Positions 1 through 64,000 of a stretch of DNA of 64,000 nucleotides are shown one piece after another. A program made the translations under genes and the position numbers. Numbering within the stretch: the stretch's first letter is position 1; each line of letters starts with the position of its first letter. Where the stretch lies: sequence record KX452698; one strand, written 5' to 3'. The notes beneath the pieces are model-generated. The model saw only the letters and a list, made by a program, of their open reading frames with translations. It was not told the origin of the DNA and did not search any database. Source of the DNA: Shigella phage KNP5.

Positions 1-2963
<2,963 letters not shown>

Positions 2964-2991
2964 TATTAAAGCATATTAAAGAGGATTAAAA

Positions 2992-4971
2992 ATGACTTTA
3001 TTATCTCCGGGCATTGAGCTCAAAGAAACTACGGTTCAAAGCACCGTGGTTAATAACTCTACTGGTACAGCAGCTTTGGCCGGTAAATTCCAGTGGGGTC
3101 CTGCTTTTCAAATTAAACAGGTTACAAATGAAGTAGATTTAGTTAATACTTTTGGTCAACCTACAGCTGAAACTGCTGACTATTTTATGTCTGCAATGAA
3201 TTTCTTACAATACGGAAATGATTTGCGAGTTGTGCGTGCTGTCGATAGAGATACCGCTAAAAACTCATCTCCGATTGCCGGTAATATTGAATACACTATT
3301 TCTACCCCAGGTAGTAACTACGCGATTGGAGATAAAATCACGGTTAAGTATGTTTCAGAAGATGTTGAAACAGAATGTAAAGTTACCGAAGTAGATGCTG
3401 ATGGAAAAATTAAGAAAATTAATATTCCTACCGCAAAAATTATCGCTAAAGCGAAAGAAGTAGGCGAATATCCAGCATTAGGTTCTAACTGGACCGCGGA
3501 AATTTCTTCGTCTTCCTCTGGTTTAGCTGCAGTAATAACTCTTGGAAAAATTATTACTGATTCTGGTATTTTATTAGCTGAAATTGAAAATGCTGAAGCT
3601 GCTATGACAGCTGTTGACTTTCAAGCAAATCTCGAAAAATATGGAATTCCAGGAGTAGTAGCTCTTTATCCAGGCGAGTTGGGCGATAAAATCGAAATTG
3701 AAATCGTATCTAAAGCTGATTACGCAAAAGGTGCTTCTGCATTACTTCCAATTTATCCAGGTGGCGGAACACGCGCATCTACTGCCAAAGCAGTGTTTGG
3801 ATATGGACCACAAACTGATTCACAATACGCTATCATAGTTCGTCGCAATGATGCTATTGTTCAAAGCGTTGTTCTTTCGACAAAGCGAGGTGAAAAAGAT
3901 ATTTACGATAGTAACATCTATATTGACGACTTTTTCGCAAAAGGTGGTTCAGAATATATTTTCGCAACTGCACAAAACTGGCCAGAAGGCTTCTCTGGAA
4001 TTTTAACTCTGTCTGGTGGATTATCATCAAATGCTGAAGTAACAGCAGGAGATTTGATGGAAGCTTGGGACTTCTTTGCTGACCGTGAATCTGTTGATGT
4101 TCAGTTGTTTATTGCGGGTTCTTGTGCCGGTGAATCTTTAGAAACAGCATCTACTGTCCAAAAACACGTCGTTTCAATTGGGGATGCTCGCCAAGATTGC
4201 TTAGTACTGTGCTCGCCACCGCGTGAAACTGTAGTTGGAATTCCTGTAACTCGTGCTGTTGATAACTTAGTCAATTGGAGAACTGCAGCAGGTTCATACA
4301 CTGATAATAACTTTAATATCAGTTCAACCTACGCAGCAATTGATGGTAACTACAAGTATCAGTATGACAAATATAATGATGTAAATCGTTGGGTTCCATT
4401 AGCAGCTGATATTGCTGGTTTATGCGCGAGAACCGATAACGTTTCTCAGACTTGGATGTCTCCAGCTGGTTATAATCGCGGCCAGATTTTGAACGTTATT
4501 AAACTTGCTATTGAAACTCGCCAGGCGCAGCGCGACCGTTTATATCAAGAAGCTATCAACCCAGTAACTGGTACAGGTGGTGATGGTTACGTATTGTATG
4601 GTGATAAAACAGCTACTTCTGTTCCTTCTCCATTTGATCGTATTAACGTTCGTCGTCTGTTTAATATGTTGAAAACGAATATCGGACGTAGTTCAAAATA
4701 TCGTTTGTTCGAATTAAACAACGCGTTTACTCGTTCATCGTTCCGCACAGAAACTTCCCAGTACTTGCAGGGAATTAAAGCTCTCGGTGGAATTTATGAA
4801 TATCGTGTAGTTTGCGATACAACAAATAACACTCCGTCAGTAATTGATAGAAATGAGTTTGTTGCAACATTCTACATCCAACCGGCTAGAAGCATTAACT
4901 ACATTACCTTAAACTTCGTAGCAACTGCTACTGGCGCAGATTTCGATGAGTTAACTGGTCTTGCAGGTTAA
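2992..4971 (+). CDS. 18: contractile tail sheath protein gp18
   Basis: 659-aa ORF, T4 gp18 length; late promoter and SD upstream. Confidence 0.95.
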   Translation: MTLLSPGIELKETTVQSTVVNNSTGTAALAGKFQWGPAFQIKQVTNEVDLVNTFGQPTAETADYFMSAMNFLQYGNDLRVVRAVDRDTAKNSSPIAGNIEYTISTPGSNYAIGDKITVKYVSEDVETECKVTEVDADGKIKKINIPTAKIIAKAKEVGEYPALGSNWTAEISSSSSGLAAVITLGKIITDSGILLAEIENAEAAMTAVDFQANLEKYGIPGVVALYPGELGDKIEIEIVSKADYAKGASALLPIYPGGGTRASTAKAVFGYGPQTDSQYAIIVRRNDAIVQSVVLSTKRGEKDIYDSNIYIDDFFAKGGSEYIFATAQNWPEGFSGILTLSGGLSSNAEVTAGDLMEAWDFFADRESVDVQLFIAGSCAGESLETASTVQKHVVSIGDARQDCLVLCSPPRETVVGIPVTRAVDNLVNWRTAAGSYTDNNFNISSTYAAIDGNYKYQYDKYNDVNRWVPLAADIAGLCARTDNVSQTWMSPAGYNRGQILNVIKLAIETRQAQRDRLYQEAINPVTGTGGDGYVLYGDKTATSVPSPFDRINVRRLFNMLKTNIGRSSKYRLFELNNAFTRSSFRTETSQYLQGIKALGGIYEYRVVCDTTNNTPSVIDRNEFVATFYIQPARSINYITLNFVATATGADFDELTGLAG

Positions 4972-4987
4972 TACGGTGCATTCTAAA

Positions 4988-5005
4988 GGCCTGTTTCGGC
5001 AGGCC
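4988..5005 (+). other. stem-loop with UUCG tetraloop downstream of gene 18
   Basis: GGCCTGTTTCGGCAGGCC; no T-run, so more likely an RNA stability/processing element than a terminator. Confidence 0.5.
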
Positions 5006-5006
5006 A

Positions 5007-5014
5007 TATAAATA
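5007..5014 (+). promoter_or_regulatory. late promoter TATAAATA (gene 19, distal)
   Basis: exact TATAAATA. Confidence 0.6.
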
Positions 5015-5065
5015 CACTATATCCTTAATTCTTTAATTCTATATGCCCTAGGTTAAACATAGGGA

Positions 5066-5073
5066 TATAAATA
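5066..5073 (+). promoter_or_regulatory. late promoter TATAAATA (gene 19, proximal)
   Basis: exact TATAAATA 15 nt before ATG. Confidence 0.65.
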
Positions 5074-5087
5074 CTACAGAGGCTAAT

Positions 5088-5579
5088 ATGTTTGTAGATG
5101 ATGTAACACGAGCGTTTGAATCTGGTGATTTTGCTCGACCTAACTTATTCCAAGTAGAAATTTCTTATCTTGGACAAAATTTTACGTTTCAATGCAAAGC
5201 CACTGCTTTACCAGCTGGTATTGTAGAAAAAATTCCAGTCGGATTTATGAACCGTAAAATTAACGTAGCAGGCGATCGTACATTCGATGACTGGACTGTT
5301 ACAGTAATGAACGATGAGGCACATGATGCTCGCCAGAAGTTTGTTGATTGGCAAAGCATTGCTGCTGGGCAAGGGAACGAAATTACTGGTGGAAAACCAG
5401 CAGAGTATAAAAAGAGCGCTGTTGTTCGCCAATACGCTCGTGATGCTAAAACTGTAACAAAAGAAGTCGAAATTAAAGGCCTGTGGCCTACTAACGTGGG
5501 TGAACTTCAATTAGATTGGGATTCAAACAATGAAATCCAAACCTTTGAAGTAACTCTTGCTCTCGATTATTGGGAATAA
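5088..5579 (+). CDS. 19: tail tube protein gp19
   Basis: 163-aa ORF, T4 gp19 length; two late promoters upstream. Confidence 0.95.
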   Translation: MFVDDVTRAFESGDFARPNLFQVEISYLGQNFTFQCKATALPAGIVEKIPVGFMNRKINVAGDRTFDDWTVTVMNDEAHDARQKFVDWQSIAAGQGNEITGGKPAEYKKSAVVRQYARDAKTVTKEVEIKGLWPTNVGELQLDWDSNNEIQTFEVTLALDYWE

Positions 5580-5611
5580 AATGAATGGGGAGAAATCCCC
5601 ATCCTGCTTAA

Positions 5612-7236
<1,625 letters not shown>

Positions 7237-7237
<1 letters not shown>

Positions 7238-7497
7238 TGGAAGGTTTAATTGAAGCTATTAAATCAAACGACCTCGTAGCCGCTCGTAAATTCTTTGCTG
7301 AAGCCATGGCTGCAAGAACGATTGATTTAATTAAAGAAGAAAAAATCGCTATCGCTCGTAATTTCTTAATCGAAGGTGAAGAACCTGATGATGATGAGGA
7401 TGATGACGAAGACGAGGATGATGAAGATAGCGATGATAAAGACGACAAAAAAGACAAAGACTCTGACGAAGATGACGAAGACGAGGATGATGAATAA
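7237..7497 (+). CDS. 67: prohead core protein gp67 (acidic C-terminal tract)
   Basis: 86-aa ORF, D/E-rich tail; TAATG overlap with gp20 stop. Confidence 0.85.
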
Positions 7498-7922
7498 TGC
7501 TTCTGATCCCTGAAACTCATGAATTAGTTCTCGAGAATGTCGAAGCACTTATTCCTGAAGCACAGGGTCGCTTTGACGAATTGTCTTCTGCTTTAAATAA
7601 AGACGATATAAATACAATTGTCGAGAATATGCTTGATGATGAAACTGATTTAGCGATTGCATTAGCTTCTATTAATGAAGATATGCCGCTAAATGAATTC
7701 ATCGTTAAACATGTTTCTGCTCGTGGTGAAATTACACGTACCAAAGACCGTAAAACGCGTGAACGTAATGCATTTCAAACCACCGGGCTGTCTAAAGCAA
7801 AACGTAGACAAATTGCTCGCAAAGCTACCAAAACGAAGATTGCCAATCCAGCAGGTCAATCTCGTGCTCAGCGTAAGCGTAAAAAAGCTCTTAAACGCCG
7901 TAAAGCATTAGGATTAAGCTAA
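7497..7922 (+). CDS. 68: prohead core protein gp68
   Basis: 141-aa ORF; TAATG coupling to gp67. Confidence 0.85.
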
Positions 7923-8560
7923 TGAATGAACCCCAATTACTAATTGAAACTTGGGGTCAACCTGGCGAAATTATTGATGGCGTGCCAATGCTTGAATCTC
8001 ATGATGGGAAAGACCTCGGTTTAAAACCTGGTTTATACATCGAAGGAATATTCATGCAAGCGGAAGTCGTCAATAGAAATAAACGTCTTTATCCAAAACG
8101 CATATTAGAAAAAGCGGTAAAAGACTATATCAATGAGCAAGTTTTAACTAAACAAGCTCTCGGAGAATTAAATCATCCTCCACGCGCTAATGTTGACCCG
8201 ATGCAAGCCGCTATCATTATAGAAGATATGTGGTGGAAAGGAAATGACGTATACGGACGAGCTCGTGTTATTGAAGGTGACCATGGTCCTGGAGATAAAT
8301 TAGCAGCTAATATTCGTGCCGGATGGATTCCAGGAGTTTCTTCTCGTGGATTAGGTTCATTGACTGACACAAATAAAGGTTATCGTATCGTAAACGAAGG
8401 ATTCAAATTAACTGTAGGTGTTGATGCAGTATGGGGTCCAAGTGCTCCAGATGCATGGGTAACTCCTAAGGAAATTACCGAATCACAGACGGCGGAAGCC
8501 GATACAAGTGCCGATGACGCCTATATGGCTCTCGCAGAGGCCATGAAAAAAGCGTTATAA
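7922..8560 (+). CDS. 21: prohead core scaffold protease gp21
   Basis: 212-aa ORF, T4 gp21 length; TAATG coupling. Confidence 0.92.
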   Translation: MNEPQLLIETWGQPGEIIDGVPMLESHDGKDLGLKPGLYIEGIFMQAEVVNRNKRLYPKRILEKAVKDYINEQVLTKQALGELNHPPRANVDPMQAAIIIEDMWWKGNDVYGRARVIEGDHGPGDKLAANIRAGWIPGVSSRGLGSLTDTNKGYRIVNEGFKLTVGVDAVWGPSAPDAWVTPKEITESQTAEADTSADDAYMALAEAMKKAL

Positions 8561-8563
8561 ATA
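8556..8563 (+). promoter_or_regulatory. late promoter TATAAATA (gene 22)
   Basis: exact TATAAATA overlapping gp21 stop. Confidence 0.65.
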
Positions 8564-8590
8564 TTATTATCTAAACAACAGGACTACAAA

Positions 8591-9400
8591 ATGCTTAAAG
8601 AACAACTGATTGCTGAAGCGCAAAAAATTGATGCTTCCGTTGCTCTTGATAGTATTTTCGAATCAGTTAATATTTCTCCGGAAGCAAAAGAAACTTTCGG
8701 CACTGTATTCGAAGCTACCGTCAAGCAGCACGCCGTTAAATTAGCTGAATCTCATATCGCTAAAATTGCTGAAAAAGCAGAAGAAGAAGTAGAAAAAAAT
8801 AAAGAAGAAGCCGAAGAAAAAGCTGAGAAGAAAATTGCTGAGCAAGCTTCTAAATTCATCGACCATCTTGCAAAAGAATGGCTCGCTGAAAATAAATTAG
8901 CAGTTGATAAAGGCATCAAAGCCGAACTGTTTGAATCCATGCTTGGTGGATTAAAAGAGCTCTTTGTTGAACACAACGTTGTTGTTCCAGAAGAATCAGT
9001 TGATGTTGTAGCTGAAATGGAAGAAGAGCTGCAAGAACATAAAGAAGAATCAGCTCGTCTGTTCGAAGAACTCAATATGCGCGACGCATATATCAATTAT
9101 GTGCAGCGTGAAGTGGCATTGAGCGAAAGTACTAAAGATCTGACTGAGTCTCAAAAAGAAAAAGTCTCTGCTCTGGTCGAAGGTATGGATTATTCAGATG
9201 CATTCTCAAGTAAATTGAGTGCCATCGTAGAAATGGTGAAGAAATCTAATAAAGATGAAAGCACTATTACTGAGGGTATAAATACTCCTGATACTGAAGC
9301 AGCCGGACTGAATTTCGTCACTGAAGCTGTAGAAGATAAAGCTGCACCTGGTGCAGAAGATATTGTAAGTGTATATGCGAAAGTCGCATCTCGTTTCTAA
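8591..9400 (+). CDS. 22: prohead scaffolding core protein gp22
   Basis: 269-aa ORF, acidic coiled-coil-like; T4 gp22 length. Confidence 0.92.
   Translation: MLKEQLIAEAQKIDASVALDSIFESVNISPEAKETFGTVFEATVKQHAVKLAESHIAKIAEKAEEEVEKNKEEAEEKAEKKIAEQASKFIDHLAKEWLAENKLAVDKGIKAELFESMLGGLKELFVEHNVVVPEESVDVVAEMEEELQEHKEESARLFEELNMRDAYINYVQREVALSESTKDLTESQKEKVSALVEGMDYSDAFSSKLSAIVEMVKKSNKDESTITEGINTPDTEAAGLNFVTEAVEDKAAPGAEDIVSVYAKVASRF
9277..9284 (+). promoter_or_regulatory. late promoter TATAAATA inside gene 22 (gene 23)
   Basis: exact TATAAATA 135 nt upstream of gp23 ATG. Confidence 0.55.
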
Positions 9401-9418
9401 TTTTAAAGGTTAACACAA

Positions 9419-10984
9419 ATGACTATCAAAACTAAAGCTGAACTTTTGAACAAATGGAAGCCATTACTGGAAGGTGAAGGTTTACCGGAAATTGCTAATA
9501 GCAAACAAGCGATTATCGCTAAAATCTTTGAAAACCAGGAAAAAGATTTCCAGACAGCTCCAGAGTACAAAGACGAAAAAATCGCTCAGGCGTTCGGTTC
9601 TTTCTTAACAGAAGCTGAAATCGGTGGTGACCACGGTTACAACGCTACTAACATCGCTGCTGGTCAGACTTCTGGCGCAGTAACTCAGATTGGCCCAGCT
9701 GTTATGGGTATGGTACGTCGTGCTATTCCTAACCTGATTGCTTTCGATATTTGCGGTGTTCAGCCGATGAACAGCCCGACCGGTCAGGTATTCGCACTGC
9801 GTGCAGTATATGGTAAAGACCCAATCGCTGCTGATGCTAAAGAAGCATTCCACCCAATGTATGGTCCAGATGCAATGTTCTCTGGTCAGGGTGCTGCTAA
9901 GAAATTCACTGCTTTAACTGCTGGCGCTACTACTGTCAAAGGTGACATCTATACTTATTTCTTCCAGGAAACTGGTACTGTATATCTGCAAGCTTCCTCT
10001 GTAGTAACAATTAGTTCAAGTGCTGATGATGCAGCTAAATTAGATGCTGAAATTAAGAAACAAATGGAAGCTGGTGCACTGGTAGAAATCGCTGAAGGTA
10101 TGGCTACTTCTATCGCTGAACTTCAGGAAGGTTTCAACGGTTCGACCGATAACCCATGGAATGAAATGGGCTTCCGTATCGATAAACAAGTTATCGAAGC
10201 TAAATCTCGTCAGCTGAAAGCTGCTTACTCTATCGAATTAGCACAAGACCTCCGCGCTGTTCACGGTATGGATGCTGATGCTGAACTGTCTGGTATTCTG
10301 GCTACCGAAATCATGCTGGAAATCAACCGTGAAGTTGTTGATTGGATTAACTACTCAGCTCAGGTTGGTAAATCTGGTATGACCCTGACTCCGGGTTCTA
10401 AAGCTGGTGTGTTTGACTTCCAGGATCCGATTGATATTCGTGGCGCTCGCTGGGCTGGTGAATCCTTTAAAGCTCTGTTGTTCCAGATTGACAAAGAAGC
10501 AGTTGAAATTGCTCGTCAGACCGGTCGTGGTGAAGGTAACTTCATTATCGCTTCCCGTAACGTAGTTAACGTTCTGGCTTCAGTTGATACTGGCATTTCT
10601 TATGCTGCACAGGGTCTGGCTACCGGCTTTAACACTGATACTACCAAGTCAGTATTTGCTGGTGTTCTGGGTGGTAAATACCGTGTATATATCGACCAGT
10701 ATGCTAAACAGGATTATTTCACTGTAGGTTATAAAGGTCCGAACGAAATGGATGCTGGTATTTACTACGCTCCATATGTAGCTCTGACTCCGCTGCGTGG
10801 TTCCGATCCGAAGAACTTCCAACCAGTAATGGGATTCAAAACTCGTTACGGTATCGGTATCAACCCATTTGCAGAATCCGCTGCTCAGGCTCCGGCTTCT
10901 CGCATCCAGAGCGGTATGCCTTCTATTCTGAATAGCCTTGGTAAAAACGCTTACTTCCGCCGTGTATATGTTAAAGGTATCTAA
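9419..10984 (+). CDS. 23: major capsid protein gp23
   Basis: 521-aa ORF; sequence recognisably T4 gp23-like; higher GC/codon bias than neighbours. Confidence 0.97.
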   Translation: MTIKTKAELLNKWKPLLEGEGLPEIANSKQAIIAKIFENQEKDFQTAPEYKDEKIAQAFGSFLTEAEIGGDHGYNATNIAAGQTSGAVTQIGPAVMGMVRRAIPNLIAFDICGVQPMNSPTGQVFALRAVYGKDPIAADAKEAFHPMYGPDAMFSGQGAAKKFTALTAGATTVKGDIYTYFFQETGTVYLQASSVVTISSSADDAAKLDAEIKKQMEAGALVEIAEGMATSIAELQEGFNGSTDNPWNEMGFRIDKQVIEAKSRQLKAAYSIELAQDLRAVHGMDADAELSGILATEIMLEINREVVDWINYSAQVGKSGMTLTPGSKAGVFDFQDPIDIRGARWAGESFKALLFQIDKEAVEIARQTGRGEGNFIIASRNVVNVLASVDTGISYAAQGLATGFNTDTTKSVFAGVLGGKYRVYIDQYAKQDYFTVGYKGPNEMDAGIYYAPYVALTPLRGSDPKNFQPVMGFKTRYGIGINPFAESAAQAPASRIQSGMPSILNSLGKNAYFRRVYVKGI

Positions 10985-10997
10985 TCTTTGACGATTT

Positions 10998-11030
10998 AAG
11001 GGACCTTCGGGTCCCTTTAGTTGTTTTTAT
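10998..11030 (+). terminator. rho-independent terminator after gene 23
   Basis: AAGGGACC-TTCG-GGTCCCTT hairpin followed by TAGTTGTTTTTAT. Confidence 0.7.
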
Positions 11031-11032
11031 GG

Positions 11033-11040
11033 TATAAATA
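11033..11040 (+). promoter_or_regulatory. late promoter TATAAATA (gene 24)
   Basis: exact TATAAATA after the gp23 terminator hairpin. Confidence 0.7.
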
Positions 11041-11067
11041 AATCATATAAACCAAAAGGAAAGCGCA

Positions 11068-12351
11068 ATGGCTAAAATCAACGAACTTCTGCGCGAATCA
11101 ACCACAACGAATAGCAACTCAATCGGTCGCCCAAATCTCGTTGCTTTGACTCGCGCTACCACTAAATTAATATATTCTGACATTGTAGCAACGCAAAGAA
11201 CTAATCAACCTGTTGCTGCTTTTTACGGTATTAAATACCTTAACCCAGATAACGAATTTACATTTAAAACTGGTGCTACTTACGCTGGCGAAGCTGGGTA
11301 TGTAGACCGAGAACAAATCACAGAATTAACAGAAGAGTCTAAATTAACTCTCAATAAAGGCGATTTATTCAAATATAATAATATCGTTTATAAAGTATTA
11401 GAAGATACACCATTTGCTGATATTGAAGAAAGCGATTTAGAATTAGCTCTTCAGATTGCAATCGTTCTTTTAAAGGTTCGTCTATTTTCTGATGCTGCAT
11501 TAACAAGCAAATTTGAAAGCTCTGATAGCGAAATTGCGGATGCTAGATTCCAGATTAATAAATGGCAAACCGCAGTTAAATCTCGTAAACTTAAAACTGG
11601 CATCACAGTTGAATTAGCACAAGATTTAGAAGCAAATGGATTCGATGCTCCTAATTTCTTGGAAGATTTGCTTGCAACTGAAATGGCGGATGAAATCAAT
11701 AAAGATATTCTACAGTCTTTGATTACAGTATCAAAACGCTATAAAGTTACAGGAATTACTGATACTGGATTCATTGATTTGAGTTATGCATCTGCACCTG
11801 AAGCAGGTCGTTCATTATACCGAATGGTATGTGAAATGGTTTCGCATATCCAAAAAGAATCAACTTACACAGCAACGTTCTGTGTTGCTTCAGCTCGTGC
11901 CGCTGCGATTCTTGCTGCATCAGGTTGGTTAAAACATAAACCAGAAGATGACAAATATCTTTCACAAAATGCCTACGGGTTCTTAGCTAATGGTTTACCG
12001 CTTTATTGCGATACCAACAGCCCATTAGATTATGTAATCGTTGGTGTAGTAGAAAATATCGGTGAAAAAGAAATTGTTGGGTCAATTTTCTATGCTCCGT
12101 ATACAGAAGGTCTTGACTTAGATGACCCTGAACATGTAGGTGCATTTAAAGTTGTAGTTGATCCAGAAAGTTTGCAGCCATCTATCGGTTTATTAGTTAG
12201 ATATGCTTTATCTGCAAATCCTTACACTGTAGCAAAAGATGAAAAAGAAGCAAGAATAATTGATGGTGGAGACATGGATAAAATGGCGGGTCGTTCAGAT
12301 TTGTCTGTTTTATTAGGTGTTAAGCTACCAAAAATTATCATTGATGAATAA
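11068..12351 (+). CDS. 24: capsid vertex protein gp24
   Basis: 427-aa ORF, gp23 paralogue position; late promoter upstream. Confidence 0.95.
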   Translation: MAKINELLRESTTTNSNSIGRPNLVALTRATTKLIYSDIVATQRTNQPVAAFYGIKYLNPDNEFTFKTGATYAGEAGYVDREQITELTEESKLTLNKGDLFKYNNIVYKVLEDTPFADIEESDLELALQIAIVLLKVRLFSDAALTSKFESSDSEIADARFQINKWQTAVKSRKLKTGITVELAQDLEANGFDAPNFLEDLLATEMADEINKDILQSLITVSKRYKVTGITDTGFIDLSYASAPEAGRSLYRMVCEMVSHIQKESTYTATFCVASARAAAILAASGWLKHKPEDDKYLSQNAYGFLANGLPLYCDTNSPLDYVIVGVVENIGEKEIVGSIFYAPYTEGLDLDDPEHVGAFKVVVDPESLQPSIGLLVRYALSANPYTVAKDEKEARIIDGGDMDKMAGRSDLSVLLGVKLPKIIIDE

Positions 12352-12354
12352 AAC

Positions 12355-12378
12355 AAAGGGACCTTTCGGTCCCTTTTT
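12355..12378. terminator. bidirectional terminator between gene 24 and rnlB
   Basis: AAA GGGACC TTTC GGTCCC TTTTT between convergent genes. Confidence 0.75.
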
Positions 12379-12380
12379 AT

Positions 12381-13385
12381 TTAACTTACCAATTCAATCC
12401 AAGCCGGACGAAGTACATCTTGTACCATTTTAACTAATTCCTTCTTAATCAAAGAAGGATTATCCGCTTGAGTTAGAGTAATACCTTCACGAGAAGTTTC
12501 TTCCAAAATATCTTGAACAGTTAGTCCCATCACCTTTCCAAAATCCTTTGGACCAATTTCGCCAATTTTAGAAATAACGTTATTTACTCGGTTCAGTGTA
12601 ACGTAACAAGCTAAAATTCCAACCAATTTGTTATCAGCTTCTGACAGTTCAACTTTAGCTTTAATAGGCTTATCAGACTTTTTCTTTTCACTGAATTTAG
12701 AGTTCTTGCATTTGATAGCTACGCGATTGCCATTAGGCATCCAAGAAGGATAACAAGGTTTCAATACATATCCTTCAGCGGTAAATACTTCGCCTTTTGC
12801 TTCAGCATTCCAAACGCATTTATTTGCATCAACTAATCCAGCATGGTCTACCGTAAAATTATAATCCTGGACTACAGAATCTAAATCATTTGGCAATTTA
12901 ATAAGCTCTTCAAATTTACCGCGACCTAAAAGTGGAGCCATTTTAAATTTAAATGTATTGCAGAATGATTCCATCATATAATCATCAACATAAGTCACAT
13001 CACCGCTTTCTGTAGTAACAATAATGTCAAATACATAAAAATCTTTATCACCATAATCGACATTCTTCTGAATGCCAGGTCCAGCGAATTCGCCGAAGAC
13101 TTGATAAGATACAACTGCCGAAGTTTCCATAATATCTTGTACTGCTTTAATGGAATCAGCGTAATTCTTTAAAATAATTTCATATCCAAAGAAATCTTCA
13201 GCGGGAAGAATCGGTCCAGTACGTTTAGCACAAGTTGCTTTATCACGCTCAATAATTAATGAGAAATTTGTGCCATGAATCTTTTCACGAGCTACCCATT
13301 CGCCACCAGTCAATCCTAAACTATAAAGTTTTTCAATGAATTTAGAATTGTAATGATTTTCAAGACTGCTATACTTTTTAAACAT
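12381..13385 (-). CDS. rnlB: RNA ligase 2 (Rnl2)
   Basis: 334-aa ORF; KIHG nucleotidyl-transferase motif; T4 24.1 position. Confidence 0.9.
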
Positions 13386-13394
13386 AATTAATCC

Positions 13395-13673
13395 TCAAAA
13401 TGTAATTTCTAACCAATCACCATCACGCTGATCACTATTGACTTTAAAGCTAAATCCTTCTTTTCTCAGCCAATCACCAATTTCTTCAGTAATCAATTTA
13501 TCGCGAGCAGTACAATAATAACTAAAATATGTTTTACCTTGTTCAGCTGCTTTATTAGCAAGTTCTGAAAAATCTTTAATAAAACACTCTAGCTTAAACT
13601 GTTTGCTTTTAAGTGCTTTTTCTCGTAATTGATTAGCAAAAGATTCATTTTCATAAAGATCATACTGTTCCAT
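13395..13673 (-). CDS. hypothetical protein (T4 24.2-like position)
   Basis: 92-aa ORF between rnlB and hoc; overlaps next ORF. Confidence 0.6.
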   Translation of the reverse strand: MEQYDLYENESFANQLREKALKSKQFKLECFIKDFSELANKAAEQGKTYFSYYCTARDKLITEEIGDWLRKEGFSFKVNSDQRDGDWLEITF

Positions 13674-13875
13674 TTTTCACCTTTTTATTAATATGTCTTT
13701 TTCTATAGACAACTTTTTCTCGAGTCTCAAATTTATTCTTAGCAGTCATAGCTCGAGCCCATAATACAGCCACTTCTTTTGCCTGTAAGTTCAATTCACG
13801 AGCAATTTCAATGAATGACTTTCCAGACTCATGGAGTGTAAACACCACAACCTCAGTTCTCATAATCAATCTCAT
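13660..13875 (-). CDS. small putative helix-turn-helix protein (T4 24.3-like position)
   Basis: 71-aa ORF; segment GKSFIEIARELNLQAKEVAVLWARAM resembles an HTH. Confidence 0.55.
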   Translation of the reverse strand: MRLIMRTEVVVFTLHESGKSFIEIARELNLQAKEVAVLWARAMTAKNKFETREKVVYRKRHINKKVKNGTV

Positions 13876-13941
13876 GTTATCGAGTTGGTGCCATTATATA
13901 CATCATTTTATGAGTGTGTTTTGTGTGCTTTCAAAATGAAG

Positions 13942-13960
13942 AAAGGGGCCGAAGCCCCTT
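13942..13960 (-). terminator. terminator hairpin after hoc
   Basis: GGGGC-CGAA-GCCCC; minus strand continues with a T-rich tract. Confidence 0.6.
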
Positions 13961-13964
13961 ATGA

Positions 13965-16036
13965 TTATGGATAGGTATAGATGATACCAGTTTCTAAAGC
14001 AGTTTTATGAATGATGTATCCATTACGTGATTCTTGAACATCAACTTCTGGATAGTCTTTCATCATCTTCTGAAGGGTGTAACGGTGCAGGTAGTATTTA
14101 CTATCTGGATCTTCAGTTTTCCAATCTTTACCTTCTTCGGTCATTTTTTGGATTTCATCCATAACCCACCAACCGCACCAGATATAAGCTGAAGTACGAT
14201 GTGGAAGAGGATGAACATAAGGCAATTCACCTTCTGGTTCCGGAGCAACTTTATCAGTCACCTGAACTTGGCCTGTTGCTTTAACTGTTTTACTGTCATA
14301 GTCAGTTGCTGTAACGACAGCAGTAACTTCAATAGTTTGACTTCCAATAGATGAGGTATCGACAGTATATACGTTAGTTGACCCTTCCACAGGAGAAGAA
14401 TCTTTCTTCCATGAATAAGTAATTTGTGCTGCTTCAGGTGCTCCAGTAACATTAGCTGTAAATGTAGCCGAAGCATCTTGCTGAACGTTAATAGAAGGAG
14501 GAGTCAATGCAACCTGTGGATTCATTGTCTTCTTATTAACCGTCAGTGACACTTCGTTGGAAGTAACTTCCTTTTCATTGTAATTTTCTGCAGTTACTTG
14601 CGCTACACATTTAATTCTTTTTACTCCACTTGTAGTTGGAGTATAGTTAAATGTAGAGTTAGTTTCTCCACCAATTTGAGAATCATCTACATACCATTTA
14701 TATGTAGCAGTTGCGCCGTCGGGTTGAGAAGCTAAGGCAGCAGTAAATTGAACAGCTGTTCCAATTACTCCAGCTGGAGGACTAGCAGGAGTTACAGCTA
14801 AGGTAGTTGTCTGCNNNNNNNNNNNNNNNNNNNNNNNNNNNNNNNNNNNNNNNNNNNNNNNNNNNNNNNNNNNNNNNNNNNNNNNNNNNNNNNNNNNNNN
14901 NNNNNNNNNNNNNNNNNNNNNNNNNNNNNNNNNNNNNNNNNNNNNNNNNNNNNNNNNNNNNNNNNNNNNNNNNNNNNNNNNNNNNNNNNNNNNNNNNNNN
15001 NNNNNNNNNNNNNNNNNNNNNNNNNNNNNNNNNNNNNNNNNNNNNNNNNNNNNNNNNNNNNNNNNNNNNNNNNNNNNNNNNNNNNNNNNNNNNNNNNNNN
15101 NNNNNNNNNNNNNNNNNNNNNNNNNNNNNNNNNNNNNNNNNNNNNNNNNNNNNNNNNNNNNNNNNNNNNNNNNNNNNNNNNNNNNNNNNNNNNNNNNNNN
15201 NNNNNNNNNNNNNNNNNNNNNNNNNNNNNNNNNNNNNNNNNNNNNNNNNNNNNNNNNNNNNNNNNNNNNNNNNNNNNNNNNNNNNNNNNNNNNNNNNNNN
15301 NNNNNNNNNNNNNNNNNNNNNNNNNNNNNNNNNNNNNNNNNNNNNNNNNNNNNNNNNNNNNNNNNNNNNNNNNNNNNNNNNNNNNNNNNNNNNNNNNNNN
15401 NNNNNNNNNNNNNNNNNNNNNNNNNNNNNNNNNNNNNNNNNNNNNNNNNNNNNNNNNNNNNNNNNNNNNNNNNNNNNNNNNNNNNNNNNNNNNNNNNNNN
15501 NNNNNNNNNNNNNNNNNNNNNNNNNNNNNNNNNNNNNNNNNNNNNNNNNNNNNNNNNNNNNNNNNNNNNNNNNNNNNNNNNNNNNNNNNNNNNNNNNNNN
15601 NNNNNNNNNNNNNNNNNNNNNNNNNNNNNNNNNNNNNNNNNNNNNNNNNNNNNNNNNNNNNNNNNNNNNNNNNNNNNNNNNNNNNNNNNNNNNNNNNNNN
15701 NNNNNNNNNNNNNNNNNNNNNNNNNNNNNNNNNNNNNNNNNNNNNNNNNNNNNNNNNNNNNNNNNNNNNNNNNNNNNNNNNNNNNNNNNNNNNNNNNNNN
15801 NNNNCAGCTTCTGGAACTGTATTTGTTGCAACCACCTTAATAGTCTTTTGACCGGCAGGTCCTTTTAATACATAATCAAAAGTTGCTTCAGCTCCATCCT
15901 GTGGAACATTATCTACACTCCAAGCATAGGTAATAGTTCCACCTTCGGTTTGACCACTTGGTGCAGCAGTAAACTGCTTGGTTTCATCAATAACTCCAGT
16001 AGGTGTTTTAGGAGTTATATCAACTGTAAAAGCCAT
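13965..16036 (-). CDS. hoc: Hoc outer capsid protein (Ig-like domains), interrupted by N run
   Basis: N-terminus MAFTVDITPKTP... at 16036; C-terminal frame open from the gap edge to stop at 13965 (...GIIYTYP); the two sides are out of frame across the 1000 N. Confidence 0.85.
14805..15804. other. assembly gap: exactly 1000 N
   Basis: Run of n from 14805 to 15804 inside hoc. Confidence 0.99.
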
Positions 16037-16045
16037 AAGTTATCC

Positions 16046-16726
16046 TTATTTTAATGTTACGAAAGAAGAATTACGTGTTTCACGAATTAGAACTGATCCG
16101 TCACGATTAATGTAGTAAATTAAGCTAAACAAAGTTTGGTGTGCTGACGCGTGTTCAAAACTAGTTGGGTGAGATTTCCAATCCGGAGTTTCAGCAATCC
16201 ATTGGTAAATCCACCAAGGAACAGTGCAGAATCCTGGATTTTTTCCAATCAGCTGAAGATTTGGGCTAAAGTTTTCCGGAAGAGTAAATACAGACGGCTT
16301 TTCAGATTCAATAATCTCAGCTACAGCCTGTTCGAATTTTTCTTCAACAAAAGGAGTATCTTCAATCAAAACATCGGTATTTTCAGGAATTTTATCCGTT
16401 TCTACTACTTCAATTTTAATGTCAGATTTAACCGGAGAATCAATCAGAAGTGCTGCCTCTGGATTGACTTCTTCATCGTCATATTTTAATCCGTCTGCGG
16501 CATCAGCAGCATCAATTAAGTCTTTAATAGATAACCCATCAGTCTCTGGCATAGGTTCACTAGCGAGCTTCTGGAGGGCTTCTTCAATATCAATAACGAT
16601 ATTATCAAAAGATTTATTCTTTTTGACCTTTATACCAAACTGTTCAGCATATTCAGCTAATTTAGCTTTAGCTTCTTTATTATCATCAAGAGCCTTCAGC
16701 TCTGCAATATAATCTTTATCTATCAT
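16046..16726 (-). CDS. inh: Inh, inhibitor of prohead protease gp21
   Basis: 226-aa ORF at T4 inh position. Confidence 0.8.
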   Translation of the reverse strand: MIDKDYIAELKALDDNKEAKAKLAEYAEQFGIKVKKNKSFDNIVIDIEEALQKLASEPMPETDGLSIKDLIDAADAADGLKYDDEEVNPEAALLIDSPVKSDIKIEVVETDKIPENTDVLIEDTPFVEEKFEQAVAEIIESEKPSVFTLPENFSPNLQLIGKNPGFCTVPWWIYQWIAETPDWKSHPTSFEHASAHQTLFSLIYYINRDGSVLIRETRNSSFVTLK

Positions 16727-16741
16727 AATATTTCCTCAGTA

Positions 16742-16749
16742 TAAATATA
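16742..16749 (+). promoter_or_regulatory. late promoter TATAAATA (uvsW)
   Basis: exact TATAAATA 28 nt before uvsW ATG. Confidence 0.65.
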
Positions 16750-16776
16750 GATATATTTATTACATGGTATTTAGAC

Positions 16777-18288
16777 ATGACTGACATTAAAGTACATTTT
16801 TATGATTTTAGTCACGTGAGAATTGATTGTGAAGAAAGTACATTTCATGAACTCCGTGATTTCTTTAGCTTTGAAGCTGATGGGTATCGTTTTAATCCGA
16901 AGTACAAATATGGTCACTGGGATGGACGAATCCGTCTTTTAGATTATAATCGCCTTCTTCCATTCGGCTTAGTCGGGCAAATTAAAAAGTTCTGTGATAA
17001 CTTTGGCTATAAAGCCTGGATTGACCCGCAGATTAACGAAAAAGAAGAATTATCAAGAAAAGATTTTGATGAATGGCTTTCTAAATTAGAAATCTATTCA
17101 GGAAATAAAAGAATTGAACCACACTGGTATCAAAAAGATGCAGTGTTCGAAGGATTAGTTAATCGTCGTAGAATTCTTAATCTTCCAACATCCGCAGGTA
17201 AATCTTTAATTCAAGCTTTGCTCGCTCGGTATTATTTGGAAAATTATGAAGGCAAAATTCTTATCATTGTTCCAACAACTGCTCTGACAACTCAGATGGC
17301 TGATGACTTTGTTGACTATCGTTTATTCAGTCATGCAATGATAAAGAAAATTGGTGGTGGAGCATCAAAAGATGATAAATATAAAAATGATGCACCAGTC
17401 GTTGTTGGCACATGGCAAACTGTAGTAAAACAGCCAAAAGAATGGTTCTCACAGTTTGGAATGATGATGAACGATGAATGCCATCTTGCCACAGGAAAAA
17501 GTATTTCATCTATCATATCAGGTTTAAATAACTGTATGTTCAAATTTGGTTTGTCTGGTTCATTACGTGATGGCAAAGCCAATATCATGCAGTATGTTGG
17601 AATGTTTGGTGAAATATTTAAGCCAGTAACGACTTCTAAATTAATGGAAGATGGACAAGTAACTGAGTTAAAAATTAATAGCATTTTTCTTCGCTATCCC
17701 GATGAGTTCACTACTAAATTAAAGGGAAAAACTTATCAAGAAGAAATAAAAATTATTACTGGACTCAGTAAAAGAAATAAATGGATCGCTAAATTAGCTA
17801 TTAAGCTTGCACAAAAAGATGAAAACGCTTTTGTCATGTTTAAACACGTATCGCACGGTAAAGCTATTTTCGATTTAATTAAAAATGAATACGATAAAGT
17901 TTATTACGTATCAGGGGAAGTTGATACCGAAACACGCAACGTAATGAAAACCTTAGCTGAAAACGGTAAAGGAATAATTATAGTAGCTAGTTATGGCGTA
18001 TTTTCTACTGGTATTTCAGTTAAAAATCTGCATCACGTTGTTTTAGCACACGGTGTTAAATCTAAAATTATTGTATTGCAAACAATAGGTCGCGTATTAC
18101 GTAAGCATGGTTCTAAAACAATCGCAACGGTCTGGGACCTCATCGATGATTGCGGTGTTAAGCCAAAATCTGCTAATACGAAAAAGAAATACGTTCATTT
18201 GAACTATCTTTTAAAACATGGCATTGATCGTATTCAGCGCTACGCAGATGAAAAATTTAATTACGTAATGAAAACAGTTAATTTATAA
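16777..18288 (+). CDS. uvsW: UvsW helicase
   Basis: 503-aa ORF; Walker A LPTSAGKS, DECH box; late promoter upstream. Confidence 0.93.
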   Translation: MTDIKVHFYDFSHVRIDCEESTFHELRDFFSFEADGYRFNPKYKYGHWDGRIRLLDYNRLLPFGLVGQIKKFCDNFGYKAWIDPQINEKEELSRKDFDEWLSKLEIYSGNKRIEPHWYQKDAVFEGLVNRRRILNLPTSAGKSLIQALLARYYLENYEGKILIIVPTTALTTQMADDFVDYRLFSHAMIKKIGGGASKDDKYKNDAPVVVGTWQTVVKQPKEWFSQFGMMMNDECHLATGKSISSIISGLNNCMFKFGLSGSLRDGKANIMQYVGMFGEIFKPVTTSKLMEDGQVTELKINSIFLRYPDEFTTKLKGKTYQEEIKIITGLSKRNKWIAKLAIKLAQKDENAFVMFKHVSHGKAIFDLIKNEYDKVYYVSGEVDTETRNVMKTLAENGKGIIIVASYGVFSTGISVKNLHHVVLAHGVKSKIIVLQTIGRVLRKHGSKTIATVWDLIDDCGVKPKSANTKKKYVHLNYLLKHGIDRIQRYADEKFNYVMKTVNL

Positions 18289-18302
18289 GGGCTTCGGCCC
18301 TT
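18287..18302 (+). other. UUCG-capped hairpin between uvsW and uvsW.1
   Basis: AAGGGC-TTCG-GCCCTT immediately after the uvsW stop. Confidence 0.55.
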
Positions 18303-18313
18303 TGGAGAAAAAA

Positions 18314-18544
18314 ATGTTACTAGAATTTAAACAATTTCTTTATGAAGCTTCTATTGATGAATTTATGGGTAAAATTGCCTCTTGTCAAACAATAGAAGGT
18401 CTAGAAGAACTTGAAGCTTATTATAAGAAAAGAGTTAAAGAAACTGAATTAAAAGATACTGATGACATCTCAGTCAGAGATGCTTTGGCAGGAAAAAGAG
18501 CTGAATTAGAAGATTCAGACGATGAAGTAGAAGAAAGCTTTTAA
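18314..18544 (+). CDS. uvsW.1: UvsW.1 small acidic protein
   Basis: ATG 18314 after SD GGAG gives 76 aa (MLLEFKQF...); ORF-track start 18302 is TTG. Confidence 0.8.
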   Translation: MLLEFKQFLYEASIDEFMGKIASCQTIEGLEELEAYYKKRVKETELKDTDDISVRDALAGKRAELEDSDDEVEESF

Positions 18545-18599
18545 ATTAAAAAAGGCCCAACCAAAAAGGAAGGGCCAAAACTATAGACTAAAGGTCACA

Positions 18600-18767
18600 C
18601 TATAGCAAAAGTTGCGTTTCATTTAATTGTTCTTCCGAACTTTCTGAAACTGGTAGTTCTTTAATGTAATTATAACAAGGCCCAGGATGTACAGGACCTT
18701 TGTCTGTTTCAACAACCAATGCAGAATCGATTGGAGTTTTACAGACAACACAAATCTTATCTGACAT
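18600..18767 (-). CDS. small Cys/His-containing protein (55 aa), below ORF-track threshold
   Basis: ATG 18767 with SD GAGGAGA 5 nt upstream; MSDKICVVCKTPIDSALVVETDKGPVHPGPCYNY...; stop TAG 18600-18602. Confidence 0.55.
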   Translation of the reverse strand: MSDKICVVCKTPIDSALVVETDKGPVHPGPCYNYIKELPVSESSEEQLNETQLLL

Positions 18768-18795
18768 GATTGTCTCCTCTAAATTATATATCTAT

Positions 18796-19020
18796 TTATA
18801 TAACTCTCATATGCATATCAATGCCCATATCTTTAGAATAAAAATATTCATCAAGATATCCAGCAAATTTTCCTTTAATATAAAGTACATCTTCACCGCA
18901 TGGATGGTCGGCCAGGATACGAATATCCTGACGCTTGAGATTATACTTTTTCATTAAGAATTGAATTTCCGTTTCGAATTCTTCTTCATAATTAAAAGCA
19001 TCATCAATGCTATATTTCAT
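18796..19020 (-). CDS. hypothetical protein upstream-adjacent to uvsY
   Basis: 74-aa ORF; start overlaps uvsY stop. Confidence 0.65.
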   Translation of the reverse strand: MKYSIDDAFNYEEEFETEIQFLMKKYNLKRQDIRILADHPCGEDVLYIKGKFAGYLDEYFYSKDMGIDMHMRVI

Positions 19021-19433
19021 TATTTTCCAGCCTCAAATGCTCGCATGTCTTGAATATGCTTAATAGCAAATCCGCGTGATTTAATAGCATCAAGAGCTCC
19101 GCTACAGAAATCCAATAAAATTCCCCAATATTGCAATGAAGTATCAACTTTTAAAACATCCTTATCAGCTGATAGAACTGTCTTCATTTCTGATTTCTCA
19201 TAACGGTCCATACTAAATTCATCACCATCTCCTCGTCCCGAGTAGTAGTCTAATCTAGCTTTAAGAGCAACTTTTTTCTGTGCGTCAATTCTAAGCATTT
19301 CCTTTTTAATACTTGAATGCTTATTAAGCCATTTACTATATAACATCACATTATTAGCTGCTTCATACTGTAATTTAGTCGAATCTATAAACACATCTTT
19401 CTTCAATTCTTCTTGAAGATCTTCTAATTTCAT
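19020..19433 (-). CDS. uvsY: UvsY recombination mediator
   Basis: 137-aa ORF, T4 UvsY length; MotA-box middle promoter upstream. Confidence 0.93.
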   Translation of the reverse strand: MKLEDLQEELKKDVFIDSTKLQYEAANNVMLYSKWLNKHSSIKKEMLRIDAQKKVALKARLDYYSGRGDGDEFSMDRYEKSEMKTVLSADKDVLKVDTSLQYWGILLDFCSGALDAIKSRGFAIKHIQDMRAFEAGK

Positions 19434-19473
19434 ATTGTTCTCTATTCAATTGTTATTGGATGGACTTAGATTC

Positions 19474-19501
19474 ATTATACCACGTTTATACGTGAAGCAT
19501 T
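19474..19501 (-). promoter_or_regulatory. MotA-dependent middle promoter (uvsY)
   Basis: minus strand AATGCTTCA (MotA box), 13 nt, TATAAT; box overlaps gp25 stop. Confidence 0.6.
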
Positions 19502-19898
19502 ATACTCTGTTACTGGAAGCCAGTTGTAGTTTTATCTGCTCAATATCATCAGGGTTATCGATGACTGAAAAGCGTATTTCTACTATCAGAGTATAATCAT
19601 CATAAACTGGTATTACATTAACTGCTAATTTATCAATACGTGGCTCGTAGTTTCTTACTGCGCTTTCAATGTTACGCTCAACAGTATCAGCAGTAAGAGG
19701 AGTCATATTCTCAAAAAGCTGATCAGATAAATCGCATCCAAATTCTGGGTCAAATGGCCTTGACCCTTTTCTAGTTGTAATAATTCCTAAAAGGCTATTT
19801 TTAATTGACCTTAATCCAAGGGATCTGGAAACGTCTTTGTCCCAATCCATTTTCATTTCTGGGTCAATGTCAGAATAAAGCTTATTAATATTTGCCAT
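19500..19898 (-). CDS. 25: baseplate wedge protein gp25
   Basis: 132-aa ORF, T4 gp25 length. Confidence 0.93.
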   Translation of the reverse strand: MANINKLYSDIDPEMKMDWDKDVSRSLGLRSIKNSLLGIITTRKGSRPFDPEFGCDLSDQLFENMTPLTADTVERNIESAVRNYEPRIDKLAVNVIPVYDDYTLIVEIRFSVIDNPDDIEQIKLQLASSNRV

Positions 19899-20524
19899 TA
19901 CAATAGCTCAAAGAATTCTTTGAGTCCTCTTATTACATGAGCGTGAGTTTTTCCACACTCTGGACACTTAATTGGAACAGCCAAATAAACAGTAGGCTTT
20001 AAAAGCATATCTTTTATAGCTACAATATCTGACTCTGTGATGATAGAATATAAATCTTCCAGTTCTTTTTCATTTAAGTCTTCAACTGGAATGCTTTCAC
20101 CGTTAGCATGAATCGTTTCTATACATGATACTATCATGTGGGCTATATTTTTATCATCAAAAATTTTAGGGTAATGGAACTTAATTTTGATATTACCTAG
20201 TGTATACCAGAGGTCTTCTGGTGCATCTACTTGCGTATGTAATAGATTTATATGGGTTGGTATTTCAGTTCCACAGGTGCACTTCCAGGAGTTTTCGTGA
20301 TTAACTTCTCCAAGAGAATGCGCCCATAAATGAATCAGCAGTAGTTCTGATTCTTGGCGGTTTAAATCTTTTGCATTTGTGCATTCTTTGATTAGCTTTT
20401 TAACGATCTCTTCTACTGAACCGTTCTTTTTAGCAGTAATAAGCTCTAGATATTCTTTAAGAGTAAATGCGCGGCAGTTGATTATTTTAGAACCAACTCT
20501 CACATCAAATTTGTATTCATACAT
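19898..20524 (-). CDS. 26: baseplate hub protein gp26
   Basis: 208-aa ORF; ATGA coupling to gp25. Confidence 0.9.
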
Positions 20525-20545
20525 ATTTAGCTCCTTTATTTATCA

Positions 20546-20557
20546 TATTTATAAATA
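20546..20557. promoter_or_regulatory. bidirectional late promoter palindrome TATTTATAAATA (gene 26 leftward, gene 51 rightward)
   Basis: perfect 12-nt palindrome reads TATAAATA on both strands between divergent genes 26 and 51. Confidence 0.65.
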
Positions 20558-20574
20558 GAATAAAAGGAGCATCT

Positions 20575-21324
20575 ATGGCAAACATTATTCGTTGTAAATT
20601 ACCAGATGGTGTTCATCGTTTTAAACCATTTACGGTAGAAGATTATCGAGATTTTTTGTTAGTTCGAAACGATATAGAACATCGGTCACCACAAGAACAA
20701 AAAGAAATAATTGCTGATTTAATTGCTGATTATTTTGGAGACTATCCGAAGACTTGGCAACCATTTATATTTTTACAGGTATTTGTAGGGTCAATAGGCA
20801 AAACTAAAGTACCGGTCACATTTGTATGCCCAAAATGTAAAAAAGAAAAGACAGTTCCATTTGAAATATATCAAAAAGAATTAAAGGAACCTATTTTTGA
20901 CGTAGCTAATGTTAGAATTAAATTAAATTTTCCTTCTGAGTTTTATGAAAATAAAGCAAAGATGATTACTGAAAATATTCATTCTGTTCAAGTAGATGAA
21001 ATATGGTATGATTGGAAGGAAATTAGTGAATCAAGTCAAATAGAACTTGTTGACGCTATTGAGATAGAAACATTAGAAAAAATTCTCGATGCAATGAATC
21101 CTATTAATTTAACACTGCATATGTCGTGTTGTAATAAGTATGTAAAAAAATACACTGATATAGTAGATGTGTTTAAGCTATTAGTTAATCCAGATGAGAT
21201 ATTTACTTTTTATCAAATCAATCACACGCTCGTAAAAAGTAATTATAGCTTAAATTCAATAATGAAAATGATTCCTGCTGAGCGCGGATTCGTATTAAAA
21301 CTGATTGAGAAGGATAAACAATAA
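20575..21324 (+). CDS. 51: baseplate hub assembly protein gp51
   Basis: 249-aa ORF divergent from gp26. Confidence 0.9.
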
Positions 21325-22499
21325 TGAGTATGTTGCAACGCCCCGGATATCCAAATCTCAGCGTTAAATTATTTGAGAGTTATGACGCTTGGAGTAATAA
21401 TAGATTTGTTGAATTAGCTGCTACTATTACCACATTAACTATGCGGGATTCTCTTTATGGTCGAAATGAAGGAATGCTACAGTTTTATGATTCTAAAAAT
21501 ATCCATACAAAAATGGATGGAAATGAAATAATTCAGATTTCTGTAGCTAACGCAAACGATATTAATAATGTTAAAACACGAATTTATGGATGTAAGCATT
21601 TTTCTGTATCTGTAGATTCAAAGGGCGATAACATCATTGCTATTGAATTGGGAACTATTCATTCCATAGAAAATCTTAAATTTGGCAGACCGTTTTTCTC
21701 TGATGTAGGTGAATCTATAAAGGAAATGCTTGGCGTCATTTACCAGGATCGCACATTATTAACTCCAGCAATAAATGCTATAAATGCTTATGTTCCTGAT
21801 ATTCCATGGACTAGCACATTTGAAAACTATTTGTCATATGTCAGAGAAGTTGCTCTAGCTGTAGGAAGTGACAAATTTGTATTTGTATGGCAAGACATCA
21901 TGGGAGTTAACATGATGGACTATGATATGATGATAAATCAAGAACCATATCCAATGATTGTCGGTGAGCCATCTTTAATAGGTCAATTCATCCAAGAATT
22001 AAAATATCCATTAGCATATGATTTCGTTTGGTTGACTAAATCGAATCCTCACAAACGTGACCCAATGAAAAATGCTACTATCTATGCTCATTCATTTTTA
22101 GATTCTTCATTGCCAATGATTACTACAGGAAAGGGCGAAAACTCTATTGTAGTGTCCAGATCAGGTGCTTATTCTGAAATGACTTATAGGAATGGCTATG
22201 AAGAAGCTATTCGTCTTCAAACTATGGCGCAATATGACGGCTATGCTAAATGTTCTACTGTCGGTAATTTTAACTTGACTCCTGGCGTTAAAATTATTTT
22301 TAATGATAGTAAAAACCAATTTAAAACAGAATTTTACGTTGATGAAGTTATCCATGAATTATCCAATAATAATTCAGTAACTCATCTATATATGTTCACT
22401 AATGCAACGAAACTGGAAACAATAGACCCAGTTAAGGTTAAAAATGAATTTAAATCTGATACTACCACTGAAGAAAGTAGTTCTTCCAATAAGCAATAA
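21324..22499 (+). CDS. 27: baseplate hub protein gp27
   Basis: 391-aa ORF; ATAATG coupling to gp51. Confidence 0.93.
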
Positions 22500-22977
22500 A
22501 GAAGTTTCTATTCCTAAAATGGGTCTTAAACATTATAGCATTTTAAAAGATGTTAAAGGTCCTGATGAAAATTTAAAACTTCTTATTGATTCTATTTGTC
22601 CGAATTTATCACCAGCAGAAGTTGATTTCGTTTCCATTCATTTATTGGAATTTAATGGAAAGATTAAATCCCGTAAAGAAATAGATGGTTATACTTATGA
22701 CATTAATGATGTTTATGTGTGCCAAAGATTAGAATTTCAATACCAAGGAAATACATTTTATTTTAGACCTCCTGGAAAATTTGAGCAATTTTTGACAGTA
22801 AGCGATATGTTATCTAAATGCTTGCTTAAGGTCAATGATGAAGTTAAAGAAATTAATTTTCTTGAGATGCCAGCATTTGTATTAAAATGGGCAAATGATA
22901 TTTCTACAACTTTAGCAATTCCTGGCCCTAATGGTCCAATAACTGGAATTGGCAATATTATTGGATTATTTGAATGA
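22444..22977 (+). CDS. 28: baseplate hub distal protein gp28
   Basis: 177-aa ORF overlapping gp27 3' end. Confidence 0.85.
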
Positions 22978-24746
22978 AAAAGCCACAAGAAATGCAAACG
23001 ATGCGTAGAAAAGTTATTTCAGATAATAAACCAGTTCAGGAAGCGGCTAAATCCGCTTCTAATACTTTATCTGGACTTAACGATATATCTACGAAATTGG
23101 ATGATGCTCAAGCTGCTTCTGAATTAATTGCTCAAACTGTCGAAGAAAAATCGAATGAAATAATTGGAGCAATTGACAATGTAGAAAGCGCAGTGAGTGA
23201 TACTACTGCTGGTTCTGAGTTAATTGCTGAAACTGTTGAAATTGGCAATAATATTAATAAAGAAATCGGCGAATCGCTCGGGAGCAAATTAGATAAATTA
23301 ACAAGTTTACTAGAGCAAAAAATTCAGACAGCTGGAATTCAACAGACTGGAACTAGTTTAGCCACGGTTGAAAGCGCTATTCCTGTTAAAGTTGTTGAGG
23401 ACGATACAGCTGAATCTGTGGGTCCTTTATTACCGGCTCCTGAAGCAGTTAATAATGATCCTGATGCTGATTTTTTCCCTACCCCTCAGCCAGTTGAACC
23501 CAAACAAGAATCGCCAGAAGAAAAACAGAAAAAAGAAGCATTTAATTTAAAATTATCTCAAGCTTTAGATAAATTAACAAAGACTGTTGATTTTGGATTT
23601 AAAAAATCCATTTCAATTACTGATAAAATATCAAGCATGCTATTTAAGTATACTGTCAGTGCTGCTATTGAAGCTGCTAAAATGGTTGCATTAATAATGG
23701 CTGTTGTTATTGGAATAGACCTACTGATGGTTCATTTTAAATATTGGTCAGATAAATTTTCAAAAGCCTGGGATTTGTTTAGCACTGATTTTAAAACTTT
23801 TTCAAGCGAAACCGGAACTTGGGGTCCTTTATTACAGAGCATCTTTGAATCTATTGATGAAATTAAAAAGTTCTGGGAAGCTGGAGACTGGGGTGGATTG
23901 ACAGTAGCTATTGTGGAAGGACTTGGAAGTGTTCTTTATAATTTAGGAGAACTTATTCAACTTGGAATGGCTAAATTATCAGCAGCAATTCTTCGAGTTA
24001 TTCCTGGTATGAAGGATACCGCTGATGAAGTAGAAGGAAGAGCATTAGAAAATTTCCAAAATTCTACTGGAGCATCTCTCAATAAAGAAGACCAAGAAAA
24101 AGTAGCAAATTATCAAGATAAACGAATGAATGACGATCTTGGTCCAATAGCAAAAGGATTAGATAAAATTGCTAATTGGAAAACCCGTGCATCTAACTGG
24201 ATTCGTGGTGTTGATAATAAAGAAGCATTGACAACCGATGAAGAACGCGCAGCAGAAGAAGAAAAATTAAAGCAACTTTCACCAGAAGAAAGAAAAAATG
24301 CTTTAATGAAGGCTAATGAAGCTCGGGCCGCGATGATTCGTTTTGAAAAATACGCTGATTCTGCTGATATGAGTAAAGACTCAACGGTTAAATCAGTTGA
24401 AGCTGCTTATGAAGACCTTAAAAAACGAATGGATGACCCGGATTTAAATAATTCACCTGCAGTTAAAAAGGAGCTTGCTTCTAGATTTGCTAAAATTGAT
24501 GCTACTTATCAAGAGCTTAAGAAAAATCAACCTGAGGCCAAACCTGAAACTTCTGCTAAATCGCCAGAAGCAAAACAAGTCCAGGTAATAGAAAAGAACA
24601 AAGCGCAACAAGCTCCTGTTCAACAAGCATCTCCTTCAATCAATAATACTAATAATGTTATTAAGAAAAATACTGTCGTTCATAATATGACACCTGTTAC
24701 GAGTACAACTGCTCCTGGTGTATTTGGCGCGACTGGAGTTAATTAA
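22974..24746 (+). CDS. 29: baseplate hub / tail length determinant gp29
   Basis: 590-aa ORF, T4 gp29 length. Confidence 0.92.
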   Translation: MKKPQEMQTMRRKVISDNKPVQEAAKSASNTLSGLNDISTKLDDAQAASELIAQTVEEKSNEIIGAIDNVESAVSDTTAGSELIAETVEIGNNINKEIGESLGSKLDKLTSLLEQKIQTAGIQQTGTSLATVESAIPVKVVEDDTAESVGPLLPAPEAVNNDPDADFFPTPQPVEPKQESPEEKQKKEAFNLKLSQALDKLTKTVDFGFKKSISITDKISSMLFKYTVSAAIEAAKMVALIMAVVIGIDLLMVHFKYWSDKFSKAWDLFSTDFKTFSSETGTWGPLLQSIFESIDEIKKFWEAGDWGGLTVAIVEGLGSVLYNLGELIQLGMAKLSAAILRVIPGMKDTADEVEGRALENFQNSTGASLNKEDQEKVANYQDKRMNDDLGPIAKGLDKIANWKTRASNWIRGVDNKEALTTDEERAAEEEKLKQLSPEERKNALMKANEARAAMIRFEKYADSADMSKDSTVKSVEAAYEDLKKRMDDPDLNNSPAVKKELASRFAKIDATYQELKKNQPEAKPETSAKSPEAKQVQVIEKNKAQQAPVQQASPSINNTNNVIKKNTVVHNMTPVTSTTAPGVFGATGVN

Positions 24747-24754
24747 GGAATAAT

Positions 24755-25849
24755 ATGGCAATTGTTAAAGAAATAACTGCTGATTTAATTAAAAAGTCTG
24801 GCGAGACAATTTCAGCTGGACAGAGTACTAAATCAGAAGTAGGAACTAAAACATACACAGCCCAGTTTCCAACTGGGCGTGCTAGTGGGAATGACACTAC
24901 AGGGGACTTCCAGGTAACAGATCTATATAAGAATGGATTATTATTTACTGCATACAATATGTCATCTAGGGATTCTGGAAGTCTCAGAACGATGAGATCT
25001 AACTACTCTTCTTCATCTTCTAGTATTTTACGTACAGCCAGAAACACTATCAGTAATACAGTATCAAAACTGTCAAATGGATTAATATCAGATAATAATT
25101 CAGGAACAATAAGTAAAGTTCCTGTTGCAAATATTCTTTTACCGAGATCTAAATCCGATGTTGATACATCATCACATAGATTTAACGATGTTCAAGATAG
25201 TCTTATTACAAAAGGTGGAGGTACTGCTACTGGTGTGTTAAGCAATATGGCTTCAACTGCAGTATTTGGAGCACTGGAAAGTATAACACAAGGTATAATG
25301 GCTGATAATAATGAACAGATTTATACGACAGCCAGAAGTATGTATGGTGGTGCTGAGAATAGAACTAAAGTGTTCACTTGGGATTTGACTCCGCGTTCCA
25401 CGGAAGATTTAATGGCTATTATTAATATCTATCAATATTTTAACTATTTTTCTTATGGTGAAACGGGTAAATCTCAATATGCTGCTGAAATAAAAGGATA
25501 TCTAGATGAGTGGTATCGCTCTACTTTTATTGAGCCATTAACTCCAGAAGATGCAGTTAAAAATAAGACGTTATTTGAGAAAATGACATCGAGTTTAACT
25601 AACGTTCTTGTAGTTTCAAACCCGACAATTTGGATGGTTAAAAACTTTGGCGCAACTTCTAAATTTGACGGAAAAACAGAAGTGTTTGGACCGTGTCAAA
25701 TTCAAAGTATTAGATTTGATAAAACTCCGAATGGTAATTTTAACGGATTAGCTATTGCTCCTAACCTTCCAAGTTCTTTTACGCTCGAGATTACTATGAG
25801 AGAGATTATCACGTTAAACCGTGCTTCTTTATATACGGGGACTTTCTAA
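24755..25849 (+). CDS. 48: baseplate-tail tube junction protein gp48
   Basis: 364-aa ORF, T4 gp48 length. Confidence 0.92.
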   Translation: MAIVKEITADLIKKSGETISAGQSTKSEVGTKTYTAQFPTGRASGNDTTGDFQVTDLYKNGLLFTAYNMSSRDSGSLRTMRSNYSSSSSSILRTARNTISNTVSKLSNGLISDNNSGTISKVPVANILLPRSKSDVDTSSHRFNDVQDSLITKGGGTATGVLSNMASTAVFGALESITQGIMADNNEQIYTTARSMYGGAENRTKVFTWDLTPRSTEDLMAIINIYQYFNYFSYGETGKSQYAAEIKGYLDEWYRSTFIEPLTPEDAVKNKTLFEKMTSSLTNVLVVSNPTIWMVKNFGATSKFDGKTEVFGPCQIQSIRFDKTPNGNFNGLAIAPNLPSSFTLEITMREIITLNRASLYTGTF

Positions 25850-26814
25850 TGTATTCTTTAGAGGAATTTAATAACCAAGCAATAAACGCAGACTTCCAAC
25901 GTAATAATATGTTTAGCTGCGTTTTTGCCACTACTCCATCAACTAAAAGCTCATCATTAATAAGCTCAATTAGTAACTTTGCTTATAACAACTTGGGGCT
26001 AAATTCAGACTGGTTAGGATTGACTCAAGGCGATATTAATCAGGGAATTACCACGCTAATTACTGCTGGTACACAAAAACTGATAAGAAAATCAGGGGTT
26101 AGTAAATATCTTATTGGTGCAATGAGTCAACGCACAGTTCAAAGTTTATTAGGTTCATTTACAGTTGGTACATATTTAATTGACTTCTTTAACATGGCAT
26201 ATAACTCATCTGGATTGATGATATATTCTGTAAAAATGCCAGAGAATAGATTATCCTATGAAACTGACTGGAACTATAACTCTCCTAATATTCGTATAAC
26301 TGGGAGAGAATTAGACCCTTTGGTTATTTCATTTAGAATGGATTCAGAAGCTTGTAACTATCGTGCAATGCAAGACTGGGTTAACGCTGTTCAAGACCCA
26401 GTAACTGGACTGCGTGCTTTGCCACAAGATGTCGAGGCAGATATTCAGGTTAATCTTCATGCTCGTAATGGATTACCTCATACTGCAGTGATGTTCACCG
26501 GATGCATTCCAATGTCAGTGAGCGCTCCTGAGTTATCATATGATGGAGATAACCAAATAACTACGTTTGATGTTACTTTTGCGTATAGAGTCATGCAGGC
26601 TGGAGCAGTTGATAGACAAGCTGCCCTTGAATGGCTTGAATCTGCTGCTATAAACGGTATTCAAAGCGTTCTCGGAAATAGTGGAGGCGTTACTGGATTA
26701 TCTAATTCGCTTTCACGACTTAGTAGATTAGGAGGAACTGCTGGAAGCATTTCAAACATTAATACTATGACAGGAATTGTCAATTCGCAAAGTAAAATAT
26801 TAGGAGCAATATAA
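25849..26814 (+). CDS. 54: baseplate-tail tube initiator gp54
   Basis: 321-aa ORF; TAATG coupling. Confidence 0.92.
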   Translation: MYSLEEFNNQAINADFQRNNMFSCVFATTPSTKSSSLISSISNFAYNNLGLNSDWLGLTQGDINQGITTLITAGTQKLIRKSGVSKYLIGAMSQRTVQSLLGSFTVGTYLIDFFNMAYNSSGLMIYSVKMPENRLSYETDWNYNSPNIRITGRELDPLVISFRMDSEACNYRAMQDWVNAVQDPVTGLRALPQDVEADIQVNLHARNGLPHTAVMFTGCIPMSVSAPELSYDGDNQITTFDVTFAYRVMQAGAVDRQAALEWLESAAINGIQSVLGNSGGVTGLSNSLSRLSRLGGTAGSISNINTMTGIVNSQSKILGAI

Positions 26815-26817
26815 CAA

Positions 26818-26842
26818 TGGGGACCGAAAGGTCCCCATATTT
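26818..26842. terminator. bidirectional terminator between gene 54 and the minus-strand block
   Basis: GGGGACC-GAAA-GGTCCCC followed by ATATTTTTATTT. Confidence 0.75.
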
Positions 26843-27133
26843 TTATTTACGGAATGAAATAAAAGCAGCAACTGAAGCAACTAAACTGTCTTCAATATAA
26901 ACTTCAATTTTTACCGGAGCTTCTGACTCAAATTTACCTGTTACTACACCTTGGAAAATGCTTTCAGTCTGCTCTGGCTTTGAAAAATTTTCAGAAGGAA
27001 AAATTCCGAACTTTTTATCTGTTCCAAAAATTTTGATAAATTCATCGTAAACTGCTTCATTAAAAGCGTTATCAGCAGGAATAACGCCTTCAACTACAAG
27101 TTCTTGACCTAAAAAGCGTAAAGAAGATTTCAT
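26843..27133 (-). CDS. hypothetical protein downstream of alt genes
   Basis: 96-aa ORF with its own early promoter-leader cassette and SD GAGGA. Confidence 0.65.
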   Translation of the reverse strand: MKSSLRFLGQELVVEGVIPADNAFNEAVYDEFIKIFGTDKKFGIFPSENFSKPEQTESIFQGVVTGKFESEAPVKIEVYIEDSLVASVAAFISFRK

Positions 27134-27140
27134 TTTGTGT

Positions 27141-27194
27141 TCCTCATGTTATGTCAGTAAGACTACTATAACACAACACGAGGGACTTGTAAAC
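27141..27194 (-). repeat. 54-nt promoter-leader cassette, copy 1
   Basis: 53/54 identical to 42893-42946. Confidence 0.9.
27165..27194 (-). promoter_or_regulatory. early promoter (GTTTAC, 18 nt, TATAGT), cassette copy 1
   Basis: minus strand GTTTACAAGTCCCTCGTGTTGTGTTATAGT; -35 overlaps alt-A stop. Confidence 0.65.
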
Positions 27195-29251
27195 TACATC
27201 TTGAACTTTTTAGACATTCCGTTAATGTTAACCAAAGAAGCCAAGATTTGAGAAACTTCGTTTTCCTCTTCTTTTGATTCTTCTACAAGGAATTGATTAA
27301 ACCCAGCCATTGGACGAACTTCGCCAGTTTCCATTAGATGATCGCCATCATATACCGATTCTTCTAATTGTTCAGAAGGAGGAACGATTGTGCCTTCGAT
27401 TAGATACTTGTTATAAGCAGTTTCTTTCATCATGTACGTGCTTACTTTATTAATCTTCAACAAAATTCCACGTGGTAGAATAACTTCAGCTTCTGATGGA
27501 AATCCTGATAAATGACCTGGAACGATAACTTTGATTCGCTCAGCCCCTTTAATTACCATACCTACGCTAGTTTCAGCATCTTCATTCGCATAAGCAGAAT
27601 GACTGCCCATATGCATTAAATCTTCAGCATCAACAGAACCTTCTCCTTCACCAGAAAATACTGCGCCGGAATCATCTAGAGCCATATAGTTTTTACCATG
27701 CTCACCGAAGATATTTGGTTTAAGCGATGTGGATACGAAGTTCTTGAAATAGAACATTTTATTTTCAATATTATGGCGTAAAGTTTTAAAAGTAACTTCT
27801 TGTCCACGATAAAGCGTAGTTCCTGGAGGAAGAACTGATCCTTTGGCGAATGCAGAATCCAGAGTCTCGATGTGTTTAATAGCTCGTTCCATGTATTCTT
27901 CACGGGTAGAATCTGGTTTACCCAAGAGGAACGAGTTCATTTCAACATATGAATCTGCACAATAATCTTCAATTACATCAGACTCAGCCTGAGTCAGTCC
28001 TTTTGGAGTTACTTCGGTGCTTGCGTATTCATATGCCTGAGCAGCAGATTCATTAATCAATTTATAAATGCCATTCATGACAAATTGAATAATAGCTACC
28101 TTTTCGTCTGGCGTAGCTTTAGAACCTTTAACTAAATCATTGATAATTTTCTTAATAACATCAAAGCTATTAGAAATATTAATGTCAGCGAGATCGCTCA
28201 AAATTTTATCGGTTTTATAATCAAAGAATTCTTTATTCTTTAAATATTCTTGAGAACCTTGATATGTTATATCGCTCTGCAGTCTGATAGACGGATCACG
28301 TAAACGTGCATGGGCCAATGCAATATGATTTCGGAAGCTTTCTAGTTCATAATCGTTAGATTTAAAACGAGAAGCACTTCTCATACCACCAATAGCTCCT
28401 TTGCCGAAGTTTGAACCAATCTGAATAACGCCAGAGTTCATTGGTCCTTCTGCTTTATATACCGGAACTTTAGATTCAAACTCTTGATATTTCTTAGCAG
28501 CGAAGCTATCACCCTGAAGTGAAGCATCTACAGTAGAATATTGAGCTTGCGCTGCTAATCGACGACTAATTTTAGTTTTCTGAATAACAGCTTGATCCGT
28601 GCGCTTATCATTTTCTAAAGCAATAGAAGCAGCAACAGCAACAGCTTTAGGAACAGCATTACCTGTTTTGACATCTACATAAACATCACCAACCTTTGAT
28701 TCAACTTTTGTGAATAACTCAGTTGAAATAGGAGGTACACCTGGAATGTCTTCTAAATTGGCATTTTTACGGTAAACCATAATATATGCATACTTTTTAT
28801 CATAATCCCAGATTTCCTTTAAAAGAACATATCGACCTGCTCCTTTAGTACGTACTAAACGGTCAGCAATAACTTGCATTTGACGAGCAGCGCCATTTGT
28901 TTTACTTTTTAGTACGCGGAATAGGCATGCGTCAATTTTATACTGTTTCATTGTTTGAAGAGCAGTATCAAAAACCGCATTAATGACACCAATTGGATTT
29001 CCACCCAAGTTTTTAAGTTTAACTAATGATAGTTTTTCATTAACACCTATCATTACGATATGCATCATTTTATCACCTTGCTTAACGTTTTTATTTGTAT
29101 CACCGCCAGAGGTGTATGTACAAAATCTAAATCCAGGAAGCACGCTTTCTTCACCGGCTTGAATAGCAAAAATTTGAGGTATTTTATGCTTAGGATTTAA
29201 GTTAACAACCGGCGCCGAAGCGCCGTCAAATAATTCTGTAATAAGTTCCAT
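27194..29251 (-). CDS. Alt-like ADP-ribosyltransferase, paralogue A (divergent central region)
   Basis: 685-aa ORF; N-terminus MELITELFD; YRGQ, FVSTSL and SEAEVILPRG (R / STS / ExE context); SD AAGGA 3 nt after upstream stop. Confidence 0.85.
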   Translation of the reverse strand: MELITELFDGASAPVVNLNPKHKIPQIFAIQAGEESVLPGFRFCTYTSGGDTNKNVKQGDKMMHIVMIGVNEKLSLVKLKNLGGNPIGVINAVFDTALQTMKQYKIDACLFRVLKSKTNGAARQMQVIADRLVRTKGAGRYVLLKEIWDYDKKYAYIMVYRKNANLEDIPGVPPISTELFTKVESKVGDVYVDVKTGNAVPKAVAVAASIALENDKRTDQAVIQKTKISRRLAAQAQYSTVDASLQGDSFAAKKYQEFESKVPVYKAEGPMNSGVIQIGSNFGKGAIGGMRSASRFKSNDYELESFRNHIALAHARLRDPSIRLQSDITYQGSQEYLKNKEFFDYKTDKILSDLADINISNSFDVIKKIINDLVKGSKATPDEKVAIIQFVMNGIYKLINESAAQAYEYASTEVTPKGLTQAESDVIEDYCADSYVEMNSFLLGKPDSTREEYMERAIKHIETLDSAFAKGSVLPPGTTLYRGQEVTFKTLRHNIENKMFYFKNFVSTSLKPNIFGEHGKNYMALDDSGAVFSGEGEGSVDAEDLMHMGSHSAYANEDAETSVGMVIKGAERIKVIVPGHLSGFPSEAEVILPRGILLKINKVSTYMMKETAYNKYLIEGTIVPPSEQLEESVYDGDHLMETGEVRPMAGFNQFLVEESKEEENEVSQILASLVNINGMSKKFKM

Positions 29252-29254
29252 GAT

Positions 29255-31312
29255 TTATCCTTGAACGAACTTGTAAGGCATGTTTGCAATATCTATGCAA
29301 GATGCAATAATTCCAAGAGATGATTCTACTTTTTGTTTAACATTTGATGAAACAAATGATGCAAAATCAACTCTGTCTTCTATTTCAATATCACCTGTCA
29401 TTGCAACTACTTCACCGGTTTCCATTAGACGGTCACCGTCATAAATTACTGATTCGGTGAGTTCTTCTGTAGTCATAACTTCAGCTTGAATAAGCTTGTT
29501 GTTAGTTTTAGCTGTTCCATCATTGTAAGATGCGTCGGTTATTTTATTGACTTTGACCATCAATCCACGCGGCAAAATGACTTCCATTTCATTTGAAGGC
29601 GCTAAACTTCCACCTGGTAAAACAACGTTGACTTTATCAGCCCCAGTAATAACCCATCCAATTCCAACTAAATTATCGCTAGAATTAACAAGTCCTTCAT
29701 CGTTTTTATCGATAGAAATGTTTAGACGCTTTTCGTCTGGTAAAACACCCACAGCTGAATCAGTCATCCAAGTACCAAAAATGTTTGGATATAATGATGT
29801 TGATACAAAATTTCTAAAATAAAAAACTCGATTTTTTACCAATGCTTCATATATTGAAGGTAACATTCGCTGTGAACGATATAAAGTAATACCTTTTGGC
29901 AGTCGATCACCATTTTTAAAGGCTGAATCTAAATTATCGATGGCTTGTTCTATTTCTGGTGCTGTTAAAATACTTGTACGCTCATCTGGATTATATAATC
30001 CCAAAAGAGCATTATTCATGTCTACATATCCTGAACCTACGTATTCACGAATTCCGCGTTTTTGTGCCGGTGTGTATTTAGATGAATCTTTATTTTCGAC
30101 TATAGAATGCAATGACCATCCAACGGTAAGAGCATATCCACGTAATTCTCTTCGAATAATCTTTGTTTTTATTGCATTCCAAGAATTTTGCACTAACTCA
30201 TTCGCAGCATCTTGATTTAAATGCGAATGCTTGTTAATATTTCTTTCTAACCAAGCACCTTTATATTTTTCTAAAGTATCATCAACTATAGAAGCAATAG
30301 TTTCTAAAGTTTTTATTGAAGTAATAGATTCTTTTCGTAATCTTTCTAAAGCTTTATTTTTTATTTCTGCATTAACATCAGATTCTTTATCTTCAGGAAT
30401 TATAGAAGCTTCTCTGAATGCCATTCCAGCTGTAACACTATTAAGAGCATTCTCTAATGCAAATCCTGAAGTAGAAATAACAGTTAATTCGTTAGCATCA
30501 GAAATTAAAGGCGCGTCAGCGGGTTTATTTAATTCTGCTGCTGAAGCCTCAAATTTTTGAAACATTGGTGTTTCAAATCTAGAAGATTCTAATGATTGAC
30601 TTTGCGCAATTGCTCTACGGGAAATTTTAACTTTAACGATTACAGCTTGGTCAGAACGTTTATCGTTTTCTTGCGCAATAGATGCTGCAATTGCCTCATT
30701 TTTAGTTACTTGAGCTCCGGTATCTTTATTGATATAAACATCGCCGACCTTCGATTCAACTTTAGTAAAGAGCTCGGTACTAATTTCAGGAACTCCTGGA
30801 ATGTCTTCTAATGATACATTTTTGCGATGTATAAGAATATATGCATACTTTTTATCGTAATCCCAGAGTTCCTTAAGAAGGACGTATCTGCCACCTGAAC
30901 GACTACGGATAAGTCTATCAGCAATAAGTTGAATTTGACGAGCTTGACCAGCAGTTTTAGACTTAAGAATACGGAGCATACAGGCATCAATTTTATACTG
31001 ACGCATCGTCTGCATTGCAACAGTAAAAACTGAATTGATGTAATTAATTGGGCTTGGACCGAGACCTTTTAATTTAGCAATTGAGCCTTTAGCAGTTAAT
31101 GTAAAAGGAACAATATGCATCATTTTATCGCCCATCTTTAAATCGCGATTAGTATCACCTCCAGATGTATAGGTACATAAACGAAAGCCTGGCTGTTCAA
31201 TTGCGTCATCAACATGAACTGAAAAAATTTGTGGTATTTTCTTCTTTGGATTTAAGTTTGTAATCGGAAGAGTAGTATCTTCGTCAAATAATTCTGTAAT
31301 GAGTTCCATCAT
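29255..31312 (-). CDS. alt: Alt ADP-ribosyltransferase, paralogue B
   Basis: 685-aa ORF; MMELITELFD; YRSQ, FVSTSL, NEMEVILPRG; late promoter and SD GAGAGGA upstream. Confidence 0.88.
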   Translation of the reverse strand: MMELITELFDEDTTLPITNLNPKKKIPQIFSVHVDDAIEQPGFRLCTYTSGGDTNRDLKMGDKMMHIVPFTLTAKGSIAKLKGLGPSPINYINSVFTVAMQTMRQYKIDACMLRILKSKTAGQARQIQLIADRLIRSRSGGRYVLLKELWDYDKKYAYILIHRKNVSLEDIPGVPEISTELFTKVESKVGDVYINKDTGAQVTKNEAIAASIAQENDKRSDQAVIVKVKISRRAIAQSQSLESSRFETPMFQKFEASAAELNKPADAPLISDANELTVISTSGFALENALNSVTAGMAFREASIIPEDKESDVNAEIKNKALERLRKESITSIKTLETIASIVDDTLEKYKGAWLERNINKHSHLNQDAANELVQNSWNAIKTKIIRRELRGYALTVGWSLHSIVENKDSSKYTPAQKRGIREYVGSGYVDMNNALLGLYNPDERTSILTAPEIEQAIDNLDSAFKNGDRLPKGITLYRSQRMLPSIYEALVKNRVFYFRNFVSTSLYPNIFGTWMTDSAVGVLPDEKRLNISIDKNDEGLVNSSDNLVGIGWVITGADKVNVVLPGGSLAPSNEMEVILPRGLMVKVNKITDASYNDGTAKTNNKLIQAEVMTTEELTESVIYDGDRLMETGEVVAMTGDIEIEDRVDFASFVSSNVKQKVESSLGIIASCIDIANMPYKFVQG

Positions 31313-31332
31313 ATCCTCTCTAGTGTTTATTC

Positions 31333-31340
31333 TATTTATA
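31333..31340 (-). promoter_or_regulatory. late promoter TATAAATA (alt paralogue pair)
   Basis: plus-strand TATTTATA 21 nt upstream of alt ATG. Confidence 0.65.
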
Positions 31341-31346
31341 AAATTA

Positions 31347-31364
31347 AAGGCCCGAAGGCCTTTA
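31347..31364 (-). terminator. hairpin downstream of the 62-aa ORF, upstream of the alt late promoter
   Basis: AAAGGCC-CGAA-GGCCTTT overlapping the stop codon. Confidence 0.55.
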
Positions 31365-31550
31365 ATAATCTATTGGTAAGAGAGTACGATATATTTCAAA
31401 CTTTGGACCTTTTTCATAGGTATCAAATGTTTCTGTGAATTTATTATAAGCATATGCATCTATAAATTCAATCATAATTTGTGATACAGAAGTAGAAACA
31501 TCTCCGCCTTCTTTTTGAGCAACGACAATTGTTTCTAAGTAAGCTTTCAT
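31362..31550 (-). CDS. hypothetical protein between gene 30 and alt
   Basis: 62-aa ORF; start overlaps ligase stop; terminator hairpin after its stop. Confidence 0.6.
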   Translation of the reverse strand: MKAYLETIVVAQKEGGDVSTSVSQIMIEFIDAYAYNKFTETFDTYEKGPKFEIYRTLLPIDY

Positions 31551-33007
31551 AGACCAGTTACCTCATGAAAATCACCAAATACATCCTCGAATGTATTAGC
31601 TTTAGTTTTATCTTCACGTAAACGAATCGCAATCGGAAGAAATAATTTAACGTAATCAGTGCGGCCATCAGATTTTAACCAACCGTTACATTCGCACTCT
31701 AGAATTTTTCCAATATAATAATTTTGGTTTTCCATGATGCGAGTACGGTCAAGTTCATGCGATTTTACACCGGCTTTATCTTTTAAGCCTGAACCAGCAT
31801 TTACTTTAATTTTTCCACACTCTGATTCAAGAATAAATCCACCCGCTTTAGTAGGGTCTTTACGGTGAGGATAAATTCCTACAATTTTTAAATCAACATC
31901 AATTACTTCTTTAAATTTATAAAGATTTTTTGAACGAGCATTTTCCCATAATCCATCGGTATTTTTGAGAATAATACCTTCAAGACCTTGGTCAATATAC
32001 TTTTTATAAATTACCTTAGCTTCATCTAGGTTATTTACTACCTGGTTTTCAATTAAAATTACTTTATCATATCCTGATGTCATTTGTTCTAGTTTAGAAA
32101 AACGTACATCATATTTTAAACGAAACGCTGGAAGACCGTATATTTCTACCAACGGGACATAATCCCAGACCTGAAACTTCATGCATTTGGCTTCTTTTTC
32201 TGAAATAGTTCCCTTTAAAGATTTATTGGCGATTCCATTAGAAGCAGTACGTGATTCAGCTACTTCGGCAAACTCTTTAACTTTACTATTTTCAGGAGTA
32301 TCAAAAAGAAAATCTAGGCCTTCTGGCTCCTTTTCAACTTGCTCATGGTATACCAATTCGCCATCGATTAACACACCTTCTGGATGAATCTGGCGGGCTT
32401 CTGCAGTCATTTTGATTAACTCTTCCTTAAGAAGATCTAATCCTAGATATTCATTACCAGCTCGTGATAAAAGACGAACATCATCTAATTCATCGCCTCG
32501 GACTTCAGCAAAACACCGAGCTCCATCTGCTTTTAACTGTGCAAAGGCTGGAAATTTGATATTCTTACTAATGCCTTTTTCATCATAAGAACTTGCCAGC
32601 ATTTGAGGTTGTTCAGGAATTAAACCTGGCCAAACTTTGTTTGCAATAGATACTGAAGCACCGCATTCAAGGTCTCGCATCATAACTCGACGCAAAACTT
32701 CAACATCATCCTTTTTACCATCAGTGATATATCCAGTTAATTCCTCAATTGCAGCATTTCCAGTCAATTTCCGAGTAGCTAACGTGAATTCAATGAAGTC
32801 AAGCATATCGGTAATAGTCAGCATTCCAAAACTCTGGGTAGCAATACCGGTCTTAGGCCATTTCTTGATATAATACTGTAACCCACGGGAATAAGTCAGA
32901 CGATATACTCGTTTAAGCAATTCGTTATCTTTATTCTTTTCAAGAATTGCTTGCTTCTGCTTAGTTGATCCAATAGATGCTATTTCATTCAGAATTTTAA
33001 GAATCAT
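31547..33007 (-). CDS. 30: ATP-dependent DNA ligase gp30
   Basis: 486-aa ORF; KxDG adenylation motif (QLKADGAR). Confidence 0.95.
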   Translation of the reverse strand: MILKILNEIASIGSTKQKQAILEKNKDNELLKRVYRLTYSRGLQYYIKKWPKTGIATQSFGMLTITDMLDFIEFTLATRKLTGNAAIEELTGYITDGKKDDVEVLRRVMMRDLECGASVSIANKVWPGLIPEQPQMLASSYDEKGISKNIKFPAFAQLKADGARCFAEVRGDELDDVRLLSRAGNEYLGLDLLKEELIKMTAEARQIHPEGVLIDGELVYHEQVEKEPEGLDFLFDTPENSKVKEFAEVAESRTASNGIANKSLKGTISEKEAKCMKFQVWDYVPLVEIYGLPAFRLKYDVRFSKLEQMTSGYDKVILIENQVVNNLDEAKVIYKKYIDQGLEGIILKNTDGLWENARSKNLYKFKEVIDVDLKIVGIYPHRKDPTKAGGFILESECGKIKVNAGSGLKDKAGVKSHELDRTRIMENQNYYIGKILECECNGWLKSDGRTDYVKLFLPIAIRLREDKTKANTFEDVFGDFHEVTGL

Positions 33008-33273
33008 TGTTCATCCTTCAGAGTTTGATTTACATTTCTATTATAAATCAATTCATCATTAAGCTCAGGCAAAGACCTGTGATATGTAGTTCTAACTTTA
33101 TTTCCTTGCATCCAGTGCTTGACGTAAATGAAACCTTGCTCTACGCATTTTTTAAAAATTCGTTCGTCTTTTTGAGCTCGGAATTCTGGATTGCATCTAA
33201 AGAATTGATTTACGTGACCGTAATCACGTGTAGTATTACCTTCATTTTCATAAATAGTGTGAACGACAAACAT
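33004..33273 (-). CDS. hypothetical protein (30.1-like position)
   Basis: 89-aa ORF coupled to ligase start. Confidence 0.65.
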   Translation of the reverse strand: MFVVHTIYENEGNTTRDYGHVNQFFRCNPEFRAQKDERIFKKCVEQGFIYVKHWMQGNKVRTTYHRSLPELNDELIYNRNVNQTLKDEQ

Positions 33274-34112
33274 TAGAATGCTCCTTGGAAAATATTATCA
33301 CCACAAGTAGGTCTATTATACAAATACTCTATGCCACCAGGTTTAATATAGTTCCATGTCTGAAATGGATGTGTCTGATATGGATGATATAGATGATTAT
33401 AAGGATTAAATCCAGGCGTTCTCCAGGTAGTGTTCCAAGGAAAAGAATCGTTTTTAACCATCTTCTCAATTAAATCTTTTATAGCTTTTTCACTATCAAA
33501 ACTTTCTTTATTTTCCTTCGGTGAAAAAAGCTTATTTTCTACATCATTCCATGTATAAACTCGCTGAGCAGTTTTTGGAATATTGTCACGCTCTCCTCGA
33601 GCCATCCAATAAACAGGAACATTTAATATTTCACTCGCGTGGTCGCAGTGGTGAGCGAGATCGTCAATATAACAAATTACGTTATATTTCTCTTTTGCCT
33701 TTTTAAACAACTCTTCTTTTGAAGAATCATGACCACACATCATTACTTCTGAGAAGGCACCAGGAAAAAGAGCATTCAAATTAAATTGACGATTCAGCAG
33801 AGCGTCAATAGAATCACCCAATGCTGTAACAGCCACAAAATTATAATCTTCTTTTAGTTTGTTAATTACACACAGGGCATCTTTATACGGAGACAAGTAA
33901 CGAATAAAATCTGATCGATTGTATTTTTCAATTAACTTGACGCCAAGTTCTTCATCACAATTAAAGAGTTTACCTGGAGAAATAAATTTCTCATCTTGGA
34001 TCATTTTTAAAATATGTTCTAACGGAAGATTATATTTCTGAGCAAAATAAGGAAGTCCTGATTGCCAGCTTAAACATACTCCATCAATATCAGTTAAAAT
34101 AGTAGGCTTCAT
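33273..34112 (-). CDS. putative HAD-like hydrolase (30.2-like position)
   Basis: 279-aa ORF; N-terminal DxDG motif (LTDIDGV). Confidence 0.7.
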   Translation of the reverse strand: MKPTILTDIDGVCLSWQSGLPYFAQKYNLPLEHILKMIQDEKFISPGKLFNCDEELGVKLIEKYNRSDFIRYLSPYKDALCVINKLKEDYNFVAVTALGDSIDALLNRQFNLNALFPGAFSEVMMCGHDSSKEELFKKAKEKYNVICYIDDLAHHCDHASEILNVPVYWMARGERDNIPKTAQRVYTWNDVENKLFSPKENKESFDSEKAIKDLIEKMVKNDSFPWNTTWRTPGFNPYNHLYHPYQTHPFQTWNYIKPGGIEYLYNRPTCGDNIFQGAF

Positions 34113-34567
34113 AGAGAGTCTCTTAATAGGTTTAACACATCAATAAATTCAGCTTCGGTTAGTATTGTATCATCTTTTGTTAGACCACTAGCCACACTGT
34201 GCTTCAAAACTTTTCCTTTCGAGGCTTGTAATGCATCACGAAAGCCCTTGTTTTGGATCGCTGCTTCAAAATATGCATTTGTGTATAGCTCTTTCCACGC
34301 CAGTGAATATCTTGAAAACGGAACTCCAAGCCAGAAGAGGGTCCCACGGTCCTGAGCTCTAGCATAAGACCTTCCAGCTTGTTGAGCGACAAGCCCGGAT
34401 AACCCAAATATACGTCTTTGCTGTTCAACATTTTTCACCTTACACCCTTGGAGGAATCCTTCGAGACCTCCAAATTGGATACCATCCATAACAAAAGGCC
34501 ATTGGGCGAAATTACTTAGTGCACATGATGGCCATCTAAAATTGCTTCTTATCTCCAACTCAGACAT
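34109..34567 (-). CDS. NADAR/YbiA-like (DUF1768-type) protein
   Basis: 152-aa ORF; LSNFAQWPF..DG..F.GLEGFLQ matches the YbiA/NADAR signature (SNF..WP...DG....E.F.Q..K). Confidence 0.65.
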   Translation of the reverse strand: MSELEIRSNFRWPSCALSNFAQWPFVMDGIQFGGLEGFLQGCKVKNVEQQRRIFGLSGLVAQQAGRSYARAQDRGTLFWLGVPFSRYSLAWKELYTNAYFEAAIQNKGFRDALQASKGKVLKHSVASGLTKDDTILTEAEFIDVLNLLRDSL

Positions 34568-34775
34568 CTTTAATACTTATAATTTCAACATCAGCCCAAT
34601 GACCGTAACCCGGTAAACGGTCTTCAATAGATAATCCGCCATCATATTTAAGCATTTTAATTGTCATAATATACGGCTCTAAATGGTCTTCAGTGAGCGG
34701 AGAGACATCAGTCACGCGATAAGTAACTTCGACCATTTCCGTGCCAAGTAATTTCTGGATTAATTTCTTAAACAT
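34560..34775 (-). CDS. hypothetical protein
   Basis: 71-aa ORF in the 30.x block, overlapping neighbours. Confidence 0.6.
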   Translation of the reverse strand: MFKKLIQKLLGTEMVEVTYRVTDVSPLTEDHLEPYIMTIKMLKYDGGLSIEDRLPGYGHWADVEIISIKDV

Positions 34776-34779
34776 TTCA

Positions 34780-35067
34780 TTAAAACCTCATCTGAAAACC
34801 GTGCGATTTAACATTACCGCCGCCAATATCAGAAATGTTAATTTCACGCGCAATTGAAGGGTCAATGTCAATTTCACGATTGAGTTTAGCGATAGCTAAA
34901 GTATCGCGCCCATTTACTGTACGGAACTCTAAAGGGCAGACTACATTAACGTAGTTTTTAATCGATTCACTGGTAGGTTGTAAATGAGCAGGAAGGTCTT
35001 TAGGCGCTTTAGAGAAAACTACTTCACAGAAATTTTTGCGGGTGTCAAAATAAGTAGTCATAAACAT
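34780..35067 (-). CDS. hypothetical protein
   Basis: 95-aa ORF in the 30.x block. Confidence 0.6.
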   Translation of the reverse strand: MFMTTYFDTRKNFCEVVFSKAPKDLPAHLQPTSESIKNYVNVVCPLEFRTVNGRDTLAIAKLNREIDIDPSIAREINISDIGGGNVKSHGFQMRF

Positions 35068-35108
35068 AGTATTTTCCTCAGTAAGGGGCCGAAGCCCCTC
35101 ATTTTATT

Positions 35109-35486
35109 TTAAATATCAAATTCGTTAAGAACTACATCAAAGATTGCTTCAAGATGCTCAGGTTTAGCTCTGTTACTCAGAATATGACGAATCCAAGTTT
35201 TAACCAAAAGCTTGCGATTAACGCCATTCCAGCAAGGATGAGTCCCTAAATCGCGTTGACGAAAATCATCATCCAAAGCGATTTTGAAGTTGGAACCTTC
35301 CATTGTGATTGAAACCGTGATGCCATTTTCAAATCGCATATAAACGTAGTTAGGAGTCATGCACTGTTCAATTTCGCATACTGATCCATTTTGATGTTTC
35401 CAAAGGCAAATAGTATCAATAGAACCTGCAATACCATTAGAAACATATTTACGTTCAAAGTTGATGTAGTTCATTTTATTCTCCAA
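35109..35486 (-). CDS. hypothetical protein
   Basis: 125-aa ORF; terminator-like hairpin after its stop. Confidence 0.65.
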   Translation of the reverse strand: MENKMNYINFERKYVSNGIAGSIDTICLWKHQNGSVCEIEQCMTPNYVYMRFENGITVSITMEGSNFKIALDDDFRQRDLGTHPCWNGVNRKLLVKTWIRHILSNRAKPEHLEAIFDVVLNEFDI

Positions 35487-35541
35487 GATGTTTAATTGCG
35501 GTACAGGTATATAATATCATATCCTGTACCAAAGTAAACAA

Positions 35542-35874
35542 TTATTTTACTACTTTCCAGTGCTGCATGTCAAGTTTACCAACTTTTTTCATCTTCTCAA
35601 TTAAGCGTTCGGCACGTTGGCGAGCTGTAACATAATACCATTCACCTAATTCATTTTGTTCAATTTTTCCAACGATTACTGTATTCAATTCATAAATCCA
35701 ACCAGTAAAGAAATTATGAACTTGAACTGTAAAGGTGAAATCTGTTCCCATACCTTCTGTTGTTTCTACTTCAATAATATCACCTTCAACTGCCATTAAG
35801 AACCACATAGTTTCATCGTATTTACCATTGAAGCATTTAGTTTTAACTGTAGCGTTCAGATTAATCGTTTTCAT
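35542..35874 (-). CDS. hypothetical protein
   Basis: 110-aa ORF; SD AAGGAG; early promoter upstream. Confidence 0.65.
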   Translation of the reverse strand: MKTINLNATVKTKCFNGKYDETMWFLMAVEGDIIEVETTEGMGTDFTFTVQVHNFFTGWIYELNTVIVGKIEQNELGEWYYVTARQRAERLIEKMKKVGKLDMQHWKVVK

Positions 35875-35901
35875 TTTATTCTCCTTTGTTTGTGTAAGAT
35901 A

Positions 35902-35931
35902 ATACTATCACAAAGGAACCATACTGTAAAC
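35902..35931 (-). promoter_or_regulatory. early promoter (GTTTAC, 18 nt, TGTGATAGTAT) with stem-loop over the -10
   Basis: minus strand GTTTACAGTATGGTTCCTTTGTGATAGTAT; inverted repeat CCTTTGTG/CACAAAG flanks the -10. Confidence 0.55.
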
Positions 35932-35950
35932 AACTTTGTGCAATCTTTGG

Positions 35951-35980
35951 AAAATAAAAAAGGACTCCCGAAGGAGTCCT
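35951..35980 (-). terminator. rho-independent terminator after the 72-aa basic protein gene
   Basis: minus strand AGGACTCC-TTCG-GGAGTCCT followed by TTTTTATTTT. Confidence 0.75.
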
Positions 35981-35984
35981 CAAC

Positions 35985-36203
35985 TTATGCTTTCTGCTTA
36001 CCAAAACGAGAAGCATCATCTCGAAGAACCGCACGTGCTCGGCGCATGATCTTCTCAACAGTTTGATTGATACGAGAGTTCGACCCACGCTTGTAACCAG
36101 CGCGTTTAGAATCACCAACTTTCTTTTCAACTGCTTTCTTTGCTTTAGCTTGTTTTGCCATTATAAATTCTCTTTTAAATGAAAATGCAGGACTTATTGG
36201 CAT
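35985..36203 (-). CDS. small basic (Lys/Arg-rich) protein
   Basis: 72-aa ORF (alternative start 36161, MAKQAKAKK...); stop followed by a canonical hairpin plus T-run terminator. Confidence 0.6.
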   Translation of the reverse strand: MPISPAFSFKREFIMAKQAKAKKAVEKKVGDSKRAGYKRGSNSRINQTVEKIMRRARAVLRDDASRFGKQKA

Positions 36204-36558
36204 TGCCTGCGAAAGCCCTCAAGGGGTACTTAGGTTTTGAATATTTACCGACAGGATAACCATAAACCTCGTCAACATACCTTATAGCTCTTATCTGTTG
36301 CACACCGTTAGCTTAAAGGTTCCGGGTTCGATTTCTCGAGGATAAGATATATACTGATGGATATATAGGCCTTGAGGCGTACTCCCGATTAGCCATCACC
36401 TCGGGGTAGCATGCACTTGCCGCTATAAGAATAACATTCAAGAGGTACACCGTAAAACTGCCGGGGTCTTAAAACTATAATGATTCGCAAATCATTAATC
36501 AGACAGTTCGACGGCTCCTCGTTTTAACTTCACACTAAGGCAGTGACTCTCCAATAAA

Positions 36559-36807
36559 TTACTTCAGTGTTACCACAAAGTGACGAACTGCTTTTCGTGC
36601 AGCAGAAGCCAGAGGCTTAGCATATTTAAGTTCATCTTTTTCCTGAAGCTCAGCGGCTAATGCAGTTTGAGCAGGATTCAGATGTTTGAAATAACGCAGG
36701 ATTTCAAGAGCTTCGGCTTCAACATCAATAGATGCGCCATAGTTTTCGTGACCATTATTCCATGCGTTTCGTTGCAGTTCAAGAGCGTGTTGTAATTGTT
36801 TAATCAT
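36559..36807 (-). CDS. rIII: RIII lysis-inhibition accessory protein
   Basis: 82-aa ORF, T4 RIII length and position. Confidence 0.88.
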   Translation of the reverse strand: MIKQLQHALELQRNAWNNGHENYGASIDVEAEALEILRYFKHLNPAQTALAAELQEKDELKYAKPLASAARKAVRHFVVTLK

Positions 36808-36946
36808 TTAAAAATTCTCGTTAGAGATTAAAACTCGGTAGTCACGTTCTTCTGAATTTCATCTTCTTTCGACAGATCTCTCAGTTGTAGACTACCACGT
36901 AGAATTGTTCGGTTAACTTATTATTCCGACACCCAATTCATATTAT

Positions 36947-36954
36947 TATTTATA
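36947..36954 (-). promoter_or_regulatory. candidate late promoter between gene 31 and rIII
   Basis: plus-strand TATTTATA next to the gp31 stop; 140-nt leader to rIII. Confidence 0.4.
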
Positions 36955-37290
36955 TCACTTATAAAGACACGGAATAGCTTTATAGTGACAGGTAACGAAT
37001 TTTTGTTTAATTTCTTTTGGCTGCTTAAGTCCCAAGGCTACAAAAGGATGCGGAACGTTTCGAATTTGACCAACTGGAAGAGAAGTCAAATCACCAACTT
37101 CGCAGAAACCTTCAGGAACATCAGGACCAACAGAGTGAACTACACACAGTTCAGGAACTTCACCTTGAACACGTTTACCGATAATAAGTCCTGATTCTGT
37201 AACTTCTTCATCACCGGCTTGTGCAGGTTCAGAAACTAAAATAACATATTCACCGACAGCACGAATTGGTAGCTGTTGTACTTCAGACAT
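36955..37290 (-). CDS. 31: co-chaperonin gp31 (GroES analogue)
   Basis: 111-aa ORF, T4 gp31 length. Confidence 0.93.
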
Positions 37291-37346
37291 CGTTTTTCCT
37301 TTTTGTTAACAGATGAATTAATAATAACAAATAATTCTTAAAGCAT

Positions 37347-37655
37347 TTATTTACCAATAAATTGGAGCAAATGCTCAACTTTCATACCATTAACGGAAAT
37401 CAATTTGTCAATAGAAAAACCTCGCCATGCACCAAGCTCAACATCAAATACTGGAATCATATCAGTAGATTCTTTCCGAGCAGATTCAGTCAATTTACCA
37501 GTTTGCATGGTTGGCATAAAGTCCGCATCACGAGTGCCTTTCATAGTACGAATAGTACCATCAGACTTTTCAAAAACTACATTTGAAATACCCATGGACA
37601 ATTTAGTTTTCAAAATTTCACGAATTGCTACTTTTTGTTCAGTCGTTAGTTTCAT
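37347..37655 (-). CDS. hypothetical protein (31.1-like position)
   Basis: 102-aa ORF. Confidence 0.65.
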   Translation of the reverse strand: MKLTTEQKVAIREILKTKLSMGISNVVFEKSDGTIRTMKGTRDADFMPTMQTGKLTESARKESTDMIPVFDVELGAWRGFSIDKLISVNGMKVEHLLQFIGK

Positions 37656-37892
37656 TTATTTACCTATCACAGTTTTAATATGAGTTGTTCCACGTTCTTT
37701 AAGAGTGGAAAGCAATTTTTGGCATTTTTCTAAATCAGATTTCCAACTATACGGCCTATCAATACTAGTCCAATCAGTTTTATAATACTGTTTCCATTTA
37801 GAGAAAAAATATTTCTTATACTCTACAGCAAATGAAATGTTCTCGTTAGAATAAGAACTAATTGCTGTGAGCTGTACCAAACGAAATTTCAT
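37656..37892 (-). CDS. hypothetical protein (31.2-like position)
   Basis: 78-aa ORF coupled to cd. Confidence 0.6.
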   Translation of the reverse strand: MKFRLVQLTAISSYSNENISFAVEYKKYFFSKWKQYYKTDWTSIDRPYSWKSDLEKCQKLLSTLKERGTTHIKTVIGK

Positions 37893-38473
37893 TATTCACC
37901 ACAGAATTCGTTGATATTTTCCCAGTTTAACTTATTCAAGTTTTTCTTAGGAACATTAAACACTTCAATACCTGCATTTCGCAGAATATCATCCCAGCCA
38001 GGTTTATTTTTATCGTATGTTTCGCAATAAACCAGCTTTTTAATTCCAGATTGAGCTATCGCTTTTGCACAATCTGGGCAAGGAGAAAGTGTTACATACA
38101 TAGTAGCACCTTCAATTGAAGAACCGTTTCGTGCAGCAAACAAAATCGCATTTAGTTCAGCATGAATTTCATTTTTAGACGACCATTCAGAGTGAGCGCT
38201 ACGGTGTTCTTTCGCCAAGACAAAACGATCAGTTGAACCAAATGATACACATTCAGGCTTATGACCTTGAATGATAGTATGTTTAGGCTTATTCAGCAAC
38301 CAACCTTGCTCGGCAGCATAATCACAACAGTTCACACCCCCGGCAGGTGAACCATTATATCCAGTAGAAATAATACGTCCATTCTTTTCAATTACTGCTC
38401 CTACCTTCCAGGAGCAACATTTTGATTCTTGTGATACTAAATATGCAATTTGAAGTACTGTACTCGCTTTCAT
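37892..38473 (-). CDS. cd: dCMP deaminase
   Basis: 193-aa ORF; HAE...PCxxC zinc motif (HAELNAILFAAR, PCPDCAKA). Confidence 0.93.
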   Translation of the reverse strand: MKASTVLQIAYLVSQESKCCSWKVGAVIEKNGRIISTGYNGSPAGGVNCCDYAAEQGWLLNKPKHTIIQGHKPECVSFGSTDRFVLAKEHRSAHSEWSSKNEIHAELNAILFAARNGSSIEGATMYVTLSPCPDCAKAIAQSGIKKLVYCETYDKNKPGWDDILRNAGIEVFNVPKKNLNKLNWENINEFCGE

Positions 38474-38808
38474 TTCATAATCACCAGATAAGCAGATTTA
38501 GCAGTTTCAACACGATAAATTTCGTGACGAAGTTTAGTTATACTTTTAATAACAGAACTAATTATATTCTGCCCATCTTTAAAGCGGTTTTTCTTATCAA
38601 TAAAAATTGCGCCAACCATCTTTTTGTGAAGCTCAACTGGATACTTCGTCACAATAATAGCATCATACACAGAAGGATGAATACTATTCACTAGAGTATC
38701 ATTCATTAAAGTTATTCTAATGAACTGTGCTGTTTCAGAATCAAGCGCTCTATGATCGCCAGTATCATTTTCAAGACAATTATCAATTATATCAGTTAAA
38801 TTCATCAT
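38470..38808 (-). CDS. hypothetical protein (cd.x block)
   Basis: 112-aa ORF. Confidence 0.6.
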   Translation of the reverse strand: MMNLTDIIDNCLENDTGDHRALDSETAQFIRITLMNDTLVNSIHPSVYDAIIVTKYPVELHKKMVGAIFIDKKNRFKDGQNIISSVIKSITKLRHEIYRVETAKSAYLVIMK

Positions 38809-39041
38809 AGTACGCCATACACCCTTTGTGCTTCAACTAATCCATCAAAATCCAATTTGAGATGTGTTATTTGGTCACCATCACCTGGATTCACAATTAC
38901 TAATACTGAACGAGGAGTTTCGGTAATAACGCGAACCGATGTTTCTGGAAATCGTTCAGAAACCTTATTTACCAATTCCTGAGCAAATAGTTTAACTTTT
39001 TCTTGGAATTCTTTAACAGTAATTGGTTTTTCACTTAGCAT
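38805..39041 (-). CDS. hypothetical protein (cd.x block)
   Basis: 78-aa ORF. Confidence 0.6.
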   Translation of the reverse strand: MLSEKPITVKEFQEKVKLFAQELVNKVSERFPETSVRVITETPRSVLVIVNPGDGDQITHLKLDFDGLVEAQRVYGVL

Positions 39042-39562
39042 GTTGATCCCAGCTCCTTACTTTCAACGTTTTTAACTAATTTGACAGAAACTAATTCGGC
39101 ATCTTGGGTAATCATTACCGGGCCTTCTTTATACTCTTCAAGATATTCTAGAGCTTTCTTTTTAGCTTCTTCCTTCGTATCAGTTTGAGCATAGATATAA
39201 AACATACAACCAGTAATACCTACTACTTTCCACTTAATTTCTTTATCAGTTTTAATTTCAAATTTACTGACAGAATCATCTTTTTGAACTTCTTCGAAAA
39301 AAGAATATTCTAACATATAAGCAATTGAAAATAACGGGCTAACTTTATAGGATTCGCCCATTACATCAACAGCTTTATACCAGCGGTCATCAATTTCGCG
39401 TTTAATGCTAATAACATTTTTCGCAGGATCTATTTTTACTTTAAATGAATTTTCCCCAATAAACTGAGCAATTCGTTTATTGGCCCCACAAGTTTCATTA
39501 AAAATATCTTTATATCCAGCTTTAAAACGATAAACCTTATCTTCTTCAAACCATTCGCTCAT
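39035..39562 (-). CDS. hypothetical protein (cd.x block)
   Basis: 175-aa ORF with early promoter upstream. Confidence 0.65.
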   Translation of the reverse strand: MSEWFEEDKVYRFKAGYKDIFNETCGANKRIAQFIGENSFKVKIDPAKNVISIKREIDDRWYKAVDVMGESYKVSPLFSIAYMLEYSFFEEVQKDDSVSKFEIKTDKEIKWKVVGITGCMFYIYAQTDTKEEAKKKALEYLEEYKEGPVMITQDAELVSVKLVKNVESKELGSTC

Positions 39563-39592
39563 TTCAATTTCCTCATTTGTTTTGGTAGAGCT

Positions 39593-39622
39593 ATAATATC
39601 ACAACTCTACCATAAAGTAAAC
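39593..39622 (-). promoter_or_regulatory. early promoter (GTTTAC, 18 nt, TATTAT) with stem-loop
   Basis: minus strand GTTTAC...GGTAGAGTTGTGATATTATAGCTCTACC; inverted repeat GGTAGAG/CTCTACC. Confidence 0.5.
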
Positions 39623-39624
39623 CA

Positions 39625-39906
39625 TTAAATTGCTTTGAATTCTGATGTCTGTGATTCAAAGCGAATATCGCCTTTGATGACTAGCTCAGCATCAAGACCA
39701 AATACGACAATGATATGCGCGGAACCCGGATACAGCGTAATTGCAATAGAATCCACCTGGTCTGGAAGCAAAGTGTTCAATACATGAGTCACTTGAGCAT
39801 GAATTCGAAGCTCAGCTGCATTATCAAGCTTTTCAAACATATTATTAGCGATAATTTGACTAAACACTACTTCTACGATTTTAGAATAAGTCGGAAACAT
39901 ATTCAC
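39625..39906 (-). CDS. hypothetical protein (cd.x block)
   Basis: 93-aa ORF. Confidence 0.6.
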   Translation of the reverse strand: MNMFPTYSKIVEVVFSQIIANNMFEKLDNAAELRIHAQVTHVLNTLLPDQVDSIAITLYPGSAHIIVVFGLDAELVIKGDIRFESQTSEFKAI

Positions 39907-40103
39907 CCCACATAATTTTCTTCAAGCCAATTAATAACATCCAACGCATTATCAAAAGTTGAACCATCTACTATGTCTTCTGTTTCATAATCAAGAATAT
40001 CTAAGTCTATTCTTCCATCAACAATAGGCCATAAACAAAATAGATATTTCTTTTCTTTTTCAATTTTATCGCAAAGTTGATAAATCTTTTCTATGTTATT
40101 CAT
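39903..40103 (-). CDS. hypothetical protein (cd.x block)
   Basis: 66-aa ORF. Confidence 0.55.
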   Translation of the reverse strand: MNNIEKIYQLCDKIEKEKKYLFCLWPIVDGRIDLDILDYETEDIVDGSTFDNALDVINWLEENYVG

Positions 40104-40169
40104 AAGTTTTCCATGGTAAAGGCAGTTTAGTTTTCTTTACTGTTAGTTCAACATCAGGATTCTTTTCTC

Positions 40170-40291
40170 TTAATTTAAGGCATTCCTCCCAAGCTCTGAT
40201 TTCACTAGTGAATACACAAAATTGCCATTACTAGTACCAACTAAACCGCTATTTACAATAACAATAGACCAAGTTTCATGATGCCACGCCA

Positions 40292-40292
<1 letters not shown>
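40170..40292 (-). CDS. possible 40-aa ORF translationally coupled to pseT
   Basis: ATG overlaps pseT stop as TAATG; MAWHHETWSIVIVNSGLVGT...; not in ORF track (below size cutoff). Confidence 0.3.
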
Positions 40293-41517
<1,225 letters not shown>

Positions 41518-41520
41518 TTA

Positions 41521-41751
41521 TTATTTCTCAACCAATGATTGAATATAATCATGCAGGTCTTTAGATGCTTTACCCCACTTATTTTGATATTCATTTTTAA
41601 GATTAGCACGTGATTGAGCTAATAAAACATCATTAGTTGGAGGTAAAGATTCTAACCGTTGAATCTGGCGTCCGTAAATCATTGCAGCCATCTCGGATTC
41701 ATAAATCAATCCTTTGAGATGTTCAAATTGGTGCCATGAAATCATTTGCAT
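41521..41751 (-). CDS. hypothetical protein
   Basis: 76-aa ORF. Confidence 0.6.
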   Translation of the reverse strand: MQMISWHQFEHLKGLIYESEMAAMIYGRQIQRLESLPPTNDVLLAQSRANLKNEYQNKWGKASKDLHDYIQSLVEK

Positions 41752-42041
41752 TTATCCTCTTTTAACTCTTGACGATAATAACATATCATAGTTTTCTGAT
41801 CATGTACATATCGTTTTACATCATTAAGCCAAATACGAAATTCCTGGGAATCTTCGAATGGCATACCGACCCAAGCTTTACCATCAATAACTTTAACTTG
41901 CCAAGATAGTTTAGCTTCATCGTATGACTTTATTTGTACTGGCCAATTAGGATGAACTGTTTCTTTCTTTACTTCTAGAGGCTTTGTCGAACAACCAACT
42001 AGAAGACCAATAGATAATATTACTGCTGATAGTTTAATCAT
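41742..42041 (-). CDS. outer-membrane lipoprotein spanin (Rz1-like o-spanin)
   Basis: 99-aa ORF; signal peptide with lipobox LLVGC; overlaps the upstream i-spanin-like gene by 4 nt. Confidence 0.7.
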   Translation of the reverse strand: MIKLSAVILSIGLLVGCSTKPLEVKKETVHPNWPVQIKSYDEAKLSWQVKVIDGKAWVGMPFEDSQEFRIWLNDVKRYVHDQKTMICYYRQELKEDKCK

Positions 42042-42391
42042 TTAGAAAGGTCCTGGATGTCTTCTGCGAACTTGTTGAAGGAGTTGTTGATTTGTTTTTC
42101 AACCAATCCTGGCTTATGAGCCACCACATCCGCCTTCTTTGCGTCTTTGCGCAGTTTTTCATTTTCACGCTCAATAGCAGCAATTGCCTCACGATTTTTA
42201 TTATTCATCGCATCAATATAATTATACTGAATTCGCAAATTATTTAATGCTAAAGCGTTTTCATTGGCCGTTTTTGTAATTTCTACAACAGACGTTTCCA
42301 ATCTTTCAATTTTATTTTTTAAAATTAAAGAAGTTCCGCCCAATGCAATTACAATTAATAGCAAGCCTGCTGTTGTATTACTTAATTGCAT
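42038..42391 (-). CDS. inner-membrane spanin (Rz-like i-spanin)
   Basis: 117-aa ORF; N-terminal TMD (TAGLLLIVIALGGTSLIL) then coiled-coil-like periplasmic part. Confidence 0.7.
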   Translation of the reverse strand: MQLSNTTAGLLLIVIALGGTSLILKNKIERLETSVVEITKTANENALALNNLRIQYNYIDAMNNKNREAIAAIERENEKLRKDAKKADVVAHKPGLVEKQINNSFNKFAEDIQDLSK

Positions 42392-42888
42392 AAAGTTTTA
42401 ATAACCTCTATAATATCGTCTTGAGAAAGACCGTTAATTAAAATATGATGTTCAGCAGGAGATTTAGAAATTTTAAAACATGCCTCAACATCTTCTGCCA
42501 TATCCGATGCGCTACGATTTGGATTACTAATTCCAAGACGATGTTTTCCCGTTAAAGGATTGACGATGATATAGCATTTACAGTTGTTAATATGAACATT
42601 AGGTTGAGTCTGATTAATGAACACATCACAATCATATTTCGCAAGCTGATTTTCTAAAAAGACTTTCATCTCCTCAACCGCATCAGGAAGCATATCACGG
42701 GCTTGCTCAAGACGACGATTTCGATATTCTTTAATGGTCGTTTTCCGCTTTACTTGCTTAGCTAAATCTTTCTTAAGATCGGTGATATATCCAACTCGAC
42801 GATTTCCTTTAAATACAGAAATCCCATCTGTAGTATCACCGTATGCTTCAACGACCATCTCAGTAGTAATAAGCTGCAAATCCATCAT
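42382..42888 (-). CDS. alc: Alc-like protein (host transcription shutoff) by position
   Basis: 168-aa ORF adjacent to rnlA as in T4; preceded by early promoter cassette. Confidence 0.7.
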   Translation of the reverse strand: MMDLQLITTEMVVEAYGDTTDGISVFKGNRRVGYITDLKKDLAKQVKRKTTIKEYRNRRLEQARDMLPDAVEEMKVFLENQLAKYDCDVFINQTQPNVHINNCKCYIIVNPLTGKHRLGISNPNRSASDMAEDVEACFKISKSPAEHHILINGLSQDDIIEVIKTLCN

Positions 42889-42892
42889 AAAG

Positions 42893-42946
42893 TCCTCATG
42901 TTATGTCAGTAATACTACTATAACACAACACGAGGGACTTGTAAAC
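42893..42946 (-). repeat. 54-nt promoter-leader cassette, copy 2
   Basis: 53/54 identical to 27141-27194. Confidence 0.9.
42917..42946 (-). promoter_or_regulatory. early promoter (GTTTAC, 18 nt, TATAGT), cassette copy 2, upstream of alc
   Basis: identical to copy 1 except one base. Confidence 0.65.
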
Positions 42947-42949
42947 AGC

Positions 42950-44537
<1,588 letters not shown>

Positions 44538-44564
44538 AATAAAATGGGCCTTGCGGCCCACTCC

Positions 44565-45734
44565 TTAAAAATATTTTTTAAAACTCATCATAACTTTATC
44601 ATCAACATCATTATCAATCTGTGCTACAAGGTAAGATGACAGTTCTACTTCTTGTGGCGCGGATTGAACATTATCAGAATTAAGATATTCACGAATCCAA
44701 GGATACGGATGTTTAACCGGAGCATCGGTAATTGGGCATGGAAGACCGCACTGTTTCATACGAGATACAGTTAAGTAATCAATAAAGCTCCACATGCTAT
44801 TTGTATTTAATCCAGGAACATCGCCATCTTTAAATAAATGAACTGCCCAGTCTTTTTCTTGACGGTTAACTTCCATGAAAATATCAACTGCTTCTTGTTC
44901 ACACTCTTGAGCAATTTTAACCCATTCATCCCCATCAGTGCCAAGTTGAAGTTGACGAATAATATATTGGGTGCCTTTAAGGTGAAGCTGCTCATCACGA
45001 GCAATGAACTTCATAATCTTGGCATTACCTTCCATGATTTCCATGTTTTTATGGAAGTTAAAGGTACATGCGAAAGATACATAAAAACGAATAGCTTCCA
45101 ATGCGTTGATTACATGAAGGCAAAGATAAAGAGATTTCATTAGTGCTCGTTTAGTACATTCAACAACTTTGCCTAGCTCTTCTTTACGAAATCCTTCTGA
45201 TAAAATTCCTTCATAATCTTCAACCGCATTCTGATATTCACGAGTCTTAACTAGAACATCATCGTAATAGCGACCAATGGACTCGGCACGTTTCATAATA
45301 GCTTTATCTAATACAATCTCATCAAACACTTTTGACGGATCAGTATAAAGATTTCGCATAATATGAGTGTATGAACGGCTGTGAATAGTTTCACTAAAAG
45401 TCCATGTAGCAACCCATGTATCAAGGCTTGGGTCTGAAATTAATGACATAAGTACAGCAGAAGGTGCACGACCCTGAATGCTATCTAGAAGTGATTGATA
45501 CTTCAGGTTATTAGTAAAAATATCTTGCTGATGCTGAGGAAGCTTATTAAATTGTGCAGCATCCATCATCAAGTTTACTTCTTCAGGACGCCAGAAAAAT
45601 GACAACTGCTTTTCAGTTAAATCTTCAAAAACTTTATGACGTTGAATATCATAACGCGCAATACCAAGACCTGAACCGAAGAACATGGGTTCTTTTAAAA
45701 CATCAACTGGATTTGTATTAAAAACTGTGCTCAT
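44565..45734 (-). CDS. nrdB: ribonucleotide reductase small subunit, uninterrupted
   Basis: continuous 389-aa ORF, no intron. Confidence 0.93.
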   Translation of the reverse strand: MSTVFNTNPVDVLKEPMFFGSGLGIARYDIQRHKVFEDLTEKQLSFFWRPEEVNLMMDAAQFNKLPQHQQDIFTNNLKYQSLLDSIQGRAPSAVLMSLISDPSLDTWVATWTFSETIHSRSYTHIMRNLYTDPSKVFDEIVLDKAIMKRAESIGRYYDDVLVKTREYQNAVEDYEGILSEGFRKEELGKVVECTKRALMKSLYLCLHVINALEAIRFYVSFACTFNFHKNMEIMEGNAKIMKFIARDEQLHLKGTQYIIRQLQLGTDGDEWVKIAQECEQEAVDIFMEVNRQEKDWAVHLFKDGDVPGLNTNSMWSFIDYLTVSRMKQCGLPCPITDAPVKHPYPWIREYLNSDNVQSAPQEVELSSYLVAQIDNDVDDKVMMSFKKYF

Positions 45735-45785
45735 AAATTTTCCGCTTAGTTAATAGATAGTGACTCGTCCGTGAGTCAAATTATA

Positions 45786-48050
45786 TCATAATTTACAGGA
45801 TGAACAATCTTCAGCTTTTGGAGTTTCTATTTCATAATCATCAGTACCAGAACCGTCACGGGTATTATGATAATAGAAATTTTTTCCGCCAAAATACCAA
45901 AAATATAAAAGGTCATCAATCATTATTGACATTGGAACCTTTCCTTTTGGAAAAATCTGCGGGTCATAATATGTATTCGCTGAAGCTGATTGACACACCC
46001 ATTTAAGCATAATAGCTACTTGCGTAAGATAAGGTTTATTACCTTTCTTAGCTAATTTCCACGTATAATCATACAGGTCTATGTTATGTTCAATATTGGG
46101 CACGACTTGATTAAAGGAACCCTCTTTTGATTCTTTAACAGAGACTGGTCCACGTGGAGGCTCGATACCGTTTGTACTGTTAGAAACTTGGGAAGATGAC
46201 TCACATGGCATAAGTGCTGATAATGTGCTATTACGGATGCCAAAGAGCTTAAGGTCTTCCCGCAGCGACGACCAGTCACAAACGTATTTTGGAGCTGCGA
46301 TTTGGTCAATCTTTTTATTGTACCAGTCGATAGGTAATTCGCCTCGAGACCAACGAGTGTCTGAATAATATTCGCAAGGTCCTTTTTCTTTGGCGAGCTT
46401 AATGGATGCTTTAATGAGTCCATACTGCAATCTCTCAAATAGTTCATGTGTTAAATCGTTAGCATCTTCATAAGAAGCAAAATTACTTGCCAGCCAAGCT
46501 GCATAGTTAGTAACACCTACGCCGAGATTTCGACGCTTTTTAGCTTTTTCTGCTTCAGGAACTGGATATCCTTGGTAATCCAAAAGATTATCAAGAGCGC
46601 GAACTTGAACTTCTGCTAATTCATTAATTTTATCTTGGTCTTGCCAATCGAAGTTATCTAACACAAATGCAGATAACGTACACAATCCAATTTCAGCGTC
46701 AGGGCTATTCACATCATTTGTTGGAATAGCAATTTCACAGCACAAGTTACTCTGACGAATAGGTGCCTTTTCACGAATAAATGGAGTATAGTTATTCGTA
46801 TTATCAATGAACTGCACATAAATCCTTGCTGTTCCTGAGCGTTCAGTCATGAGTAATTCAAACAGTTCACGGGCTTTAATACGCTTTTTACGAATATTAG
46901 GGTCTTTTTCTGCGGCTTCGTATAATTCACGGAAACGGTCTTGGTCTTTAAAATAAGAATAATAAAGTTCGCCACCCATTTCATGTGGACTGAACAAAGT
47001 AATGTAATCATTCTTTCCGAATCGTTCCATCATCAAATCATTCAGCTGGACGCCATAATCCATATGACGGATACGGTTTTCTTCTACGCCTTTGTTATTT
47101 TTCAAAACGAGAAGATTTTCAACTTCCAAATGCCAAATAGGATAATAAGCAGTAGCAGCGCCGCCACGAATTCCACCCTGTGAGCATGATTTAACAGCAG
47201 TCTGAAAATGTTTCCAAAAAGGAATAACACCAGTATGGCGTACTTCACCTGTGCCAATCTTAGAACCTTCGGCGCGAATCATACCAACGTTAATACCAAT
47301 TCCAGCGCGTTTGGAGATATATTCAACAATTGAAGCGGAAGCCTTGTTGATAGACTTCAGCGAATCACCTGCTTCAATAACAACGCATGAACTAAACTGC
47401 CGAGTTGGAGTACGGCAACCAGCCATAATAGGAGTTGGCAATGAAATCTGTCGAGTAGATACTGCTTCATAAAAACGAATAACATGTTTTAATCTATCAA
47501 CAGGTTCATCTTGATGCAATGCCATTCCAATAGTCATAAATGCAAACTGTGGAGTTTCATAAATTTGACCAGTGGTTTTATCTTTAACTAGATATTTTTC
47601 TTTTAATTGCATCGCCCCAGAATAAGTAAATTCCATATCCCGTTCGTGCTTAATTTTTGATTCTAAAAATGTAATTTCTTCTGTTGAATATTTTGACAAC
47701 AATTCAGGGTCATATTTACCTTCATTTACACAGTAAGAAATATGGTCAATAAATGAACGTGGTTCATACTGTCCATAAACATGCTTACGAAGAGCGAACA
47801 TTAAACAGCGTGCAGCTACGTATTGATAATCAGGCTCTTCAACTGAAATAGAATTCGCAGCAGCCTTAATGACAATAGTCTGAATGTCATCAGTTGTCAT
47901 TCCATCACGGAGATATGATTTAATATTTTCATATAATTCATAAGGATCTACAGATGTTCCTTCAGCTGCCCAAGATAAAACTTTAATAATTTTTTGCGGG
48001 TCAAAGCTCTGAGAAACACCACTACTTTTGATAACATTAATTAATTGCAT
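45786..48050 (-). CDS. nrdA: ribonucleotide reductase large subunit
   Basis: 754-aa ORF, T4 NrdA length. Confidence 0.95.
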   Translation of the reverse strand: MQLINVIKSSGVSQSFDPQKIIKVLSWAAEGTSVDPYELYENIKSYLRDGMTTDDIQTIVIKAAANSISVEEPDYQYVAARCLMFALRKHVYGQYEPRSFIDHISYCVNEGKYDPELLSKYSTEEITFLESKIKHERDMEFTYSGAMQLKEKYLVKDKTTGQIYETPQFAFMTIGMALHQDEPVDRLKHVIRFYEAVSTRQISLPTPIMAGCRTPTRQFSSCVVIEAGDSLKSINKASASIVEYISKRAGIGINVGMIRAEGSKIGTGEVRHTGVIPFWKHFQTAVKSCSQGGIRGGAATAYYPIWHLEVENLLVLKNNKGVEENRIRHMDYGVQLNDLMMERFGKNDYITLFSPHEMGGELYYSYFKDQDRFRELYEAAEKDPNIRKKRIKARELFELLMTERSGTARIYVQFIDNTNNYTPFIREKAPIRQSNLCCEIAIPTNDVNSPDAEIGLCTLSAFVLDNFDWQDQDKINELAEVQVRALDNLLDYQGYPVPEAEKAKKRRNLGVGVTNYAAWLASNFASYEDANDLTHELFERLQYGLIKASIKLAKEKGPCEYYSDTRWSRGELPIDWYNKKIDQIAAPKYVCDWSSLREDLKLFGIRNSTLSALMPCESSSQVSNSTNGIEPPRGPVSVKESKEGSFNQVVPNIEHNIDLYDYTWKLAKKGNKPYLTQVAIMLKWVCQSASANTYYDPQIFPKGKVPMSIMIDDLLYFWYFGGKNFYYHNTRDGSGTDDYEIETPKAEDCSSCKL

Positions 48051-48367
48051 AAGTCCTCAACTTGAAAATCGTCTTTAAACAATCGGTTAACTATATGAGC
48101 TATTATATCACCATGACATGGCTTTGGTTTACATGTGCATCCTAGCCTCATTCCACGTAAAGGCTCTAAATGTGCTTTAGTTATTTCTCCGGATTTAATT
48201 CGACGTATAAAATCTTTTTTGAATAATTCAATGGCAGCCTCCCGGCTGCCAGCATCTTTACCGACGTAATTTCCCCAAAATGTACCACGGTGAATATTAA
48301 CATCAAAGTCGGATTTATATTTATTCACTACCTGGCATAGACGGCCCGCGCGGTGATAATTCGTCAT
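48041..48367 (-). CDS. hypothetical protein with CxCxPxxCHGD motif (DUF4326-like?)
   Basis: 108-aa ORF; [15 protein letters not shown] near the C-terminus. Confidence 0.6.
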
Positions 48368-48596
48368 ATTGTTTTTCCGTTAAAACAGTAATATCATAAT
48401 AACAGTCAGAAGAAGTTTTAACTGTGGAAATTTTATTATCAAAATACTCACGGGTCATTTTATGAGTATAATATTTTTTGCCATAAATGATAATAGGCTG
48501 ATTTGGTCCTGGAACTTCTAACTCGCTTGGATTAGGAAGTGTAAAAAGAACGACACCAGAAGTATCTTTAAATCGTAAAATCATATATCCTCGCAA
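48321..48596 (-). CDS. hypothetical protein
   Basis: 91-aa ORF between nrdA and td. Confidence 0.6.
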
Positions 48597-48607
48597 TTAA
48601 ATTAAAA

Positions 48608-49467
48608 TTATATCGCCATCTTTCCTTTAATTGGCGGGTGAGATACATAGTTGTTAAGAACAAAATTATGCGGCTTTGCGAATTGACTCAACCAAAATAC
48701 CTGCGATTCTGTGTCCCATTCATCAAATTCATCTGGAAATTTTAATTGTAATTCGCATAAATCCATAGGTTCACGACGCAAAATTTCTTTACATTGTTCT
48801 ACGTGATTCATATAGATATGAGTATTACCACCAGAAAATATCAAATCTCCTGGAATAAGATTACACATCTTAGCTACAATATGAACTAACGTAGCATATG
48901 ATGCAATATTAAATGGAAGACCGAGGAAAACATCTACCGAACGTTGATACCACTGCAGATCCAAATAGCCATTACGCACATTAAACTGATAGAACATATG
49001 ACAAGGTGGTAATGCCATTTGCTTAAGTTCTGCCGGATTCCATGCTGAAACAATTTGACGTCTATCATTTGGCAGTTTTTTAATACGTTCAACAACTTCT
49101 ATAATTTGGTCTACGCCACCAAAATCGCGCCACTGTTTTCCATAAATTGGACCAAGTTCACCGCTATGGTATCCTAAATCTTTTGCTTGATTTTCGTAAT
49201 TTTCATCCCAGACTGTTTTGCCTTGAATTAATGAATCATGTTGAATTAATCGCAAATCATTGACATTTGTGCTTCCCGATAAAAACCATATTAGCTCAGC
49301 AATACAGGCTTTCCATGCTAATTTTTTAGTTGTTACCGCAGGAAAACCTTTAGTTAAATCCCAGCGTAATTTAGTACCAAACAAAGCAATTGTTCCTGTG
49401 CCTGTTCGGTCATCGGTTTCGTAACCATTTTCCAGGATATCTTTAATTAAAAATTGGTATTGTTTCA

Positions 49468-49468
<1 letters not shown>
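48608..49468 (-). CDS. td: thymidylate synthase, uninterrupted
   Basis: ATG 49468 (MKQYQ...) gives 286 aa; active-site PCH (ALPPCHMFYQF); no intron; ORF-track start 49480 is TTG. Confidence 0.93.
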
Positions 49469-50497
<1,029 letters not shown>

Positions 50498-50507
50498 GTT
50501 ATTTTCC

Positions 50508-50750
50508 TTAAACAGACTTTTTCACAATTTTCCAATCAGCTTTAAACTGATCGACGTCAGAATGGTAAATCCAGAATCCTGCGCTTTCTCCATCTTCATA
50601 AAGAGGACATCCATCACATTCATCTTCCCATCCCATATCACGCAAAAGACGTTCAGCTTTTTCAATGAGTTCAGAATCTTTACCGATGATATTAAAATAC
50701 CATTTACCTCTAACTTCTGAATCTTTAATGCTCTGACGTTGTAATCTCAT
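50508..50750 (-). CDS. hypothetical protein (frd.x block)
   Basis: 80-aa ORF; CxxC pair (DECDGCPLYEDGE). Confidence 0.6.
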   Translation of the reverse strand: MRLQRQSIKDSEVRGKWYFNIIGKDSELIEKAERLLRDMGWEDECDGCPLYEDGESAGFWIYHSDVDQFKADWKIVKKSV

Positions 50751-50775
50751 TTTATTCCCCTTAGTTGATAGGGTA

Positions 50776-50805
50776 ATAGTATCACACTACTACCCTACTG
50801 TAAAC
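50776..50805 (-). promoter_or_regulatory. early promoter (GTTTAC, 18 nt, TACTAT)
   Basis: minus strand GTTTACAGTAGGGTAGTAGTGTGATACTAT. Confidence 0.5.
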
Positions 50806-51185
50806 TACTTTTTGAATGTTTTTCGCAAAAGTTCAATGATTTCGTCGACGTTATTTTCGTCTACAATGCAGTGAATTTTTGTTACGCCAGAAACCTTGTC
50901 TTCGATTTCATCTTCTTCAGAAGTCGGTTCTTTATATTCACGAAAACAATGAAATTCATCTTCGCAAATTTCTAAAAGTCTATCTTTAAGGTAAAAATGC
51001 TTTCCATTTGCGCATTCAATGTGTTTTACTGCTTTATATCCATTAGCGACGGAAACTTCTTTAACTTCAAACCATCCGCCATTATCTCGAATAGCTTTAA
51101 CTATTGATGAATTGGAACGTGGGCTATAATTAATAAATGTATCAATAAGTCTTGGAACAAGTTCATACTTTTTGCCAATATACAT
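50805..51185 (-). CDS. hypothetical protein (frd.x block)
   Basis: 126-aa ORF with early promoter upstream. Confidence 0.6.
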   Translation of the reverse strand: MYIGKKYELVPRLIDTFINYSPRSNSSIVKAIRDNGGWFEVKEVSVANGYKAVKHIECANGKHFYLKDRLLEICEDEFHCFREYKEPTSEEDEIEDKVSGVTKIHCIVDENNVDEIIELLRKTFKK

Positions 51186-51229
51186 TACGTTTTCCTCATT
51201 TTAACGGGGCTGTAATAGCCCCTTGATAA

Positions 51230-51481
51230 TTATTGTTCAATCAATCCCATGTAAAATTCTGCGTCTTCAGAATCCATGCCATCACAGTATTCATTAGCCA
51301 TAAAGCGGGTGAGGTCTTCAAGAGGACCTTCAATGACAATAGAAAAATTGCAATAATTGGGATCATCGTGAATACTTGTGATACTAAGTTCAGGATAACG
51401 ATTACGAATAATTTCTTCAATATATTCAAAATCAACGATGTCAATATCAACTTTAGCCATATTATTTTCCTCTTTAATCAT
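51230..51481 (-). CDS. hypothetical acidic protein
   Basis: 83-aa ORF with early promoter upstream. Confidence 0.6.
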
Positions 51482-51503
51482 CAGCAGTATTGCCGATAGT
51501 TGT

Positions 51504-51533
51504 ATAGTACCATAAAGCTTTATGCTTGTAAAC
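51504..51533 (-). promoter_or_regulatory. early promoter (GTTTAC, 18 nt, TACTAT)
   Basis: minus strand GTTTACAAGCATAAAGCTTTATGGTACTAT. Confidence 0.5.
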
Positions 51534-51564
51534 CGTTTTGTGAAAAAATTTTTGAAATAAAAAA

Positions 51565-51600
51565 GGGGACCTCTAGGGTCCCCAATTAATTAGTAATATA
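51565..51600 (-). terminator. terminator after gene 32
   Basis: GGGGACC-TCTAG-GGTCCCC; minus strand followed by TTTTTTATTTC. Confidence 0.7.
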
Positions 51601-51605
51601 ATCTA

Positions 51606-52514
51606 TTAAAGGTCATTCAAAAGGTCATCCAGGTCCGTGTCATCAGCACTAGATGAACTGCCAGAGCTTGAGCTCATAAAATCATCTTCAGTTTTTGTAT
51701 TGAAGTCATCAACATTGAATGCATCCAAATCATCAGCAACTTTATCAGCTTTCTTAGCGGCAGTCGCTGCGGCACCACCCATAGCAGCAGTTCCCATAAC
51801 TTGACTGAACTTAGTGCTCAGTTCTTCAAACGATTTGAATTTATCTTTAGAAGTCATTTCAGAAAGGTCAACCATTTGTTCGAACAGTTCTTTCTGGAAA
51901 GATTCATCATCAATGTTTGGAATCGCAGATTGATTCAGGAATTTAGATTCGTCGTAGTTACTAAAACCAGAAACTTGTTTAACTTTCAGTACAAAGTTAG
52001 CACCTTCCCACGGACAAGTTACATCAACCGGAGTTTCACCCATTTCAACATCAACTGCAATCATTGCATTGATTTTATCCCAGATTTTCTTACCGAAGCG
52101 GTATTTAAATACTTTACCTTCATTTTCTGGAGCAGCTGGGTCTTTTACTACAAGAATGTTAGCCCAGTAAGAAGTTTTACGTTTAACAAGACCGTATTCT
52201 TTATTGTCAGTATTGTACAAATCATTTTTACTGATGTACTGACATACTGGACAAGAATCGTAATCACCGTGGGTAGATGAACAGTTTTCAATATACCATT
52301 TACCATTTTTCTTGAAACCGTGATTTACAAGAATTGCGAATGGTGCTTGTTCATCATTTTTAGACGGAAGAAAACGAATTACTGCTTGACCATTACCCGC
52401 GTTATCGAGTTTCAGTTTCCACTCGCCTTTATCTTCAGAAGAAAAACCACCTTTATTTCCAGCCAGTTTAGCCATTTGTGCAGCGAGTTCAGCAGTAGAT
52501 TTACGTTTAAACAT
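51606..52514 (-). CDS. 32: single-stranded DNA-binding protein gp32
   Basis: 302-aa ORF; acidic Ser/Asp-rich C-terminus; recognisable gene 32 leader upstream. Confidence 0.97.
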
Positions 52515-52590
52515 TTTTATTTCCTTTTTAATTTAATTAACAGTTGGTGCTATGACGATGTATGACCTCATAGCTGGTCAGTGAGATAAT
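52515..52590 (-). promoter_or_regulatory. gene 32 translational operator / leader
   Basis: minus-strand leader ...GCTATGAGGTCATACATCGTCATAGC...TTAATTAAATTAAAAAGGAAATAAAAATG matches what I recall of the T4 gene 32 autoregulatory leader. Confidence 0.7.
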
Positions 52591-52597
52591 TATAATC

Positions 52598-52605
52598 TAT
52601 TTATA
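52598..52605 (-). promoter_or_regulatory. late promoter TATAAATA (gene 32)
   Basis: plus-strand TATTTATA upstream of the gene 32 leader. Confidence 0.6.
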
Positions 52606-52613
52606 ATAAGCAA

Positions 52614-53267
52614 TTAATACTTGCAAGATTTCACAGTTTCAATGAAAACACTTTTAGCTTTCTGTGAATCAATATTTAAAATTTTTCTATAAGCCTTTAA
52701 CTTTATAGAATAATTATTCCAGACTAAATTATCAGTCTGTTCATCATGTTTATCGATTATATTTAAAAACGAATCAAGCAAGATAAACGTCTCAAACGAA
52801 ATTATATTCGATTGAAGTAGTTTAAAAATATAACTTGATTGGACTTTTGGATTATACTCAAAGATTTCTTTAAAAGCAGAAACTTCAACTTTTTTACTAA
52901 AATAATAAATGTTGCGAATATCTTCTTCAAACTTAAATTTAATTTGCTTTAAGCGTCCGATATATTCACGATAAAACACAAGTGCATCAGCGTCAGAGAT
53001 ATCACCAATCCAAGCATCTTGGTTAGCAACCAGATTGCTTATAAAGATTAAAGCAAGTTCCTTTAATTTATATTTTTCTGATAACTTCTGGAAAAAATAC
53101 TTATCCCTTCGCTTTTGATAAGCGGCATCAGACACCCGCATGCACCAATTATACTTAATTACATCATACTTTCCGTTCATATGTTGTTTTATCATTAAGT
53201 ATAATTTATAAACTGATTTACCATCAATATATCTTTCACCACCAGCAGGCATGCGGAGTTTAATCAT
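52614..53267 (-). CDS. 59: helicase loader gp59
   Basis: 217-aa ORF, T4 gp59 length. Confidence 0.92.
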   Translation of the reverse strand: MIKLRMPAGGERYIDGKSVYKLYLMIKQHMNGKYDVIKYNWCMRVSDAAYQKRRDKYFFQKLSEKYKLKELALIFISNLVANQDAWIGDISDADALVFYREYIGRLKQIKFKFEEDIRNIYYFSKKVEVSAFKEIFEYNPKVQSSYIFKLLQSNIISFETFILLDSFLNIIDKHDEQTDNLVWNNYSIKLKAYRKILNIDSQKAKSVFIETVKSCKY

Positions 53268-53602
53268 AGTAGAAAATCTAATGTATTAGTTTTTTCACAA
53301 CGAACAACAGAAGGACGTAAAAGATTTTCGTCGATAGCTTCTGACTGAATTTTTTCAATTATACCCGAAGGAATAAATTTAGCAAATTGAGTTTCAGGAA
53401 TAGAATTTTCTTCTAAGAATGCTGTTGTAGCTTCAAGATAACTCATTCCAAACTCTTCTACCATTTTTTCAATGATAAATCCATTTTCTTGACGATCAAG
53501 AAGCTTTGCAATTTCATCCTTTTCTTTCTTAATTGAAAGTTCTTTTTCTGAAAGACCGGTCTCATCGACCGGACGAATATCATTTAGAGAAAACTGTGTC
53601 AT
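53264..53602 (-). CDS. 33: late transcription co-activator gp33
   Basis: start MTQFSLNDI (112 aa) by comparison with T4; ORF track extends 3 codons upstream. Confidence 0.85.
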   Translation of the reverse strand: MTQFSLNDIRPVDETGLSEKELSIKKEKDEIAKLLDRQENGFIIEKMVEEFGMSYLEATTAFLEENSIPETQFAKFIPSGIIEKIQSEAIDENLLRPSVVRCEKTNTLDFLL

Positions 53603-53849
53603 AAAGTTCAACTACCTCTTCAGTTTCAGCTTCAAACACATCACGGTTATCTTTATGATACAAAGCTAAAAGACGATTAAACATCTTACCATCAACACCA
53701 AGTTCATCTTTGGCGCGAATTCGAATATCTTTAATCAATTCATTATAACCAGAAATTTTCAGTTTATGATCAGATGCTTCTTTAATAAATTTAGCCAAGT
53801 CTTCGCCATGGATAGCTTCATCAAATTCAACCATTTCTTTTTTAGCCAT
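53580..53849 (-). CDS. dsbA: dsDNA-binding protein DsbA
   Basis: 89-aa ORF overlapping gp33 start. Confidence 0.85.
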   Translation of the reverse strand: MAKKEMVEFDEAIHGEDLAKFIKEASDHKLKISGYNELIKDIRIRAKDELGVDGKMFNRLLALYHKDNRDVFEAETEEVVELYDTVFSK

Positions 53850-53857
53850 TATTCACC

Positions 53858-54775
53858 TCAAAATTCATTAATGCTATTAGTTAATTTAGAAAGACCCGCT
53901 TTTACAAAATATGAATAAATTTTGCCACGCGGTGGTAATTTATATGAATTATAATAATTCACAATGTTTGAAGCAATATTATCAGGAATATAATCAAAAT
54001 CAATTAGAACTAAATTTTCTTTATAACGATTATATTCAGATTCTGTGAGAAGCACCTTAGCTTGCTCACGGTCATTAGCAATAGCTTCAACAATAGAGGT
54101 TTTCATTGAAGGAGTTCGTTCACCTTCAACTCTGGTAAACCAGAAGTCAGATCGTACTTTAACTGAAGCAACGTTATCCTTTTTGTCGCCTTTAAGGATT
54201 TTAGTCATACAGTCAATTTCAGCAGAACCGCTTTTAATTTTAACCCACTTCTTGTGCATCGGTGACCATTGCTTAACATTTGGGTATTTGTGAAGTTGAG
54301 TAAAGTCACCATCCGATGAAATGATTAAAATCTTATGTCCTTCTAAAGAGAACTTTTTAACCAAAACAGCAATATGGTCATCTGCTTCATACTTATCAAT
54401 ATCCATAACGATGTATGGCATATAAGCTTTCAATTCATCTATAACTTTATGGCTGGATTCAAAATAACCTTCCCAGTCCCAAGTAGATTCTTCTCGTGCT
54501 TTTCCACGGTTTTTCTTATAATAATAAGCAAAATCACGACGCCAGTATCCAGATTTCGCGTTATCAATACACAATACAATTTTAGTGTATCCAAGAGTTT
54601 TTGCTTTTTTGACATTAAACTTAATTGAGTTCAATATCAAATGACGAACCATTGATAAATTAATTTTTTCTTTATCTGGAAAGTTTACCAAAGCAGTTGA
54701 AAGCGCAATTTGACTAAAGTCAATTAAGCAGATTCCTTCTTTGTAATCTTCATCCAGCATCATTTCTAAATCCAT
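53858..54775 (-). CDS. rnh: RNase H (5'-3' exonuclease)
   Basis: ATG 54775 (MDLEMML...) with SD GAGG gives 305 aa; ORF-track start is TTG. Confidence 0.92.
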   Translation of the reverse strand: MDLEMMLDEDYKEGICLIDFSQIALSTALVNFPDKEKINLSMVRHLILNSIKFNVKKAKTLGYTKIVLCIDNAKSGYWRRDFAYYYKKNRGKAREESTWDWEGYFESSHKVIDELKAYMPYIVMDIDKYEADDHIAVLVKKFSLEGHKILIISSDGDFTQLHKYPNVKQWSPMHKKWVKIKSGSAEIDCMTKILKGDKKDNVASVKVRSDFWFTRVEGERTPSMKTSIVEAIANDREQAKVLLTESEYNRYKENLVLIDFDYIPDNIASNIVNYYNSYKLPPRGKIYSYFVKAGLSKLTNSINEF

Positions 54776-54803
54776 ATGAACCTCGTTCAATTAGTGAGAT
54801 TTC

Positions 54804-54833
54804 TATTATATACTATCCGAATCTTAAAGTAAA
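54804..54833 (-). promoter_or_regulatory. early promoter (GTTTAC, 18 nt, TATAAT) for rnh
   Basis: minus strand GTTTACTTTAAGATTCGGATAGTATATAAT, divergent from the gene 34 late promoter. Confidence 0.6.
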
Positions 54834-54836
54834 CAA

Positions 54837-54844
54837 GTATAAAT
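54837..54844 (+). promoter_or_regulatory. late promoter TATAAATA (gene 34)
   Basis: exact TATAAATA 36 nt before gp34 ATG. Confidence 0.7.
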
Positions 54845-54879
54845 ACTTATTATTGAAAACACAATAGGAGCCCGGGAGA

Positions 54880-57800
54880 ATGGCCGAGATTAAAAGAAAG
54901 TTCAGAGCAGAAGATGGTCTGGACGCAGGTGGCGATAAAATAATCAACGTAGCTTTAGCTGATCGTGCCGTAGGAACTGACGGTGTTAACGTTGATTACC
55001 TAATTCAAGAAAACACAGTTCAACAATATGATCCAACTCGTGGATATTTAAAAGATTTTGTAATCATTTATGATAACCGCTTTTGGGCTGCTATAAATGA
55101 TATTCCAAAACCAGCGGGAGCTTTTAATAGCGTACGTTGGAGAGCATTACGTACTGATGCAAACTGGACAACTGTTTCGTCAGGACCTTATCAATTAAAG
55201 TCAGGTGAATCAATTTCAGTTAATACTGCAGCAGGAAATGATATCACATTTACTTTGCCAACTTCTCCAATTGATGGAGATACTATCGTTCTTCAAGATA
55301 TTGGTGGAAAACCTGGAGTTAACCAAGTTTTAATTGTAGCTCCAGTGCAAAGTATTGTAAACTTTAGAGGCGAACAAGTACGATCAGTACTAATGACCCA
55401 TCCAAAATCACAGATAGTTTTAATTTTTAGTAATCGTCTGTGGCAAATGTATGTGGCTGATTATAGCAGAGAAGCGGTAGTTGTGACGCCAGCAAGTCTC
55501 TACCAGGCGCAGTCAAACGATTTTATCGTGCGTAGATTTACTTCCGCTGCGCCTATTAATATTAAACTTCCGAGATTTGCTAATCATGGCGATATTATTA
55601 ATTTCGTTGATTTAGATAAATTAAATCCTCTTTATCATACAATTGTTACTACATATGATGAAACTACATCAGTACAAGAAGATGGAACTCATTCCATTGA
55701 AGGCCGTACATCTATTGACGGTTTCTTGATGTATGATGATAACGAAAAACTGTGGAGATTGTTTGACGGGGATAGTAAAGCACGTTTACGTATCATAACG
55801 ACTAATTCAAATATTCGTCCAAATGAAGAAGTTATGGTATTTGGTGCGAATAACGGAACAACTCAAACGATTGAGCTTCAGCTTCCGACCGATATTTCTG
55901 TTGGTGATACTGTTAAAATTTCCATGAATTACATGAGAAAAGGGCAAACAGTTAAAATCAAAGCTGCTGGTGAAGATAAAATTGCTTCTTCAGTTCAATT
56001 GTTGCAATTCCCAAAACGTTCAGAATATCCACCTGAAGCTGAATGGGTGACTGTTCAAGAATTAGTTTTTAACGGTGAAACTAATTATGTTCCAGTTTTA
56101 CAGCTTGCTTATATAGAAGATTCTGACGGAAAATACTGGGTTGTACAGCAAAACGTTCCAACAGTTGAAAGAGTTGATTCTTTAAATGATTCTACTAGAG
56201 CAAGATTAGGCGTGATTGCTTTAGCTACACAAGCTCAAGCTAACGTCGATTTAGAAAATTCTCCACAAAAAGAATTAGCAATTACTCCAGAAACATTAGC
56301 TAACCGTACTGCTACAGAAACTCGTAGAGGTATCGCAAGAATAGCAACCACTGCTCAAGTGAATCAGGATACTACATTCTCTTTTGCTGACGATATTATC
56401 ATCACTCCTAAAAAGCTGAATGAAAGAACTGCTACAGAAACTCGTAGAGGTGTTGCTGAAATTGCTACACAGCAAGAAACTAACGCAGGTACTGATGATA
56501 CTGCAATCATCACTCCTAAAAAGCTTCAAGCTCGTCAGGGTTCTGAATCATTATCAGGTATTGTAACCTTTGTATCTACCGCAGGAGCTACTCCAGCTTC
56601 TAGTCGTGAATTAAATGGTACAAACGTTTATAATAAAAACACTAATAATTTAGTTGTTTCGCCTAAAGCTCTGGATCAGTATAAAGCTACTCCAACACAA
56701 CAAGGTGCAGTAATTTTAGCAGTTGAAAGTGAAGTAATTGCTGGACAAAGTCAAGAAGGATGGGCAAATGCGGTTGTAACGCCAGAAACGTTACATAAAA
56801 AGACATCAACTGATGCAAGAATTGGTTTAATTGAAATTGCTACGCAAAGTGAAGTTAATACAGGAACTGATTATACTCGCGCAGTCACTCCTAAAACTTT
56901 AAATGACCGTAAAGCAACTGAAAGTTTAAGTGGTATAGCTGAAATTGCTACACAAGTTGAATTCGACGCAGGCGTCGACGATACTCGTATCTCTACACCA
57001 TTAAAAATTAAAACCAGATTTAATAGTACTGATCGTACTTCTGTTGTTGCTCTATCTGGATTAGTTGAATCAGGAACTCTCTGGGACCATTATACCCTTA
57101 ATATTCTTGAAGCAAATGAGACACAGCGTGGTACACTTCGTGTGGCTACACAAGTTGAAGCTGCTGCAGGAACATTAGATAATGTTCTAATAACTCCTAA
57201 AAAGCTTTTAGGTACTAAATCTACTGAAGCGCAAGAAGGCGTTATTAAAGTTGCAACTCAGGTTGAAACTGTAGCTGGAACGTCAGCAAATACTGCTGTA
57301 TCTCCAAAAAATTTAAAATGGATTGTACAGAGTGAACCTACTTGGGCAGCAACTACTCTGGTAAGAGGTTTTGTTAAAACTTCATCCGGTTCAATTACAT
57401 TCGTTGGTAATGATACCGTTGGTTCAACACAGTCATTAGAATTATACGAAAAAAATAGCTATGCAGTATCGCCATATGAATTAAACCGTGTATTAGCAAA
57501 TTATTTGCCGTTAAAAGCAAAAGCTGCAGATAGTAATTTATTGGATGGTCTAGATTCATCCCAGTTCATTCGTAGGGATATTGCGCAGACGGTTAATGGT
57601 TCACTAACCTTAACACAACAAACGAATCTGAGTGCCCCTCTTGTATCATCTAGTACTGCTACGTTTGGTGGATCAGTTTCGGCAAATAGTACACTAACTA
57701 TTTCTAATACTGATGGAACAGCAACTCGTCTGATTTTTGAGAAAGGACCTCAAACTGGAACGAACCCGGCTCAAACGATGACAGTCAGCGTGTGGGGGAA

Positions 57801-58752
57801 TCAATTTAGTGGGGAATCAAACACAACACGTTCTACCGTATTTGAAGTTAGTGATGAAACATCTTATCACTTTTATTCTCAACGCGATAAAGATGGTAAT
57901 ATAGCATTTAGCATTAATGGTACTGTAATGCCAATAAATGTGAATGCTTTAGGTTCTTTGAACGCGAACGGCGTTGCAACATTCGGTAGTTCAGTTACTG
58001 CTAATGGCGAATTTATCAGTAAATCGTCGAATGCTTTTAGAGCAATAAACGGTGATTATGGATTCTTTATTCGTAATGATGCTGCTAACACCTATTTTAT
58101 GCTTACTGCATCGGGCGATCAGACTGGTGGATTTAATGGATTACGTCCATTAACTATTAATAATGCATCTGGTCAAGTAACGATTGGTGAAAGCTTAATC
58201 ATTGCCAAAGGTGCTACTATAAATTCAGGCGGTTTAACTGTTAACTCGAGAATTCGTTCTCAAGGTGTTAAAACATCTGATTTATATACCCGTGCGCCGA
58301 CATCTGATACTGTAGGATTCTGGTCAATCGATATTAATGATTCAGCCACTTATAACCAGTTCCCGGGTTATTTTAAAATGGTTGAAAAAACTAATGAAGT
58401 TACTGGACTTCCATACTTAGAACGTGGCGAAGAAGTTAAATCTCCTGGTACATTGACTCAGTTTGGTAACACACTCGATTCGCTTTACCAAGATTGGATT
58501 ACTTATCCAACGACCCCAGAAGCACGTACCACTCGCTGGACGCGTACATGGCAGAAAACCAAAAACTCTTGGTCAAGTTTTGTTCAGGTATTTGATGGAG
58601 GTAACCCTCCACAACCATCTGATATCGGTGCTTTACCATCTGATAATGCTATAATGGGGAATCTTACTATTCGTGATTTCTTACGAATTGGTAATGTTCG
58701 CATTATTCCTGACCCAGTGAATAAAACGGTTAAATTTGAATGGGTTGAATAA
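54880..58752 (+). CDS. 34: long tail fiber proximal subunit gp34
   Basis: 1290-aa ORF; internal ~35-aa repeats; late promoter upstream. Confidence 0.95.
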   Translation: MAEIKRKFRAEDGLDAGGDKIINVALADRAVGTDGVNVDYLIQENTVQQYDPTRGYLKDFVIIYDNRFWAAINDIPKPAGAFNSVRWRALRTDANWTTVSSGPYQLKSGESISVNTAAGNDITFTLPTSPIDGDTIVLQDIGGKPGVNQVLIVAPVQSIVNFRGEQVRSVLMTHPKSQIVLIFSNRLWQMYVADYSREAVVVTPASLYQAQSNDFIVRRFTSAAPINIKLPRFANHGDIINFVDLDKLNPLYHTIVTTYDETTSVQEDGTHSIEGRTSIDGFLMYDDNEKLWRLFDGDSKARLRIITTNSNIRPNEEVMVFGANNGTTQTIELQLPTDISVGDTVKISMNYMRKGQTVKIKAAGEDKIASSVQLLQFPKRSEYPPEAEWVTVQELVFNGETNYVPVLQLAYIEDSDGKYWVVQQNVPTVERVDSLNDSTRARLGVIALATQAQANVDLENSPQKELAITPETLANRTATETRRGIARIATTAQVNQDTTFSFADDIIITPKKLNERTATETRRGVAEIATQQETNAGTDDTAIITPKKLQARQGSESLSGIVTFVSTAGATPASSRELNGTNVYNKNTNNLVVSPKALDQYKATPTQQGAVILAVESEVIAGQSQEGWANAVVTPETLHKKTSTDARIGLIEIATQSEVNTGTDYTRAVTPKTLNDRKATESLSGIAEIATQVEFDAGVDDTRISTPLKIKTRFNSTDRTSVVALSGLVESGTLWDHYTLNILEANETQRGTLRVATQVEAAAGTLDNVLITPKKLLGTKSTEAQEGVIKVATQVETVAGTSANTAVSPKNLKWIVQSEPTWAATTLVRGFVKTSSGSITFVGNDTVGSTQSLELYEKNSYAVSPYELNRVLANYLPLKAKAADSNLLDGLDSSQFIRRDIAQTVNGSLTLTQQTNLSAPLVSSSTATFGGSVSANSTLTISNTDGTATRLIFEKGPQTGTNPAQTMTVSVWGNQFSGESNTTRSTVFEVSDETSYHFYSQRDKDGNIAFSINGTVMPINVNALGSLNANGVATFGSSVTANGEFISKSSNAFRAINGDYGFFIRNDAANTYFMLTASGDQTGGFNGLRPLTINNASGQVTIGESLIIAKGATINSGGLTVNSRIRSQGVKTSDLYTRAPTSDTVGFWSIDINDSATYNQFPGYFKMVEKTNEVTGLPYLERGEEVKSPGTLTQFGNTLDSLYQDWITYPTTPEARTTRWTRTWQKTKNSWSSFVQVFDGGNPPQPSDIGALPSDNAIMGNLTIRDFLRIGNVRIIPDPVNKTVKFEWVE
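56200..57320 (+). repeat. intragenic tandem ~35-codon repeats in gene 34
   Basis: about eight protein-level repeats of the pattern E(T/S)xxG...(I/V)AT(Q/T)xEx..G.....(I/V)TPKKL. Confidence 0.7.
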
Positions 58753-58760
58753 GAGGTATT

Positions 58761-59876
58761 ATGGAAAAATTTATGGCAGAGTTTGGACAAGGATATGTCC
58801 AAACGCCATTTTTATCGGAAAGCAATTCAGTAAGATATAAAATAAGTATAGCGGGTTCTTGCCCGCTTTCTACAGCAGGTCCATATGTTAAATTTCAGGA
58901 TAATCTTGTTGGAAGCCAAACATTTAGCGCGGGTCTTCATTTAAGAGTTTTTGACCCTTCCACCGGAGCATTAGTTGACAGTAAGTCATATGCTTTTTCG
59001 ACTTCAAATGATACTGCATCAGCTGCTTTTGTTAGTTTCATGAATTCTTTGGCGAATAACAGACTTGTTGCTATATTAACTAGCGGAAAGGTTAATTTTC
59101 CTCCTGAAGTAGTATCTTGGTTAAGAGCAGCAGGAACGTCTGCTTTTCCATCTGATTCTTTATTGTCAAGATTTGACGTATCATATGCTGCCTTTTATAC
59201 TTCTTCCAAAGGAGCTATTGCATTAGAACATGTTAAACTAAGTAATAGAAAAAGCACAGATGACTATCAAACTATTTTAGATGTTGTATTTGACAGTTTA
59301 GAAGACGTTGGAGCTACAGGATTTCCTAAAAGAACATATGAAAGCGTGGAGCAATTTATGTCAGCAGTCGGTGGAACTAATAACGAAATTGCACGTTTAC
59401 CAACTTCATCTGCGATAAGTAAACTCTCTGACTATAATTTAATTCCTGGCGATGTTCTTTATCTTAAAGCGCAGTTATATGCTGATGCAGATTTACTTGC
59501 GCTTGGAACTACAAATATATCTATCCGTTTTTATGATGAATCGAATGGATATATTTCTTCAACACACGCTGAGTTTACTGGACAAGCTGAGTCATGGGAA
59601 TTAAAGGAAGATTATGTAGTTATTCCAGAAAATGCAGTAGGATTTACGATATATGCACAAAGAACTGCACAAGCAGGTCAAGGCGGCATGAGAAATTTAA
59701 GCTTTTCTGAAGTATCAAGAAATGGTGGAATTTCAAAACCTGCTGAATTTGGCGTTAACGGTATTCGAGTTAATTATGTCTGCGAATCTGCTTCACATCC
59801 GGATATAATGGTACTTCCTACACAAGCATCGTCTAAAACTGGTAAAGTGTTTGGACAAGAATTTAGAGAAGTTTAA
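58761..59876 (+). CDS. 35: long tail fiber hinge protein gp35
   Basis: 371-aa ORF. Confidence 0.9.
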   Translation: MEKFMAEFGQGYVQTPFLSESNSVRYKISIAGSCPLSTAGPYVKFQDNLVGSQTFSAGLHLRVFDPSTGALVDSKSYAFSTSNDTASAAFVSFMNSLANNRLVAILTSGKVNFPPEVVSWLRAAGTSAFPSDSLLSRFDVSYAAFYTSSKGAIALEHVKLSNRKSTDDYQTILDVVFDSLEDVGATGFPKRTYESVEQFMSAVGGTNNEIARLPTSSAISKLSDYNLIPGDVLYLKAQLYADADLLALGTTNISIRFYDESNGYISSTHAEFTGQAESWELKEDYVVIPENAVGFTIYAQRTAQAGQGGMRNLSFSEVSRNGGISKPAEFGVNGIRVNYVCESASHPDIMVLPTQASSKTGKVFGQEFREV

Positions 59877-59880
59877 ATTG

Positions 59881-59900
59881 AGGGAGCCTTCGGGTTCCCT
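59881..59900 (+). other. UUCG-capped hairpin after gene 35
   Basis: GGGAGCC-TTCG-GGTTCCC then TTTTTCTT and the gene 36 late promoter. Confidence 0.6.
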
Positions 59901-59907
59901 TTTTCTT

Positions 59908-59915
59908 TATAAATA
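59908..59915 (+). promoter_or_regulatory. late promoter TATAAATA (gene 36)
   Basis: exact TATAAATA after the gp35 hairpin. Confidence 0.65.
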
Positions 59916-59938
59916 CTATTAAAATAAAGGGGCATACA

Positions 59939-60595
59939 ATGGCTGATTTAAAAGTAGGTTCAACAACTGGAGGCTCTGTCATTTGGCATCAAGGAAATTT
60001 TCCATTGAATCCAGCCGGTGACGATGTACTCTATAAATCATTTAAAATATATTCAGAATATAATAAACCACAAGCTGCTGATAATGATTTCGTTTCTAAA
60101 GCTAATGGTGGCACGTATTTAAATAAAGTAATTTTTAATAAAGGAATGACTGTTCCTGGCGCAGGGTCAGGTGACAACGGTATTTTTGCTGGTCCTGGTG
60201 ATAATGCCACGTATGATACTACAAATATGGATATTGTTTCGTGGTATGGTATTGGTTTTAAATCATCACAGGGTTCAGCGGGTAGAACTGTAGTAATTAA
60301 CACGCGAAATGGAGATATTAGCTCAAAGGGTGTAATTGAAGCGTCACAAATACGCGCAACTTCATTATCCCCAGTAAATAATTATGACCTTACACGGAAA
60401 GATTATGTCGATGGAGCAATAAATATTGTTACAGCAAACGCAAACTCTAGAGTATTACGCTCTGGAGATACTATGACAGGAAATTTAACTGCGCCAAACC
60501 TTTTTTCACAGAATCCTGCATCTCAACCTTCGCATGTTCCACGATTTGATCAAATTGTTATTAAGGATTCTGTTCAAGATTTCGGCTATTATTAA
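59939..60595 (+). CDS. 36: long tail fiber distal connector gp36
   Basis: 218-aa ORF; late promoter upstream. Confidence 0.9.
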   Translation: MADLKVGSTTGGSVIWHQGNFPLNPAGDDVLYKSFKIYSEYNKPQAADNDFVSKANGGTYLNKVIFNKGMTVPGAGSGDNGIFAGPGDNATYDTTNMDIVSWYGIGFKSSQGSAGRTVVINTRNGDISSKGVIEASQIRATSLSPVNNYDLTRKDYVDGAINIVTANANSRVLRSGDTMTGNLTAPNLFSQNPASQPSHVPRFDQIVIKDSVQDFGYY

Positions 60596-60603
60596 GAGGA
60601 CTT

Positions 60604-63600
60604 ATGGCTACTTTAAAACAAATACAATTTAAAAGAAGCAAAACCGCAGGAGCACGTCCTGCCGCTTCAGTATTAGCCGAAGGTGAATTGGCTATAAACT
60701 TAAAAGACCGTGTACTTTTTACTAAAGATGACCAAGGAAATATTATTGATCTGGGTTTTGCTAAAGGCGGTAGCATTGACGGGAATGTTATTCATATAGG
60801 AAACTATAATCAAACTGGTGATTATACTTTAAATGGCACCTTCACTCAGACAGGTAATTTTAATTTAATCGGTATTGCTCGAGTAACTCGCGATATTATT
60901 GCCGCCGGGCAGATTATGACCGAAGGCGGAGAACTTATTACAAAAAGTTCAGGTACATCACATGTTCGTTTTTTCGATAGCAATAGCCGCGAACGTGGAA
61001 TCATTTATTCACCGGCTAATGATGGATTAACTACACAAGTACTTAATATCAGGGTTCAAGACTACGCCGCTGGTAGCGAAAGCACTTATGCATTTTCAGG
61101 CAATGGCCTATTTACTTCACCTGAAGTATCAGCATGGAAATCTATGTCAACTCCTCAGATTTTGACTGATAAAGTTATTACAGATGGGAAGAAGACAGGC
61201 GATTATGACATCTATTCATTAGCAAATAACACTCCATTGGCAGAAAGCGAAACTGCTATTAACCACCTTCGTGTTATGCGAAATGCAGTAGGATCTGGTA
61301 TATTCCACGAAGTTAAAGATAATGACGGGATAACTTGGTACGCCGGTGACGGGTTGGAGGCCTATCTTTGGTCGTTTACCTGGTCCGGTGGATTGAAAGC
61401 AGGTCATTCTATTTCTATAGGTCTTCCGGGTGGCTCTAAAGGATATTCTGAATTAGGGACTGCTTCAATTGCTCTTGGAGATAATGATACTGGATTTAAA
61501 TGGTATCAGGATGGATATTATTTCAGCGTCAATAATGGAACGAAAACATTTTTATTTAGTCCTAGCGAAACAACTAGCCTAAGAAAATTTGTAGCTGGAT
61601 ATTCTACTAACGGAACCGATTTAACTACTCCTCCTACTGAAAACTATGCTCTTGCTACTGTCGTGACATATCACGATAATAACGCGTTTGGAGATGGTCA
61701 GACTCTTTTGGGATATTATCAAGGCGGTAGATATCATCATTATTTTCGTGGAAGAGGAACAACTAATATTAATACCGCTGGAGGATTATTAGTTACTCCT
61801 GGTAATATTGATGTTATTGGTGGTTCTGTTAATATCGATGGTAGAAATAATGCTTCTACATTGATGTTTAGAGGTAACACAACTGGTAGTAGTTCAGTTG
61901 ATAATATGACAATTTCCGTATGGGGTAACACGTTTACTAATCCTAGTGTAGGTAATCGTAAAAATGTCATGGAAATTTCTGATGCAACTAGCTGGATGAG
62001 CTATATTCAAAGACTTACTACTGGCGAAGTAGAAATGAACGTTAATGGTTCATTTGAATCATCTGGTGTTACTGCTGGAGATAGAGGAGTTCACACAACA
62101 GGTGAAATTTCATCTGGAGCGGTGAATGCGCTTCGCATTTGGAACGCAGATTATGGTGCCATTTTCCGTCGTTCAGAAAACAGTCTTCATATTATTCCAA
62201 CTGCCTATGGTGAAGGCAAAAATGGCGATATCGGTCCACTTCGTCCATTTAGTATGTCTTTAGATACAGGTAAGGTCGTTATTCCTGATTTAGATTTAAG
62301 TTATGCTTCTTTTGCCGCAAATGGTTATATTAAATTCGGCGGTCATGGCGCTGGCGCTGGCGGTTATGATATTCAGTATGTTCAAGCAGCTCCTGTTTTC
62401 CAGGAAATTGATGATGATGCTATAAGTAAATATTATCCTATTGTTAAACAGAAGTTTTTAAACGGTAAAGCTGTTTGGTCTTTAGGTACTGAAATTAATT
62501 CAGGTACATTTGTTTTACATCATTTAAAAGAAGATGGTTCACAAGGCCATACATCAAGATTTAATGCTGACGGTACAGTTAATTTCCCTGATAATGTTCA
62601 GGTTGGCGGTGGTGAAGCTACTATTGCTCGAAATGGTAATATCTGGTCTGATATTTGGAAATCGTTTACTTCAGCAGGAGACACTACAAATATTCGTGAT
62701 GCAATAGCTACTCGTGTTTCTAAAGAAGGCGATACGATGACCGGTAAGTTGACTTTATCTGCTGGAAATGATGCCCTTGTTTTAACTGCAGGCGCGGGTG
62801 CTTCATCGCACATCCGTAGTGATGTAGGTGGTACAGGTAACTGGTATATAGGCAAAGGCGGCGGCGATAATGGTCTAGGTTTTTATAGTTACATTACACA
62901 AGGCGGTGTATACATAACAAATAACGGCGAAATATCGCTTTCTCCTCAAGGTCAAGGAACATTTAATTTTAATAGAGACCGCCTTCATATAAACGGTACA
63001 CAATGGGTTGCGCATAAATCTGGCGCCTGGGGTGACCAATGGGGTTTAGAAGCTCCGATATTTGTAGATTTTGGATCCGTCAGCAATGACTGCTATTATC
63101 CTATTATTAAAGGAAAATCTGGTATTACTAACGAAGGATATTTTTCCGGCGTAGATTTTGGTATGCGACGCACTACTAATAACTGGGCGCAAGGTATTAT
63201 TCGTGTAGGTAACCAGGAAAATGGTTCTGACCCGCAAGCTATATATGAATTCCACTATAATGGAACTCTGTTTGTTCCTAACATGGTTCAAACTGGAGCA
63301 AGATTATCAGCTGGCGGTGGTGACCCGGTGTGGACTGGGCCATGTCTTGTTATTGGTGATAATGATACTGGTTTAGTCCATGGCGGTGATGGCCGAATCA
63401 ATATGGTTGCCAATGGTGTTCATATTGCTTCATGGTCATCTGCTTATCATCTCCATGAAGGTCTTTGGGATACTACTGGTGCTTTGTGGACTGAGCAAGG
63501 AAGAGCTATTATTTCTTTTGGTCATTTAATCCAACAGAGTGATGCATATTCAACGTTTGTCCGTGATGTTTATGTCCGTTCTGATATTCGCGTTAAAAAA

Positions 63601-63915
63601 GACCTCGTTAAATTTGAAAATGCTTCTCAGAAGCTTTCTAAAATTAACGGTTACACTTATATGCAGAAGCGAGGCCTGGATGAGGAAGGTAATCAGAAAT
63701 GGGAACCTAACGCCGGTTTAATTGCTCAAGAAGTTCAAGCTATTTTACCAGAATTAGTTGAAGGTGACCCTGATGGTGAAGCTTTACTTCGTTTGAACTA
63801 TAACGGTGTAATTGGTTTAAATACAGCTGCAATCAATGAGCATACCGCAGAAATTGCAGAACTTAAATCAGAAATCGAAGAACTTAAAGCATTAGTTAAA
63901 TCATTGTTAAAATAA
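60604..63915 (+). CDS. 37: long tail fiber distal subunit gp37 with C-terminal intramolecular-chaperone-like domain
   Basis: 1103-aa ORF; C-terminal SDIRVKKD...GLIAQEVQAILPELV signature. Confidence 0.92.
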   Translation: MATLKQIQFKRSKTAGARPAASVLAEGELAINLKDRVLFTKDDQGNIIDLGFAKGGSIDGNVIHIGNYNQTGDYTLNGTFTQTGNFNLIGIARVTRDIIAAGQIMTEGGELITKSSGTSHVRFFDSNSRERGIIYSPANDGLTTQVLNIRVQDYAAGSESTYAFSGNGLFTSPEVSAWKSMSTPQILTDKVITDGKKTGDYDIYSLANNTPLAESETAINHLRVMRNAVGSGIFHEVKDNDGITWYAGDGLEAYLWSFTWSGGLKAGHSISIGLPGGSKGYSELGTASIALGDNDTGFKWYQDGYYFSVNNGTKTFLFSPSETTSLRKFVAGYSTNGTDLTTPPTENYALATVVTYHDNNAFGDGQTLLGYYQGGRYHHYFRGRGTTNINTAGGLLVTPGNIDVIGGSVNIDGRNNASTLMFRGNTTGSSSVDNMTISVWGNTFTNPSVGNRKNVMEISDATSWMSYIQRLTTGEVEMNVNGSFESSGVTAGDRGVHTTGEISSGAVNALRIWNADYGAIFRRSENSLHIIPTAYGEGKNGDIGPLRPFSMSLDTGKVVIPDLDLSYASFAANGYIKFGGHGAGAGGYDIQYVQAAPVFQEIDDDAISKYYPIVKQKFLNGKAVWSLGTEINSGTFVLHHLKEDGSQGHTSRFNADGTVNFPDNVQVGGGEATIARNGNIWSDIWKSFTSAGDTTNIRDAIATRVSKEGDTMTGKLTLSAGNDALVLTAGAGASSHIRSDVGGTGNWYIGKGGGDNGLGFYSYITQGGVYITNNGEISLSPQGQGTFNFNRDRLHINGTQWVAHKSGAWGDQWGLEAPIFVDFGSVSNDCYYPIIKGKSGITNEGYFSGVDFGMRRTTNNWAQGIIRVGNQENGSDPQAIYEFHYNGTLFVPNMVQTGARLSAGGGDPVWTGPCLVIGDNDTGLVHGGDGRINMVANGVHIASWSSAYHLHEGLWDTTGALWTEQGRAIISFGHLIQQSDAYSTFVRDVYVRSDIRVKKDLVKFENASQKLSKINGYTYMQKRGLDEEGNQKWEPNAGLIAQEVQAILPELVEGDPDGEALLRLNYNGVIGLNTAAINEHTAEIAELKSEIEELKALVKSLLK

Positions 63916-63919
63916 TAAG

Positions 63920-63935
63920 AGGGGCTTCGGCCCCT
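63920..63935 (+). other. UUCG-capped hairpin between gene 37 and gene 38
   Basis: AGGGGC-TTCG-GCCCCT immediately before the gp38 SD. Confidence 0.6.
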
Positions 63936-63946
63936 TGGAGGTTTAT

Positions 63947-64000
63947 ATGGCAGTAACAGGACCGTGGGTAGGATCGTCTGCAGTAGTTAATACAGGACAA
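63947..64000 (+). CDS. 38: gp38, T2-type tail fiber adhesin, N-terminal 18 codons (continues past window)
   Basis: ATG 63947 after SD GGAGG; MAVTGPWVGSSAVVNTGQ resembles T2-type gp38 N-termini. Confidence 0.7.
   Translation, partial: MAVTGPWVGSSAVVNTGQ

Follow-up and report, generated by a model that had tools for sequence, protein, structure and literature searches.

Why does Shigella phage KNP5, a Tequatrovirus, carry two adjoining alt-like genes when T4 is usually described with a single Alt, and would the two products share their targets? We examined this in a 64,000-nucleotide stretch of the KNP5 genome (KX452698; the window). Two adjoining minus-strand ORFs, 29255-31309/31312 (copy 1) and 27194-29251 (copy 2), encode Alt-like ADP-ribosyltransferases (ARTs) of ~685 aa. 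The pair sits between gene 30/alt.1 and alt.-3/gene 54 and is read leftward from behind a late promoter. The following features flank or connect the two genes:

31346..31363, minus strand: G+C-rich hairpin AAAGGCC-TTCG-GGCCTTT, read from the sequence, sharing bases with the stop codon of alt.1, a short way upstream of the late promoter
31333..31340, minus strand: T4-type late promoter consensus TATAAATA, preceding the pair
29258..29262, minus strand: Shine-Dalgarno sequence AAGGA for copy 2, read from the sequence, overlapping the end of copy 1 and six nt ahead of the ATG of copy 2
26843..27133, minus strand: alt.-3 homologue (DUF5498, PF17602), the downstream neighbour, 100% identical to T4 Alt.-3
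26817..26838, no strand assigned: bidirectional terminator hairpin between gene 54 and alt.-3, from a terminator scan

The copy 1 stop codon TAA (29255-29257) is followed by a 3-nt spacer, ATC (29252-29254), before copy 2. An earlier sequence-only reading had described two adjacent minus-strand genes with this spacer, a separate Shine-Dalgarno sequence for copy 2 and one late promoter for the pair; all of these were found, and the promoter at 31333-31340 was the sole minus-strand match within 20546-36947. The hairpin at 31346..31363 probably terminates transcription of the ligase/alt.1 unit upstream. Nolan 2006 (PMC1524935) reported that a terminator is conserved upstream of alt; the KNP5 hairpin was not among the output of a simple terminator scan. 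The alt.-3 homologue is probably the last gene in the leftward unit of the pair.

Which copy corresponds to T4 Alt had been left open. Comparison with T4 Alt (gpAlt, NP_049811), a capsid-packaged, injected NAD+:arginine mono-ADP-ribosyltransferase, revealed 96% identity to copy 1 over the full length, and the position relative to alt.1 and the downstream genes also matched. These comparisons identify the promoter-proximal gene, 29255-31309, as the T4 Alt orthologue. Both genes had been read as 685 codons from MELITELFD. This was confirmed for copy 2, whereas for copy 1 the second ATG (31309) is the most likely start; it yields MELITELFD, the beginning found in T4 and in the RefSeq annotation of pSs-1. 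The protein is identical to YP_009111015.1 / YP_010278322.1, matches PF03496 (E=4.7e-34, 117.9 bits; gathering cut-off 23.4) and aligns end to end with PHROG 802 (E=4e-263). Its features are:

29255..31309, minus strand: copy 1, 684 aa from the second ATG; the first-ATG ORF (685 codons) extends to 31312
30602..31309, minus strand: N-terminal module, residues 1-236
30074..30601, minus strand: all-helical hypervariable centre, residues ~237-412, helices predicted, unrelated to the copy 2 centre
29474..30073, minus strand: ART domain, residues ~413-612, with R478 (29876-29878), S503/S505, E574 (29588-29590) and E576 (29582-29584)

Structure prediction gave the N-terminal module an alpha/beta fold (pLDDT 70-88). 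The central T4-type cassette was present at 90% identity or more in 173 phage records.

Copy 2 matches YP_010278321.1 exactly and shows 42% full-length identity to T4 Alt. It also scored above the PF03496 gathering cut-off of 23.4 (72.8 bits) and aligned with PHROG 802 end to end (E=4e-255). Judged by its sequence and predicted fold, it is a distinct type-2 Alt that is catalytically complete. Its features, and the repeats that bear on its fate in T4, are:

27194..29251, minus strand: copy 2, type-2 Alt paralogue, 685 aa
28547..29251, minus strand: N-terminal module, residues 1-235, with the MELITE/LFD start of copy 1
28007..28546, minus strand: all-helical hypervariable centre, residues 236-415, helices predicted (pLDDT 80-93)
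27377..28006, minus strand: ART domain, residues 416-625, with R482 (27806-27808), S507/S509, E587 (27491-27493), E589 (27485-27487) and the ARTT-loop aromatic F584
27194..27376, minus strand: C-terminal tail, residues 626-685 plus stop, with the family-invariant motif Y-D-G-D-x-L-M-E-T-G-E
28904..28912, minus strand: 5' copy of the direct repeat CTAAAAAGT, left edge of the segment deleted in T4
27205..27213, minus strand: 3' copy of CTAAAAAGT, marking the right edge of the segment deleted in T4, at a distance of 1,699 bp from the 5' copy

The invariant columns of the tail, a part modelled at low confidence, were E631, Y634, D635, G636, D637, E641, G643 and E644. Across 400 Tequatrovirus records the copy 2 centre was conserved at 95-100%; the figures for Dhakavirus and Moonvirus were 44.6% and 24.5%.

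T4 does have one full Alt, as first stated, but it also retains a remnant of copy 2. T4 Alt.-1 was 90% identical to copy 2 residues 1-61 and Alt.-2 was 98% identical to residues 62-116. From this match, the broken and truncated T4 genes alt.-1/alt.-2 (NP_049810, NP_049809; PHROGs 23015 and 15247) represent the 5' 116 codons of a gene that is intact in KNP5. The 9-mer CTAAAAAGT occurs only twice within the 64-kb window, and the T4 sequence changes flank exactly at it: T4 has lost the 1,699 bp between the two 9-bp direct repeats. T4 is also short of one A in an A-run, a 1-nt deletion that breaks the gene. The T4 record's own note already treats alt.-1/alt.-2 as an old duplicate of the beginning of alt, and the T6 record labels the intact gene an 'apparent insertion in alt.-2'; sequence comparison indicates a deletion in T4, not an insertion in T6.

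The tandem pair proved not to be unusual, and copy 2 occurs in the majority of T-even phages. The pair was intact in about 400 Tequatrovirus records, T2 and T6 included, and the T4-type deletion was found in 91 of 496 records (T4 and 90 others, about 18%). Copy 2 is therefore dispensable, at least on laboratory hosts. The 90%-identity protein cluster of copy 2 contained 772 members; split or fragmented versions were annotated in some records (phage sb4; truncated clusters P0006, P0008 and P0010). Other genera carry two or three tandem alt copies: three in Dhakavirus QL01 and two each in Moonvirus NM4.3, Shewanella Thanatos-1 and Aeromonas asfd_1h. The tandem Alts of these phages and of 44RR and RB49 (Nolan et al. 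2006, PMC1524935) share the gene 54/alt.-3 locus, the head-to-tail arrangement and the domain order with KNP5; their spacers measure from 3 nt up to some tens of nt, and copy number and cassette types vary. The pair already carries annotation in RefSeq and in hundreds of genomes, and the literature mentions it. Relatives carrying the same two genes with known functions had been named as counter-evidence; the genes are there, and our literature search found no paper on the function or targets of copy 2. Phage fD1 carries both genes.

In pairwise BLASTP the two KNP5 proteins aligned along their full length with 41% identity (E=3e-158). By region, identity was 68% over residues 1-235, ~24% over residues 236-415 in a forced, gappy global alignment, 38-46% in the ART core, ~20% in the loop at 521-570 and 29-38% in the tail. 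Comparison by hhalign linked the N-terminal modules (E=1e-102) and the ART domains (2e-45), in agreement with the shared N-terminal region proposed earlier. The centres showed no detectable homology by Smith-Waterman (score 36 versus 31.4±5.0 for shuffles, z=0.9) or in hhalign of the two type-specific profiles (probability 0.6%). The unrelated middle of the first description therefore stands for the centres; the divergence is, however, not confined to them, with ART domain and tail also strongly diverged, and what stands out is the high similarity of the N-terminal third.

The catalytic motifs were present in both copies (LYRSQ in copy 1 and LYRGQ in copy 2, FVSTS in both, EMEVILPRG and EAEVILPRG), as previously noted. 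They place the triplets at R478, S503-T-S505 and E574-M-E576 in copy 1 and at R482, S507-T-S509 and E587-A-E589 in copy 2. We looked for loss of the catalytic Arg, Ser or Glu in one copy; the residues were kept in both, invariant in 14 sequences and at least 90% conserved in 57 sequences. Both copies adopted the ART fold in structural models built from a shallow 14-sequence alignment (pLDDT 77 and 73), with low confidence in the tail and variable loop. In type 2 an aromatic residue of the ARTT loop lies five positions ahead of the catalytic Glu; type 1 has none there. A putative gp21 cleavage motif, I-T-E/L, was found at residues 4-7 of both copies, with E6 invariant. Neither protein had a MuF (head protein) domain at its N-terminus or showed a multi-effector architecture. 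An E-x-E rather than a Q-x-E motif goes with arginine specificity, as in iota/VIP2 versus C3; by this analogy the E-x-E motif suggests that both enzymes are arginine-specific.

Compared with T4 Alt, copy 2 shares the architecture, the N-terminal module (68%), the R/S-T-S/E-x-E residues, the YDGD-LMETGE motif, PHROG 802 and the late-promoter context. It differs in overall identity (42%), in its unrelated central 180 aa, in the loop between S-T-S and E-x-E and in the ARTT aromatic, which only copy 2 has. ModA and ModB of T4 are small, about 200 aa. The KNP5 pair is set apart from their descriptions by a length of 684-685 aa, the N-terminal module and the late promoter, and is not of the ModA/ModB type. 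Alt, ModA and ModB belong to one Alt/VIP2 clade of R-S-E ARTs (PMC5512222), and ModA and ModB are made early, after infection, and are not packaged (PMC5512222, PMC2988021). The R-S-E toxins Vis (4xzj), CPILE-a (5gtt), Certhrax (4fxq), C3bot2 (1r45) and VIP2 (1qs1) were 14-25% identical to the KNP5 proteins. Unlike these toxins, the KNP5 proteins have a long and hypervariable helical segment before the ART core, and unlike the C3-like, VIP2 and iota-type toxins they have no secretion or binding components, delivery being assigned to the phage N-terminal module and the capsid. The internal proteins of T-even phages, IPI, IPII and IPIII with their variable alleles, are likewise non-essential, packaged, gp21-processed and injected, are encoded at variable loci and combine a conserved N-terminal targeting element with a variable body (PMC3012670, PMC12373910). 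In contrast to the Alt paralogues, large enzymes whose N-terminal domain spans 235 aa, they are small, stoichiometric restriction-enzyme inhibitors with a 10-residue targeting sequence.

Taken together, we consider it probable that KNP5 has an ancestral, complete alt locus, in which two old paralogues encode packaged ARTs with distinct targets; T4 has lost copy 2. Under this model the locus would provide two capsid-delivered, arginine-specific mono-ADP-ribosyltransferases. The single promoter at 31333-31340 would drive late transcription of both genes, with copy 2 translated from its own Shine-Dalgarno sequence, starting 3 nt past the copy 1 stop. The shared ~235-aa N-terminal module would target both proteins to the prohead scaffolding core, and the prohead protease gp21, known to process gpAlt (PMC9958956), would cut off the first six residues at the conserved I-T-E/L. 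Both enzymes would be ejected with the DNA and would ADP-ribosylate host arginines in an NAD+-dependent manner before phage gene expression; T4 Alt is known to modify host proteins as soon as it has been injected, RNA polymerase alpha at Arg265 among them (PMC2988021). Differing target spectra of the two enzymes would come from the hypervariable helical centre, the type-specific ARTT loop and the variable loop that separates S-T-S from E-x-E. Different targets may reasonably be expected from the divergence of the sequences and by analogy with C3/iota-type ARTT loops.

A redundant copy 2, serving as back-up or dosage copy with Alt's own targets (RNA polymerase alpha Arg265 and others), is unlikely. 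It would fit the family, architecture, catalytic residues and arginine-type E-x-E common to both copies, and also T4, which lacks copy 2 and is not known to suffer from it. However, the two types have long been kept as separate lineages across genera, their ART cores are 38-46% identical with different ARTT and variable loops, and their unrelated centres are each conserved within type under purifying selection. Still less probable is an active but unpackaged copy 2 with a late intracellular role, or one that is a morphogenetic or scaffold protein with a secondary enzymatic role. Although the late promoter also fits a late intracellular role, the conserved N-terminal module and the MELITE/LFD start match packaged Alt, and the module is confined to Alt-like proteins, encoded beside baseplate and head genes (PMC5512222).

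The pair had originally been read as a duplicate with a replaced middle. A recent tandem duplication of alt, followed by foreign replacement of the central region only, would account for N-terminal identity far above that of the rest and for centres without detectable homology. Such replacement also occurs at this locus, as judged from copy 1 alleles: T2/T6 Alt was 98-100% identical to KNP5 copy 1 over residues 1-240 and 626-end and 18-70% between, which points to true cassette replacement between the T2/T6 and T4 alleles. The T2/T6 ART domain was 88-98% identical to that of Dhakavirus QL01 copy 1, with N-terminal modules at 30-55%. As the origin of the tandem pair, however, recent duplication is very improbable. 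dS between the copies was saturated in every region, the N-terminus included (1.33-1.6), and the centre, ART domain and tail of each copy had their own orthologues in Dhakavirus and Moonvirus, with 97-100% bootstrap support for the type clades. Unrelated centres are moreover the rule throughout the family, with 10.9% mean identity in the central segment and 41 BLAST-unlinkable groups among 53 representatives. Saturated dS and cross-genus orthology contradict a recent duplication and argue that the copies are old paralogues; the 'swapped centre' reading is misleading.

Unlike the centre, ART domain and tail, the N-terminal 235 aa group by phage lineage, which could reflect gene conversion within the tandem, an exchange of cassettes among phages, or a combination of the two. 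The N-terminal module family comprised 69 clusters at 50% identity, and its position was N-terminal in every case. The Aeromonas pair grouped together in both trees and looks like a lineage-specific duplication. In the favoured model the alt locus evolves by modules, in which a lineage-specific packaging module is joined to old centre+ART types that are retained, lost or exchanged.

A decaying or pseudo-enzyme copy 2, heading for loss as in T4, can be dismissed almost outright: although the gene is lost in 91 of 496 records and split or fragmented in others, it is an intact 685-aa ORF in T2, T6 and KNP5 with invariant catalytic residues and a 90%-identity cluster of n=772, and its dN/dS of 0.037 against T2 and T6 contradicts decay and reflects strong purifying selection.

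Beyond KNP5, the prospects are evenly balanced that the majority of T-even phages, namely T2, T6 and ~80% of the Tequatroviruses sequenced so far, inject two ARTs with separate targets, and that the alt locus is an effector-cassette array. If so, type-2 Alt would use its private helical domain and its ARTT loop to recognise one or more host targets of its own, perhaps a protein of defence or of the stress response, and it would have been overlooked because the model phage T4 deleted it. The capsid-delivery module would then recombine with exchangeable centre+ART cassettes, including by recent inter-genus transfer between T2/T6 and Dhakavirus.

The two Alt-like genes form adjacent minus-strand ORFs at exactly the positions assigned by the sequence-only reading, which had also described a 3-nt spacer, a separate ribosome-binding site for the second gene and one late promoter for the pair; the sequence agrees on each point. 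The features of the transcription unit are as follows.

29255-31312, minus strand: ORF of copy 1 (type 1), with two consecutive ATGs at its start
27194-29251, minus strand: ORF of copy 2 (type 2), 685 aa
31333-31340, minus strand: late promoter TATAAATA, the sole minus-strand match anywhere near the pair
26817-26838: bidirectional terminator closing the leftward unit, after alt.-3

Read from its second ATG (31309), copy 1 encodes 684 aa beginning MELITELFD, like T4 Alt and the RefSeq annotation of the closest phage. The copy 1 stop is followed by the spacer ATC, and an AAGGA ribosome-binding site lies 6 nt before the ATG of copy 2. Among the neighboring genes, an alt.1 homologue (31362-31550, minus strand, 62 aa) matched Pfam PF24647 'Phage blade protein' (E = 5e-29); it shares a 4-nt overlap with the stop of the ligase gene, and its 3' end lies inside a hairpin ahead of the alt late promoter. 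The alt.-3 homologue (26843-27133, minus strand, 96 aa, DUF5498) is 100% identical to T4 Alt.-3, a protein whose C-terminus is lengthened by mutations that allow T4 to escape the CmdTAC defence system (PMC11618068). A sigma-70-like promoter (27165-27193, minus strand; TTTACA, 17 nt, TATAGT, with TG ahead) lies downstream of the copy 2 stop, ahead of alt.-3; it may provide early alt.-3 expression independent of the late alt unit.

Comparison of the two proteins revealed 41% identity over their full length, distributed unevenly: 68% over N-terminal residues 1-235, noise level over residues 236-415, 41-46% in the ADP-ribosyltransferase (ART) core, with a divergent loop at 521-570, and 29% in the C-terminal tail. 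Both copies scored above the Pfam gathering score for ADPrib_exo_Tox and kept the R, S-T-S and E-x-E residues; these columns do not vary among 14 diverse homologues and reach at least 90% conservation across 57 representatives of the family. In local alignment, the score of the centres was indistinguishable from that of shuffled sequences (z = 0.9). When profiles of the two type-specific families, built from our protein list (P-numbered entries) and phage records, were compared, the probability of homology was 0.6% for the centres, whereas the N-terminal modules matched at E = 1e-102 and the ART domains at 2e-45. Detectable homology of the centres thus found no support in either analysis. Taken together, the ORF positions, the uneven similarity and the centres without detectable homology confirm what the sequence-only reading had observed, namely a shared N-terminal region, an unrelated central region and ART catalytic residues in both copies. 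The predicted helices of the two centres were roughly collinear in number and length, a hint that one ancestral helical domain may have diverged to an extreme degree; this collinearity may be an artefact, because both models came from one alignment mixing both types. A word-index search of 5.8 billion proteins with the centres alone returned 0 matches for copy 2 and 2 fragments for copy 1, which seems to reflect the limits of that index. No match to copy 2 was detected among PDB sequences by phmmer, so that a profile search was needed; NCBIfam contained no model for either copy.

The window region was 99.1% identical to Shigella phage pSs-1, and both proteins matched exactly the pSs-1/KNP5 RefSeq entries 'Alt-like RNA polymerase ADP-ribosyltransferase'. 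Identity to T4 Alt was 96% for copy 1 and 42% for copy 2, which settles copy 1 as the orthologue, a point previously left open. T4 alt.-1 matched copy 2 residues 1-61 (90%) and alt.-2 matched residues 62-116 (98%); each has its own PHROG, matching these same stretches of copy 2. The 9-mer CTAAAAAGT occurs only twice in the window (28904-28912 and 27205-27213), 1,699 bp apart; T4 DNA is collinear with the window up to the first of these sites and picks up again at the second, and one A missing from an A-run accounts for the alt.-1/alt.-2 split. What T4 retains of copy 2 is thus a remnant with a deletion and a frameshift. The T4 record itself annotates an 'old duplication of the first part of gene alt', and the T6 record labels its intact copy 2 an 'apparent insertion in alt.-2'; contrary to the latter label, the present comparison indicates that the deletion sits in T4. 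The sigma-70-like promoter sequence is kept in T4, immediately downstream of the deletion junction.

The whole 4.8-kb locus was present in 374 phage records at 80% coverage or more, and the segment absent from T4 was found in 400 records. The centre of copy 2 showed 95-100% protein conservation in 399 records, including T2, T6, RB33, RB68, AR1 and PST. The T4-type junction was contiguous in 91 of 496 records, beyond T4 for example in JEP6, IME537 and ELT1. Two intact Alt paralogues are therefore the normal, complete T-even alt locus and T4, a deletion derivative, is the exception; the sequence-only reading had set the pair against the single Alt usually described for T4, but with about 400 records, T2 and T6 among them, the arrangement is not unusual. 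Other genera carry arrays at this same locus: Dhakavirus QL01 has three tandem copies, and Moonvirus NM4.3, Shewanella phage Thanatos-1 and Aeromonas phage asfd_1h have two apiece. In Acinetobacter phages ZZ1 and Henu6, a 'split RNA polymerase ADP-ribosylase' is annotated (BFVD I3WW50, A0A410T5F4, A0A410T542), apparently with the N-terminal module and the ART part on separate ORFs. Our protein list also held a type 2 protein 74% identical to copy 2 (P0009) and a type 1 protein (P0018), whose N-terminal modules were ~90% identical to those of the window's copies and whose centres were only 15-60% identical. These two may share one contig, because the longest contig is 14,051 bp for both; if so, they suggest a tandem pair from an unsequenced relative and further cassette variants.

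Synonymous sites were saturated between copy 1 and copy 2 in all regions (dS 1.3-1.6), and therefore neither the duplication nor any homogenisation was recent; with a dS of 1.33 between the N-terminal modules, a recent origin of the N-terminus by duplication or gene conversion is rejected. Grouping comparisons were made with seven, then nineteen paralogues from five lineages. The centre, ART domain and tail clustered by type across genera, copy 1 with QL01-1 and copy 2 with QL01-3 and NM4.3-2 (bootstrap 97-100; the suffixes number the tandem copies of each phage). The N-terminal module followed the phage lineages instead (both Tequatrovirus types together, 99; Dhakavirus, 100; Thanatos, 100), and type clades in this tree received a support of 0. 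Mean pairwise identity among 53 full-length representatives of the family was 38.6% for the N-terminal module and 31-41% for the ART core, but 10.9% for the centre and 11.6% for the loop linking S-T-S to E-x-E; BLAST left the centres in 41 unlinked groups and placed the ART domains in one. Centres that bear no relation to one another therefore characterize the family as a whole. The interpretation in the sequence-only reading is accordingly supported only in part: the saturated dS, the grouping by type across genera and the family-wide unrelated centres argue against a duplicate with a replaced middle and for old paralogues built of modules.

Sequence comparison does reveal genuine cassette replacement, but it concerns the alleles of copy 1. 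The 697-aa Alt of T2/T6 was 98-100% identical to copy 1 of the window at residues 1-240 and from 626 to the end, and 18-70% identical between these stretches. Its ART domain was 88-98% identical to that of Dhakavirus QL01-1, with N-terminal modules only 30-55% identical. The mosaic therefore looks like a recent transfer of the enzyme cassette between genera. The loci compared are as follows.

L005 5542-7635: mosaic Alt locus of T2
L006 1205-3298: mosaic Alt locus of T6
L003 156-2240: first Alt copy (QL01-1) of Dhakavirus QL01

At position 1, the T4-type cassette is the less common one, with 173 records at 90% identity or more versus 612 below 60%. Escherichia phage QL01 carries its three tandem Alt-like genes at L003 156-6416; copies 2 and 3 were ~90% identical in the N-terminal module over the first 200 aa and 12-42% identical in the centre and ART domain, a more extreme form of the modular pattern of the window's pair.

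T4 gpAlt forms part of the scaffolding core (~40 copies); gp21, the prohead protease, trims a small peptide from its N-terminus, and the protein enters the host along with the DNA. Once injected, it ADP-ribosylates one RNA polymerase alpha subunit at Arg265, as well as various other host proteins (PMC9958956; PMC2988021). Copy 2 starts as Alt does (MELITE/LFD, the slash marking the cleavage point), with an [LI]-x-E motif whose E6 is invariant, and shares with Alt the N-terminal domain, the late transcription unit and a conserved C-terminal YDGD-x-LMETGE motif. From these shared features we infer that copy 2 would be packaged, processed by gp21 and injected like Alt; the predicted cut between E6 and L7 would yield the semi-tryptic N-terminal peptide LFDGASAPVVNLNPK. 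The C-terminal motif, E-S-x(1,3)-Y-D-G-D-x-[LF]-[LM]-E-[TS]-G-E (copy 1 617-633, copy 2 629-644), is invariant across genera. It holds two gp21-like [LI]-x-E sites (LTE/S or LEE/S, and LME/T), so C-terminal processing is also possible; the literature examined mentions N-terminal cleavage only. The N-terminal module was detected at 1,817 places across 1,200 records and was restricted to Alt-like proteins (69 clusters, searched among 1.84 billion representatives). An ART was present in 55 of 57 representatives and no other Pfam domain was found, which rules out a general capsid-delivery carrier for varied cargo; the module acts instead like a domain dedicated to delivery or assembly.

The ARTT loop also differed by type. 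Type 2 enzymes have an aromatic residue five positions ahead of the catalytic Glu (GF-PS-EAE, EY-PE-EAE), and type 1 enzymes lack it (LAPSN-EME, SPQSQ-EME, LGIAT-EAE); in C3-like toxins, this position serves substrate recognition. The private centres, the variable loop and the type-specific ARTT loop together suggest that the two copies differ in their targets. Copy 2 is under strong purifying selection (window versus T2 or T6, dS 0.22-0.235, dN/dS 0.037; central segment alone, 0.05-0.09).

T4, the basis of work on how phages ADP-ribosylate host proteins, is usually credited with Alt, ModA and ModB as its three ARTs. Public annotation and earlier papers already cover the gene pair, the family it belongs to and the remnant in T4: hundreds of genomes carry the pair as annotated genes, and notice of the duplication goes back to the annotation of the T4 genome, so no new kind of element is involved. 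Nolan et al. 2006 noted paralogous alt duplications, T4 alt.-1/alt.-2 among them (PMC1524935), and a literature search for a function, name, substrate, packaging status or phenotype of copy 2 returned only this remark and general Alt reviews. What remains of interest is the type 2 enzyme, together with an alt locus that evolves by modules and is prone to exchange. The pair also raises a testable question: what a second, putatively injected ART modifies and on which hosts it matters. A constant delivery module with exchangeable enzyme cassettes bears on host-range differences among therapeutic T4-like phages, and the modular pattern may help to engineer capsid-delivered cargo.

Follow-up and report, generated by a model that had tools for sequence, protein, structure and literature searches.

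The closest described relatives of the element analyzed here are the promoter-early stem-loop (PeSL) cassettes of T4-type phages (Arbiol et al. 2010, PMC2839356; Comeau et al. 2014, PMC4122927). In these two papers the promoter consensus of the T4/PST type is given as TTTACW-N17-TAYWAT, the stem-loop is proposed to act as an attenuator, and the cassette is proposed as a site of homologous exchange. A second related group is formed by the T4 genes e (lysozyme), soc, 49 and I-TevI, with hairpins that sequester the ribosome-binding site and have an internal promoter (Uzan & Miller 2010, PMC3014915); the examples given there do not include alc or alt.-3.

The window (the whole 64,000-nt stretch of Shigella phage KNP5 DNA that was analyzed) belongs to the genus Tequatrovirus and is 99.9-100% identical to Escherichia phage KNP1. 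It contains a repeated 54-mer that we read, with a probability of about 0.55, as an early promoter combined with an RNA hairpin masking the ribosome-binding site, native to alc, copied to alt.-3 and exchanging sequence between its two copies by conversion. The cassette fits the published PeSL class, having a sigma-70-type early promoter, a stem-loop over the -10 element and an intergenic position with a stop codon on the 5' side and an SD and start codon on the 3' side. The likeness to PeSL cassettes was already pointed out in the first-pass annotation, and the stem-loop over the -10 and the SD with start codon at the 3' end match the description in the PeSL papers. As described there, the element is repeated in the genome, lies next to plastic loci and is a proposed substrate for homologous exchange; the evidence for exchange is indirect and consists of identical multi-SNP haplotypes and seven common variants at the two loci. 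The published PeSL cassettes form dense arrays in hyperplastic regions, whereas here two copies per genome lie 15.7 kb apart around essential genes, with variability in the neighboring loci (the alt paralog versus its remnants, and a duplication in phage G28). The stem is also long, AU/GU-rich and pairs with the SD, in contrast to the GGGG...CCCC stems described for RB49 and phi1, and masking of the ribosome-binding site is proposed here in place of the published role in transcription attenuation.

The cassette resembles the e, soc, 49 and I-TevI systems in that a long RNA is predicted to place the SD and/or the AUG in a helix, and in that a promoter within the 5'-arm region would give, from its predicted start, a shorter translatable RNA. 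The internal promoter of those genes is late (TATAAATA) and makes expression late-only, whereas the cassette promoter is of the early sigma-70 type and would make expression early-only; the late-promoter motif TATAAATA is present in neither cassette. A full-text search of the searchable literature for a T4 start-site map and for work on the alc promoter returned nothing relevant, and a search with parts of the cassette sequence gave one match, an unrelated Staphylococcus aureus sRNA preprint. Both T4 sites are likely to be in print already as promoters or PeSLs.

The repeat and its predicted promoter

The 54-mer is exact at 27141-27194 (copy 1) and recurs with one mismatch (53/54) at 42893-42946 (copy 2), the functional strand being the minus strand, and the 64,000-nt window holds no third copy. 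The recurrence reported in the first-pass annotation is thereby reproduced at the same coordinates, and no copy was found in any of the shuffled control sequences (0/100). The mismatch in copy 2 is C34A and is located in the hairpin loop. The two copies are direct repeats around the segment alc-pseT-cd-31-rIII-30-alt-alt paralog, a gene order that confirms the earlier description of direct repeats around the alt-to-alc region. Copy 1 accounts for the whole 60-nt intergenic gap between the alt paralog (685 aa, 27194..29251, minus strand), which lies directly 5', and alt.-3 (96 aa, 26843..27133, minus strand), the gene served by this copy, with 7 nt between the cassette end and the ATG. Copy 2 likewise accounts for the whole 61-nt gap between rnlA (gene 63; 42950..44074, minus strand), directly 5', and alc, the gene of the inhibitor of host transcription (42382..42888, minus strand), with 4 nt remaining to the ATG. 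The upstream stop codons are 0 nt (copy 1) and 4 nt (copy 2) from the -35 element, and the alt paralog and rnlA would be the respective sources of read-through RNA. The 96-aa reading frame downstream of copy 1 corresponds to T4 alt.-3. In T4 the alt paralog is reduced to the remnants alt.-1 and alt.-2, whereas it is full-length in the KNP5 window.

The minus-strand order of elements is GTTTAC, an 18-nt spacer, TATAGT, 19 nt and GAGGA. The consensus scanner reads both copies as TTTACA-17-TATAGT with a score of 10/12 and a TG-extended -10 (TGnTATAGT). In copy 1 the -35 element GTTTAC occupies 27189..27194, its G being the last base of the TAG stop of the alt paralog, and the -10 element TATAGT, with TGn before it, occupies 27165..27170 inside the hairpin. 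The predicted transcription start is the A at 27158, seven nt past the -10 and placed from the position of that element. For copy 2 the promoter scan gives the -35 at 42941..42946 and the -10 at 42917..42922, and the start predicted in the same way is at 42910, all on the minus strand. In cassette numbering the -10 is formed by positions 25-30 and the predicted start is position 37. These scan results and the reading-frame positions agree with the earlier description of a complete early promoter and SD module ahead of two unrelated genes.

The cassette is like T4 early promoters in its GTTTAC -35, the TG before the -10, the 17/18-nt spacing and the early class of the downstream genes in T4. 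Ordinary T4 early promoters are alike only in these consensus elements (≤29/54), whereas the cassette is conserved whole, from spacer to SD. Among 14 early-promoter-like sites in the window the pairwise match has a mean of 19.7/54 (sd 5.3) and a maximum of 29/54, compared with 53/54 for the repeat pair. The first-pass annotation had held that the other early promoters have only the consensus hexamers in common, which these values uphold. One haplotype found in other genomes, G29A, turns the -10 into the consensus TATAAT. As candidates for an AT-rich, UP-like tract of the PeSL kind, the coding sequence 5' of the -35 offers AAAAATTATAAAAAATTTAT about 25-45 nt upstream at copy 2 and just TCTAAAAAG at copy 1. 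A short upstream reading frame runs from the ATG of CATGAGGA; at alc it is not conserved in other genera.

The predicted hairpin and the ribosome-binding site

The sense strand of the 54-mer folds into a single 18-bp hairpin of -22 kcal/mol with z = -5.4, and none of 200 shuffled sequences folds as well (0/200); taken by copy, both have a fold of -22 kcal/mol, with z = -5.39 for copy 1 and z = -5.10 for copy 2. In the main stem positions 12-25 (CCUCGUGUUGUGUU; 27170..27183 in copy 1, minus strand), comprising the promoter spacer and the first base of the -10, pair with positions 40-53 (GACAUAACAUGAGG; 27142..27155 in copy 1, minus strand), comprising leader sequence with four of the five bases of the SD (GAGG of GAGGA, 27141-27145). 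The tip consists of 4 bp between 28-31 and 36-39 closing a 4-nt loop, so that the whole 5' arm spans positions 12-31, and the -10 hexamer and the predicted start are enclosed by the predicted hairpin. The 5' arm carries the anti-SD CCUC within the spacer, on the 5' side of the predicted start. In copy 2 the arms are formed by 42922..42940 and 42890..42907 (minus strand), the latter containing the SD GAGGA (42893-42897) and a locus-specific CUU, and the stem is extended by AAGUCC:GGACUU with C13 bulged. The extension across the SD is specific to each locus, being AAGUCC/GGACUU at alc and, in the C11T haplotype, GUU/AAC at alt.-3.

A hairpin-prone leader had been noted in the first-pass annotation. 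A hairpin is indeed predicted, but the leader structure is only the tip of the 18-bp hairpin, which extends from the spacer CCCTCGTGTTGTGTT to the SD GACATAACATGAGG, and the segment 3' of the -10 is unstructured when folded alone (-2.5 and -0.8 kcal/mol for the two copies, z ~0). The antisense strand folds with just -12.8 kcal/mol compared with -22 for the sense strand because three of the pairs are G.U, which points to a structure of the sense RNA and not to a DNA palindrome. Searches with the Rfam covariance models gave no relevant match at E ≤ 1 around either copy. An intrinsic (rho-independent) terminator was considered at both copies and rejected: the stem lacks a U-tract on its 3' side, and the consensus scan returned nothing terminator-like for copy 1 or copy 2, the only such site nearby being at 26817-26838.

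The 5' half of the hairpin lies 5' of the predicted start, and the hairpin would therefore be possible only in read-through RNA and could not form in a leader made from the cassette promoter. Opening the region from the SD to the AUG is computed to cost 10-12.7 kcal/mol in read-through RNA, taken as entering from 150 nt upstream, compared with 1.8-3.7 kcal/mol in RNA from the cassette promoter, taken as starting at position 37. The predicted probability of GAGG being unpaired is ~0 in the read-through RNA, and a weak local pairing of the SD remains in the own-promoter leader of alt.-3. Ribosomes terminating upstream could partly melt the stem, the stop codon being 4 nt 5' of the cassette for rnlA and on its first base for the alt paralog. 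The window has five good early promoter-gene units. A hairpin takes in the SD only in these two; at the early promoters 39622 and 35539 the hairpin surrounds the -10 and ends 9-17 nt before the SD, and the fifth unit is without a hairpin. For alc and alt.-3, promoter activity, hairpin formation and masking of the SD are all model predictions at this level.

Conservation and origin of the two copies

The rnlA-alc intergenic regions were gathered from 17 Tevenvirinae lineages. A hairpin around the -10 and the start site is found at alc in 13/17 of these, and in 11/17 an anti-SD in the spacer pairs with the SD although the sequences differ. The arrangement is the same in all 11, with the 5' arm starting directly past the -35 with the anti-SD and the 3' arm ending in the SD, as illustrated by the arm pairs AUCUCCGUUU / AAACGGAGAU, UCCUCAUUUCGUU / AACGAAAUGAGGA, AACCUCUCAUUUUUA / UGAAAAUGAGAGGUU and UCUCCAUUUGGUU / AACCAAAUGGAGA. 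The long hairpin is missing from Mosigvirus and lineage L051, where just a short spacer palindrome is present, and from Gaprivervirus VR7, in which the arrangement is different. In lineages L038/L050 and L043 and in Providencia PSTCR6 the alc hairpin stops just before the SD, and with these exceptions masking of the SD is not universal. The MAFFT alignment of the alc leaders is not structure-aware, and a comparison of arm duplex energies within and across lineages was chosen for this reason. The arms have a mean duplex energy of -14.8 kcal/mol when paired within their own lineage compared with -9.3 kcal/mol across lineages, with 0/20000 permutations as good. RNAalifold, run on the structure-naive alignment, gives 8 consensus pairs between spacer and SD, 7 of them with compensatory changes.

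Within Tequatrovirus the 23 distinct haplotypes have a mean column identity of 96% in the 54-mer, the spacer and leader being as conserved as the hexamers. Changes in the stem mostly keep the pairing (CG to UG, GU to AU, GU to GC, UG to UA). A single pair (C15-G50 to U-A) is compensatory, a level equaled in 76/500 shuffles; within-genus covariation is not significant on its own because the variation is too low. In the four other genera in which alt.-3 is present, its promoter has a short spacer palindrome; the loop is of the AAGGA type, the stems covary, and in none of these four does the palindrome pair with the SD. The Tequatrovirus cassette at alt.-3 is therefore of the alc type and differs from the alt.-3 promoters of other genera, for which copying from alc to alt.-3 is the parsimonious reading. 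On this comparison of leaders the cassette is probably native to alc and was probably copied onto alt.-3 in the Tequatrovirus ancestor.

A blastn search with the 54-mer matches ~498 phage records at 995 places, all in Tequatrovirus and nearly always with two copies per genome. T4 carries the 54-mer at both loci, with a single mismatch at a different position, and T6 is also among the carriers. The first-pass annotation had suggested a recent duplication; the two-copy layout across these ~498 records, T4 and T6 included, instead makes the duplication at least as old as the ancestor of the genus. A scan of IMG/VR for the exact pattern gives only 6 loci and a degenerate metagenome scan only 9. 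In phage G28 a 351-bp tandem duplication of the 3' end of rnlA, the cassette and the 5' end of alc brings the number of copies to three, which have a single haplotype; the junction of this duplication lies inside alc and rnlA and not in the cassette. Partial duplications of alc are present in both G28 and VR7.

The haplotypes of the two copies were compared in ~19 genomes with both copies, together with two haplotype-specific BLAST counts. No fixed difference between the alc and alt.-3 copies exists among the ~19 genomes. Instead, the two loci have multi-SNP haplotypes in common across genomes: G29A+G32A is found at alt.-3 in P8, HZ_ZJUN4 and OBRH and at both loci in PP01, UFV10 and G28, and G32A+C34T is carried by the alc copy of SA20RB and the alt.-3 copy of Shfl2. 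In the haplotype-specific searches 5 records had G29A+G32A with exact flanks at alc and 13 had it at alt.-3. The single variants T27C, G16A, C15T and T33A are each found at both loci, and altogether 13 variants occur at alc and 12 at alt.-3, with 7 common to both. The chance of 7 common variants depends on the sites taken as free to vary, with P = 2e-6 if all site-alleles are equal, 0.004 with one allele per site and 0.16 with 30 site-alleles free. The two copies of one genome are on average 2.26 apart, which does not exceed the values of 2.3 and 2.9 for the same locus between genomes and is lower than the 2.82 for different loci in different genomes (permutation P = 0.008, a value not corrected for phylogeny).

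The occurrence of the same multi-SNP haplotypes at both loci in different genomes supports gene conversion, one of the two options put forward in the first-pass annotation, and the pattern of variants points to homogenization of the copies by ectopic, probably non-crossover conversion. If only a small number of sites can vary, the single SNPs common to both loci could have arisen by recurrent mutation, and parallel selection is a possible alternative source of the pattern, for example for G29A with its consensus TATAAT. In bacteria, tufA and tufB are dispersed paralogues in concerted evolution by ectopic gene conversion. The cassette resembles this type in having no fixed differences between loci and in having polymorphisms and haplotypes common to them, and differs from it in that the tract is just 54 nt long and non-coding. 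The minimum homology for T4 recombination is ~50 bp, to which the 54-nt cassette is close.

Alternative functions and the proposed early-only gate

The arrangement of the hairpin can be read in other ways, of which the published PeSL role deserves the closest comparison. Here the hairpin would attenuate or terminate transcription from upstream, or act in the processing or 3' stability of the upstream RNA, insulating alc and alt.-3, and its pairing with the SD would be incidental. In the PeSL papers the stem-loops lie between the -35 and -10 or over the -10, and one of them reduces a downstream lacZ about as a strong terminator does (PMC2839356; PMC4122927). The promoters at 39622 and 35539 and the three alc lineages in which the hairpin encloses the -10 and stops before the SD are of this form and favor this reading, and the SA20RB record labels its alt.-3 copy as a rho-independent terminator (WebGeSTer). 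However, the stem is not followed by a U-tract, and the consensus scan places no terminator-like site at either copy. An incidental pairing also sits poorly with a 3' arm that includes the SD, a 5' arm with the matching anti-SD in 11/17 lineages, and an extension of the stem across the SD by locus-specific bases at each of the two loci, and we consider this reading unlikely.

The cassette might instead have been selected as a portable recombination site for modular shuffling or the formation of mini-circles, with its regulatory content secondary. PeSL pairs do give mini-circles and indels in RB49 and phi1, and the loci adjoining the cassette are plastic (the full-length alt paralog versus the T4 remnants, and the partial alc duplications of G28 and VR7). 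T4 genes 30 and 31 are essential, and a crossover between the copies would delete or duplicate ~15.7 kb including both of them. With just two copies per genome in ~498 records, a G28 duplication junction that falls in alc and rnlA outside the cassette, and a cross-genus covariation of the hairpin that it leaves unexplained, selection for recombination is quite improbable. A neutral relic of duplication, in which the likeness is due solely to promoter and SD constraint and the hairpin arose by chance, would agree with the low diversity of the 54-mer within Tequatrovirus (96% mean column identity, 23 haplotypes) and with the non-significant covariation in the genus. It is made very improbable by the fold z of -5.4, by the same architecture with different sequences in many genera, by a spacer and leader that lie outside promoter constraint and are as conserved as the hexamers, and by the multi-SNP haplotypes common to both loci. 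That the inverted repeat is a DNA operator, at which a dimeric phage or host regulator silences both promoters together, seems scarcely credible: the repeat does span the -10 at two co-regulated early genes, and the shut-off of T4 early promoters is not fully understood (PMC3014915), but three G.U stem positions make it an imperfect DNA palindrome (-12.8 kcal/mol for the antisense strand versus -22), and the arms diverge freely between genera with the pairing kept, a trait of RNA structure and not of a protein site.

The reading preferred here, an early promoter combined with a hairpin masking the ribosome-binding site, would act as a gate on translation. Read-through RNA, arriving from rnlA at copy 2 and from the alt genes with their late promoter at copy 1, would contain both arms, and the ribosome-binding site of alc or alt.-3 would be locked in the 18-bp helix. 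RNA from the cassette's own early promoter would be devoid of the 5' arm and translatable, and synthesis of Alc and Alt.-3 would be confined to the period in which the early promoter fires. The design native to alc would have been copied to the alt.-3 promoter in the Tequatrovirus ancestor, with subsequent sequence exchange by non-crossover conversion. The full proposal, an early-only translational gate of alc that is conserved with covariation in most Tevenvirinae genera, was transplanted whole to alt.-3 and is homogenized across 15.7 kb of essential genes, is put forward tentatively, at slightly under even odds.

If the gating holds, the late-only hairpin/promoter switches long known from T4 would have an early-only counterpart, a concrete function would be assigned to at least one PeSL-type stem-loop, and there would be an explanation for a block on Alc, an inhibitor needed only at takeover, from later read-through RNA. 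A whole promoter and translation gate would then be movable to another gene as a 54-nt unit, and the two copies would offer a compact natural case for ectopic conversion near minimal homology in T4-type phages, with ~500 genomes at hand. The components are already known, and nothing established is overturned.

The read-through context at copy 1 is defined by a late-promoter consensus TATAAATA 5' of alt (31333..31340, minus strand) and by a bidirectional terminator-like hairpin between gene 54 and alt.-3 (26817..26838), which would end the transcription unit. No terminator-like site lies between copy 1 and 26817-26838 in a scan of 26700-27700. T4 omics place alc and alt.-3 in the early class for both RNA and protein, consistent with the predicted promoter activity at both loci. 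In the same data rnlA is early as RNA and late as protein, and alt is middle as RNA and late as protein, classes that agree with the early-only model without proving it.

Inverted repeats at early promoters and hairpins near the cassettes

The minus-strand early promoters with -35 elements starting at 39622 and 35539 also carry strong inverted repeats, GGTAGAG..CTCTACC and GGTACAGG..CCTGTACC, respectively, each of which encloses the -10 element and ends 9-17 nt short of the SD. The GGTACAGG..CCTGTACC repeat is palindromic enough to produce a promoter score on both strands, with the plus-strand site falling at 35490. In Gaprivervirus, Mosigvirus, Gelderlandvirus, and Dhakavirus (four of four genera), a short palindrome is found in the -35/-10 spacer of the alt.-3 promoter (minus strands of comparison loci L011, 3110-3160; L012, 4150-4190; L013, 5140-5175; and L015, 1140-1170). 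These palindromes have an AAGGA-type loop closed by covarying stems (GCAC/GUGC, ACACAU/AUGUGU, ACAUCC/GGAUGU, and ACCACA/UGUGGU).

Two further hairpins lie near the cassettes. A small stem-loop, UAUCC-CAGAA-GGAUA (42954-42968, minus strand), occupies the extreme end of the rnlA coding region immediately upstream of cassette copy 2 and is kept in the Tequatrovirus loci examined. A palindromic GC-rich hairpin of 9 bp (26817-26838) lies between the convergent gene 54 and alt.-3 and gives a terminator score on both strands. The alt.-3 cassette copy of phage SA20RB (OL960581; L017, 902-951) was annotated by its depositors as a rho-independent terminator using WebGeSTer, despite being without a U-tract; the cassette hairpin has thus already been seen by others but was interpreted differently.

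Upstream open reading frames in the cassette leaders

The ATG inside CATGAGGA starts an upstream open reading frame (uORF) of 4-5 codons, which reads MRNTK* at alt.-3 (27130-27147, minus strand) and MRTL* at alc (42884-42899, minus strand), with the TGA of the uORF overlapping the ATG of the main gene as ATGA. The same arrangement is found in the alt.-3 leaders of the four other genera and is absent from their alc leaders.

Gene copy number at alt and duplications around alc

Two full-length alt genes of 685 amino acids each are arranged in tandem on the minus strand (27194-29251 and 29255-31312), and a repeat search of the window shows repeat families D1, D7, D9, and D13 there, spaced 2055-2091 nt apart. 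The second alt gene is reduced to the remnants alt.-1 and alt.-2 in T4, and QL01 has three alt genes; the alt locus adjoining cassette copy 1 is therefore variable in copy number. Around alc, a 351-bp tandem duplication in phage G28 (NC_054916; L063, 19676-20080) takes in the 3' end of rnlA, the whole cassette, and 144 nt from the start of alc, so that this phage carries a third cassette copy. Independently of the G28 case, VR7 has a duplicate of the N-terminal part of alc upstream of alc itself (ORF243c; L011, 18011-18244).
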